Origin: Octopus sinensis
Taxonomy: Eukaryota
Length of the DNA: 64,000 nucleotides
Assembly: GCF_006345805.1 (NCBI RefSeq)
Contig: NW_021832415.1
Coordinates: 1-64,000 of the forward strand
Direction: 5' to 3'
The notes beneath the pieces were generated by a model. That model ran no database searches, had not been told where the DNA came from, and worked only from the letters and a program-made list of their open reading frames with translations. This document shows, in pieces, positions 1 to 64,000 of this stretch (the first letter of the stretch is position 1; every line of letters starts with the position of its first letter). The position numbers and the translations under genes are program-made.

Positions 1-425
1 CATTGCCGCGAACAACGGCCAAACCTATTCTTTGTCGAAGCCATGTTGGTTCCCTCCAATCGTTTTTTACATGAGCAATTTTTCGTCCAATTTCTTTAAG
101 GAATGACTCAGTTACAGTTCCTGTGACACCCGAAGTCTCGACTGCCACAGGAACAAAGCGGTACGAATCCCCGATTGTGGAATATTTGGCAATTTTTGCT
201 TTTTCAGCAAAGTTAGCGGCCGATCCAGGTGAACGCAAGGAAATGTTGATGTTCCTTCGAGTGAAAGTGTCCACGCATGTCGAGTCCCAAACTAGTGGTT
301 TTCCCCCTGAGTAGGGGGAAAGAGTCACTCCATCTGGCCTTCTCCCATCATTACGGTTAAGACCCGCAGGTTCCAGTCTTGCTTGGAATCCTGCTGCCTC
401 TAGGGCACGTCGTATCACATTCAAT
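1..425 (-). mobile_element. CRE-clade non-LTR retrotransposon, 5'-truncated 3' fragment (restriction-like endonuclease domain); continues past the window start
   Basis: Minus strand reads NALNVIRRALEAAGFQARLEPAGLNRNDGRRPDGVTLSPYSGGKPLVWDSTCVDTF...AEKAKIAKYSTIGDSYRFVPVAVETSG...LRQRIGLAVVRGN. This is an RLE PD..D..K domain paralogous to the C-terminus of the element at 2815-5707. Confidence 0.9.
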
Positions 426-479
426 GCATTTTTAAATATCGATTGTAGTTTCTTGTATGTCTTGTTTTTATCAAACTTT

Positions 480-1112
480 GATTTAATTACTGTAAAATTT
501 TAATTTTTAACTTCCTTGTCATTTATAATCTATTTTCTATATAGAATTGTTTTATTTTAATTTATGGAGAATGGGATAACGCTGTCACATGCGCGAGCAT
601 TGATGTTATCGAACCGAATGTTGTTTTTACTGTTAATACTAATAACCTCATTGATATCCACATTCATGTTTGATATTTTTATGCTAATGAATTCGCCAGT
701 AATAATTTGTTTCGGTACTTATTTTTGCACCATTAGTGCATATTCCACAACATTTAATACATTTTGTCTCAAATCAATTTTATTAACAATTTTTTTTCAA
801 TTGTAGATCGTAAAATGGGTTCATAGAAATAATTGATTGCCTTTTCTGAAACCATTATAATTTTCCATCAAAAAGATGGCAATTAGTTAACCATTTCAGG
901 ATGTTTTGTTTGGAAATGTCCTTTTAAATTATTTGAAAGCATTTTTTCGTTATTTAAATATTCGTCATAAATAATGAAAAGGGGACGAGGCACATTTTTG
1001 ATAATTTTGACAAAATTCATATAAATTAAATTGATTTTTTTATATTTAAAATTTTTCGCGACGCATCAAAATATATTTAGCGACGCAAAAACGCGTAGGT
1101 TGGGAACCTTTG
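480..1112 (-). mobile_element. Decayed hAT (Buster-type) terminus and remnant
   Basis: Minus strand from 1112 begins CAAAGGTTCCCAACC, resembling the Buster termini at 32116 and 41121, with subterminal GCGTCGC repeats. The inner boundary is approximate. Confidence 0.5.
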
Positions 1113-1339
1113 CCCTTTTACACATATTTGTATAAGATTGTACTGGTGAAACCAAAAATTATAACAACCATTCCTACAATAATGTAAATAGCACTTCTGC
1201 GTTGCCATAAGCACGTAAGTGTTTCGCTTATGCCAGACACATAATTTAAAAAAAAGAGAGCCAGAGAGTTAATTATTTTTAATTAATTTCAAAGTAGGAA
1301 GACCATTAATTACTCTTCTCTTATAGTTTCTTCTTATTG

Positions 1340-1980
1340 TAGTGGGCTGATTAAACGCTAGGAACTCTGGGCATCGGAAAGAAACCACCTCGAGTAAATT
1401 GTCCTGTCGAACACGGCTAAAAGCATTACTGACATCCAGCTTGACAATAAACTTGGAGTCTTCGGACTATGAGTAGACAATTTGGGGAGTGCCGTGCGAA
1501 AGAATTTTGAAGATATCTTTAAAAAAGTATTGGAAAGAAGGAACTTCGATTTCAAAGTGAGAATCAAGACTTCATTTTGGCCTGAACTGTTTTAGCCTTA
1601 AAGTTATTGTCTTTGTCAACAATATTCTTTATCAATTTGAGTAGTTTATTCCAATCAATCCAATAGAACGCTTTGCTGAGATCAATTCTGAGGATATGGA
1701 TCACATCTGTATACTTCTGACATAACGAAACGAATTAACGTTGGCTTTAAACTACATCGGCTGTCGATCTTTCTGGAACAAAACAACTTTTGCCTAAGGA
1801 CAGATCTTGCATGACGTATTTTGATATTCTATCAAATGCAATGATCAACAAACATTTCTTTGTATTAGTCACCACAACAATCGGCCTCTGGTCACTCCTT
1901 TTTTTTCCCGGCTTTTGGATAGGGATTAATAATCCCTCTCCCAATGGGAAAACAATGAAGTAGAAAACAGCTGTTAAAAT
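1340..1980 (-). mobile_element. RTE-like non-LTR reverse transcriptase fragment, degraded
   Basis: GEGLLIPIQKPGKK..RPIVVV..KKCLLIIAFDRI...CFVPERSTADVV matches RT domains 1-2; many stops and frameshifts. Confidence 0.7.
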
Positions 1981-2751
1981 TTAAGCTATTATCATCGAGT
2001 GTGAGTCAAATACATTTTTCAGAAGTTCAATTGGGATTGAATCAAGACTGTTCATATTTAAAGGTAAAAATGCTCTTTTATATTTACTAAAAAAATATTG
2101 GTAGAAAAGGTATGTCCATATTTTTATGTTTAATAGAGATAGATTTTCTTTTAGCACCTTATTAGGCAGTTTCTAAGCCTTCTTATAAAATTACGAAACT
2201 CTTGTATTTTAAGTAGACTTTAATGGCGATATTTCATCCATTTCTAAGATTTTTCCAAAGAGGGCCTATCGGCTTTTCAGCACATCAATGGTTATAGGCC
2301 GCGAACTGAAAATTTTGTAAAGACATTCATTTTAGCACCACTTCTAGAGAACAGGAAGAATGGAAGGAGGTGAGTAAAGAGCCATCCTGTGTTCACTTCA
2401 AAGGTATCTGACTTAGCAATTAATTCCTTAATTAGTTTTTCTTAATTAATACAAGTTAAAAACAAGTTTCATAAAAATTGGGAAATATTATTTTTTCCAT
2501 ATTTATTAATTTTTCATGCAAAATTTCAAAAAAGATTGAATTTCATGTATTTTTTAAATTGTTCTTTCTGAAAGAAAACAAAAAAAAGTTACATTAGCAA
2601 TTTGGATTTGTCAGTGGCTGGACCGCGTATCAATATTAATTATTCTCGTGCCATTAACGTTATTTTTTGGTTTTTGAGCAAATAGAAATTAAAAAAAGTA
2701 GCTTTTCGTATTCATTTCTAACTAACTCGACTTAAATGAAAAAACAATGAA

Positions 2752-2814
2752 TATGTTACTGGCAAAGTCATTAATCTGGGCAATTATGTTAATTCCTGGG
2801 CATTAATGTTAATT
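2752..2814. repeat. Short sub-repeat cluster, probable MULE terminal remnant
   Basis: GTCATTAATCTGGGCAATTATGTTAATTCCTGGGCATTAATGTTAATT resembles the motifs at 8761-8799, 18677-18715 and ~18915-18945 (next to a MULE transposase). Confidence 0.4.
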
Positions 2815-5707
2815 CCTTAGGGTCAAACTACTAAGTAAAGTCAACAAACTAATAAATTCTCCCAGCGAGACGGAGGGAACAGCTGTTGCCACGCATGACA
2901 GCCAGCAGGATCCTCTGAATGAGGAAAGTAAATTCCCTAGGGTCCTTGGACCGCGAAGAACAAAGATGTCCCAATTTCTTTAGGGAAGTGAGGGTCCCGG
3001 AGCCAAAGACGCCGGAAGTCTCGACAACGATTGGCCAAAACCAAAAGTCATCCATCAAAGACTGATATTTCCGGCACTTCGAAAGCTCAGCCTTATTAGC
3101 ACGAGACCCAGCAAGAGAGGCCGATTCGTTGATGAAAGACTTTGAGAAGGTATCCACACAAGTGGAATCCCAGACCAAAGGTCTCCCAGAATAAAACGAG
3201 AACAACGTAGAGCCGTCCGGCCTTTTCCCGTCACCACGGTCGAGACCCTTAGGCTCAAGGACAGAAGGGTAGCCGGCCTTTTCGAGTGAGTCGAGAATGA
3301 TTCTGTTAATCGCCGAATGGCGTGGAATACGACCCGCGCTTTTCTTGCAGGAGAGGGCATGGAGCCCGTATACGTCCATAGTAGATCCGCACCGGCAGGG
3401 GTGGGGACTACAGATCGGAAGTCCGAGGCGGAGGCAAATGCCAAAACGGAGGGCGTCGGAGTCAAGACAGGTGTCCAAATGGGTCGAAGGAAGGCAGTTA
3501 AGCCAAGAGCCAGAATGCGGTTGGCGGCTGGCACGGTAACAAGCCAGTCTGTGCTGGTTCAGGAGAGCCTCCAACGAGTCCGCATGATGCTTACTAAGAA
3601 TTTTATCCCATTCACGTTGGAGGGACCTATCAGAAGGGAACTCAAGCCCTTTTTCCTTCAAAGCAAAAGTGCAGAATTAATATCAGAGTCCAAACGAGAT
3701 CCGGGCGATTTTTCAAGAATCTTATGGACAAGAAGATACAATCCTGAAGACGATGAAAGGAAAGCGGGAAGAGAAATGTCGAGAGCCGAGCGGAGCCCAA
3801 GCCCACCAAAAGGAACAGGAAGTTTGGCCTGACGCCAACCGACATCATCGAACTTGACGTTAAAAATAATCTCGGCTGAAGAACGCACCAGAGCGTCAAA
3901 AGACTCCAAAGCAGAGGGAACAGAAAAGCAACAGGAACTCCTTAGGACATAATTGATCCTCGGAATCAAAAGAAAGTTTTTGAGGATAAAAAAAGCGGGA
4001 TGGGGATCGATGTCCACAAGTTTATCACAAAGAGAAGCAAGAGCATTTCTCTTGGAATCGAGAATACGAGAGACCGATTGGTGGTGGATCGGGGCACCCA
4101 GGATTTCAAGTTCAGATAAGAGGTCTGCCTCAGATCGGGCAAGAGGCCACGAAACTGGGCAAAAAGGTCTTCGAAGGTGAGGTCTTCGACGTTAAGATTA
4201 ACGATTTCAGATTTTAGAGAATTGATTTCAAGACCAATAGATGACAACGCCGGGAGTAGAGATTGCAAGTCGTTTAGCAAAATGTCGGGCGGACCACCAA
4301 TAGTACAGTCGTCCAAATACCAAATATTAAGAGGGGACGCAATCCTGCGGGCGACAAAGTCCACCGAGAGGGCAAATAATAAAGGACCCAAAGGATCGCC
4401 TTGCTGTACGCCACAGGAAGACGAAATGAAAGAATCGCCAGCAACCAAGAGGGTCGGGTTACCATAAGAAAGAAAAATGAAGGGCAGCAGAGAAGGAATT
4501 CTGGCCTTGCAAACCTCAAGAAGATGCTTTCTATTGAGCGAATTGAAAGCGTTCTTCACATCCAATTTTAATAATAACTGGGGCCGCTCTGAGAGACGAG
4601 CCGATTCAATGAAACACCGGGCAGCGTGGACCGAGGCCTCGCACCCACCAGGTACCCCCACACCCAACTGAATGGGCTGGAGTTCGTCGCTAATAGAAGG
4701 AATTACAAGCTTGCATCCGACCTTTGCAAACAAGCGACGAAAAACGTTCCCGACGGCAATAGGTCTGATGCCGCCGTCTTTCTTCCCCAAAGCAGACAGG
4801 TTCGCAGAGAAGAAGAGCAGTCTGGCATGCTCGGATATGTCCCCACGGAGAAATAGGTTACAAAGCTTGGCAATGGATTGAGAAAGACGGTTTCCAGCCT
4901 CAGCAGTATTGGAGATGAGGTCCATTAAGTGAATGGGACGGAGACCGTCAACACCACCACTACTGTTCCCCCTGAAAGATTTCAAAGCTAACAAAAGTTG
5001 TTGGACAGATGAAGAGGCGATCGAGACCTCCTCAGGGGTCCGGGCACAAAAGGCAGGGACATCGCCAGCCGGGTGCTTGGCGCTGAGAATTTTGAGGACA
5101 TCCGGGGTTATCGAACGGACGGAATCGGAAGACGAAAGAATACGGACCGCAGAGCCGACATCATGCGCCATAAGGCAGGAATTGACACGTTTGCGTAAAC
5201 GAATACGATTATCTTTAAGAGTAGTTGGTTCATGGGACTTGCCCAGAAGAGGAGGCAGAATGAAGGAATCCTCCATGAACTTATTAATATTTTCCTTGAT
5301 GGAAGAGGAAAGGGATTTTACCGAGCCCAAGCCTTGAACTGGGGAGCCCAGGGCAAATATGGCAAAGCAAAACAAACGGTTCCAATTCGGAATGGACTGA
5401 ACACAAATGACTGACTCGATCAAAGCAGACAGAGCCTTCGCCGCGGAAAAACGGGCAGAACGAGGAATTCTTATAGGAATACGATAGGACGCCCGGTAAT
5501 CACGAGCGAGTCTTAAGACAGACTCTGGATTAAGCAGGAAGGGGTCCGGCGAAGGGATAGGATTAGTAAAATCAGAGGACCCGGTACAGATGGCAGGAGC
5601 GAAATATGACGGGGGGAAAGAAGAGCAAGCAGAGCAAACCCATCGGGAAAGGGAAGAGGCAGATTTCTTAGAAAGCTTGATGCAGGATAAATGGAAAAAG
5701 GCATGAT
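2815..5707 (-). mobile_element. CRE-clade RLE non-LTR retrotransposon, near full length (2893 bp), 9-bp TSD
   Basis: Direct repeat ATGTTAATT at 2806-2814 and 5708-5716. GC-richer than the flanks. Encodes RT, a CCHC knuckle and an RLE domain. Confidence 0.93.
2849..5707 (-). CDS. CRE polyprotein: partial PHD finger, RT, CCHC zinc knuckle and RLE; split by two single-base frameshifts (~4120, ~3660)
   Basis: The frame of ORF 3966-5423 stays open upstream to FHLSCIKLSKKSASSLSRWVCSAC (PHD C-half). RT motifs: IRPIAVG, QLGVG, KLDVKNAFN, GVQQGDPLGPLLF, WYLDD. C-terminus: CRCGSTMDVYGLHALSC..RH (CCHC) and RPDG..LVWDSTCVDT..K (RLE). Confidence 0.9.
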
Positions 5708-6189
5708 ATGTTAATTTAATCGGGAAAACTCATTATTTATGCTTAGAGAATTAAAATTTTAAATAATCAATTCTAATTAAAAGTTACATTTTTAAAATCT
5801 ATAAAAATTTATTGACCCCGCGTATTGGGACATTTTATAAATAATTTTAAATGAAATTTTAATGCATTATTTTATTTTAAATTATAGCGTCTGGTTTAGT
5901 AATTATACAACAATTTTCTTGTTCTTTAAGGAAAAAAAATTTTGAGCCGTTGGTAAACTCTATGTCCGAAAGGGAAATATCCAAGATGTTTAAAGTTGGG
6001 AAGGGAACAGTATCTATAATACAAATAAAAACTAAACAAGAATTTTGGTTGATCTGGTGACGTAGCTCTATTGCATAATGTATGGAAAACACCTAAATTA
6101 ATTGTTGGGACTATCTATCGTCACTTTTAATGTCAGGAAAATTTCAAATACATATAAATGACAACAATTGTGCGAAGATTTTGAGAGAT

Positions 6190-6560
6190 ACAATGTATCA
6201 ATCGGATGTATACAAGAAACGAAGTTCTTGGAAGGGGCTGATGAATCATATGGAAACTATCGTCTATCCTACTTCCCAGCAAATAGAAGCACTATTGGCA
6301 GGGATTCACACCCGCAAATACGATAATGGAGGATTACTTCCAATGTGACAAACCAAGGTTCTGGGGACGCCTACGCACTACGTTACCTGTCGTTCCGAAT
6401 GCGGACCTCGCCCATATCAAATCCTGTCTCAAGACCGGTGATGACTTGGACAGGCTGCGGCTCACAGCGCTTAACCGAGGAAAATGGAGGAGACTCGTTA
6501 CTAACATTGTTTTGGGTGTTGGACTATAGTTATTATGGCTCTACAATAAGTGCGCTAATA
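6190..6560 (+). mobile_element. Internally deleted RTE-like LINE (APE remnant joined to the RT C-terminus)
   Basis: IQETKFLEGADESYG (APE-like) is followed by GRLRTTLPVV...DDLDRLRLTALNRGKWRRLV. The same C-terminal motif recurs at ~58530-58640. Confidence 0.7.
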
Positions 6561-6904
6561 ATAACGATAAACAAGGATTTGATTCCAATCCTATTACTGA
6601 CGCAGGTCTATACAAAAATTATGAATCAAGTCTATCATCGAAACTCGATTGTCTGGTTTTTGATTTTTTCAGGAATCTGAGGCAAGATGGAATTTCAATT
6701 TCCAGATGTTTAATTAAAAAAATTTCCAGAAATATCGCGACTCGTATAAATTTTAGCAGCTTTAAAAGCTCTAATGGATTCTAGACCGTTTTAAAAAACG
6801 TCATGAACTATCTTTTAGAGTAATTTCTGGTGAAAAAATTCCTCCGACAAAAATTCAATTAAAAAATTTTACGAAGAATACGGTGACTTTATGATAAATT
6901 CAAC

Positions 6905-7250
6905 ATAGTTAGTTAGTTAAGCCATATTCAGCCGATTCCGGCCATTGGCGATTCTGTAAGACAAGTCCCTCCACGAACTCTATCCCCCACCAGCTCTGCT
7001 ATTCTGCTTCCTTTTTCCAGCGAACAAGACAGCAAGATTTCTTTTCCTATACCATTCTCCCGAAGCACGTGCCTTTGTGAGAATCCGCAATGCGCACATT
7101 AGTAGGAAAGGGTAACGTTATTGATAATTTGGGCAGAAGGATCCGTGAAGGATTTGTCAGAAGAATTTGCAAGGCAACAAGAAGAAAGGGGTGGGTGCCA
7201 GGTCTTTCCCCATTGTGTAAAGTAAGGTTATATCGAGATAATTTTCAGAA
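6905..7250 (-). mobile_element. RTE/BovB-like LINE 3' fragment
   Basis: AELVGDRVR-WRDLSYRIANGRNRLN (frameshifted) resembles the RTE C-terminal motif A.DR..WR. Confidence 0.5.
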
Positions 7251-8489
7251 ACTGTAAAAGCACCACAACACTAACCGTTTTTTTTTGACATTTTTAATTG
7301 TAAAGAAACCTGCTTTTCATTAAAAAAATCCGAATAAATCATTTGTCACTAAAGATGAAAATTGCTTTGATAGAAAAATCTGTAAAGAAAAAATAACAAT
7401 TTTTTATGCTGTTCTATTAAAGGTGAAAAGTTAAAACCTTTGGTTATTGGAAAGTATAAATCACCCAGGTGTCTTAAAAATATAAGAACTGAAGATTATG
7501 AAGTAATGATTTTCAACAATTGGTTACAAAAAATTAATGATGAAATATTTTCACAAAATCCAAAAATTTTAATTCTTCTTAATAATGTCATAGATGTCTA
7601 AATTATTCAAATCTTACATTCCTCAAACCTCCAAAGAATACAACTACCATTCTTCAACCCCTTGAAATGGGGATCATCAATTCTTTTAAATTACTTATTC
7701 AAATGTTTTTTATGAGCAATTTGTATTGCCGATATTTATGAGAATTATTATGAAACATTATCGAAGATTAAGAGAAGCATTGAATCGAGTAACAAAAGAC
7801 ATAACTAATTGTTAAAATAAAATAAATGAATTAATGATTTCGAAATTAATCAAAACATTCAATTTGAACTTTTGGAGACTCATAATTCAGATGTAATGCA
7901 AATAGAATTTGATGGAACTGAAAATGACTCTCAATTATATGATTGGTGTGGTATTGAAATTGTGAATCATATAAATTATCATACCCTCTGTATTTGGGGC
8001 GGATTTCTATTGGTTCAGAGGTTCAACTGTATAATAAATTTATTTTTTCAAATAAATCATAAATTTTATTTTTTTTATTTGATTTTCTAAACGGCTCTCC
8101 AATTTTTATATTTTCGTGATCATCAATATTTGAATTTTTGATTGAGAAATGTAAGTTTTAATGGTCGGTGCTCTGTAAGCTTTAGAAAGCTCAACTTTTT
8201 TTTCAACATTACTTGTTTCCTAATTTAAGTCATTAAATAAAATCAAGTACTGATTGAAGTATTTCATCTTCTCGAGATTGCCCTTCCAAAAATTCAATAG
8301 TTTTAATTTTCAATATAGCCATATTCTAGAAATCCATTGACGAGTTTCAGAAATATAACCAAAAATAAAAATTTTTTCGTGATACAAAATCTAGTACAAC
8401 GAGGCATCTCAAGAAAACAATGTGACGTGTTATTTAAATGACAATAATTTAATTAACAATTAAGAAAAAAAATTTTTTGTTTCAAATTA

Positions 8490-8760
8490 ATGACGAGCGG
8501 ATTCGAAAATCTTCTATAAGAAATTCAAAATTTTTAACTAAAACAATTGGATTTGAAAAATGACGGATTCAAGAGGTTTGACTGCAGTTAGATGTCTGGA
8601 TTTGATAAAATCAAATTTTATTATTTAAAGCCAGAAAAAGCGAAAATTCACAAGAAGGAAAGTGTAGTTAAACCTATTCAAAGTGAACATTTTAATTCAA
8701 GATGCCAAATTGATTTGATTGATATGCAAACTCAACCCGATAGAGAATTTAGATCACTAT
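8490..8760 (+). mobile_element. Ginger/KRBA2-like integrase fragment
   Basis: VVKPIQSEHFNSRCQIDLIDMQTQPDREFR; truncated at the repeat starting 8761. Confidence 0.65.
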
Positions 8761-8799
8761 GGTAATTGCCCGGATTAATGACATTGCACGTAACATATA
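8761..8799 (+). repeat. 39-bp terminal-inverted-repeat-like sequence (left partner of 18677-18715)
   Basis: GGTAATTGCCCGGATTAATGACATTGCACGTAACATATA is 36/39 identical to the reverse complement of 18677-18715. Confidence 0.8.
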
Positions 8800-8923
8800 T
8801 AAACTATATTTGATTTTAGCTGTTATTTCCTCTCCAATAATTATTCAATCTATATCATGAAACCCCACAAATATAATAATAAATATAATCGTCTTTAATT
8901 AGGTCATTTAAAACAAAATTCTA

Positions 8924-11513
8924 TTAAAGTGCTTTTTTGTGTCGGCTTGAGATTGTGTTCAATCGGTCAATCAGCATTTCAAACGAAGGTCGTTTCAGTG
9001 GGTCAAATCGCATACAATGAGAGACCAAGTCCTATCCAATATAACCCGACATCCACCATAGTCTCTCTCGGAATAGACAATGATCCAATTGACGGGAATA
9101 CCCCATTCCCTACCTTTAAAATGACCTGTTCTGCACAATCATTCTCAAATGGCTTTTCCAACCCAAACATTTCAAATAATAATGCACTTCAAATTAACTA
9201 AAAAAATACCCAAAGGCAAAAACATCTGAAAACTTGGTAAATTCAAAGTCAGTAGAAAAACCTGAGACCTTCCGAATGATTTCAGGCGCCAAGGAAGACA
9301 ACCAACCACGACTGAATCTTAAAATTCCAAATGTTCTAGAACGTTCTAGAATGTTCTAGAAAGAATAAACCTTTCCAGTTTATATATCCCAAAATTAATA
9401 ATAGTTATTTTCCCACTATCGACAAATATATTGACAGATCTGAGATCACAGTGAGTAATATCCCGACTATGCAGGTACCCCAATGCCTATGAAATAAAAG
9501 TACCCCACAACCACCACCTGAGCTATTTGAACACCCAAGGACAGTACCCTTTGATAAGAAGGACCACTCCTCTGACACTTTAAATATGAATCCAACTTTT
9601 TCCTCGACAAAAACTGCCAATAAAAATAAAAAACATAAACCGTGATACAATCATAAGTTGAGGACCGTTCATTGAAATCCCCATAAACTGAACCAACCCA
9701 TCGTGTCTCGTCTTCATCAAAACCGACACCAAAAACTAAAAAAACAAAAATACTTCTCTCAAAAAATCTAAACGATTCCTTCCGAAATGATCAGCCTCGA
9801 ATACTTTAATGGCCATATCCCCATGCCAGCGACCCCTATCCTCACACCCTCTCCAATAACCTAAACATGGTCGAACGAGGTCCGTTTTTTATAATCGAAA
9901 TAAACTCCAAATCGTCGTGGTTTATCTCCCACTGCTTGATTTCATCGTTGAACTAATATTCAATCACTTTGAACTTACATCAAAGGGACCGGCAATTTCC
10001 TTTGATGTTTTTTGAATCATTGGAGACGTGGAACCAGGAATTAAAGTTATGGAATAAACTTTTGGATAAAGATTTACTGATTGGGGTCACCGGGGAGTAG
10101 TCAGAGGGAGAAATGACTAACGGAATTTGTCGGTAAAGAGATTTTTTTAATTCATTAGCAATAGAAACGACATTTTGGTTGTGATTGGCTTCTTTTTTTA
10201 AATTTTCTACAAATTTTTTAAATTCATGTTTTGGAATGCAAATTTTCTGTATTTGCGAACATTTTTCATGACATTTAAATCTAAAAATAATATTATAAAT
10301 ATTTTATAATATTTATTATTATTATTTATACTTGCAAAACTCACAAATAACTCCTCTGAGAATATATCCTTTACATACATCGCACATAAACATTATTGAC
10401 TTTTGTACAAATCTATTTCTTAGTTATAAAACCCTACGAATGAGGACCGGCTTCCCTCTTTAGATCTTCAAAGAGATCCGCTGCCCTTTTGACTTGAATT
10501 ATCATAATATAAATTATACCAGTTAATAGTTCATTTCTATATTTTAATGTATCATCCTAATAAGTAAAATATTAATAAACATAAAATAATATTTTAATAA
10601 ATATTTTAAAATACCTCTGCTAGTGGTACACTCATTACAGACGTACTTTGAAGGCTAGTTTGTGAACTCTTAGCATCGGATGAGACACTCAGTGCCTTAA
10701 AATGATTTTTAAATCTATTTTGTATTATTTAATCACAACTTTAATAAATTCGACTTAAAAATGTTCTCTTTTTTGTGTTTTTCCGGCGAGATGGCTGAGT
10801 CGATTACTACATGGGCAGAAATATACACATCGATACCCCTGTCTACGTGTTGAGGCTGTCCTCCACGTAGAATCTCCCCTACAGTCTTCTGCTGTATTGA
10901 AGAGGAGAGCATCCAATCAAAATTGGGTGTTTTTTGAAGTAAATCTTTATTTTTGTTGAACTGATTATACCGACTAATCCTGCTAGTTTTTTAATGTTGT
11001 TATATATTATGTTTATTTCATTCTGGTTGAGGGAGATTGAGGATAATGTCCTTTTTAGGTCTTCATTATTCATGGTGGTTAGGTCATAGACCGAGGAATG
11101 TGGTATTACCTTCAAAATATACAAAAGTGCCACATCATACCTTCTAAACAAAATAGTCTATTATTTTTTGGGTAGACATCTTAAATAAATTATTAATAAA
11201 TAATATAAATATTTAATTAATTAATAAAAAAACCTGATAAGATTTTTTGCATATTCCAATAGAATAAAAAAAGCATCGTGAGTCAGGAAAGTCCTCGAGG
11301 CCTCCGCACTCAACGGACTGTCTCAGAAATATTTGAAGTGCCATAAAGTGGAGAATTGAATGCTTAATCGTTTAATAGATATACTTTCAACTCTTCTACT
11401 ATTTGAGATGATTCATCAGTCTCCGCTTCCAGTAGTCTCATATACTCGTATTTGGCGGCGATTAATTTGGTTATAATATGACATTTTTTGTATATCTTTT
11501 TTGAATCATTCAT
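8924..11513 (-). CDS. KSR: Kinase suppressor of Ras-like (pseudo)kinase, multi-exon; one apparent 1-nt deletion at ~9595
   Basis: Spliced reading gives an N-terminal CC-SAM-like region (SVYDLTTMNNEDLKRTL), WEINHDDLEF..RGRWHGDMAIK, TRHDGLVQFMG, GYLHSRDITHCDLRSVNIF, RGWLSSLAPEIIR, SDVFAFG and DPLKRPSFEML. Middle exons are not fully resolved. Confidence 0.88.
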
Positions 11514-11789
11514 ACCCACATCAACCCTAAACCTCAAACCGGATTATTTTATTATTTTACTTATATATCAATTTTTCATAATATATTTTTAATTATTATC
11601 TTTATCTTTATTATAAAAAGAAATGATAATAATCATTACATTACCCAAAATAAGAATCCAAATTGTCTTTAACAGTTGTAATAAACTTAGAATGCACATC
11701 TCCGTCGCAGTTCTTCTATGCCCACCCACCCTCCGACTTTAAGTCCTTTTCGAACCTTCTCGAATCTTCTCCAACTTTCCTTTGAAGTT

Positions 11790-12120
11790 TCTGTGTACCT
11801 CGAACTGGTTAGCATGAGACTGTTGACTGATAGTTATTGGGTTAGTCCAGTTGGGTACTATTTGAGGGACATTCCTACAGAGGATTGGCTCACGGAAGGT
11901 TGTCCCTTCCACAATATTTTATTTGGGTAGCAATTTCTAGGGCTCTCTGGGTAGTTATTTGGTTGTTTGTGGCGTCCCTGTTCTCAATGAACAAGTCAAA
12001 GTATTTTATATCAATGTTCAAATATGCGATGCTGTAAAAGGTACTTTTTCTCTGCTGCACAAGTTATCAGTTTCATTTAATACCCGTCTATTTCTACTAC
12101 TTTCCAACCACTTTTATTGG
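11790..12120 (-). pseudogene. IDH: NADP-isocitrate dehydrogenase N-terminal fragment with internal deletion and frameshifts
   Basis: IKVVGK-VVEIDG, AYLNIDIKYFDLFIENRDATNNQIT and NIVEGTTFREPILCRNVPQIVPNWTNPITI match IDH1/2. The CATITPDE..SPNGT segment is missing. Confidence 0.75.
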
Positions 12121-14417
12121 AAACTGATTCCCGTTATGTTTATATCTATGGAGTACGCCTCATCTATTACAGAATCAAACTTCTAATGAACACTTTGATT
12201 AAACTACGGAGAGAGATAATGACTTATTAGAGTCAATGTTATGACAAGTCCACTATGCCGAGTTTTCTTGCTCACATAATCTCCCCATTTTTCCGATATC
12301 GACACTTCTCATTTACATAAAAAACAGATTCCAATAAGGAGTTGGTCATAGTTTGTGTGATCAACGTGGATGTGCTATTCTGGGTAAGGAGTGGTCTAGT
12401 TGACAGTCTTGGACAGTCAAGGAGTTCGATCCTGACAAAATCTCGCCAAAAAACCAAAATTTCGTTCAGTCTTGGATTCACAAACGAAAGCTTTATTTAG
12501 TTTTGGACAGGTAATTAAAAGGAAATATGACTTGTATGTCACTATTCATGTCAATATAAATAAAAACAAACAGAAAAAACATTAGTGGGAGCAGAGAAGA
12601 TATAGCACCTGAAAAACTACGTTACCCGGTTTGGACATGGGATTGACAACTCAAGCCAAATTTGATCGACAACCCAAAAGTAGAGAAAAGTGAACGAATT
12701 GGATGATGGAGAGAAGTAATACCATGTTGGCTATTGGCGCTGAAAGATTTTGTGTTTATCTTTTTCAAATGTTCGGATATTTTCTATTCCGTGATTATTA
12801 TCTAAAAAGTGTTGTTCACTTATAGCAGACAGGAGCTTTTTAATTTTCTGTAATTTGAATTGACTTGGACACTCGACCATCACTTTTGGCTAGAAATGGA
12901 GATGGCTAGTACACTTTTCTCAAGCTGATATTCATGTTTATCTTCTTTTAGAGAGATCAAGAAAAGGAAAATTTTGTCATTGTCTTTGATAATTTTCCTA
13001 ATTCAAGATTCGGAAACGTTATCTGTTTAAAATATCCTGTTTGTTAGTTTCGACAGTATCAGTTGTGATTTTTGTATCAACTCTTATTCGAATAAACTCT
13101 TAGGCCTCTGATTGGACTGAGTTGTTCAAAATCAAAACATTTTTAAATTAGGAAGAAATATTTTGTGTTTTAGTTTCTTTTAATGATTAACTTATCTAAA
13201 ATTTCATCATTTTTGTGATAATTAATTTCTTTTATCTGTCTATTTTACTTATTTTGATTTTTGATTTTATTCCTTTAATCTGTACATATAAGCCTTTAGT
13301 CTCCGTATGACCCGTGCTTTGCAAACAGTTTGTGAGCCACTTGGATTTGTATACGTCGCCAAATAGACCAGCAATTTTTTGATAGAAATCTCGTGCATTT
13401 TAATGGAAATTTTGTTTTTTCTTTTTCAAAATATGATTTTCCAGAACGGCCAAGCACACTACAATCATTTGCATTCAAAGATAATTTTTGCATTTTTGAA
13501 AATTTGAAAAAAAATTTTGATATCGGAGACTAAATTAAATATAAAACAGGATACAATGAATTGTAGCTCCTGACGACAACACCATTAACGACAACCAATT
13601 TAAATAATAAATAATCAATGTAGGATTGTATTTCAACACTTTTTATGAAAGATCTGAGTCTTATAAAAGTCTAATAAACATGGTTGTTGTTTCATAGATC
13701 TAGTCATTTAAATCAACAGCGTCTTTTCGGGTTGTTCCTAAAAAACCTCTGGAGAGTAAATATCAATTTTAGCTTACAAGGAAAAGCATTTTGGAAAGAT
13801 GGAAGTTTATTGAGAACGTGGATAACCTCTAATTTCAAATTTAAAGAACATGTTTCATAAATTAAAACAAAAATATATCTAAAAATAACCAATATCAACC
13901 TAACCACAAATATAATCCAATTTTTTGTCTATATAATAAATCGTAGTTCATTTGACAATTTCTAATGAACTATAAAGTAACAAATGTGCGAGACAAGAAT
14001 GGGACTGTCTATCAAGTTACACAAACTGCCAATAACAAACGGTATGTCGAGAAAATCGTATTGCCGCCTCTCCACAGTTATTTCCAAAAGAATCACCACC
14101 AAAACTCTAACGATCCCTTTAATAATGGTAGATATGCATATATGAAGTAAATTAAATTAACTTTTATTAACCAATTTCGTTATATCTTTTAATCTTATTA
14201 ACATCAAATTAATTTGTTTTTTAATTTTAGTATAAAATATTTTACAAATATGTCCTTGTGGGGTATATCTGGATTGTCATAATCCATATTCTTAATTTGT
14301 ACATTATTTAGTTAAAATAGAAACCAATTTTTAAAAAGAAAACCAATTCCAATATATTCTTTATTAGTCAAAAAAATTATTTAATATTTCTGTCTATTAT
14401 GAAATATCCCACAACAA

Positions 14418-15830
14418 TCAGCCTAACACACCAAAAAGTTGATTATGTCGACAAATGGCAGGCCCATGTTCCAAATAATCAGCACGAGTGTGCACCACCT
14501 TCTTAAATTCAGGCTAAACCTCAAAAAAACACCCAAAAAACCGTCGAGGCCATCATCGAACACCCAAAAAACACAGCAAACATTTGTTTGGAATGAGCAT
14601 TGACCACAACCTCCATCAATTTCCCCTAAAAAATCAACAAATATAAACAACCCCTTGTTCCCGCGCTCCCACATGTTTTTTCAAGTCCTGTTCAACTCGT
14701 CGGTGAAGATTAGGATAACACGTCGACCCCCCACTAAAAACTATATTCTAAAAAAATCAATAAGCGCGGGAAAAAACCTTAAAAAGTCCTCTACGGACAT
14801 CGATAGGGCAGTCCATGACTGAGGAGAGATGAGTTTGTCCAAAGACGTGTTGAACTCAGAATTGAAGAGATCAGGTTGGAAGAGGAGTTCAGGGGCCATG
14901 AACCGTTCATAGGCCATGTTGAATTCGAATGGCTTGTTGGTGACGGGATGAGCCCCTTTGAATATTTTGAGTATTTTTTCAGGCGTGGATTCAAATTTGT
15001 CAAATTCATTGACAATATTTTTGCAGACATAGCAGTGTTGTTCCTGTCATTTATCAGTTTTATTTACTTTGATTATTTTGGCTACGTCGTAAACTGATTC
15101 TGGGGGGATTCCATTTTCTCTGTCGCGGATTAGTTGTTGAGTGAAGGCTGTCATTTCCGTCCCCGCAATCGGGACATATTTCATAGCAGTCCCAATCGCG
15201 TAACAATCAGCCTAAAATATTCCTATTTTTTGTACAATTGGAATTATATGAGTCAATCCATGCCCAGAATCGACCACAATTCCTGTAGTTGGCCTATCTT
15301 TTGAGTCCCGATTGACCCAGGAAGCCATCAAGGCCATCACAGCCTGAGTTCCAATATACATTCCACGCACACCAAAATTCTCAAACATTAATTCTGCTAA
15401 GAATTCTCTGTTCTCAGGAGTATTTAAGGGTGGTTCGGTCTATTTAATGATGACTTAATCACCAAAAAGAATAGATGGTTGGTGGGGTCTACTCCAAGGA
15501 AGGAATATATCGACGAACTCATTAGTTTCTCATAGAGTGTGTAGTCGTGGATTATTCCGTGTTTCATCGGGGACTACGTGATGGTTTATAACTACTTTTT
15601 GTGTTAGGCTTGCATGTGCATATATGTCGTCTCCTATTGCGTAGTCGAGGTCTTGCAGCACTTTGGGGACTACGCCCACTTTGCCCTTTCCTGTGCTCTC
15701 TTTTACTCCCACGTATGAGGGGATTGTGTACTGGGGGATCTCATGGCCGGCGAATCCCATTTTTGTCCGTCTAGATTATTTGTAGAATGTACCCTGTCCC
15801 GACATCGATAATACAAGGAAGAGTGTCCAT
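14418..15830 (-). CDS. ARP3: Actin-related protein 3, about 8 micro-introns; one apparent 1-nt deletion at ~14826
   Basis: [119 protein letters not shown]. Measured introns include 22, 22, 23, 24 and 23 nt. Confidence 0.95.
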
Positions 15831-16202
15831 TTATGAATAAATTAATTATCAATATTTATTAGTCTAGGTTTGCCAATATTAATTATATTTATACATTTAA
15901 ATTTTAAAATAAAAATACAGAATAAAAATAATAAAATATTAAAAATGACGTTTTTAAATAAATTCAGGTGGCAAAAGAAAATTAATAATTAAATGTTATT
16001 AGCATTAAAATTAATAAATAAATCATCTCTTTAATAAATATATCTTATTATTATAATTTATTATTTAAATATAAATATTAATATAATGACTCACTTTATT
16101 TAATACCGTTTGTTGTGGTGTGTTTACCATTATCCTAACATTACCAATTATAATACAAAAATAACCATTTTATCAACATTTTAGACCTAAAAACAGCATA
16201 AA

Positions 16203-17829
16203 ATGAATAAATACCCCAAAAAAGACGGTTTTCTTTACAAACCTAACCATAGAAGGAACCCCCCAGTACCCCGACTTTGACCCAGAATACACAGATGACT
16301 ACATCTTCCACGACAATGGATCAGACTCTGAAATATCCACAGGTAACTCCCACTGTCTCAACATATCAAGCAGAGAGAAACCCCCACAGGTCAGCAGAGA
16401 CAGACACGACTCGATTACTCTACGAAAATGAAAATAAATTGGCCCACGAGAACATTCTTCGGCAAAATTTGCTGGTAAAAATTGCCCAGAAGCAACAAGA
16501 CGGCAATTCCAACTCAGAAGAGACGTTTATTGTGTGCTAAAAGTTATTTTTTAGTGTTTCTTATACTTTAAATGAAAATGATTTGAGAAAGTCCATCAAT
16601 GAGGCCAAGAAGAAGAACTGTGGAGGTAATTTCCCCAAAGAATCTGTCTCCACAAGCCCGGATATGATTGTCTTGAGGGATGAAAGTACAATGGATGATA
16701 AAACAGGTTTATTATATATTAATTAGTCATTATTTGTTAATTAATAGTATAAATATACATTTAGTAAATTAATTAGTACTATTAAAACACTAATTAATTA
16801 TATGTATTACAAAACGAATATTGGTACCACAAGAACATATAACAAATAGTTAAATTTTCGCTCTATTTAATTTATATATTAAAATAATTTATTTAAATAA
16901 TATTATATGAATAAATATTTAGTTTAAATTAAATTAAAATATATTATATTAGATCTGGAATTACTTAGTCAGTCAAGTGTGTTAGTATATAACTTTCCAA
17001 ACACAGTCTGTGCAGATTATCTGAGGACATATTTCACAAAATATGGACAGGTTGGTTAAATAAGTCAATCCAGGTGGTGAGGGCACTCATTTTGGCGCGA
17101 AATTCGGAGAAGGAGTCCACCAAATTCGGCTTTGTCGAGTTTTCATTTCCCGCGTCTGCAAAAAAGTGTCTGGAAAGTGGAGATGAGTCACAAATTGAAG
17201 GATCAGTCCTCAAATTTGACCAGGTTAAAAAGAGCGGGAATAATTTAGCCAAGTCTCCACATCCTCAAAATGTTGAATTCTCAAAAAACCCCCCAAAAAC
17301 GGTCTCCTTCTCCCGCCAAAAAACGTTTGAATCCTCGAATAACCCCATCTATCAAATAGCAGTACCACAACGACCGAATTTGAATTGGAGTGACTCAGAT
17401 GACTCACTTTTTGGGAAAAACAGATTCAAACTTCCCGCCAAAAAACAAGAAAATAATTCCCGCCAAAATGATGAGTCCAAAATTCGGCGTTTCCCTGATT
17501 ATCAGTATTCCAGAAAGTCCCCTCCTCGTCGATATTCCCGCCAAAAACAACATACTCCCAATCGTCATGACAACCGTCGGCACATCAAAGAAAGGGGAGG
17601 TCACCATGGTTACCTGAGAGAAGAAGAAAGGCGACTTGAAAGAGAACGGGAGGCATTGAAACGAGAGAGAGAAAAGTTAGAGAGAGAACGAGCAGAATTA
17701 GCCAAGAGAATATATGTAAGTCGACGAGAAGTCCACTACGAGAAGAGGCACCCGCATGTGGGGTCAGTCAAACGAGGGTGGACAGACTGGGGGAATAACC
17801 GAGGTGATTCATCACGACAATATGTTTGA
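16203..17829 (+). CDS. RRM protein with an R/E-rich coiled coil, SAFB/SLTM-like; 5' exons tentative
   Basis: Spliced RRM: SVLVYNFP...FTKYGQ/VVRALIL...KFGFVEF...AKKCL..EGSVLKFDQVK (23-nt intron), followed by RRLEREREALKREREKLERERAEL. Upstream exons were joined by eye through GT-AG micro-introns. Confidence 0.68.
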
Positions 17830-17994
17830 ATATTCAACACCTGATATATCAATTATTAGTCCATCAGACATTCCGGTGATTCATTCAGATTGCACTCTGA
17901 TCGACATTACTCTCGGCGATATTGACATTCGGCATAATTACTTGTTAACTTAAATAAAATGATTAATAATATGTTAATATAGATCTAATAAGGA

Positions 17995-18380
17995 TAATTT
18001 AGTCACGACAACATTCTCACCAGAAGGGGGCTACATTAAATAGAATACTCCATGAAGGCAATCAGAAGTCATCCTCATGCATAGGAATATACTGCCTAGA
18101 ATAAATCAGAGTAGAGAGCAGTACATTCTCTTCTCGACGTCCAGAGAAAATATACAAACTACACGAGTTACATTAATAAAGCATAACACAGTGACATGAG
18201 AAAGCTGTGGCAACAACTTTGGATGCGAATGTTTTGATCGAAGAACTCCGAAGAATATCAAAAGAGTATTCAATCACATTTATCAAGTCATTTTATTCGG
18301 TTTCGGGAACCCATTTTATGTGATAAGTTGATCCTCTCTCTTTGTGAGATCAACCTCAGTCACGCTTTGTACGGAGGTGG
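17995..18380 (+). pseudogene. PSMA4: Proteasome alpha-3 subunit (PSMA4-like) fragment with stops and frameshifts
   Basis: TTTFSPEG, LH*IEYSMKAI, PEKIYKLHE, LDANVLIEELRRIS and REPILCDKLILSLCEI...YGG. Confidence 0.78.
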
Positions 18381-18676
18381 AATATTCTCATCAGAATAAT
18401 ATTCATGTTCGTTTTTTTAGCAGTCAGGAGAGAGAGACCTTGATTGCTAAGGAAGCTGCTCTTCTTGAGGGTACCAAAGCTTAATTTTCTTGTTTCTTTG
18501 GTCATTTTCCCAAATATATTCCAATTTCAGTATTTATAAACTGGTTTACTCAGATGTAAACTCATTTGCTTTTATTGTTTATCTTCTTTGAAATGGAGGA
18601 TCTCTGGACGAGTGATAATACCCATCGTGTTTGTACATGACTGACTGACATTAGTAGAATAACGTATTTGTTGGTG

Positions 18677-18715
18677 TATATGTTACGGGGAAAGTCATTA
18701 ATCCGGGCAATTACC
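18677..18715 (-). repeat. 39-bp terminal-inverted-repeat-like sequence (right partner of 8761-8799)
   Basis: Reverse complement is GGTAATTGCCCGGATTAATGACTTTCCCCGTAACATATA. Confidence 0.8.
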
Positions 18716-18914
18716 ATAATGAACTTGAATTCTCAATTTTTTAATTTCTGAAATTTGTAATACGTCATAACGAAATAGACATTGTTATTTTCTTGGAGTT
18801 TTTTTAGATAGTTTTTTTATTTCCTTTATTTTCTGTAAAAAATTCTAATATTAAGTAATATTAAAAACTTGATTTTTTCGAGTAGATTTTTAAAATTTCA
18901 AGTTTTCAGTTTAA

Positions 18915-19995
18915 ATTAGCATTAATGCCTGAGAATTAACATAATCTCCTAAAACAAGTTGAGCACAAAAAATGCTCATAATCATGGCCCCTTTGAGGAT
19001 CATGAGATAAAAAGCATGAAACTAGTTTCTGACCTGAAAGATTCCGCAAAGGCGTCAGAAGACAGAACTATGAATGTGGTGTCAAGAAGCCTCATTGGAG
19101 CCAATGTTGACGTCATTAAAATCTTGCCAAAGGAACGTTCATTGACTCGTCTCGTTCAACGGGAAAGAGAAACACTGATACAAATTTTGTTCCGACCATT
19201 CCTGAAATTCCTGAAAGTTTGTGGTATAATGATCGGGGCGAAATTTTTTATCGCAGGATTCTGGAATTAATGATGTAAATCGTTACGTCATTTTTTGTTC
19301 GGATTATCAGATTGACATTTTGAAAAAAATCAGATGTCTGGGTTATTGATGGTACCTTTAAAAGCGTGCCTAATCAATTCGAACAAATGATTACAATACA
19401 AGGAAATACTTAGGTAAATTCTGGCCTCTTGCGCACGCTCTTTTGCTCAACAAAACAGAAAATTCCTACTGTGCATTATTTGAAGAAATAAAGACACTTG
19501 TTGTTACTTCACCAGCAGGTATTTTAATTGATTTTGAAAAGGGGTAATTAATCCACAAAATCAGTTTTTTCGTCGTCTATGTATTTGGCTGCAATTTCCA
19601 TTTCGGCCAAATCATATGGCGGAAAATACAATGTCTTGGTCTTGTGGGAGCCTACAAAGACGTTTCATCGTGGGAACGAAAATTATTGAGAAAATGCTAC
19701 CATTTAGCTTTCATCCCTGTGGAAAATGTTTTAATGGAATTTGAAAATTTTCTCTTGATGCGACAAAAAAGAAAACAACCAACAGATAATGAATTTTTTG
19801 GTTTATTTTCAAAACCAATTTATTGCTGACCCATCTTATGACGTCAGTTTTTGGAGTTGTTTTTATCGAATATTAAAGTCAATGCCCAGGACGACCAATT
19901 CATTGGAGGGTTGGCATAAGCTGTTGAACAGTTCTTTTAACAGAGCGCACCCAAATATTTTTCTTCGTAGACGAGTTGTCGCTCAACGGTTTCTT
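18915..19995 (+). mobile_element. MULE/MuDR transposase, degraded
   Basis: HNH, DGTFKSVPNQFEQMITIQG, ILIDFE, GCNFHFGQIIWRKIQ and MPRTTNSLEGWH are read across several frames. Confidence 0.9.
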
Positions 19996-20770
19996 TCAAT
20001 CTGACGAATCAATTCTTTTTACAACTCAATCTTTTGTGCCAGAATTAGCATTTGACTGGAATCCCGTCCACAGTCACATCTCTCTCATCCTGTTAGATAT
20101 TTGCTATTGAAATTTTAATTTATCTTTTTGGGAATCAGAAATAGTTGTATTAAAGATCATCTCGTGATAATCTAATTTACAGTATCTAAAAAAATTATTT
20201 TCATTATTTAAGGATTTAAAATATTCAAATTTGGCGTCATTTAAGTCCCACGAGATTTAATTTTACTTGACTCTGTGGATTGTGGATTTGGCCATAATTG
20301 ATAAATAGCTGACATAAAAATTAAGGGCCAGTTGTAGGCAATGTAAGTCGTTCATATTTATTTTCTTCTCTTGTCTAGAAATTTCTGGAACTGGTTTTTA
20401 ACAATTATCGATAATGTTTCGTACCAGTTCGGAATTTCGTCTATCAAATTCACGCTAAGGGCCGCCTTGAACGTTAATCTCCTTGTTTTCTCAACTAATT
20501 TGATGATTCTTGTTTTAGAAGAGGACAAGGTTTGCCCTCACATACATCAACACAGGAAGAATAGCTGCCCGATAAATAAATAGCAGTCTCCGAAAGTAGA
20601 CGAAATTCAATTAGGCAGATAATAATTTGTGTACATTGTTTTTTCCTTAGGATAATTCATAGTTTCCCAACCTTAGACATATTTTGTGCGTTTCAAAGAA
20701 TTTTAAATATAAAAAAATAATTTAATTTATATGAACTTTTTTGAGATATTTATATATTCACATATTTATA

Positions 20771-22655
20771 TGTCACAGGCCACAACTGTTACTCCGCCAG
20801 ATATGTTACACTAAAAATTCATATAAATAGAAATATAAACTTTTAAAATTAAAAATTAATACAAAACATAACCTAATTGTTCGCAAAAATATGCTTTTCT
20901 GAATAGAAAAAATTTGGACTGAAACATGAATTTTTTCCCAAAAACCAACATACCGTGTAAAATATGAGTTTTAAATTATTTAGCAATCTATTTAATTTTG
21001 GCTTATCCATATCTTTTTTTTATTAAATAATTATTCTTTTTTTTTAATAAAAAAAATTTTAAAAGCCTCTTATTAGTTTAAAACGTTTTCTATCAAGGAA
21101 TCACAAAAAAGAGGATCATTCCCAATTTTAATAAGCGTGAAACATGTATTTTCTCATACATGTCACCTGTCTCACTTGTATTGTTACTACAAAATCGTCT
21201 TTTGCCACAATTGTGTATTTCACCATCTCTAATCCATCATAAAGTGGATATTGTCGTTTGTTAGCGTCATTATCTTGCCTAAATTACATGTTTATACATC
21301 CCAAATACCTTAAGATTACTATCTCTCCTACACTAAAAGTAGCCTCGTCATACTTCCATTTTCTTCTCTGAGCCATTTTATCAGCTGCCAACAGAATATT
21401 TACATACGCTTCATTCCTTTCCTCTTCCAAATATTCTATGTCATCATTTTGCAATAACAATGATTCTAGTTCCTCCTCTGATGTTTCAATAGGATATTTT
21501 ATGCCCATAAATAGATTAAATGGGACTTTTTTTGTGGTGGAATGGACAGTATTGTTATAATCAAAAACAATGTCTTTGATTATATCGCAATAGCGTCCAA
21601 AACATTCATCAGAGTAACTTTTAGATGAAATCCATCTTTTGATACTCTGATTTAGTCTAAAGAATAATGTTATCTTACAACCTTTCCACCTGTCCCTGTA
21701 CCCAAGGAGCCTTGGTCGTCCACGGACATGTTTAATTTTGTACTTTTCACATAAACGGGCGACATGGTCATTGCAAAATTCTTTACCATTGTCTGTATGC
21801 AAGATCAATGGTGGCCCAATATAATAAAAGATGTTCTGAAATAACGAAGCAATTTCATGAGCTCTTTTGGTAAAAGATAACTCAACTATCGCGAATTTCG
21901 AAAAAGAATCGACATTACAAGAATCTAATCTTTATATAGCCAAAAGTACCCAGTTATAAGAATCATTAATATCTGAATATCTCCTTAGGTCCACTAAATC
22001 GGCGATATACCGATCGCGACTCCGCCTTGCAATGATCGGCGTAACTGGGGGTTTAGTAGCCAATGATTTTTTTGACTAAAAAATTAATAAAAAAAACTTA
22101 AAACTGGCAAGGAATACATCGTTTTATGACACGATTGATCTCTGCACGTGATATTCCGTGGTATAAGCGCGCCAATTTTGAAAACAACCGGTCTCGACCA
22201 AAATGATTCAAATTATGTTCAGCCAATTGAAATAAACATTTATTATGCAAACTTCAATATATTTATCTTTAAGTTCAGCTTCATCGCTGCAGAAAAATCT
22301 TAATTTAAGTCCATCTTTAGTGATATATGGAGCTCCATCCAAAAAATCAAATTTATTTGCTAATTTCAGTAGTCTTGATCTTTGCATCCGCGAAAGCGTC
22401 CTGCTGACGAATACGAGCTCAGGATTGCTCTTAAGTTCCTTAAGTAATTCTAAGTCTTCCTTTGTTACTTGCACTAAACGCATTTTTAACGTGTATTTGT
22501 AATTTAAAAAAACATCAATATTTTTTAAAAATTTATAAGTTTTCTTTGATTTCATAGAAATATACCAAAGGATTCATGTTTTAAGTTTTTTCCAACTTGA
22601 CAATTTGATGTTGGTGTAAACATATCTGGCGGAGTAACAGTTGTGGCCGGTGACA
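20771..22655 (-). mobile_element. Ginger-type DNA transposon (TGT...ACA), ~40-bp TIRs, 6-bp TSD TTTATA, intron-containing integrase, now defective
   Basis: TIR TGTCACAGGCCACAACTGTTACTCCGCCAGATATG occurs at both ends, with TTTATA on both sides. Protein motifs: H..H.GRD..C..C zinc finger, YIADLVD, LHTDNGKEF, GQVER. Confidence 0.92.
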
Positions 22656-22879
22656 TTTATATATTCAAATTTTTAAACTTGAAAACTCGCTGACCAGCCA
22701 AGTGTTTTTGCATCAATTTGACAGTTTCTAAGATTTTCTACCAATACGGAGTGACAGACACTGTGTAAACCATTCGACACATCGAAACAGATGATAGTGG
22801 TCGATAAGCAGAATTCTGTGCTTTGGATACTAAAGAATTCAGTCGATAGATGTAGTTAGCACAGAACCGCCCCGGACGA

Positions 22880-23175
22880 AAACTCCACTGATTGTGAAAA
22901 AGTCAGTGATTCTTTTCTATATTCAATACTAGCCTGTTATAAATGATCTTCTTGTTTTCTTTAAAGTAGAACAAATTAGGCTTATATGCCTATAGCTTAA
23001 GACCTTTTCTTTATGTTTCTTAGGTTTTCGAACCATTCAAAATTCATTTTTTTCATGATTTGGAAACGTATACTTTCTACAGACTGGAATTGAAAAGGTT
23101 TGTAAGCAAAAACACCAAAAAATTCGGCGCATTTTTAAAACAGACCATTTGAATCTTGTCATACTCCGGGGCCGC
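22880..23175 (-). mobile_element. Jockey/I/CR1-like RT fragment
   Basis: LTNLFNSSL...VRKPKK...SY.HISL...KIIYNRL; nucleotide similarity to 35110-35300. Confidence 0.6.
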
Positions 23176-23179
23176 TAAA

Positions 23180-23500
23180 CGCAAATTTCATTTAGTTCAA
23201 GCAAAAGTGATAAAAGATTAATCAAAGGGAGGGCTAGCAGCCTGGCGGATTGCCAAACTGTTCCCCCTAATGACGGCGATCGAGAACCGTTGAAGAAGCC
23301 AGTCTACCTCGCGAGGATCGCGAGTGCGCATAGAGATTTTGACCCCGAGCTTGCGGAGGAATTTTTCCGTCTTTGGACCAAGAGCACCCGACGTCTCCAC
23401 CGCTATCGGCACCACGAAAAACTCATCCGAAGGGCAGAATATTTAAATAGCTTTAAATATTCAGCCTTCTTAGCAGCAGATTTAGTTTCCAGACACAAGA
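23180..23500 (-). mobile_element. CRE 3' fragment (RLE C-terminus)
   Basis: VPIAVETSGALGPKTEKFLRKLG...RDPREVDWLLQRFSIAVIRGN. No TSD was found. Confidence 0.85.
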
Positions 23501-24229
23501 AAAGGAGTATTTCCTCGAATTCGAACAGCCAGCCGCCCCACAGGTCATTTCTCGTGGCTAAGGTGGACTGAATTATCGAGTGCGTATTTATACTTGTATA
23601 TCTTCTCTGCCGGTTCGTAGTTCTCGAAGTAACTTATTAAAGTTCCCGATTTCGTGAAGAGAGTGGAAATCATCCTGACTTGTTCTGAAACGGCGGATTT
23701 CAATTTCTTTTTCCGTCCAACCTGCTTTTTGAGGACTTTCTCTACAATTTTTTTTTGCTGCTTTGTTCTCCTTTGCTTTTCATATTCCCTTCTCCTGTTT
23801 ATTGACTATAACCATATACGGAGACAGAGTTTACTGACTTTCTTCTCCCACGTTTCCTTATTTTTAATTGAAACAACAGGAAATTTGTATTATTATATAT
23901 TTATAATTAAATGGCGAGTACTTCCTCAACATGGATTCACCCCTTTTGAACTTCTGGATTAACAAAATTATATTACATCGAATTTCGAATTTTATAAGTA
24001 AATACGATTAACCCGAGTATTTTATAGTCACACGAAAATATGCTCAGTTTGCGCACAAGTGTTTATCTTTGGATTTATAATTTGCAAACTCCTCTTAGGT
24101 CTTTAGCTACCAAAGAATTCGAATCTGTGTTTATAGTGCATTATATCTTAAAGTTGCCAAGTTTTCCTCAGATAATCCTTTCTAAATTTAATTTAAGTGT
24201 CTTATTGGGTAGCTTACTCAATTTATGTA

Positions 24230-26960
24230 AATTACAAACCAAGAGAGCACAATTCTTTTATCAAGCTTAGTTGTATTTTAGAAACATCAAAAAACGGGCA
24301 TAAAGTATCAGCGGATTGGAGCTTCTCTGTAATCGCGACACTGTGATCAAGTCAAGCACGGGCGTGCGGGAACGTCCCTTTTACGTTCATTAAGGACTTT
24401 ATCAAACAATCTTCCAAAATTTCATCACCGGGCTCAAGATTGTTATTAATTGAGATAACTAGGCTAGATTTTCAAAAAGTTCAAGAACTATTCGAATATA
24501 GAAGGGCATGGCTTGCACCTGTTTGCCCCCATGCTAATTTTCTCTTTATTAGACTCTTCGACTTTATTTACTATAAAAGGGGATTCGAGTTATTTACTAA
24601 AGAAGTGCCTATACGGATGCACAAAGTTTTCGACTATGATGTTCTCAAGTCATGTGGAGAAAGTACTCGCCAATGTACTAGCCAAGGATCTGTGAAATAT
24701 TCTGAAAGTGATTTAAAAAAAGTGCCCGTTTCCACTCACAGTCTGTATCAATAAAATATACGAAGTAATCTCCGTAACTGTAGAATATGCGCCTTGAAAA
24801 TTTGCCATTTTCTCTCTCAGAATTGAACGTATAACTTTTTCGGACACTTTCTCTGGTATTGTTTAAAACTCAGTTACAACATGCTAGCCCAAACCGTGGT
24901 GAAAAAATACTCGATTGTGAAATATTGGGTCACTGCCCAACTGGGTCCCCAGATGGCTGGACAAGGGGTTGGGGGGACGAAAGGAGTCGGGTCAGCTACG
25001 TTTTGGTTGTCTCACGAGGCCTTTTCGAAGGCCAACAAAACCTATTATTCATAAATTTTAATTGATTAAATTTTAATGTTTTATTTTTACTATTATTTTA
25101 TTTTTTTACAAAAAAATCTGGCCATGTGCCCACAAAAACGTGTCTATGGCAAGACGGAAGTGCTATTAACCTACTAACTAAATATTTACTAGAATAATAA
25201 AATTTTTACTAAGCGAGATAGGAAAAGTAGAGAAAAGGTGAGATGCTAGGTAAGGTAGAAGAGTAGTCGAGAGTCCAAGGATCAGCTCAACTACGTCGGA
25301 CTGCGGTTTCCGCGGTTAATAAAAAATGGTGGTCGATGTCCGGAACAAGTATCTACTGAACTAGATTTTATTAAAATGTTTTCATTCCATTCTATAAAAA
25401 AGTTTTAGATCTAATTAAATTTGGGTTATTGTCAAATCAGCTGGCTTATTTACTTGTTGCAGGAATTATTTGCAGCGGTCGAAAAACCCTTTTTTGTAGA
25501 AATCTCCGCTCGCCTATTAGCCATGCACTTTTTTGAAATTTTTTTAATGTTTATTGAATACAACTTTTATGAAGTCTCTCATTCTTGATTAAGAGTATCC
25601 GGACGATTGGTTTTCATAAGCACTTTCATATTTCCACGTTGAGAAAATCATATCCAACTGGATAATAAGCTCAAATCATTAGCATTTGTAATATTGTAGT
25701 TTCGGGAAATGAATTCTACGATAGAGATCATGTGTGTGTTTTTGAATTAACGACTTACATAATTCTTCAGGCAGTAATTGGCTTAATGTTTCAAGTCATG
25801 ATAAAATAGAAAAAGAATTTGCTTAGATTTGTGGCTAACGAACTTGAACCTTCTTTCGGTCGCAATTGAATATGCTTCTCCGTAAGGATTCTGTGAACAT
25901 TAATATCACTTTATTTAAATTTTTCAGGTTCGATATCAAATTTAGCCCAGATATCAGTATTCGTTAGCGAGCTTCATAAAAAAGGATGCAATTTATAAGA
26001 GCAGATGATTTGCTACATAGATTAAGTGAGCATATCCTATCCCCAATGTTACTTTCAGATATTTTCCATACAAAATTTGACTTGAAGGATCAAATAACAA
26101 AGATTTGTGGCAACAGAAAGTTTCCTTGCAAAATTGCTCTTTTTATTTTCACTTCTAATGACTTAGAAACCAAAATTCAATCTTATTTTCCATTTCTTTA
26201 TCAGGCTCTGAATAAAACAGCCAAGGTAACAAATAGTCTAAAAACTTACTTCACATCAATCTTTGTAGAAAATTGTTTTTGCCATCTTTTTGGTTGATAC
26301 GTTGGTTGATTAATGACACACTGATACACTGGTAATACACCTATTTTTCGGCTCCATGACACATTTTTTGTATACTAAATTGATTGGCAGTAATCATGAG
26401 CTGCTGCCAATGTAAAGTCGTCCTATCCTATACAACCTATGTAAATACAAACACGCGATCAACAGCCACCAATTTTGCAAGGATAAAGACATACAGTCTC
26501 CATAAGGTCTGTGAATAATGTAAATGAAATGCCTCCGGGGTAATTGTTGGTGTATGAATATATACTAGACAGTTGGCAAGAATAGGTCTCCAGAAAAAGA
26601 AGAGCCATCTCACTCCCTTTGCAATGCCAATGGATTTGATTAGCACAATCTGGAGCAGTTTAACTAGACTAATATCACATCCAAACTATTATGTGCTTAT
26701 GTCACCGAAATGGCATATCCGAAAACTTAGCTAGCGCGAATTTGAGGCAGACAACTATTCCAAATCACGTGTAATTTTCCACTCTGTCCATTCTTAACAA
26801 TGAGATATGCCAGCACAAGTAATAAGTCATGTGTTTTTCTCTTAAAAACAACCGTTTTATAGTTTATTTTAAATCTTGCGTTGTTTGGCCTAAATGTTAG
26901 ATCAGAGGCGTTAATATTTCTCAGCAATTGCTAATAAACCAGTAGATGCAGTTTATCAAA
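24230..26960 (-). pseudogene. Probable decayed protein-coding sequence, unassigned
   Basis: Long protein-like stretches broken by stops (e.g. INNNLEPGDEILEDCLIKSL; LSQLLPEELCKSLIQKHTHDLYRRIHF). No family was recognised with confidence. Confidence 0.25.
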
Positions 26961-27199
26961 TCATTTAAAGAGAAACACTTTTCCTGCGATTTTTTGAAAT
27001 TAGATAATATACACGTCGAATTTCCAAATCAATATTTTCAAAATCTTTTGTTTCATTATTGACTAATTCAATATATTAATTGGAAAGGGATAAATCATAT
27101 TTGTTTATGCCTTTAAAAATATTCGAAAATTGATTTTTCTATGCACCACACTCCTTTTTCTTTACATTTCCTACAATAGTCTTTAAAATTGCATGTTTC

Positions 27200-27830
27200 A
27201 GAGCTATTCTTGAGGCCAACAGCGTTAAAAGCGCAAGCTTTAGTGTTAATGCACCAAACATTAGTGCTAATTTTCGCATATAAGCAAGAATTAACGGTTT
27301 TCGGAAAATTCTATGTTAGAGTGAGAGCTATATATGGACAAAAAATCTTTTTCAACCAAAAAACTGATTGTTGAACATTCAATTAATGAAAAATCTAACA
27401 AAGAAATAAGTGACTATATAAATATGTCTCAATCCTTCATAAGCCGAATACTTTGTCAATGGAGTAAATCCAGAGATATTGAGAGCAATATTTTTCCAAA
27501 TTGAATGATTTATACAAGCAATAAATTTTTAATGCGTCGATGATAATCCATTATTCACACTATCAAAACTAAAAGACATGCTGTTTTCAGAATATCGGAT
27601 AAATATCAGTCCGAGTACTATTAACAGATGTCTTAAAGACTTTCACTACACAGTGAAACAAATTGTGAAAATACCAGTGAGGCAAAATGTAATGCTACCA
27701 TTAAACTTGAAAAAAATATGCGAGTAATTTTCGACGCTTACAAATTGAAATCGAAGATAAGAACATCATTTTTCTGGATAAAGTAGGATTTTCAGTTTGT
27801 ATGCGTGCGAAAAAAAGAGAGCCAGGTCCA
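27200..27830 (+). mobile_element. Tc1/IS630-like element: degenerate left terminus plus 5' half of the transposase
   Basis: DNPLFTLSKLKDML..NISPSTINRCLKDFHYTVK...KNIIFLDKVGF. The terminal motif CAAGC(T/A)TTAGTGTTAATGCA is inverted relative to 31330-31375. Confidence 0.78.
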
Positions 27831-28716
27831 TTATTTATAATAGATAATTCTCGATACACCATTATAAAGAATTACTGAAGTCATTCCAAATTTTAATATT
27901 AAAATTTACTACAATACTTTCCTTTATAAATCCCATAGAGAGTATATTCTTTGTATGGAAGCGTCTTGTAATTTCTGCAGCGAAATAGAGTTACAATACC
28001 CCATAGAAACGTTCTCCAGTTTTGTGAGTCGTCAGAAAAAACGTGTATTGAAACTAGCGAGAGAAATCAAACCAAATATCATGCGTTCTGTGTTCACGGC
28101 AAAGATTTTTTCAGTTATATTTCAGTCTTGTGGTTTTTCATTATGTTTAACATTCGACTTTATTAGTGTCATTCTTAACCAGAACATTATTCTCAAACAA
28201 AATAAAATAAACATCATCTATCACACCATCATAAAAATAACACAAATAGTCAGTATAACCAATTCATAAAACGAAGATTTACTTTAAGTCTACAATCCTT
28301 TGCAATGGTATGTGCTTCGTATTTGTGTTAACCTCGCTCTCTCTTGTCTTTAATACCGGCCTTCAATATAATTTATTGTCATATCCGGGTTCGATTCCCC
28401 ATTAAAACATTTTTTAAATAACAGTTTGAAACGATTAGCCTAAACACCAACTCAAATGCTGACCAAATGAACGCTCTGGGTCACATAAAAGAATAATCTA
28501 AAACATGCTACAATCATTTTAGATAATTTTAGGGAAGCAAAAATAATTTGCGTTTTCAAGAATGGTGGCTTGTCCGTAAGAATTAGCATTTTCTAACTTT
28601 TTAAGAAAAATGATTTTCTCATAAAGTTGGATTTATTTGATATTTTAATAAAAATAATATATAAATTCATTTTTAAAAACCATTTAAATAATAATAAAAT
28701 ATTGTCAATTTACAAA

Positions 28717-29640
28717 ATGCTCGGATTTTATCTTATTGCTCTAATTTTAATAAATAATTTAACTGCAAATAATTTAAGCCAAATTGGAGAGTTTTTTATG
28801 AATATTAATTTGTGTTAGTTTTAACTGTGACTGCTATTATTCATTATTCGAACGGGGTGATAATCCACGAACTATAAAAATACTGAATTCCCCACCAAAA
28901 TGGAATTCCGAGTTTGAATTTAGAGATGCAGCAATCTTGTACTGAAAAGTTTTATATTAATAATAGTCAGTGTCAATCCAGTTCATTTTACGAAATATGG
29001 GCACATTCTTTTGACAATTTGCCTAAATTGCTTGAAATGTACATCTAAACACTTATAATCATTAGCGATCTGAAATATTGTGATAATTTGAATTTTATTG
29101 ACGTCGATGCTTTCTCAGATCTCACCCTTTTAAAAACAATGTAATAATCATTTTTAATTTTAAAGAATAATGCCACAGAACTCCATTTTTAAACAACCTA
29201 ATTTTAAGACCAAGACATCTATTCGGTATTTTAGTCAATCATTGTTTAGCATGTCTTCATCGAACAAGATATGCATATACAATGGCGAGTTGGAAGAGTA
29301 TACAATGTATTCAGAGACTTTCTTATATAGGGTTACAATGAAGGATTCTTATCTATATTTTGATACTACAGATGTTATACTGAGAAGTAAATGGCGTTCA
29401 ATAAAAACTCTTACATTGTCTGAAACATATTGTATGTCTTACTTAATTATCAATAGCCTGCGATAAATGCGACCTCATGGAGCCATATAATATTCTATGC
29501 ATAACTGGATATGTGGAAATTGATGATTCATGACCGATTCTACGTTAACTTTAATTTTATTTTCCTTTTTTGGTCTTAATTAATTTCAACTATTACTTGC
29601 TATTTTAGCAGTGTTGGTTTTACCAGACAAATTAAATTCT
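28717..29640 (+). CDS. Signal peptide plus LRR ectodomain, glycoprotein-hormone-receptor (LGR)-like; appears truncated at the C-terminus
   Basis: Spliced ORF MLGFYLIALILINNLTANN..CDC...IWAHSFDNLPKLLE/IDLKYCDNLNFIDVDAFSDLTLLKT/IIMPQNSIFKQPN. Phase-2 exons of 72 nt and exactly 75 nt (29066-29140). Confidence 0.62.
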
Positions 29641-30439
29641 GTAAAAATTTTATAAAAGTCTCTCGAAGTCTAAAAAGTATCATCGAACATAAAATTTATT
29701 ATTTTGAATAGAATTAAGCTGCATTCTTAAATACATTTTTTGGACAATTCATTAGATGCTTTACTTTCTTTTAGAAAAGTATTACATTCAATTTTTCACA
29801 AAAATTGAAAAATAAAAATCCAAATAAAATTAGTTTTCAATTAATGTCTATTACTGCCTTGATTAATTTATAAAAATGCTAAAAAAAGTTTCTATAAAGT
29901 TTTTTGGTCAATTATGTCAACTTTTTAGATTTTTAAACAAATTTTTTAAGTCATTTCAATTTTTTAAACAAAATGGTTAGGATAAAGTTTTTAATCTCAA
30001 GTTTGACTCAATAGGCACACTCGGCAAAGCTTTCTCCGTTGTTATATTTGTAAACCGCGACTTTTGGCGTTCTCTCGGCGGGATCATTCTAAACTTATTT
30101 TCTGTATAAATACTCTCCAGTGTTTTTCGGATAATCACTGACTGATTGTAGGTTTGTGTGGGTCCTTCGATCAAACTTAGTTGCGGATTCCTGACATTCA
30201 ACTTTGCCACAGATTTTGAAATAAAGAACTTTTCGTAAAAAATCCAGATGATCATAGGTCATCTGCGTTACTTGATCGATAATTACCCGTAACGAGAACA
30301 GATTCTTACGCTTCAGACTGCACATGGACTATGCGGTCTACGTTATTGGTGGTTTCTCTCTTGTTATCTTTTGTAGAAACGTTTTACTCTACGAGCTTTC
30401 GATCGTCGAATTTAACTACAATCTTCTTCGACAGTACTT

Positions 30440-30620
30440 TTCATTGATGTGGCTGTCCAAAGTTGTAAAGCAATCCAACAAACGAATGAGTGTCGAATGT
30501 TTAATACGAAGATTAGTCTTTATACCGGTTGAAAGAATGGGGGATCCAAGAATCCGGAGATCGTTGATATCAGTTGTCTGTACTTGACCAAGGCTAGTGC
30601 GGAAGGACAATAGTAGATGG
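30440..30620 (-). mobile_element. CRE internal RT fragment
   Basis: DINDLRILGSPI...LIRLL...LDSH aligns with LSELEILGAPI...DIDPH of the element at 2815-5707. Confidence 0.65.
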
Positions 30621-31159
30621 CCAAAGCGTTCATTAACAAGTTAAGGCTAACTAATTTAGATTTTGCACAGTGAGAGCTAAGAGGTACAAAATATGAAAAT
30701 TGTTGTTGTAAACTTGAAGGAAGTGGTTGCGACGGATGTAGCCGAAGGCGTTTTTTATATCGAGTTTGAGGAGTCCTCTTTCAGAGCAAGAAGCAGCTGA
30801 AGCACTGGCTATATAATATCTTAAGGCATGAGCGGCAGCCTCACATCCGTTCCTAACAGAAACTCTAAGTTGAACAGGCTCGAAAAATGGCTCAAGATCA
30901 GAATAGACAAGCCTGCAAACAATCTTAGCAGATAGCGTCCTAAAGTAATGCTAACAGCGATGGGGCAAACTCATCCATCGGTTTTCCTTAAGCCAGTGAA
31001 GTTGGCAAAGAAGAATAAGTCACGCGTAAACGGGATAATGTTGCCAAAAAACGATTGCAAAGAGTAGTGATTGCCTTTAGTTGCTGAATTCTTGTTTGGT
31101 GGAGTGGAATCAACTATGCATAAATTTTTGTCATTTTTCTTTAATACCGAGGTCTATGA

Positions 31160-31387
31160 AACACATGGCTTCAACAGCGAAATAGAGTTGAAAAATTTCA
31201 TAAGTGAAAAGATGAATGAAATAACGATCGAACATTATGACACTTTTCATCGAAAAATGCTCAAATATGTTTCATTTGCCAAGCAGAAAGTAAAAATTAA
31301 TGAATAAAATTTCGATTTGTTAAACCTTCGACACTAATGCTGGTTGCATTAACACTAATGCTTGATGCGTCAACGGGGAAAATTCTA
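31160..31387 (+). mobile_element. Tc1/IS630-like element 3' end with right terminus
   Basis: SEIELKNFISEKMNEITIEHYDTFHRKMLKYV is homologous to the 62845-63060 C-terminus. The terminus ends ...GGGGAAAATTCTA; a related terminus lies at 31905-31949. Confidence 0.7.
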
Positions 31388-31446
31388 TTGTCGGGATGGA
31401 CAGGATTAAAAAACTTAATTAAATTAATTATTTTTGTAATTGATAA

Positions 31447-31707
31447 CAAAACAGAAGAAGTACCGGGTCCTGGCAAAGAATCACCAATTCACTGCAGTCG
31501 CGGTGGAAACCTCTGGAGTCATCGGCCCGCAGACGCTATCGTTTCTCCGCCGCCTTGGATCTAAGCTCGTGGTTGCCACGAAAGATCCCAACGAGTCGAT
31601 CAGACTCTTTCAAAGGATCTCATTGGCCATCATGCGCGGGAATTGCCAGTCGATCCGCTGCGCATTTTAACCCTTTTCACTTTCTCTATTAGTATAAATA
31701 AATATAA
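31447..31707 (+). mobile_element. 5'-truncated CRE copy with 9-bp TSD AATTGATAA
   Basis: AVAVETSGVIGPQTLSFLRRLG..KDPNE..LFQRISLAIMRGN. TSD at 31438-31446 and 31708-31716. Confidence 0.9.
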
Positions 31708-32115
31708 AATTGATAATTCAATAATAAGATTGTTTGAAGTTTATCGATAAATTGACAGATTAACATTAATTGAAGGTCAGTGTAACGCGCATCCCATACG
31801 TATCATTTGGCCCATGTCACATAATAGTTTATTAATTATAGAAATAACATCAATATGACCAATAAAAAATAATATGACTTATATGACTTTTGGTTGCCCT
31901 AGTCAACACTAATGCTTGCACTTTCGATGTTAAAACTCGGAAAATCCTATATAACTAAGAAAAACCGCTGTAAAGACAACGAATCTTCTTGCAATATTCC
32001 ATTATTTCGTTTTATGATTCAAATCCTCTCCGTACTAAACTTTCTCTATTGAATTTTGACACTTCCTCCTTGTTCCCAGCTGATTTTCAAAAAATAAAAT
32101 TGAATGATTCTAGAT

Positions 32116-32662
32116 CAGCGGTTCTCAAATGCGGCCCCCGGGGCCGCATGTGGCCCCCAGGATTTTTTTTGCGGCCCCTCTAGAGTAACTAACTTTTTTA
32201 ATTTTTTAATAATGTTTAAATTTAATTATTCATTCTTAAGGTTAAACATATCCATAATTGGTGATTTCATTAATCAATTTGAAGCACGTTTTGGAGTACA
32301 TTATAAATTTAATTTTTAGAATTTTAAAGAATTCCTTCCTTTAATGAAAATATTCGTAACTCCATTCACCGTGGAAATTAAGGATGCGCCTGCAAAGTTT
32401 CAACTAGAACTCATTAGTTTGCAACATGATATAGAACTGGCGGCATTATTAAAAAATGCGTCCATTATTAATTTTTACGAATTAATTCCTCAAGACAAAT
32501 TCAAAAATATAGCACACAATGCATATATGAATCTACATATTTATGCGAATATATTTAGTAAAATGGAAAATATAAAAATATATAAAATATTTTTTGTGCG
32601 GCCCGCGAAGCTAATCTTAATTATCGATTTGGCCCTTGAGCTAAAAAGGTTGAGAACCCCTG
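32116..32662 (+). mobile_element. Non-autonomous hAT (Buster) element, 547 bp, 8-bp TSD TTCTAGAT
   Basis: Termini CAGCGGTTCTCAA and TTGAGAACCCCTG; TSD at 32108-32115 and 32663-32670; remnant APAKFQLELISLQHD...INFYELIP. Confidence 0.95.
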
Positions 32663-33069
32663 TTCTAGATAATTAGTAAGCTCAGAATTATACAAATTGT
32701 GAACAATGAAAGCTTATTGGTCTCTAGGAGTGATATAAATAATCTTTTAGAATATTCAAAAGATATGGAAATATAATTATGGCTGTTTGATTAACTAATT
32801 GATCCAATTTCTTAATGACAAAGACACTTGAATATGTCTAAAGTACAATTTAAAAGTGCATTTGGACCACAAAATGGGATGTTTTGTGGAATAAGTATGA
32901 ATTATCAAATTAATTTCAATTTTATAAAAATATCGCCTTTAAATTAAACAATTTAAAATGAAATTGATTATTGACATTTTTCAATATGTAGCTAATTATC
33001 TGACCCCGAGTCACTAATTTTATGATCGGCCGTAAGTTTTATAGGAATTTTGTCAAAATAAATTAGTTT

Positions 33070-33352
33070 TCTACTCTGCTCAGTTATATTTTTACAATTA
33101 CAACTTTACTCTTGTCTTTGCTCATTTCAGAAGCAAACAGTAAAAGTAAATTCTATTATCCAAGAGGCAGTGTTTTATTTTATTACCAATGGGCTATCGA
33201 GTTTTCGGGGAATAGACCGTCTCGAATATTATAGAAAGCTCTACCAAGGCTGCTCAAAAATAGAAGGGTCACTTGAACTTACACATCTAATAGTCATATC
33301 CAATCAAAGTCTGAAATTTATGACCGAATTTGTGACTGATGACCAAATTTAG
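33070..33352 (+). pseudogene. EGFR/ERBB-like 5' fragment (signal peptide and start of a Receptor L domain)
   Basis: TTLLLSLLISEANSK is followed by TNGLSSFRGIDRLEYYRKLYQGCSKIEGSLELTHL, resembling the EGFR L1 start. No continuation was found. Confidence 0.62.
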
Positions 33353-34907
33353 AACTAAAAAAGGACAATAATTTTTTAGGAACTTGGATTATAAGAAATC
33401 ATTTTTCGTTTTAAAATGTTGCTCCTTTACCAAAAATTTGTATGAAAAAATGAAAACAAGCGGTTCATTAAACATGTAGTGACCTGATAAGCTATTCGTC
33501 TTATAATATTGTCACTATTAAGGGATTAACTTCAAATAGCATAGAAACACGTTTTTTGATCCAAACTAATTCCATGCTAAACAAATATAATAATGAGAGT
33601 ATTGTTAACAAATAAGAAAAACTAATCAAAAACTAAAACAAGAACCATATTTAAATCCGAAAAAAATGATTCTTTCATGATTAGTCATTTTTTTGCAATT
33701 TCTGAGCAGTCCGTCCATATTATCACAGAGAGAATGACGTGAACTATTGAATTAAAGTTTACATCCATCTTTTTTCCAGTCAGTGAAGTTATTTTATATC
33801 AAACCAATATAGTCCGAAAAATTGCAAACTAAAATTGCTGTTTAATTTCAAATATCTGCAAAAATGTTTTAACTAAAACTTCTTAAAATTGCCACGTTTA
33901 ATTGTATTTGGTAGCTTTGTTCACTGTTGCCTTGATCTGTGCTGTCAGTATACTCACAGCCCCGTTGCAAGGCCATATTAAAATAGCTCCATTATGGAAG
34001 TTTACATTTCATTTTAAATATTTTATGCTGATATTTTTGTGTCATTTATTCGTATTTTCAGCAAAAATATAATTTCAGGTAATCACGAATTATTTCAATT
34101 CGAAATAATGTTTATGCGACCTGATAAATTCTGATAATTATTAATTTCTGATTAAATTGTTACTTATATTTCTATACCAGTATTAGCCCAAACATTTTTT
34201 CAGATTATGGAACAGAATAGCCTTGTTGTTTATTTTCAGTTTGGTTTAGTAATCATTGACTTTGCAAATTTTATGATCCATTCATGCACATCAGATTTAT
34301 CCAAATTTGTGATCTACTGAATCAAAGACTTTTTACATAGCTTTTGACCAATTTATTTGTTTATCATTGCTTTGGTTTTGCAGTGACATAAACAGGGAGT
34401 TCAGATTATTTAGTCGAGATGTACACAAGTACCAGCATTATATACAAGTTTTATAACCTTATTCGTACCTATGTTTTGATTAGCTTTGGTCGACTCCATA
34501 TTTTGTGCATTTTCTTGCACTGGCTAGTATTAATTCCTTTGCGGTTCTTATATGTTCGGTCTTTTCTTCATTAACATGCAGGGACCAATTCTTAAAACAA
34601 TTTCAAGTTCTGAATGCTTCTCTGACAATCTGTTATTAATTTTGTACTTTAAGTTGAATAGAAAACTTGCAAATTAAAAATACTACATACTTTTATCATT
34701 TTTTTCGATCAGATGGTCAAAAACATCCATGTGCCTCGATAACTCGATGGCAATGCTGGATCCGAAAATTCAGATTTTCTTGCCATCGTCATCATCTAAA
34801 TTGTTAGTAAAAAAGGGAAACCGGTAAATATATCGCGAAGTAAAGCATTTGAAAAATTCTCTTTCGATGCATTAATAGCTTTTTTTAAGTGTGTCATAAT
34901 TGTCATT

Positions 34908-35076
34908 TCAAGGACTAGTCACGATCCAAGAGAGTTTTCTTGGCTCCTGGAACGTCTGTCGATTGCTGTGATCCGAGGGAACGGCTTCGCCATTCGCGAG
35001 GCTGGTCGGGTGTCTCGTGAGGCCTTTAATTAACTTAGCTATCTTTAATTTCTTTCTTGCTTCCAAAAAAAAAAAA
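34908..35076 (+). mobile_element. 5'-truncated CRE copy with poly(A) tail and 10-bp TSD AATTGTCATT
   Basis: HDPREFSWLLERLSIAVIRGNG; A14 run at 35065-35078; TSD at 34898-34907 and 35077-35086. Confidence 0.9.
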
Positions 35077-35109
35077 AATTGTCATTAACGATAATGATTC
35101 TAAAAGTTT

Positions 35110-35750
35110 TAATTCTTCTTTATCTTTGATGTAGAGCAAATTAGGCTTATAGGGCTATAGCTTGAGACTTTTTCTTTAGGTTTTTTAGGTTTTCAAACCA
35201 TCCGAACTTCAGTTTTTTATGATTTTGGAACGTATTATCTCTGTAGGCTGGAATTGAAAAGGTTTGTAAGTAGAGACGGCAGCTTGAAACAGGCAATTGG
35301 AATTTTGTCATACTCTGGGGACACATTTTTGGCTGTCCTTATTGCTTTCAGGGTCTCAATATGCGTGTGTAGGTTACAGAAGGAGGCTCTAGTAAGGAGG
35401 CAGATGGATTTGCTTCAAGAACAGTTGCAAGTTCGGTTGTCGCCTCTTGACTGGACAGGGATCCTCCCGGAAGTTGCAGGCAAATTACTTCAGCCTTCGT
35501 TTGAGTTCTAGTTACTTTGTTATAAGCTGTCTAAAATGTGGGATGTTTTGGATGTAGTATTTTCGATTGTCTTAACAAAGCACGTTCTTTTCCGATTTAA
35601 GTCGTATAACAAAGTGATTTGGAAATAGCATTTATTCTTTCACTCATTAAAGTTCTGTCTAGGGAATCCTATGATTTTTTGAGTTTCAGCGTAAGTCTAT
35701 TTTTAAAGACAATTTTTGAATGTACTCCGGCAGTATTTGGGATTTTCTGT
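35110..35750 (-). mobile_element. Jockey/I/CR1-like LINE RT fragment
   Basis: Similar to 22960-23175; LTNLFNSSL..K..RPISL motifs, degraded. Confidence 0.65.
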
Positions 35751-36280
35751 TTTGAGTAAATTTTTCTGTTTTGAGTAAATTTTTCTGTTTTGTGAAATTC
35801 CTCAACAGACTTCATCTGTTCTTTCTATCTCGGTTTTCTTTTGACAGCCAAAAAATAGGAATTTAAAATTTAGGTCACATGAAATTGGTGCAAATTGGTT
35901 GCGTCTGAATAAATCAATAATTAAGTTTTTGTTTTCGCTAAATTTTTAGAGTACATATCCCCAATCAGTATCCACTCTTCGCCCATACAATAACTCGAGT
36001 GTTATAAATTCACAAGTGGTTTCGTTTTCTATTCTCAAGTTGTTTATCATGAACCCATTCACATAGAAGGGCGAATTTTTATTAAAACTAGATTTTTTTA
36101 AAAGGCAAATATTTGACCATCGAGAAAGCTTTTTCTTCTACACCTTCTTATAAAATCTAATTCAAAAATTGAAGTGATGAGATTAATTTTTAATAAAAAG
36201 ATACATAAAATAAAAATAACTAAATTCAATTTATTTATAATAAAATTCAAATTCCATTAGTCGCTTACTAATATAAAAAT

Positions 36281-38112
36281 ATGTCAAGTCAAAAAACACA
36301 AAAAAACGTAGCATTCATTGGACTGCCCGACGGTGAGCTAATCGTGCAATATCTCTAATTAGAAGAAAAAAATTGTTTAAATGAAGATATTGATGAGTTT
36401 AAGACCTATGCTTCATACTATTTAAAAGATCCGGTGGGAAAATGGAATGAAAAGCGAAAGCTTCCTATAAAAATGTTTGCACAACTGGCCAAAGTTATAA
36501 TCTTCACTGTTCAAGTAAATTTATTTAATATTGTAGATTTATATTTATGGTCAATCTCGACTGGCGAATATTCCGACTTTAACGCTTGATCGTTACTTTA
36601 TTCAAGATTTTGTTAAACATCCGTCTTATTGCCATGAACATTTGCCGTTTGTGATGAGCCTACCTCAAATGTTGAATAATATCAATTTCACATTAAATAA
36701 AGTGACAAACTATTTGATTGAGTATTCATAGTATATCAGTATTGGAAACGACTCGTTGATTGGTTATAATCCCGTAAAACTGAACTCGAACAATCTTTCT
36801 CTTGTTTTAATTTGTCTAAATTACTATCATATCGATGATAAAAACACAAAATTAGACTTAGAGAACAATTTCTTGAAAGTCAGTTTTAAATGGGGTTGAT
36901 TTAATTTATGAATGAATTCAAGTATGTGAGGAAATTGATATATTGTCCAATATGACTACTTTTGACGTTTCAAAAATAACAAAATTTACTGACAATGTAT
37001 TATTATCCAAGTAAGGATAAAAAGTGAATATTAAAGAACCTTCAAAATAAGTCTCACAATGGAATTGATGTCGATGTCAACAACTTGGATGAATAACTCA
37101 GAGCACATCGTGAATGAGCAAATTAAATACAATGTAATATTATTTAATTACTTTTTAGGTCAACATAATTCGATCAAACTTGAACGAAGCTTACAAAATT
37201 GATAGTTCGGCACAACGTCGTTCTTATGGATATTTTTGTAAGTGTCATATCTCGACCATAGTCTTCAAGTATACCCGTACGGTGCACCTTATAGTATCTT
37301 CGTTGGCATTATTGGTGAGTTTTATATCTCTCATCACATGTGTCCGTTCTGTGTTAAAATCCATTTATTTGGCCAAGATTACAAATTCTTACTTTTCTCG
37401 CATAGAGGGAGAAAGTTTGTCGTATTCGGAATTATCAATATACTTCGACATATGGAACTTCATAATTATTTTTACTGACATAAGTAATATTGTTGTCACT
37501 GGAATTTATATTACTCAAATTCACGTTCTTCTGTAGCTTATTTTTTGCAATTTTATTCTCCTTATCTCGCGATTGCTTATGGAATTAACATTCTTCTCAT
37601 TTGGACTGGTCTCCTTCGCTATCTTAGTTTCTTTTCGGGTTTTAACGTATATTATGTTTAAATAATTTTAAGATCCTGATGATGACTCTGACTAGGTCGG
37701 CCCTTTTGGTCCTCCGTTTCATGTCCTGCATAATCATTGTGTATATGGGCTTTGTATTTTGTGGGTTGATAGTTCTTCATCCCTATAATGAAAAGGCTAG
37801 TTTTGTTAATTATTTTTAGTTTGAAACTCTCTACTCATCCGCTATTTCTCTTTTTGCAATAATGAACGGGGATATAATAAATAATACTATGATGTCAACG
37901 GAGGATTCACGCGTCAGATTATTTTCGGACATGTATCAGATCGTGTTTATATCTTTTTTTATATACGTCGTTTTGTCCCTATTTACATCAATTTTTGTGC
38001 AGTTTTTTGAGATTGTACACATGGTTGAGCCTCGCTTTTATTTGTAGAAGTCTCACAATCGATCAGAAACTCGCGACCGAGTGTCGATTTTTTTGGGGAA
38101 TCGCGAAAATGA
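36281..38112 (+). CDS. MCOLN: Mucolipin (TRPML) cation channel, multi-exon
   Basis: YYLKDPVGKWNEKRKLPIKMFAQLAKVIIFTVQ/IYIYG, WTGLLRYLSFFSGFN, SLFAIMNGDI, FISFFIYVVLSLF. Micro-introns of 22-30 nt. One central exon junction is unresolved. Confidence 0.92.
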
Positions 38113-38559
38113 AGAATAAATAAGTTCAAGAAATTACTTTTAATTAAATAAAAATTAAATCTATTATAATTGATATCTTCTTATGTTAATAAGAAATTGG
38201 CCCTTAAAATTTTGTGGCCAATTTGAAAAAACAAATCAATAATTTTAGAATATAAATAATTAAAAAAATGGCTTTAATGAACAAAAATGACTTTTAGTCT
38301 AATTAAAATAAAATGTGCTTTCTAATTGTTATTTTCCAATATTTGCTTTGTAATTTGTTAATTGAGAAATTAGAAAAACTTCATGTTTATTCTCAACATT
38401 AGCTAAAAGTTCTTTATCGTGGCTAAACGCTCATCGCCTTACTTTTACAGTGGTTCCCATTTTTTCTGTTGACCATTTAAAAGTTTCTATCCTGCAAATA
38501 TGAGAATAACCCTTCTGATCGGGGAGAGTTATTCCCATATTTCAGCCACGTTGATGACG

Positions 38560-39110
38560 ACGATACGTCAATGTGCGGGTTGCCCAGACTTCTAAAAAGA
38601 GTCTTGTAAATGATTTTTAAGTTGATCTTTTTATTAGCGATTCCCTCTGAAAATTGATCAACTCCTTCACATTAACTTGGGTAGCACCCAGACCATACTT
38701 AGCCGACACGTAGTCTTTTATGGTCCCTCGCTGTGTACCACGCGCTTTTTCAACATGAAGGATGTCAGCCTTCCTTTGGGATTCACTTGACCCACTCCAC
38801 AAGGTGTCGTGCATCTTAGTAAGAATTTGCTCACTTAAGTGTACAATGTTACTCAGTCCATGTCCTAGCTTCCCGCGAGACAAGTATAATATCTCCTTAT
38901 TGCTTGCAAACAAGTGGACGTGGTTTTCTTGTGACTTATACCCTTGGTGCTTCTCCAAGACTTTGACTAGGTCACCGCACACAGGAGTGTTAGTCGCCGA
39001 CTTTTAGTTGAGTTCCAGATCCACGGCCTTCATAAAACCTTCCAAGGCTTTCCCCATCGAGTGGAGGATCTCTGAAGTCCGAGCGAACAGTTTAATGTCG
39101 TTTATGAACA
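38560..39110 (-). mobile_element. R4/Dong/NeSL-like (RLE class) non-LTR RT fragment
   Basis: HLMFINDIKLFA...MKAVDLELN*KSATN...GYK, then LYLSRGKLGHGL...RKADILHVE. Confidence 0.78.
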
Positions 39111-39733
39111 TGAGATGGTGGCGCTAAAACAATGACAGGTCGAATAACAAAATTCATTTTTAACAAATTATTAGAACTCCGTGTCATTGCACAACTTCCT
39201 TGTTTGTAAATCATTGCCTTCAACCACATACCAACAACCACTATCTACGTCTCGTGAACTGAAAACATGAACACTGTATTCGTTTATTTTTGTATTTTCT
39301 ACTTGTGAGCTATCAAAGGGAATTTGATAGACTCTAATTAACACTTTCATCAAATAAATCTTCACGGAATATGACGATATCAAAGTGAAACAACGTATTT
39401 GCGGCCATGGTGAGCTCAAAAGTTACTACATGAAAATGGAGACGCGTAAAACGGAACATTAATAATTGCCCATTCTTTATTTCCTGTTCTTCGACATTAT
39501 TTTGGAAATAAAATTTAATTTTTTATTGACGTTTTTATAAAATGAATTTTTTACTTTGAAATTTGAGAGAAAATTCATTTCCTCGACAATTTTTGTAATC
39601 TATATGTATTTTTTGTCTTTTTATTATAACTAAAAAAACAATTTTAATGTCCTCAAATGTGCCTAGTATTAGCAAATCAGTTTTAAAAGCCAAATAGCAG
39701 CATACAAGTAATTCTTATCGTTAAATCTGTTTA

Positions 39734-40865
39734 TGTGGACACCTCCGGTGTAATGATCGCTCAAAAGTCGCTCGATTTTTGCGACTGTGAAAAATTAACA
39801 TTTTATCTTGATAATTTAATTTTTGATTGCATATAAAATATTTACGAAATATCTAGAATTACTCAAATACGAAATGGGAATGACTTTTGATTTTGAAAAT
39901 GAAAAAACATATTTTTTAAAAAATGGGCTAAAATTATGTTTTTTCTGTGAAGATGAATTCGAATTAAAGCTTGGGTGTGTTGAGGTGCAACTTAATAAAT
40001 TAAAGTTAGGCAAAACATAACTACAACCACTTGGGGAAAGACCGCCTTTTTCAAAATTAGGAAATCTCTATTATGGATTGAATAAAGAAGAAATACATCG
40101 ACTCGAGGAGAAAGAAATGCGCTCAAATTCTCAGGAGCATAATTCACTTCCACCTTTGTCCGGAAATGTTTTTATATGTTTATAAAACGTGCGTCGAACC
40201 ATTGCTTACCTACGGGTTCGAGAGATGGTACCCTACTGCTGAGAGGAATGGCATTATCGCAAAGCTCGAAAAGACGAGACATCAAATTGGCAAATGGACT
40301 CCAGCTGGACCAACCCATCCCTCAAGAGTTGGAAGACGCGACGGAAACGGTTGAAAGTGTTCTTGAGAGAGCCTTTTCCTCTAGAATCTCTAATTAAACA
40401 TAAAGAAAGAGGGAAACAACGGAGAAGAGGCATACGTTGTCTCATTAACTTTCTCTCTCTTTTTTCCGGCTTTTCCGTTTTAATAAAAAATTCATTCAAA
40501 GAAGAAGAAATATCTAAGGTGATTTCGTTTTGTGCTTTCTGTCAGGTAATAACTCCTTTTAGTAAATATTCTTAGTCGAAAAAAATATTGTCTACGGAGC
40601 CCCCAATTACGCCAATCATTGATGAAAATTTAGGGACAGATACATTGCGGATTTAATTGACCTCAGAAAATATTCGGTGATAAATGATGGCTTTAGCTGG
40701 GTATGAATTTACTATATTTTTAAAATAGATTTCGGTAATTGGGGATTCTTTTTCAAAATATGTAATGCTTGAACTGTCGTTGACCAAATCTTCTGCAGAA
40801 ATCACAAATTTATTCCAAAGAATTCTTTATTATGTCGGGCCACCACTTATTTTACACACTGAATT
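39734..40865 (+). mobile_element. Second Ginger-type element (5' part), intron-containing, interrupted by a 406-bp insertion
   Basis: Starts TGT. KNGLKLCFFCEDE, HNYNHLGKD, NKEEI/SKVISFCAFCQ, DRYIADLIDLRKYS, DSFSKY..GPPLILHT; collinear with 20771-22655. Confidence 0.85.
40096..40501 (+). mobile_element. Truncated LINE-like insertion with 11-bp TSD AAGAAGAAATA
   Basis: Direct repeat at 40085-40095 and 40502-40512; removing the insert restores the Ginger frame. The insert contains RT-thumb-like LYVYKTCVEPLLTYGFERW. Confidence 0.7.
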
Positions 40866-41120
40866 TAATTTATATAAAGTCTTGGAATTAATATTAAGTT
40901 TAATTATATAAATTTTTCTCAAACTTTGCGTGCTAGATTTGCGTTTTAATGTCACGGGAAGAAAGCTTATTCTGGAGTTAAAGCTTAAAATTGTCCGAAA
41001 ATTGTTTCATGAGCGAACGAGATATTGTCAAAAAATATAAAATTAGTAAAGGTTATCTGATAATTCTATTGTTTGAGAGCAGTATCTAGAATGAGACAAA
41101 ATAACATGAACTCTTTAAAT

Positions 41121-42464
41121 CAGTGGTTCTCAACCTGGGGTCCGCGGACCCCTTAGGGGTCCGCGAATGATTCCAGGGGGTCCGCGAGATTTTTCTGAAA
41201 CTTTATTTAAATGTTTCTATTTAATGATAACAATTTTAAATTAATTTATAATAGAATTAAATCATAATTAATAATATCTCTTTTAGATATATTATAAATT
41301 AATATATTTTAATATTCAATAATACTGAGGAGGCTAAATTACTTTAAAGCTGAATGTAACTCAATTATTTATAAAAATCGTATATATATATTTATTTTTT
41401 AGTAAAAGTTAATAAAATTTTTAAGCACGCTATTGATATGAATTCCTCGAATGTTATTAAGATACCCAAATATAATCCTGATTATATTAGCAATGCTTGG
41501 CTTTCATTCTGGCTTTAGAGGCCAAGTTAGACTTGCTAACCAGGAAACGAAACATATGCATTGTATGCTACATCGATATGCACTTGCTGCAAAAACATTA
41601 CCTTCAGATTTAAGATATGTTCTCGATGATGTCGTACATATCATAAATTATATTAAAAAGAGTGCTTTAAATTCGCGCATTTTCAGACTTATTTGCGAAG
41701 AATTTGAAAAGAATGGAAAGGCTTTGTTATTCCACACTGAGGTGAGATGGCTATCTCGGGGAAACATTCTTGCCAGAGTTTTTTCTTTGAGGAATGAATT
41801 ATGTCAAAAGTTTTTTCAAGAATAAATGGAAGAGTCCCAGGGACGATTGCGACTGACTCGAGGACAGTGAGACGAACTGAGTAATTTGGATCATGTTGAA
41901 TCATGTAAAGAAAGGCTTGGATTAAATGGGTTACTACCCTCAATTACTGGACACTTTGAATCTGTGGGATCTTGGAGACGGTTTAGCGACCGAACGGCCT
42001 CAATTCGTACGTGAAACTTTACGTCTCTAACTCTGTCCATCATTGTCTTGTGGATAAGTTCGACTATTTTGAAGTCGAGTTCTGTTTCATCTGGAAAAGA
42101 ATTCAAGATCTTGTTTATGATTTGACAGCAGTGAAGTCGGACATTAAATTTTAGAAAGGCTAACATATTTATGCGAACATGGCTTCTCAGCACTTCTCAA
42201 TATAAAAAATAATCATTGCGCAAGACTGAATATTGAAGATGACATCAGGGTTTGCTTGTCGACAACCGAGCCTCTTATTGAAAAAATTGCCTCGAAAAAA
42301 CAATATCAACCTTCTCATTAATTTTCTCTATTGATTTAATAATAAATTTTGTTTTTAGATAAGTAAAATTTTTTGACAAAAAACTTAATAAATATGTAGG
42401 GGGTCCGCGAAATTTTTCATTTACTCACAAGGGGTCCGCGGACAAAAAAGGTTGAGAACCACTG
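41121..42464 (+). mobile_element. Non-autonomous hAT (Buster) element, 1344 bp, 8-bp TSD CTTTAAAT, carrying host-gene cargo
   Basis: Termini CAGTGGTTCTCAACCT and AGGTTGAGAACCACTG; subterminal GGGGTCCGCG repeats; TSD at 41113-41120 and 42465-42472. Transposase pieces HCMLHRYALAAK..HTEVRWLSRG..LRNEL and TYLCEHGFS..KQYQPSH*. Confidence 0.97.
41801..42160 (-). pseudogene. NCAPG: Captured genomic fragment of condensin I subunit G (HEAT repeats) with a 22-nt intron
   Basis: NVRLHCCQIINKILNSFPDETELD...DRVRDVKFHVRIEAVRSLNRLQDPTDSKCPVIE/AFLYMIQHDPNYSVRLTVLESV..TLPFILEKTFD matches CAP-G; GT-AG intron at 41916-41937. Confidence 0.9.
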
Positions 42465-43603
42465 CTTTAAATAATGGGTCCGTACAATCATATCGTCTTA
42501 GTAAAATTTCACAGATAAGAGACAGTCTGTCGCAGAAATTCGATAAAATTGTTTATGAATGCTTCTTAAAAGCAAGATTTCGTTTCAGGACCTATTTTAA
42601 AACGTTGCTATAAAAGTAGGTAGGAATTTGAACTATACCTCATTCAGAGGTTCGAATGGTTGGCTTGAAAAATTTAAGAAAAAACACAATTTGTCATTTA
42701 AAACAATACAAAGTAAAAAAATCGTGTACTATTTCTTGCCTTGGAATTTTTTTGATAAGTTTTTTTGATAAGTACGATGTATGTTAATAACTATGGCATT
42801 GAAAATATTTTTAACTGCGATGAAACTGTTTTGTACATTAAAAGATTAACATAAAAATAATTTGTAACTTCAGATGAAAATTGTTTTGGAATTAAAAGGA
42901 GTAAAAAATCACTATTTTTTGTCGGTCAGTGCTTGTAGCGAAAAATTGAAACCATTATTAATAGGAAAATATAAATCCCCACGTTGTATGTATAATTTAA
43001 ATTGTTAAACTGCGGATAAATTTAAAGAAAATGCTGAACCTCAATTTTTGGGGAAACCTCTGTTATTTGGGAATTTTTTAATAGGTCCCCAAGATAGAGA
43101 TCATACTGTATTAAGTACAAATACAGGCAAACGGCATCTTTAGCTTGCGCACTTTTAAACAGAGATTCACACAAATTCTCATTTTCTTGTATATGATTGT
43201 ATATTTATTGCCAATCAATTGCAATAAAAATGGTGCTAGACATTTTTGAGTAAATATTTAAACATCAAATTATTTCGAATATGAGTATCAAATTGGTACC
43301 CAGAAAATTTAGTAATGTCACTAGAAAAAATTTTAAATGTTTGTGAAAAACTTAAAAATTGAAATACATTAAAAAAAGTCGATTTATAGCAAATGTAATT
43401 TTTCGAGACTATAAACATCACCCATTCCCATTTCCTCGATATATTGTAAAAGAAAATACGAACCAATAAATAACAACAAATATATTTCAAAATTTTATTA
43501 AACACGTTTTTAATCATTCATTTAAGTTTGATTGTCTAATTAGGTGTATAGTCTCGATCGTTGGTAATGGCCAATTTGTATTATTTGGATGACCAGTATC
43601 TGA

Positions 43604-43700
43604 AAGAATCTCTACTCCAACGTAGTCTTATCGGGTGGAAGCACTTTGTACTCAGGAATGGCCGCTAAAGTGAGCAAAGACTTCAAAAATCTTTATGAAA
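43604..43700 (+). pseudogene. Short actin-family fragment
   Basis: KNLYSNVVLSGGSTLYSGMAAKVSKDFKNL (actin/Arp adenosine-binding motif); the flanks are not coding. Confidence 0.55.
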
Positions 43701-44069
43701 TTCCAAGGCCATTTTTAAAACTTGATTATGGAATTGAGGAGGTGGTTTGGTCCTTCCTAAATTCAACACACAAAATATAGAATTATAACCCAACCAAAAA
43801 AGCATATTTTACTGGAATTTAATTAATGTTTGAACTGATTCAGTTGTTTTTCAGTCATTTCATTAACATTTTCTGAGGCAAAAATGCGTAACGAGCTATG
43901 CTGATGCACAATGGAATGACAGTTGTGTTTATAAGTCTCTACAGGCTTATCTGTATAGTAGAGGGTATAATTAAGCTGCTTCAGATACGAGACCCTTCCC
44001 GAAATTACGGCATCTTTTCAAGAATAATATGTTTATCGAAGTGACCCACAACGAATCACGCTTTCTCTC

Positions 44070-44178
44070 AAACATTTAATCAATTTAAACAATTTTAAAT
44101 AATTTTTTGATTTTTAATGATTTAAATAATTGATTTTTTTGTTGATTAAAATTAAACGATTTAAATTACACAACCCTG
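44070..44178. mobile_element. Orphan hAT-like terminus
   Basis: Ends ...CACAACCCTG (reverse complement CAGGGTTG) with ATTTAAA subterminal repeats; no partner end or TSD was found. Confidence 0.4.
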
Positions 44179-46467
44179 ATTTATACTAAAACTGACCCTG
44201 GGACATCGTCGTCTCAGTTTGATCATTGTGAGCAGGATCGTACCTTTCAGAAGGATCTCCCTCAGTTTGATCGGGGGATTATAATTAACTGGCTTACCCT
44301 GGTCCTTTGGTCAATAAAGTATTTAAAGTATAGTAAAATTAGTCGATTCTAAATCATCAAGCAAATATAAAGGTGAATATTGTGTTATTATTGTCGTTAG
44401 ATCTTCATGAAGTTTTCATTAAATAAACATTCCTTCGCTTTCTTAATAAGCAAAGAATCTTTTTCTAAGGAAGTGCATACTGGAATAACATTTGGCAGGT
44501 TTGTAGCATAATCATTATTTTTGGACTAAAGTCTAACACTGAATTGAAATTGACTTATATTGTCTCTAGTAATAATATTTAAGTCAGGTCGTATTTAAAA
44601 CTGTGGTTTATAAATATCGGCTTTATAGAGCCCCCGCTTGTTTCCAATGAACACAAAATCAGTCTTGGTGTCAGTGAAAAGCTGACGGACGACAAATTCT
44701 ACGCCTTCCTTGTGTATATATACGTCTTTGCTGGAGACGATTCTATAGTTATGGATGTGCTTTCCTATTTATAGACATGACTTTGCCGTGATGAAGTAGA
44801 AGTAGACACTTTTTTCATGTTAGGTAATACTAATAGTTTGTGTTAGTTTAGTCTTAGTAGGGTAGATCATGTCCCCTACACACTGCTTACTCACCAAACA
44901 ACTCTATTTCTTCTCCCATCTATTAATGTCGTGGCTTCACCTTTGTTGTTATGTTTTAGTGAAACAGGGCTATGTTAGATTATTTATAATACTAATCAAA
45001 GTAATGTAGTCATAGTACGTTCTGCCCCTTTTTTAATTATGAATTCTATATCAGTGAGTATAGAGTGTAGTCCCATTGGGGCTCATTGCACATATAGTGT
45101 TCAGAAAATAAAAATTCTTTTTGAATTAAATTATTTTGATTAAAATAACGTACGTAAATTAATAAAGTGAAACACTATCGGTAAATGTCGATTCATCAAT
45201 TTGAATCAAAAATCTTGTTGTTCTTAAAAATAAACATAAAGTTTCAGATCCCATTTAATCAATTCTGGAGGAGACTGAACTATTACTAAAAGAAATTGAT
45301 GAAATTATCTGTTCAGAATCACAATCAACCATTAAATTTAGCACTTCTTTGACAGATGGTAAGATTAAAGACTATTGAATATTATGAGGTTTTCCAGATT
45401 TAGCTATCAATTCTGATACTTTGTATGATGCTAATAGGTCTTTTAAAACTTCTTCGAATTTTTTGTAAATATTTGATTAATCATAAGCCGATTTTTATAA
45501 TTTATCAGACATTTTTAAATATTAAATAAAATTAACAAATATTTTTTAATATTATCAGAAAATTTTTGTTTAAGTACACACAAAACAATTTGAATTTAGA
45601 ATTAATAGAAAAGCACGGGATAATGATTTAGAAAAACTAATACAAATATTTATAATAATTGCCTCTCTAAAATGTTCTAACATTTAAAAACACACGTTTT
45701 TGGGACTACAAATAGGGATGTCGGACAAAACAAACTAAATCAGGGAATGTTTCAATACTTACAAATGTTTAGCCATTCTATTTAATGATATAAAAATTGA
45801 TTTTTTTTTATTTCCTGGAGACTATTTCTTATTTGTTTGGGGGGTTCCTAGATTTTTCCGATCAGTACCTCCTCAACTGTCCTCTTCGATCCACCTCCTC
45901 GACTGCTCCCTACCTTAATCACACTGACCTATTTGACAAAAATCCCTTTCTTACAACAGTCAATAAATCGAATAGCTTTGTCGAATAAACAGGCCATTCC
46001 CAATGATATGGACAGTTCTAAAATTTATAGAAAAAAACGGCATCGCCTAAGACTGTTGGTGAATAAAGACTGTCTCATACAGTCTTTTAAGTTATTGGAA
46101 GGCAAAAATTGTCATGAAACGTGATTTCTAACATTTCCGAATCTTCGAGAAGGTTTTTGTTTTTAAAAACAAGAACCGAGTTGGCCAATCAACATTTTGT
46201 GCAATACTTCAGGCTATTTTATACATAGAACCATCTGATGAGACGTTGGCCTACTGTAGAGAACATAAAAACCAACATGTTGTTAAGGTCCCAGTATTTT
46301 AAAAAGGTTAACCAGTATATAAAAAAATAATTATAAAGATAACATTAAAAATTAAAAAAAAATCTAAATATAATTAACAACGCAATCTGTTACTTTGTAA
46401 TTATTTATAATTATTTAGTATCTGTTACATTTTAAAAATATATAACAATTAATTAGAATATTAATTA

Positions 46468-46990
46468 ATGATTTATATTATTTTTATACATATTATTCAA
46501 ATAACAAGTACACGTGCCTGTTGGGACATCTCCCATTCACTTGTTTGCTCGTTTCCCGCCTCTGATAAACAAAATTCAATCAAATGCAGAGAAGATACAA
46601 AACAAATGTTTTATATTTTTAAAGTAATTAAGTTTGATTCAAAATTCTCGAATTGTGGCCATAAATTCTACATTTTTCAAAGACTGTCAAAAAGTTGTTA
46701 AAATGTTTTTGTGATAACTTAATTTAAATCAGACTGATTCTTAGCTCCAATGTAAAATTGTTTCAACCTTTTGGATTGAGAAATTTGAAGAATCTGCAGG
46801 AAATGTAAAAAGATAAAAATATTTAAGAATTTTAATCAGAAATCATATTTCAGAAATTCAAAAAGACGCATTTGCTGGACTAAAGTTTTTAAAATCAGTG
46901 TAATTTAAATGAATATAAAGCGATAGTAAAATGGTGAAAAATATTATTGAATTTGAAAATAAAAATGTGTTTGAAAATATCAGTGTTATT
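46468..46990 (+). CDS. Second signal-peptide plus LRR gene or gene fragment
   Basis: MIYIIFIHIIQITSTRAC..; LILSSNVKLFQPFGLRNLKNLQE/IILIRNHISEIQKDAFAGLKFLKS, with a 72-nt phase-2 exon. Confidence 0.5.
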
Positions 46991-48710
46991 GGTTAAGATT
47001 TATTGTTTAATATAGGGAGGTACACCAGATTTTAACTTAATCATAAGTTTATTATTTAATAAAATGATAATTTTTACTATTTAAAATAGTATTTTCGTTC
47101 AATCAATTAAAAAATACTTCTCAGCAACTTCTGACAAAAATCAAAAAATTGCATTTTTTTACCAATTTTGATAACATACAAAAGGAGATTTCTTTACTCC
47201 TACTCCTATATTTACTTATAAACGAATAAAGCTAGAATATGGATAGTGCCCGATTATACTTTAGCCTGTTTGTTTATCTTACATAAAATTAAACGAATAA
47301 ACTTGGAAAATGTCTTTTAATGGTCAGATGTTCATATCCCAAAGAGAATTAATCACACATCAACCCAAATTCTCTAAACATCTTTAAATTAAAAAAAACT
47401 TATTGCGATATGCGGACACACACAAGGAACGTTTCATATCAACATTTGAATAAATAGTTGTTATGTACAATTAACGGAATGATAAAGAAATATATCAACT
47501 CAATGACAAATACACAGTTGAAGAAACAGCTTGAAAAATTACGTTGATGACTCATCAAGAAAAGCATTGTTCAAAATGACTTGAGATCAATTAAATGTAT
47601 GGCAAATTTATATAAACTGGCTACAAAGTCTGTCAGCAAAGCAATGGTTGTTCAAAAGAATCTCCATAGCGATTCTAAGGGACAACGCATTCTTTATCAT
47701 AAGTAATTTTGGAATAAGAAATAGAAAAAATAAACTCATTTATAACCATAATCAATGAGAATAATGACATTGTATGAATTTAGAAACAAGTTTTTCCACA
47801 TTTGTTTTTATGTTTGTAAGACGAAGCTGTAGATCTCCTCAACAACGTCTAAGCGGTTAGGCGAAATTGCTGGAATTCTGAATTTTTCTCCAATTGTGCG
47901 AGGTTTATCAGATTTTGCGATGAGTAAAGCAATATTATATGATACAAAAGGAATATCTTCATTCCTTGATTATCAAAAGTAAATATATTCGCCCATTTCT
48001 GTTGATTTTGGTGTTGTATCATTGGTTGGAAAATTTTGACGAAAACTAACGAACTATTCTTTTAGTTACTAACTTTGTCATTTTGTAAAATATTAGCCAA
48101 TTTATTAACTTTTATCTCAAGTACAGCTGATTTATTAATATCTATCATTTTAATAATCGTGGATTGTTTTTGGACAAAATTTTCAGGTCATTGATGATCT
48201 TGACCGACTGGTAGGCACTTTTATGAATTTTTCAGTTAATACTCAAATGGTTCATAATCTAAACAAACAGTTGTGCTGACAATGAGTCCTTTTGACAATT
48301 TGTCGATCTCATGATTGTCCTGATTTCATGCTTGTTAATAATTAATTTATGTTGCCTTTTAACACCAGTGAATTACATACTTGAGGATTGTTTTAAAAAT
48401 ACAATTCATTTTTTAGATTTGTAAGTTATATTGTAATGCGCTGAAATTACAACTGTCGGCGAACCAGCCTATGCGCAACAAAAACTATAAACTCATCATT
48501 GGTGAGTAAAAAATCAAAAATATGCATTAAATACTACCTCGTTTGTTGTCCAAGATAATGTCATCAAAAGATTATTAACGTGGGAATGAGCATCACCCGC
48601 AGTGTATTTCAACTAGATAGGTATGTAAAGTGACTTGATTTGATCACGTCGAAGACTCAATTTTAATTAGTTTATTTATTTACTAAAGTTATATTTGTAC
48701 AATATTTACA

Positions 48711-49011
48711 ATGACCTCTAATGTTGTGATAGGGCAGCCCTTCAGTAATATGGATATTTATTCAGAACAAAAATCAATAAAATCGAATATATTCAGTTTA
48801 ATTGTGAATCAACCAATATTTACACTTGGTTGGATTACTTAAAGTAATTTCAGGATTAACGGGAGCAGGAGTGTCCGTGATTGTCGGATTGCGTGCCATG
48901 TCCAGAGGGGATCAGAAACTGTCGCAATCAATGATGAAGACTCGTGTGGTCTCACAGTTCGTTGCCTTTTGTGGTCTTATCTACGCAATATCGAAAACCA
49001 CTAAGCACTGA
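48711..49011 (+). CDS. HIG1-domain protein (HIGD2A/Rcf1-like), 2 exons, intact
   Basis: MTSNVV...IVNQPIFTL/GLTGAGVSVIVGLRAMSRGDQKLSQSMMKTRVVSQFVAF; 25-nt intron at 48829-48853. Confidence 0.9.
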
Positions 49012-51564
49012 CTTGTTATGTTTAAAACCTATCTGTTACATCTAAACTTTTCAAGTCTATTCAAATGGTATAAATAAGTCCATTCTTTTCCTCATAAGAA
49101 AACAATCTTTTATTAACAAAGTCGTTCAAACTGTTTTACCTGCTGCTGCACGTTATTAAAGAAATATAGATAGACAGTCTCAGATACTCAGGATTAGCTG
49201 TATCGTTCCGAATGGCACGTGTTTTCCTCATTCGGTCTAAATTTAAACTTGGTTTTTTATCCATGTTCTAGAAAAGTGGATCAATAAGACCTACTTTGTT
49301 AGAAAATTGAGCAGCCGTGAGTTGGCGGTCGAGATAAGTCAGATAACTCGAATTCAACTTTTCAAACTACATTCAATAGACTCTAACATTCAACTGTCCT
49401 CATGTGGAATCACAATTGATGCAATATTGACCAGAGTGATTCTACAGGCCATTCGGTTTGATGTAATGTTAGAGAGGCATGTTGAATAACTCTGGAACTC
49501 AAAACAACGAAATGGACTGGCTGACATGACAAAGTGACTATACCGAGTAATTAAGGCAGATATATAGGCACATCGCCACTCCCGTGTTTGCAGACCTGTT
49601 TTCCCTCACATTCCTTAGCATTGGTCGTCCAATGCCAGTCAAACAGGTGGTTTTCAGGACAATAAAAGTCACGGTCCAACTCAATTACCCAAAATCTGGC
49701 CTTCTGCCTTTCACGAACACTTTTTTTGCCAAAATATCCGAATAATATCACTCACTGAAAATCCATTTTTGCATTCCAAAATTTACACGCATACAAGCAG
49801 CCAAATGCTTGGTTTCGCTTCGTCTGCCTTGCTTCCCTGATGCTCCATCACTTGTGAGTAAAATAGAACATAGCTGGTAAAAATTGATGTTTGGCCATTG
49901 GTCATTATTTTATAGACAATGAGAGATTAATAAACTAGTATCATACTTTGTCAGGTTATTCTCTTTTGTTAAAAATTTGAAATATTTACGAGTCCAAACT
50001 GAAACTGCGAAACATCACCGACATGAGTCTCTTTCGGCCAGACTAAACAAGAACATAAAAATTTGTTGAAGAAACTGACATTTTTGGAAGAAAGGTTATA
50101 ATTTCGAGTGATTTGGGATATTCTCGAATACTCTTAGGCAAACTAATAATAATAGAAAGTACTCTCAGAGATTGTCTGGTTGACGATGTGCAGAAGTGGT
50201 GAGTGCAGTGCGACTATTCGATTTACTTTACGAGTTGATTTGTAAGCAAAATAGAGAATTCTCGTTAGTTACGAACCCATAAACGCCTTTGGCAATAACG
50301 ACTATCATTGTTTGTGATTTTGTGTTAGTTAAGCGACTTACGGCCGGGTTAGTTGTAAGAAAAATTTAAGATATTCTGGGTAAGGTCAAGAATTAAGCGC
50401 TCGGCATTACGTCAGTTGAGGGAGGGAGGAACAGGGCTACGTCTCCGTCTGCTATTCTCAAAAACTCATTCTTGTTTATTAGGCGTTGTTTTTGGTCCGT
50501 TCTTTGCCATTTTCACAACTCAATGTCATCTTTAAGATTAAAAAAATAAATACATTTCCAACTCAATTTTTGTTAACATTGATGATTGATTAAAAAATAA
50601 ATTAAACTCTGTGGTCAATCGAGACAAAACCACAGAGGTTTCTTTTTTAGTCCATTTTGTAGTTTTTTGGCGAGCAGCAAGTACCAATAACATCAGAAAT
50701 GTAATACTAAACAAACAAATAAAATATAGTTTACATGAGATCTCTTCTTAATAAAAATAAAAATTATTTTATTAAAATTAAGTTAGTAAACTATGGTTAA
50801 CCTATCTTTAAAAAAAGCCTAATAAATTAAGCACGCTGATACACGTAATTGGTTTAGTTTGTGTTATTATTGGTATTTTTCACATTCTTATTTAATTGAT
50901 TTGGAAGGAATAATCTTTTATGAACTTTCTTTTACTGATTAAAGAATTTGAAATTCATATTTTTATCATTTATACGATTTTATTCCTTCAAAGTCAATTT
51001 TTTGTATTATTTTAATATGAGTCATTTATATATGCAAACTATCTGAGATGATGGTTCAAATGATTTTTTCTTCTTTATCCTATCTTCAAAAACACCTTTA
51101 TGCTTTATAATTATATCTAGAGTCATTTCACGAAACTAAAATATTGATTATTAAAAATATTTTTGGAGAGTTCTGCTTATTCGCTCAAAGTCGGTTTGGG
51201 ATAGTTCTAAAATTGCTCTATATTTATGAAACCTCAATTTGTCAAGAATTTGTGTAATCAGACGGACATTCCCTGAAAATTCCGGTAAGAAATTCTTTGA
51301 AAAAATGTAATTTTGTCAACTCCGTTTTTATCTTAAAGATTAAAAAATAAATACATTTCCGACTCCCATAGTTGTATTTTATTGTTCTTCTGGAGTCTGC
51401 GGCAAGCAAGACTTCTCCATAATATTTGATTTTTATAATTGTAGTTCCACACTCAAATTAATTGCAAGTTAAAACAAATTTTCATCACTTTACATCTGAC
51501 AAAAATTATTTTGGCTTCTCTTTTTCTATTAATCGATTTGATTTATATTTTTCAAATTATAATA

Positions 51565-52340
51565 CAGTGGAACTTGTCTAAACCGGACTCCGACGGGACC
51601 ATGAAAATCGGCCGGTTTATAGAGAGATCCGGCTTATCAAGGTTTTGCATTAACTTGCATTTATTTTCAAAACGCTTTTTCTTGCTGTTTCCATTTTCAT
51701 CGTACACTCCATGTAATAAAAACCGGATTTTCGAATGCTTAATTTTTTTGATGTTCTGTTTTTAATTTTAGACTTTTTTTTTAATTTATAATGATAATCT
51801 TCGTAACTTTTCTTTTTATAATTTTTCAATAATCTTTTTGTACAGCTAAACTGACTATATTAAATTTTTTCTGTGTAAAAAAAAACCGGATTAGAAAAAA
51901 AGTCAAATGATCAATAATTAATGTGTCCTCCGTGTGCCTTATAAAGCTCAATGCTTCTTCTTGGCATGCTTTCAGTTAATTTTTTCACAAATTCCATTGG
52001 TATTTCGTCCCAAATTTTTATGATATTTTCGCATAAATCCTTTTTACTATGCAGCTTTTTTTTACTCAGTTCTTCCTTTATGTAGCTCCACAGTGTGGAG
52101 TCCACACATGTTCAAATCATTAGTAATTTTAGTTCTGCGTCTTCAATCCAAAAAATCGGAATTTTAGGCTATTTATTCGTATATAAACTTTTCCATCAAC
52201 AAGAGAAAAAGTTTCTAAATGCTGTTTGACTTTATATCTCTCTTTCTTTCCAAAAGTTCATCGAAATTTTGGGATTCTTTACATTTTTTGATTTTTGACA
52301 ACGTATTTCTAGTCAAAACCATAGACACATTTTTCTTTTT
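51565..52340. mobile_element. Cluster of DNA-transposon remnants: pogo terminus, Tc1 C-terminus and Ginger N-terminus; duplicated at 61681-62440
   Basis: TA|CAGTGGAACTTGTCTAAACCGG terminus; LWSYIKEELSKKK..ESMPRR..KAHGGHINY (minus); TFSLVDGKVYIRINSLKFRFF (minus). Confidence 0.75.
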
Positions 52341-52347
52341 GAAAATA

Positions 52348-54054
52348 CAGTACGATCCCGCCCCAATAGAAAAGTGCCCCAAATATAGAGGGTGCCCCTA
52401 AGATAGAGGGTATATATAATTTTTACATTTTAAAACCGATTACCAACGGATGCTCTTTATCTCCTTCCATATTTGTGCATAATAACAGTGTTATTCGTTT
52501 TTTAGAAAATTTTCCTGAAGCCCTTGATTCGGAGTCAAGAACTAATGTTTTTTTGGAGTACATTTGAAAAAAAGGGCAGTTTCATCGCAGTTGTAAAAAT
52601 TTTTCGATCCATATTTTTTTAACATGGCTGCAAAGCGTTCATATGAATCTATAAGCAAAACGGGATCCACTAATTGTTCTTCTCCAGAAATCGTGAGTGT
52701 TTTTATTTTATACTCTTCCTTAAAGCGTGAAATCCATGGGTGAGATGCTTTGAAATTTTCAATATAAAATCGTTGAGCAATTTTGAGTGCCATTTCGCGT
52801 ACCATTTCATTAGTTATGGTGTGATTACAGAAACGTTTGTTCTGAATCCATGCATATAGTGGTTCATATATCTTATCAGTACAACTTTTAAATGTAATAT
52901 TTCTTTTTGTTTGTGACGCCTTGATCAATACAATTGCATTTTCTTCAACGTTGAATTGATCACTCCAATAGGCATATTAAACCGCTGAGCCAAATTTTCT
53001 TGAGTAACATCAGGATTATTTTTCTTGAAATCAATAACTTCCAGTTTTTGTTGAATTTGATAAGTTTTTCTTTTTTTCTTCATATTGTTCACCCTTGCAC
53101 ACATGGTTTACTACAAAGAAATAGCGAGGAAAAATTATTTTAAAATTTTATCAAAAATTTTAATTTTCGTTATTTAAATATTCGTTAAATATATTTAAAT
53201 ATTCACTAATACAAAGAAAAAAAATTTTATTTTTGAATTTATCTAAGGAAAAACGTAAAAAAATATTTTGACTTTCGTAAAATGAATATTTTCGTTAAAT
53301 TTTTTTTCGTTAAATGGATAGTCTACTGTATCTGTATTTTTAATAATAAAATATGTTTTTTCGTATTAAAGAAGAGGAATTAATTTATTCTATGAAAAAT
53401 AATCAGTTATTTTGAATCCAGTGTTATATTTATTTCTTAGAATCTTCGACATTTTTATCTTGAATTCATAGTATTCTTTGAGTCCTTTGAGTCCAAAATT
53501 TTTCTGTTGTTAAGGTTCGATGCAATTTTTTTTGCAACAGTTTTCAGGAGAAATCCTGAAACTGAAATTCCATCTTCTCTCAAATTTTTAAAAACTTCAA
53601 AGACTAATCGATCAATTTGAATAGAAAGATCTGATTCAAAGTTCTTAAACGAGTGTTCATCAGAGCACGTTTCTGCTTTTGAAAATCCTTTTACAATTTC
53701 TTTTTTAATTCTTGAGACAGTTCCTTTCCCAATATTATATAATCGACAAATTTTTCTTTCAGAATATCTCCTTTCATTAATGATTCGGAAATCTTTGCTT
53801 CAAGTTCCGACTAAGCTTAGCTGGCATGCTTAAAAATATTTAAAAATTAATTTTAATAAAGAATAAAAATGAAATAATAAATTTTAATATTATCGATTGA
53901 AAAAGTGCCCCAATAAGCGGGGTTTCGTAGCTTCTTATTGGTCAAAAAATATACAAAAACTGAAAAATCGTTCAAAATAATTTTTATTAAAAAAATCGCC
54001 CCAAAAACAGAGGGTGCCCCAAGGCCGGGGTTTTATTGGGGCGGGGTCGTACTG
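52348..54054 (-). mobile_element. pogo/Tigger element, 1707 bp, 21-bp TIR, TA TSD; absent from copy B
   Basis: CAGTACGA(T/C)CCCGCCCCAATA at both ends with flanking TA; empty site with a single TA at 62447-62448; HTH remnant SERKICRLYNIGKGTVSRIKK at ~53460-53830. Confidence 0.95.
52440..53328 (-). mobile_element. Nested second pogo/Tigger fragment
   Basis: Has its own terminus CAGTAGAC at 53328 with TA. CENP-B HTH (LYAWIQNKR..FKASHPWISRFK) and NFYNCDETALFFK. Confidence 0.8.
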
Positions 54055-56859
54055 TAATTGATAAATATGTATTTATGACTGTTAATAAATTTCAAAATAA
54101 AGTTTTTAATAAAATTAATTATTAAGTCTTTTAATTCTTACAGCCTGACATCAAGAATGTAATCTGAACAAAAAAAATTTTAAATCGTAAAAATTTTAGA
54201 CATATTCACGTGTTAATTGTGAAATAATAAGATGTTAAGAAATTTCCCATCAAATTTATAAGGACCTTAAATAGACACAAAAATGTACACTCTATCATGG
54301 GATCTCCTATTAATAAAATTTACGTGGTTGATTTAGTTATATGTCGTGTTTATTTGATTCGATTTGGAAGAACTAGCTCTATCAACTTTCATTTACTTAT
54401 TATAGAATTTGAAATTCAATTATTTTTATCATTAATTTTGATTTTATTTCTTTAAAGTCAATTTTTTATTATTTAGACATTTTTATATGAGTATATTATC
54501 TGAAAGGTGACAAAGTTTAACAAAAAATATTTTCTTAGCGAATAATTTAAACATTAATTAAGAGAGGAATTAAAAGGCAGTCCAGAATATCTGGAATATA
54601 AAAAATTTCTAGAGACGTAAAGAAATGAATAAGTCAGAAATGCAACTTATCAAATTGAGATATAAGAGGTCCAGTTAGGTCGATTGTAGTCCACAGTTCA
54701 GTGAGTCGAACAAATGTCTGAAGATTTATGATAAGTTTATAGATTGCCCGAAAAGACTCGAAATGGATGAAATAGTCTACAACTTGATATATATTCATGA
54801 TAGTTATTTACTTGCTATTCGCGAGTAATTTTTTTATTATCATAATTACCCTGGACTTCTCCAGTGGAACTATACTCCTCGATATTTATCAATTTTGTAC
54901 CGAAATGTCGCTTTGTGCAAATAAAACAGCATTTGTGGGTGACTTTTTGGTATCTCAGGTCTACTCTCTTTGAATAATATCAGCATTGAAAAAAAATGAT
55001 TTGCCGACAAGTCCTTTTCTTATCTCCTGGATAGCTAATCTCTAATGAATGTTCATAGTTTTGTCATTTATTTGTGTTTTTTCTAAAAGTTTATCTGTTT
55101 AATGAACAAGACGCAATTCTATAAGGTTCTTCAATAATTAGATATTTGATTGTCAGCTCCGATTGATTGAATTAAAAGGACTCATCTAAAAATTTTAATA
55201 AAATTTCTTTTTTTCCTTTATTTATGGTCTTTACTGTGATTATTTCTACTTTTTCGCACTAATTTACCGAAAAGCTATTTTTTAGAATGTTTATTCTTTA
55301 TTTAAAGTCAGGCAATAGGTTAATATCTTTTAATAATTTTTATTTAGTAAATATGATTTTGACCACTAAGAATCGAAGTAAGTTTGGGCAGTATTTTAAA
55401 ACTATTTTTTAACAACTTAAATATAATAACACACTAGCGGATAAAAACCAACAATATTTGGTTTGAATATAAAAAATATTAAATTTACTAATATTAGGGC
55501 GTGTCGAATGAATCAAATTGACTATTTTTTAGCAATTAGTTATAGAGACGTAAAGTACTCTATAATCAATTGTAATATTATTTTTAATTAAGAATAGATC
55601 CGAAAGAAACAAAAACTCATAGTAAAGAGTTTAGTCGGCCCTAAAATATTACAACAATATCAAACAAATTCATTCCCTGTTATTATCCTTATCTGTGGAG
55701 AAAAATATCAAACTTATAGACAAAAAGTGAATATCATTATTAGAGTCGACAATTCAAAATTATATATTTTCTTGTTTGGGACAGTTAATTAGAATTGTAT
55801 TCTGGAAATAATCAAAGACTATTTTCGTTTGTTTCGATCATTTAAAAAATATGAACAAAATTAGTGTTGTGAGTTTATATTTAATTTTTTGATACGATTA
55901 GGGTCTTTTATTTTTCTAATTTCAATTTTTCTAAGGAATACAAAAAATTAGAACGAATATTTTTTAAAAATGCTAATGACTAAAATGCTATTTTAATTAG
56001 TTTAAATGATTTATTATTTCTCCAGTAACATGTACGACCGAAAAGCCACTATTCCGTGAATCACTGTGCCGATGGATGAGATGACCTGACATTAAGAGGA
56101 AGACATACCGCCGCCGCGATTATAGAGTTGGGACTGACATCCTCAAACATGACTCTACTGTTACTTCCCGAAATGATAGCCGAAATGGCGTAGAACACGC
56201 ACAGGAGTCCATTTAGAATATTTCACCCATGTGCACGTGTTTTTCATTGAAGCGAGATTGAGTTTGAAGAAACATAATGCAATGTTAGTAGATTGGACAG
56301 AGAGACGTCATGCCTGTGAATACCACGATCCACATCACCCTGAAACCCCACTCCTCCCCCATCCACACGCTGAACCCGGGATTGACAGAAGCACTGATCA
56401 CCACTGAAATAGCCACACTCTGCTCAGTGAGGTCACAATCATACAAAAAGCACACTCTTATCCAAAAGTGATTAGACTTGAAATAGCTCTTGTCGTATAT
56501 TTGGATTCGTCTGGACTTTGTTCGGGAAGTGACATTCTGTCGGATTCCAATAAAATAAATGAATAATTAACCCAATTTACTGATTTTATTAAAATAATGT
56601 AACGGACAGGCATTAATGATATATAAACATATTCGTATTAGATGAACAAGAAATTATTATTATGGTAAAATTTCTACAAAAAGGACTATTTATAGACTAA
56701 TTGAGGGCATACTCAGTCGTGGCTTATCGATATAAATTCAAGGCATATTTTGTGAGATTCTTAATATATTTATAAAAATGAATAATTATTTAATTATAAA
56801 CACAGTAAAGTAAATTTATTATTTAAATAAAATATTTAAATTAATTTATTTGTTGTGAT

Positions 56860-58038
56860 GCAAACCCACTCACTTATTCGCCCTTCTGGTCCTAAAAACA
56901 TATTCGCCCTTTCCTCCCACAATCCACATTCCAACATGGATTCAAGGAAGGATTGTCAACGACCTCCTTCCTCACCACACTAACAGATTTCATAAATGAA
57001 GGACACAAAAAGAAGAAATTGCAGGAGAAATCGATTGTATGCACTATCGACATTCAAAAAGCGTTTGACTCCGTTCCAAGGAAGATCCTAATTCAAAAGA
57101 TATTTGGTACAAATATTTCTACACCTATGAAGCTATGGATAGCGAATTTTTTGAGCGGACGTCGTGGAAAGTGTGCGTCGGGAACGAGAGTTCAAGATCA
57201 CGTTTATTGCCCAATGGTGTACCCCAGGGTTCTCCTTTATCCCCGACCTCTTCAACTTGTTTCTGAATGATCTCCCGGTTCCTATGGATAATAATGACAT
57301 ACTACTCTCCTATGCCGATGACATAGTTGTCGCATCAAGGGATGTAAATGTCGAATACGCGAAGGAAAGACTACAAAGAATACTGGACGACTTATATGGA
57401 TGGCTATATGAAAACAGACTACATGCATGTTCCGAAAAGTCAGCAGTCACTCTATTCACGAAAAACAGGAAGATGGGGACGAAAACTATTGAAGTCACGC
57501 TGAATGGAGTCCCAATACCACAAGAAAACACAGAAGATATTGGGTGTAACGTTTGATACTTTCCTCTGTTTCTCACCTCATGTTGAATCGATCGTGTCAA
57601 CCTGTATAAGAAAATCAATTTTGTGAAAGCCTTTCTTTGGAACTGTGGGAGAACTTGTCCGCCAGGGGTAGAGACCCTTTACAAGCAGTATATCGAGCCA
57701 ACAATAGGCTATGCATGTGCTGCTTGGGGCTGTAACCTGGCGGCAACGAACCAACTAAAAATCGAGAAAATCCAAGAAAAATCCATAAACCTACTGAAGG
57801 ACCATACCGACAGGAAAATTATCCATCGAACAGTGGAGTCTCTCGTAGAGGCAAGTAAGAGGGATCGTGGAGATGGACCACAAGCATTTCACCGTACATA
57901 CAGAAAGTGTGTGGGATCACGGTCTGAACATCGGGAAAAGATGGCTCGACTGTTGAGAAGTGTCGGAATCACCTGACACGTTAGTTAATGGTTAAGACGG
58001 TGATTCTGTTTTGGCTTAATTAATAATAATAATAATAA
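56860..58038 (+). mobile_element. 5'-truncated Jockey/I-like LINE with (TAA)n tail
   Basis: QHGFKEGLSTT, TIDIQKAFDSVP, WIANFLSGR, PDLFNLFLNDLP, SYADDI, YKQYIEPTIGYACAAWG; (TAA)6 at 58021-58038. Confidence 0.9.
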
Positions 58039-58438
58039 AAACTTGTACGAGAAGCCTCTCATGCTGGTTCGTGGTATGAAAATAGAGGTATATATTCAAA
58101 ATAACATTAAAAAAGCTGATTCATTGTCAAATGAACTCGAAGAATACCTCAACAAAGCAGAGTCATTCACAGAATCTTCTCGTGCTATAATTTCCCCGTA
58201 ATATAATATATAAATCATCACATACAGACATGCCGGCTACACCTACAGTGGACCTACTGCAGCTTATGCTTACAAACAGATAAATACAGACAATATGTTC
58301 TTTAAACGTGACCTAATCTGCCCAGATCACGTGTTTTTGTGTTAGGACCAAGTCATCATGTTGGCTTTAGAGGCTGTGCTCTGTCTCCTGCTGAAATAGT
58401 GGAGACACCACTAGGAAATCTTCAAGTTGATTTAAAAT
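58039..58438 (+). pseudogene. MEMO1: MEMO1 N-terminal exons lacking a start codon; truncated
   Basis: REASHAGSWY, RAIISP/HAGYTYSG..AAYAYKQI, RVFVLGPSHH..CALS..TPLGNLQVD; three micro-introns; 54-bp tandem duplication at 58421-58528. Confidence 0.88.
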
Positions 58439-58529
58439 GTATTTAATTAATTTCAATAATATAATTTATTTATATTCAAGTTGATTTAAAATGTATTTAA
58501 TTAATTTCAATAATATAATTTATTTATAT

Positions 58530-58640
58530 TAAAACTGGGAAGACCTAGAATCTTTGCGGGACCTCGCCCGCAACAGAGGGGCATGGACAAGGATGGTCCA
58601 GAAGATTGTTTCGCTTGTGACACGTGTGGGATTATAACTT
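58530..58640 (+). mobile_element. RTE-like 3' end
   Basis: EDLESLRDLARNRGAWTRMVQKIV..VGL* is paralogous to 6460-6529. Confidence 0.65.
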
Positions 58641-58886
58641 TGTTTATGTTCCTACGGAATGTGTTATAATATGTCACATGGGCGACTATGTCGCTATGGG
58701 CAGCCAGTCCTTTTACGTGTTTCTATGGAAACCGCAGAAAAGGTATTAAATATTGAATATAGCAATTTATATATGGAAGAGTGTAGATTAATCAATTATT
58801 CTAATTTAAAATTACATTTGAATTATCTTTTAAAAATGGCTTACCCAAAAGTATATTAATTTTAACAGCGTGGTTACTCACACTTT

Positions 58887-59030
58887 GTGATGTCTGGGTT
58901 TAAGGGTTACGTCAGAAATATTAACGAATACAATCAAATTAAGGAAGCGTTAATCGGGATATTCCCGGAGGATATGAATGCTCGAAGCAAACACCGGTTG
59001 GCCAAAAAGGCTTCCAATTTTTGTCAAAAA
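58887..59030 (+). mobile_element. Possible Ginger-like N-terminal remnant
   Basis: KHRLAKKASNF resembles RSRLLKLANKF of the 20771 element. Confidence 0.35.
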
Positions 59031-59070
59031 TGTCTGAAGAATCGTCAGCAGAAACATCATTTAATTTCGA

Positions 59071-59212
59071 GTTAGGGTTACGTTAGGGTTTGGGTTAAGG
59101 TTAGGGTTAGATTTTGAATATTTATGTTGTCACTTGCCAACGTTAGGGTTTGGGTTAAGGATAGGGTTAGATTTTGAATATATTTATGTTGTCACTTGCC
59201 AACGTAAGGGTT
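59071..59212 (+). repeat. Degenerate TTAGGG-like repeats within a ~60-bp tandem unit (2 copies plus a partial)
   Basis: GTTAGGGTTACGTTAGGGTTTGGGTTAAGGTTAGGGTTAG; units at 59081-59140 and 59141-59202. Confidence 0.85.
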
Positions 59213-59501
59213 CATAATCTAAACAAACAGTTGTGGTGAAAATGAGTCCTATTTGACAATTTTCCAATCTCTTGATTGTCCTGATTACATGCTTGTTAAT
59301 AATTAATTTAAATTGCCTTTTAACACCAGTGAATTACATACTTGAGGATTATTTTAAAAAATACAATTTACTTTTCAGATTTGTAAGTTATCTTGTAATG
59401 CGCTGAAATTACAACTGTCGGCGAACCAGCCTATGTGCAATAAGAACTATGAACTCATCATTGGTGACTAAGAAATCAAAAATATGCATTAAATACTACC
59501 A

Positions 59502-59618
59502 GCCATGTCCAGAGGGAATCAGAAACTGTCGCAATCAATGATGAAGACTCGTGTGGTCTCACAGTTCGTTGCCTTTTGTGGTCTTATCTACGCAATATCG
59601 AAAACCACTAAGCACTGA
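59502..59618 (+). pseudogene. 5'-deleted duplicate of the HIG1-domain gene
   Basis: Retains only AMSRGNQKLSQSMMKTRVVSQF..KH*; the upstream region, exon 1 and the intron are deleted. Confidence 0.9.
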
Positions 59619-62600
59619 CTTGTTATGTTTAAAACCTATCTGTACATCTAAACTTTTCAAGTCTATTCAAATGGTATAAATAAGTCCATTCTTTCCTCAT
59701 AAGAAAACAATCTTTTATTAACAAAGTCGTTCAAACTGTTTTACCTGCTGCTGCACGTTATTAAAGAAATATAGATAGACAGTCTCAGATACTCAGGATT
59801 AGCTGTATCGTTCCGAATGGCACGTGTTTTCCTCATTCGGTCTAAATTTAAACTTGGTTTTTTATCCACGTTCTAGAAAAGTGGATCAATGAGCCCTACT
59901 TTGTTAGAAAATTGAGCAGCTGTGAGTTGGCGGTGGGGATAAGTCAGATAACTCGAATTCAACTTTTCAAACTACATTCAATAGACTCTAACATTCAACT
60001 GTCCTCATGTGGACATCACAATTGATGCAATATCGACCAGAGTGATTCTACAGGCCATTCGGTTTGATGTAATGTTAGAGAAGCGAGTGAAATAACTCTA
60101 GAACTCAAAACAACGAACTTGACTGGGTGGCATGATAAAGTGACTATAACGAGTAATTGAGGCAGAGATATATAGGCACATCGGCACTCCCGTGTTTGCA
60201 GACCTGTTTTCCCTCACATTCCTTAGCATTGGTCGTCCAATGCCAGTCAAACAGGTGGTTTTCAGGACAATAAAAGTCACGGTCCAACTCAATTACCTAA
60301 AATCTGGCCTTCTGCCTTTCACGAACACTTTTTTGCCAAAATATCCGAATAATATCACCCACTAAAAATCCCTTTTTGCATTCCAAAATTTACACGCATA
60401 CAAGCAGCCAAATGCTTGGTTTCGCTTCGTCTGCCTTGCTTCCCTGATGCTCCATCACTTGTGAGTAAAATAGAACATAGCTGGTAAAAATTGATGTTGG
60501 CCATTGGTCATTATTTTATAGACAATGGAGATTAATAAACTAGTATCATACTTTGTCAGGTTATTCTCTTTTGTTAAAAATTTGAAATATTTACGAGTCC
60601 AAACTGAAACTGCGAAACATCACCGACATGAGTCTCTTTCGGCCAGACTAAACAAGAACATAAAAATTTGTTGAAGAAACTGACATTTTTGGAAGAAAGG
60701 TTATAATTTCGAGTGATTTGGGATATTCTCGAATACTCTTAGGCAAACTAATAATAATAGAAAGTACTTTCAGAGATTGTCTGGTTGACGATGTGCAAAA
60801 GTGGTGAGTGCAGTGCGACTATTCGATTTACTTTACGAGTTGATTTGTAAGCAAAATAGAGAATTCTCGTTAGTTACGAACCCATAAACGCCTAAGTTAG
60901 TAAACTATGGTTAACCTATCTTTAAAAAAAAGCCTAATAAATTAAGCACGCTGATACACGTAATTGGTTTAGTTTGTGTTATTTATCGGTATTTTTCACA
61001 TTCTTATTTAATTTGATTTGGAAGGAATAATTCTTTATGAACTTTCTTTTACTGATTAAAGAATTTGAAATTTCATATTTTTATCATTTATTACGATTTT
61101 ATTCCTTCAAAGTCAATTTTTTGTATTATTTTAATATGAGTCATTTATATATGAAAACTATCTGAGATGATGGTTCAAATGAATTTTTCTTTATCCTATC
61201 TTCAAAAACACCTTTATGCTTCATAATTATATCTAGAGTCATTTCACGAAACTAAAATATTGATTATTAAAAATATTTTTGAAAGTTCTCCCTATTTGCT
61301 CAACAGTCGGTTTGGGATACTTCTAAAATTGTTCTATATTCATGAAACCTCAATTTATCAAGAATTTGTGTAATCAGACGGACATTCTCTGAAAATTCCG
61401 GTAAGAAATTCTTTGAAAAGATGTAATTTTGTAATTCCGTCTTTATTTAAAAGATTAAAAAATAAATACATTTTCGACTCTTATAGTTGTATTCTATTGT
61501 TCTTCTGGAGTCTGCGGCAAGCAAGATTTCTCCACGATATTTGATTTTTTATAATTGTAGTTCCACACTCAATTAATTGCAAGTTAAAAACAAATTTTCA
61601 TCACTTTACATCTGACAAAAATTATTTTGGCTTCTCTTTTTCTATTAATCGATTTGATTTATATTTTTCAAATTATAATACAGTGGAACTTGTCTAAACC
61701 GGACTCCGACGGGACCATGAAAATCGGCCGGCTTATAGAGAGATCCGGCTTATCAAGGTTTTGCATTAACTTGCATTTATTTTCAAAACGCTTTTTCTTG
61801 CTGTTTCCATTTTCATCGTACACTCCATGTAATAAAAAACCGGATTTTCGAATGCTTAATTTTTTTGATGTTCTGTTTTTAATTTTAGACTTTTTTTTAA
61901 TTTATAATGATAATCTTCGTAACTTTTCTTTTTATAATTTTTCAATAATATTTTTGTACAGCTAAACTGACTATATTAAATTTTTTCTGTGTTCAAAAAA
62001 CCGGATTAGAAAAAAGTCAAATGATTAATAATTAATGTGTCCTCCGTGTGCCTTATAAAGCTCAATGCTTCTTCTTGGCATGCTTTCAGTTAATTTTTTC
62101 ACAAATTCCATTGGTATTTCGTCCCAAATTTTTATGATATTTTCGCATAAATCCTTTTTACTATGCAGCTTTTTTTTACTCAGTTCTTCCTTTATGTAGC
62201 TCCACGCATGTTCAAATCATTAGTAATTTTAGTTCTGCGTCTTCAATCCAAAAAATCGGAATTTTAGGCTATTTATTCGTATATAAACTTTTCCATCAAC
62301 AAGAGAAAAGGTTTCTAAATGCTGTTTGACTTTATATCTCTCTTTCTTATCCAAAAGTTCATCGAAATTTTGGGATTCTTTACATTTTTTGATTTTTGAC
62401 AACGTATCTCTAGTCAAAACCATAGACCCATTTTTCTTTTTAAAAATAATTGATAAATATGTATTTATGACTTTTAATAAATTTCAAAATAAAGTTTTTA
62501 ATAAAATTAATTATTAAGTCTTTTGATTCTTTCAGCCTGACATCAAGAATGTAATCTGAACAAAAAAATTTTTAAATCGTAAAAATTTTAGACATATTCA

Positions 62601-62707
62601 CGTGTTAATTGTGAAATAATAAGATGTTAAAAAATTTCCCATCAAATTTATAAGGACCTGAAATAGACACAAAAATGTACACTCTATCATGGGATCTTTT
62701 ATTAATA

Positions 62708-63393
62708 TAGGGTTTTCGGATCAATATAATAACTTTTCGAATCATATAATAATTTTTCGAACCAATATAATAATTTTTCGAATCAATATAATAATTTTTC
62801 GAATCAATATAATAATTTTTAAATTCAAAAAGAGTAAATTATCGTTATTCTTGAATCACTTCAGAATTTGAGCATCTATTCAAATACGTTAACATCTTTC
62901 TGTAGAAGGATCCGCAATGTTCACTTGTTATTTCGTTGAATTTAGATGTAATTAGGCATCTAAGATCTTTTTCATTCTTGGCTTTACCACGGACTACCAA
63001 GTTTTTCCATACTGAAAAAACATTTTCAATAGGATTTAAAAATGGACAGTATGGTGGCAAAAAATTCCTGTAGTTGATACTTCAGTATCATTTTCCAGTC
63101 CACGGTAGTGTAAAAATAGGATTAGATATTATTTGTCGGCGAACCATCGCTGGTTCGATTGAATATTCAGAAGCATTTTGATTATGTGAATCCATTAACG
63201 GTAAATTCAGGTCAATAAAATTTAAATTTTATTTAAATTTAAAAATTATTATAGATTCGAAAAATTATTATATTGGTTCGAAAAATTATTATATTGATTC
63301 GAAAAATTATTATATTGGTTCGAAATATTATTATATGATTCGAAAAGTTATTATATTGGTTCGAAAAATTATTATATTGATCCGAAAACTCTA
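62708..63393 (-). mobile_element. Non-autonomous Tc1/IS630-like element (686 bp) with long TIRs built from 21-bp sub-repeats; absent from copy A
   Basis: Ends TAG(G/A)GTTTTCGGA with flanking TA; 5-6 copies per end of TCGAA(T/C)CAATATAATAATTTT; remnant PPYCPFLNPIENVFSVWK; empty site near 54305-54320. Confidence 0.92.
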
Positions 63394-64000
63394 TAAATAA
63401 AATTTACGTGGTTGATTTAGTTATATGTACGTGTTTATTTGATTTGATTTGGAAGGACTAGCTCTATCAACTTTCATTTACTAATTATAGAATTTGAAAT
63501 TCAATTATTTTTATTATTTATTTTGATTTTATTTCTTTAAAGTCAATTTTTGATTTTATTTCTTTAGAGGTCCAGTTAGGTCAATTGTAGTCCACAGTTC
63601 AGTGAGTCGAACAAATGTCTGAAGATTTATGATAAGTTTATAGATTGCCCGAAAAGACTCGAAATGTATGAAATAGTCTACAACTTGATATATATTCATA
63701 ATAGTTATTTACTTGCTATTCGCGAGTAATTTTTTTATTATCATAATTACCCTGGACTTCTCCAGTGGAACTATACTCCTCGATATTCATTAATTTTGTA
63801 CCGAAATGTCACTTTGTAAAAATAAAGCAGCATTTGTGGGTGACTTTTTGGTATCTCAGGTCTACTCTCTTTGAATAATATCAGCATTGAAAAAAAATGA
63901 TTTGCCGACATGTCCTTTTCTTATCTCCTGGATAGCTAATCTATAATGAATGACTATAGTTTTGTCATTTATTTTTGTTTTTTCTAAAAAGTTTATCTGT

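Follow-up and report, generated by a model that had tools for sequence, protein, structure and literature searches.

The window, by which we mean the whole 64-kb stretch of DNA that was analysed, carries at positions 41121–42464 a non-autonomous element of 1344 bp that we assign, on the evidence given below, to the Buster-type hAT transposons. The element terminates in perfect 16-nucleotide inverted repeats (TIRs), with CAGTGGTTCTCAACCT at 41121–41136 on the plus strand and its exact reverse complement at 42449–42464 on the minus strand. Both TIRs abut a perfect 8-bp TSD, CTTTAAAT, present at 41113–41120 and again at 42465–42472, with TA at positions 4 and 5. A motif search located three subterminal GGGGTCCGCG repeats at 41137–41189 on the plus strand, the first of them within the palindrome GGGGTCCGCGGACCCC; two more (42400 and 42431) lie in the right subterminal region (42322–42448, plus strand), which was delimited by motif search and by comparison with a longer copy of the family described below. 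Exact copies of GGGGTCCGCG in the 64-kb window number six, all within the element (41137, 41156, 41177, 42400, 42431 and the palindromic partner at 41143–41152), and allowing up to one mismatch yields seven matches against 0.33 expected, a count reached in 0 of 100 shuffles. By analytic estimate, chance would place a perfect 16-nucleotide inverted repeat directly beside 8-bp direct repeats some 1e-5 times per window, and the element is therefore no chance structure. The intact termini, subterminal repeats and perfect nnnTAnnn TSD reported in the original prediction are all present. A second, related element, flanked by the TSD TTCTAGAT, was detected at 32116–32662 by a TIR-like pattern search. 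The locus of the 1344-bp element is rich in transposable elements, and the element is itself nested in a decayed pogo-like element.

Inside the ends, two remnants of a transposase are read on the plus strand. Remnant 1 (41489–41802; ..AMLGFHSGFRGQV..HTEVRWLSRGNILARVFSLRNEL) is in frame +0 and runs to ..EVRWLSRGNILARVFSLRNEL, ending in ..LRNEL with 41801 as its last base; remnant 2 (42162–42321; TYLCEHGFSALLNIK..KKQYQPSH, stop) is in frame +1, resumes with TYLCEHGFS at 42163 and ends at a stop codon at 42319–42321. The translation thereby reproduces the interruption and resumption of the reading frame that had been anticipated. What is left of the transposase, ~105 and ~53 amino acids, does not constitute an intact DDE transposase; the regions around the first two catalytic Asp residues are deleted, and the element is non-autonomous.

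A protein search with both remnants returned 158 matches, the top one at 98% identity and annotated as ‘zinc finger BED domain-containing protein 5-like [Octopus sinensis]’ (P0002; 98% identical to remnant 1). The other matches, at no more than 65% identity, include ZBED5-, ZBED8-, FAM200- (FAM200C-) and SCAND3-like proteins, and the precomputed domain is PF27046 (FAM200-GTF2IRD2-like). A Pfam search gave no match for the remnants or for the 418-residue conceptual transposase of the longer family copy, and no significant PDB match emerged when the transposase pieces were used as queries. The perfect 16-nucleotide TIR and the five subterminal GGGGTCCGCG copies conform to Buster-type ends, and we take the TIR to resemble those of TcBuster and SPIN. 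ZBED5 is Buster1, a member of the hAT family Buster (PMC3606216), and Buster elements possess 8-bp TSDs and 14–16-bp TIRs (PMC12637253). TSDs of the form nnnTAnnn flank three of three related insertions: CTTTAAAT at the element, GTCTACAC at the longer copy and TTCTAGAT at 32116–32662. Resting on the named relatives and on these TSDs, the assignment to the Buster-type hATs, which had also been the original reading, is supported. Both the 8-bp TSD with its central TA and the 16-nucleotide TIR starting with CAG are shared with TcBuster, SPIN and AnBuster (PMC3499496, PMC12637253), and the ZBED5-, ZBED8-, FAM200- and SCAND3-like proteins that are the nearest named relatives of the remnants recall the Buster-derived ZBED5/8/9 and FAM200 genes (PMC3606216). 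Unlike TcBuster, SPIN and AnBuster, the element is non-autonomous, and the transposase gene of its family is interrupted by mini-introns.

The two remnants are separated by a cargo on the minus strand, the extent of which is 354 bp by BLAST (41799–42152) and 350 bp by junction analysis (41803–42152). Read on that strand, 41803–42152 encodes NVRLHCCQIINKILNSFPDETELDFKIVELIHKTMMDRVRDVKFHVRIEAVRSLNRLQDPTDSKCPVIE, then the 22-nucleotide GTAGTAACCCATTTAATCCAAG (41937–41916), and then AFLYMIQHDPNYSVRLTVLESVAIVPGTLPFILEKTFD. The first segment (41938–42152; NVRLHCCQ..SKCPVIE) corresponds to an upstream exon part of condensin CAP-G (NCAPG) that begins at human residue 128, the second is a GT-AG mini-intron (41916–41937), and the third (41803–41915; AFLYMIQHDPNYSVRL..ILEKTFD) corresponds to a downstream exon part that extends up to human residue 234. 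Removal of the 22 nucleotides restores a gapless alignment to human NCAPG: the spliced cargo, 108 amino acids without stops, aligns with residues 128–234 of 6igx_B at E=3e-21, and with S. pombe Cnd3 at E=1e-14. Pfam yielded only sub-threshold HEAT and PDS5 matches for the cargo. By these alignments the insert is CAP-G/NCAPG, antisense to the transposase, in agreement with the predicted minus-strand, stop-free coding sequence with its 22-nucleotide intron. With the TIRs and the TSD enclosing 350–354 bp of host-gene sequence between transposon arms, the element has the defining organization of a Pack-TIR. A protein search with the cargo found a single database match, the 141-residue ‘condensin complex subunit 3-like [Octopus sinensis]’ (P0001); neither a second cargo-bearing copy nor a predicted protein for the cargo reading frame appeared in these protein-level searches. 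Exact-match look-ups of the products of six ORFs in the window returned no recorded entry.

The locus that encodes P0001 (L001; VCDQ01004506.1 of GCA_006345805.1, labelled Octopus sinensis) holds a compact NCAPG gene that is colinear with full-length references over residues ~26–769 in tblastn. With five GT-AG introns of 25, 33, 22, 30 and 27 nucleotides removed, its first 373 residues align with residues 41–385 of human NCAPG at E=3e-53. The splice junctions used are those confirmed by gapless alignment to solved structures, together with tblastn colinearity; a dynamic program for splicing based on minimum intron or minimum length was rejected as too permissive for the C-terminal third of the Arp3 gene discussed below and for the whole NCAPG gene. 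Positions 9753–10106 of L001 match window positions 41799–42152 at 98.0% over 354 bp without gaps, intron included: the upstream exon part aligns gaplessly with L001 9753–9967, the mini-intron is identical at 9968–9989, and the downstream exon part lies at 9990–10102. The same 22 nucleotides stand in the L001 gene and are spliced out in its alignment, which establishes that the donor gene has a true intron here. Since the cargo retains this intron, capture took place at the level of DNA. In a genome with introns this small, a complete intron fits within a cargo of 350 bp, and the distinction between a DNA and an RNA origin becomes unambiguous. A derivation from a processed retrocopy or cDNA has nothing in its favor except the compactness of the coding sequence; set against the retained genomic intron, the lack of a poly(A) tract and the location of both fragment ends inside exons, its probability is close to nil. 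DNA-level capture, the reading proposed at the outset, is thus borne out by a parental-type gene with 98% identity and the same intron, two of the features on which a comparison with the parent had been suggested; the third, breakpoint microhomology, is described below.

The cargo and L001 differ at seven sites, of which three are synonymous and four are nucleotide changes that alter three codons. All changes are towards A/T, none falls in the intron, and one (41801) lies in the junction overlap; among them is a CC>TT change that replaces Pro by Phe. The seven differences show no sign of purifying selection on the cargo. Part of the 2% divergence may lie between strains or species, L001 being another record. 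These substitutions bear on whether the fragment has been put to use, either through antisense or small RNA made from a transposon promoter and regulating the essential CAP-G gene, or as a truncated HEAT-repeat protein encoded by the cargo reading frame. The cargo does run antisense to the reading direction of the transposase in an element that keeps its 5′ end, and its spliced frame is still open. However, the substitutions look unconstrained (three synonymous against four nucleotide changes in three codons, with the Pro>Phe replacement), an open frame of 110 codons is expected by chance after a mere 2% divergence, and the cargo has no predicted protein in the database; we regard such an exaptation as very unlikely. 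Antisense regulation of NCAPG by the element is possible in principle and unsupported; in all likelihood the captured NCAPG piece is carried along neutrally, as a passenger.

A longer copy of the hAT family allowed the remainder of the element to be interpreted. L002 (VCDQ01000570.1 of GCA_006345805.1, labelled Octopus sinensis), the contig that encodes the 98% ZBED5-like match, carries at 6615–11332 a 4718-bp copy with 96–98% identity to the window element. The TSD of this copy, GTCTACAC, is perfect and differs from that of the window element; its right terminus is exact, its left TIR has one mismatch (CAGAGG..), and it lacks two of the subterminal repeats of the element. Identity of 96–98% at a site with a different TSD indicates that the hAT family has transposed recently. 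The copy is defective, with a 2-bp frameshift and a tandem-repeat insertion of ~2 kb, and the reading frame of its transposase is itself broken up by mini-introns; an intact autonomous copy of the family was not found.

Read against L002, the window element bears two internal replacements. Its left end (41121–41377, plus strand), which is 5′ non-coding sequence of the family, is 96–98% identical to L002 6631–6871. L002 homology then stops at 6871 and restarts at 10011, with 6872–10010 replaced by a 111-bp AT-rich filler at 41378–41488. The stretch lost in this first replacement comprises a BED-type finger, a DUF4371-like region and the ..NESTD.. and ..CTTDGAPAM.. regions, and in L002 also ~2 kb of tandem repeats; a search for the source of the filler gave no BLAST match in the window, L001 or L002. 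Homology resumes with remnant 1, which is 97% identical to L002 10011–10337. In the second replacement, L002 10338–10928 (591 bp, ~185 amino acids, SEYFIRENN.. to ..LLLIFPT) gives way to the cargo, beyond which remnant 2 is 97% identical to L002 10929–11117. The original prediction, in which NCAPG sequence had replaced the transposase core, therefore holds for these ~185 residues and not for the N-terminal two thirds or so of the transposase, the removal of which, BED finger and first two catalytic Asp regions included, is, as read from the alignment, the work of a separate deletion with its own filler and not of the cargo.

Because a parental-type gene is available as well as a longer copy of the transposon, the breakpoints are readable base by base, and the junctions were read from a three-way alignment of the window, the transposon copy and the NCAPG gene. 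On the left, the last base that follows the transposon is 41802 (..GAATGAATTAT), and from 41803 onwards (GTCAAAAG..) the sequence is that of antisense NCAPG, with a microhomology of 1 nucleotide, a single T, or TT-T if 41801 represents a later G>A change. On the right, NCAPG homology stops at 42152 (..ACATTAAATTTT) and is followed at 42153–42161 by nine bases, AGAAAGGCT, before transposon homology starts again at 42162. The picture of a cargo placed directly against the transposon thus applies to the left side, and the right side is separated by this second filler. The nine bases are identical to 41909–41917 within the cargo, a match for which we estimate a chance of about 1%. A 10-nucleotide sequence of the transposon, CATTAAATTT, situated 19 nucleotides before the rejoin point, matches the last bases of the cargo; it was not used in the final product, from which the 18 nucleotides that follow it are missing. 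Similar junctions are found in hAT deletion derivatives with filler DNA and in the templated insertions of alternative end joining. Breakpoints of animal Pack-TIRs show either microhomology, 1–36 bp long with a median of 2 bp, or small insertions made de novo, and have been attributed to gap filling with template switching (PMC8277862).

The structure of the junctions also bears on whether the NCAPG piece was merely joined to transposon fragments by repeat misassembly, as could be suspected at a locus rich in transposable elements and nested in a decayed pogo-like one. Both junctions fall within unique sequence, away from the boundaries of repeats, and a brief templated filler of the sort left by repair marks the right-hand junction; perfect TIRs and a perfect TSD enclose the complete unit in the proper orientation; and the cargo is 2% diverged from the parental-type gene, where 0% would be expected had it been collapsed from that gene. 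An assembly chimera is accordingly very improbable. The junctions instead fit template switching during repair synthesis, the mechanism first proposed, and end joining.

A model for the origin of the element can be put forward on these grounds. A double-strand gap would have arisen inside the element, either during sister- or homologue-templated gap repair following excision or through a break in a resident copy. Repair synthesis would then have left the transposon template and moved to the genomic gene for the condensin I subunit CAP-G (NCAPG), where some 350 bp (exon, 22-nucleotide intron, exon) would have been copied in antisense orientation. Synthesis would then have rejoined the transposon, leaving 1 nucleotide of microhomology at the left junction and, at the right one, the 9-nucleotide templated insertion, which is of the kind produced by alternative end joining. 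The brevity of the left microhomology and the unused CATTAAATTT match near the right junction count against this model. In a separate event, another deletion accompanied by filler cost the transposase gene its 5′ two thirds. The outcome is a Pack-TIR (‘Pack-hAT’) in which the termini and subterminal repeats are intact, a working transposase is missing and a piece of a gene rides as passenger. The capture may have occurred at the present site or before the element was inserted there, and with a sole known cargo-bearing copy, transposition after capture would be hypothetical.

The length of the retained ends bears on mobility. Of the left end 257 bp are preserved, and of the right end ~300 bp; AnBuster requires ~135–240 bp at its left terminus and 126 bp at its right (PMC12637253). 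As the retained ends exceed these lengths, mobilization by a transposase supplied in trans is plausible by analogy.

The size of the cargo intron drew attention to the genome in which the element resides. The original prediction had proposed gene capture of this kind as the source of many host-gene fragments in the genome, which is probably a misreading: the Arp3 ‘fragments’ at ~13.9–15.8 kb on the minus strand are one whole gene with introns of 22, 22, 23, 24 and 24 nucleotides, which when spliced aligns with residues 7–300 of bovine Arp3 at E=1e-92. Apparent gene fragmentation in the window would thus at least partly represent normal mini-intron gene structure, not capture. The cargo intron agrees in length with these Arp3 introns, so that mini-introns are native to the window. 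To our knowledge, a 22-nucleotide intron is impossible in octopus and in most animals. Among 5.8 billion proteins none exceeds 50% identity to the window Arp3, and among 1.84 billion cluster representatives none exceeds 44% identity to the NCAPG fragment of L001. Spliceosomal introns of dicyemids are mostly shorter than 30 nucleotides, with a median of ~27 (PMC6543705, PMC6736024, PMC13644364), and among animals introns this short have been reported only in dicyemids and myxobolid myxozoans (PMC13644364, PMC6543705). The introns of the window Arp3 and the L001 NCAPG genes are of this short type, a trait common to myxobolid myxozoans and hence not unique to dicyemids. Dicyema japonicum inhabits the renal sac of Octopus sinensis; its introns are very short, and its genome has a GC content of 36.7% and consists of repeats to 49% (PMC6736024).

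The 22–24-nucleotide Arp3 introns and the Arp3 identity of no more than 50% together indicate a dicyemid-like organism and not an octopus, and an octopus origin of the window was ruled out by these introns and this divergence. A ciliate origin was likewise rejected, given exons without in-frame TAA or TAG and metazoan-type proteins. The window derives from a metazoan genome with introns of ~22–30 nucleotides, most likely that of a dicyemid. GC content (0.33–0.35) and CpG observed/expected ratios (0.83–0.96) are similar across the window, L001 and L002, and L001 and L002 contain several compact mini-intron genes, which suggests that these two ‘Octopus sinensis’ contigs are probably also of dicyemid type. 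Beyond the element and the cargo, the window shares with L001 or L002 no more than a few very short nucleotide matches, the best being 38 nucleotides at 92% and 78 nucleotides at 78%. The DNA identity of 96–98% between the element or its cargo and contigs from an assembly of the host of D. japonicum provides a circumstantial link to dicyemids.

One could alternatively envisage horizontal transfer, in which an octopus transposon took up a gene fragment of its dicyemid kidney parasite, or the reverse, since the nearest database matches are deposited as Octopus sinensis and yet the cargo intron is of the 22-nucleotide dicyemid type. The Arp3 gene, with its 22–24-nucleotide introns and at most 50% identity, shows that the window is not octopus DNA; mini-introns also interrupt the transposase gene of the hAT family; and several compact genes with mini-introns lie on L001 and L002. 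With composition and CpG ratios similar in all three sequences, it is simpler to regard all three as parasite-type, and we consider capture across species highly unlikely. We hold with good confidence that the element is a deletion derivative of a Buster hAT, carrying a piece of NCAPG captured by gap repair within a mini-intron, most likely dicyemid, genome.

The element can be placed among known systems of internally rearranged transposons. Internal-deletion derivatives of maize Ac/Ds arise by abortive gap repair; they show microhomology junctions and contain filler for which nearby or ectopic sequence served as the template, and a single element may carry several independent deletions. The present element resembles them in belonging to the hAT superfamily, in having internal deletions with microhomology and filler, and in combining several deletions in one element. 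It differs from them in that its filler is a recognizable 350-bp piece of an unlinked essential gene, whereas that of Ac/Ds is transposon-adjacent sequence, from a few bases to some tens in length.

The class to which the element belongs is already known, as the original prediction had acknowledged: Pack-TIRs have been catalogued in 100 animal genomes and include the multicopy Pack-hAT-N8_XT of Xenopus tropicalis (Tan et al. 2021, Nat Commun, PMC8277862). Like these (PMC8277862), the element is a TIR DNA transposon with intact ends around a recently duplicated non-TE host fragment; it likewise displays short microhomology or de novo insertions at the breakpoints, a cargo of exon and intron DNA, and a young age, at ~98% identity to the parent. 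Unlike them, it resides in a mini-intron, dicyemid-like genome, a type that the 100-genome survey (PMC8277862) is not known to have covered; it also holds a whole intron within 350 bp of cargo, and it combines two transposase remnants with two separate fillers. With the classical Pack-MULE, Pack-CACTA and Pack-TYPE elements of plants (PMC5861414, PMC8903248) it shares the organization of a non-autonomous TIR element with gene fragments acquired at the DNA level and TSDs that show transposition. In contrast to the plant elements, it belongs to the hAT-Buster superfamily and to another kingdom and carries a single fragment, and neither amplification nor chimeric transcripts nor multiple parental genes are in evidence. 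What is new here is the host lineage, the complete mini-intron within the cargo, and the fact that both donor-type sequences are at hand.

There is a small chance, which we would rate as slight, that the element is one of several copies mobilized in trans and transcribed from the transposon end, giving rise to antisense or small RNAs against a single dicyemid CAP-G gene. If true, a transposon-borne gene fragment would regulate how chromosomes condense in an animal that has ~30 cells and in which the germline and somatic genomes behave unusually. For users of the public Octopus sinensis annotation it is relevant that two large contigs of this assembly have the appearance of parasite DNA. The element itself represents a clean and young case of DNA-level capture of a gene fragment by an animal hAT transposon, and with it Pack-TIRs appear to be extended to a dicyemid-like lineage.

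The window carries an apparently complete minus-strand gene for actin-related protein 3 (Arp3; 13900-15830), which is interrupted by 22-24-nt GT-AG introns and whose product shares at most 50% identity with every Arp3 in the database. Taken together, this intron structure and divergence mark the window as belonging to a fast-evolving, dicyemid-like metazoan with mini-introns. Two other loci deposited as Octopus sinensis were also considered: L001, bearing the parental-type NCAPG gene (GCA_006345805.1, VCDQ01004506.1, 325716-346171), and L002, bearing a longer copy of the Pack-hAT transposon family (VCDQ01000570.1, 52862-75679). Their contigs, of 674 kb and 854 kb, respectively, both possess compact mini-intron genes; the NCAPG introns span 22-33 nt, the span of an MGAT2 model implies a 30-nt intron, and the encoded proteins are highly divergent. 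Both contigs are probably dicyemid parasite DNA within the octopus assembly.

The joined flanks of the Pack-hAT, the gene fragment-bearing element at 41121-42464, encode ..SERDIVKKYKISKGYL.. and ..SNGWLEKFKKKHNLSF.., with several stops. As these flanks (40950-41120 and 42473-42700) translate as a decayed pogo/Tigger-like transposon, the Pack-hAT is a nested TE insertion in that element. The longer copy on L002 differs from the window copy by a 2-bp frameshift, and its transposase gene carries an insertion of ~2 kb of tandem repeats (L002 7400-9700), the units of which translate to ..FKDFIM*VEDIVVVHFNQNAENFF.. A second non-autonomous Buster-type hAT, 547 bp in length, is present at 32108-32670; it is delimited by the TIRs CAGCGGTTCTCAAAT / GGTTGAGAACCCCTG and a perfect TSD, TTCTAGAT, possesses GCGGCCCC-type repeats in subterminal positions, and retains a remnant of the transposase C-terminus. 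This element and the Pack-hAT belong to separate families.

Elsewhere in the window, a segmental duplication of ~6 kb relates 48246-55098 to 59206-64000 at 92-97% identity. Indels separate the duplicates; ~1.7 kb (52348-54054), within which lies a pogo-like ORF (52542-52928), is found only in the first copy. Minus-strand retrotransposon ORFs at 2849-5423 are located in locally GC-rich DNA (41-45%); one, of 485 aa, is reverse-transcriptase-like, and downstream of it lies another of 270 aa. An additional RT fragment is present at 56953-57976, and an integrase-like one at 21284-21808. In a plus-strand 251-aa ORF (17074-17829), an Arg/Glu-rich tail comes after the last part of an RRM-like domain (..KFGFVEFSF..); this ORF probably represents one exon of a gene encoding an RNA-binding protein.

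Across 41801-42095, the NCAPG cargo of the Pack-hAT departs from L001 at seven positions, every one of them a change towards A/T. Four are C>T, with a CC>TT tandem among them, two are G>A and the last is A>T; no change falls in a CpG context. The CpG observed/expected ratio of the window, ~0.96, suggests that CpG methylation is scant.
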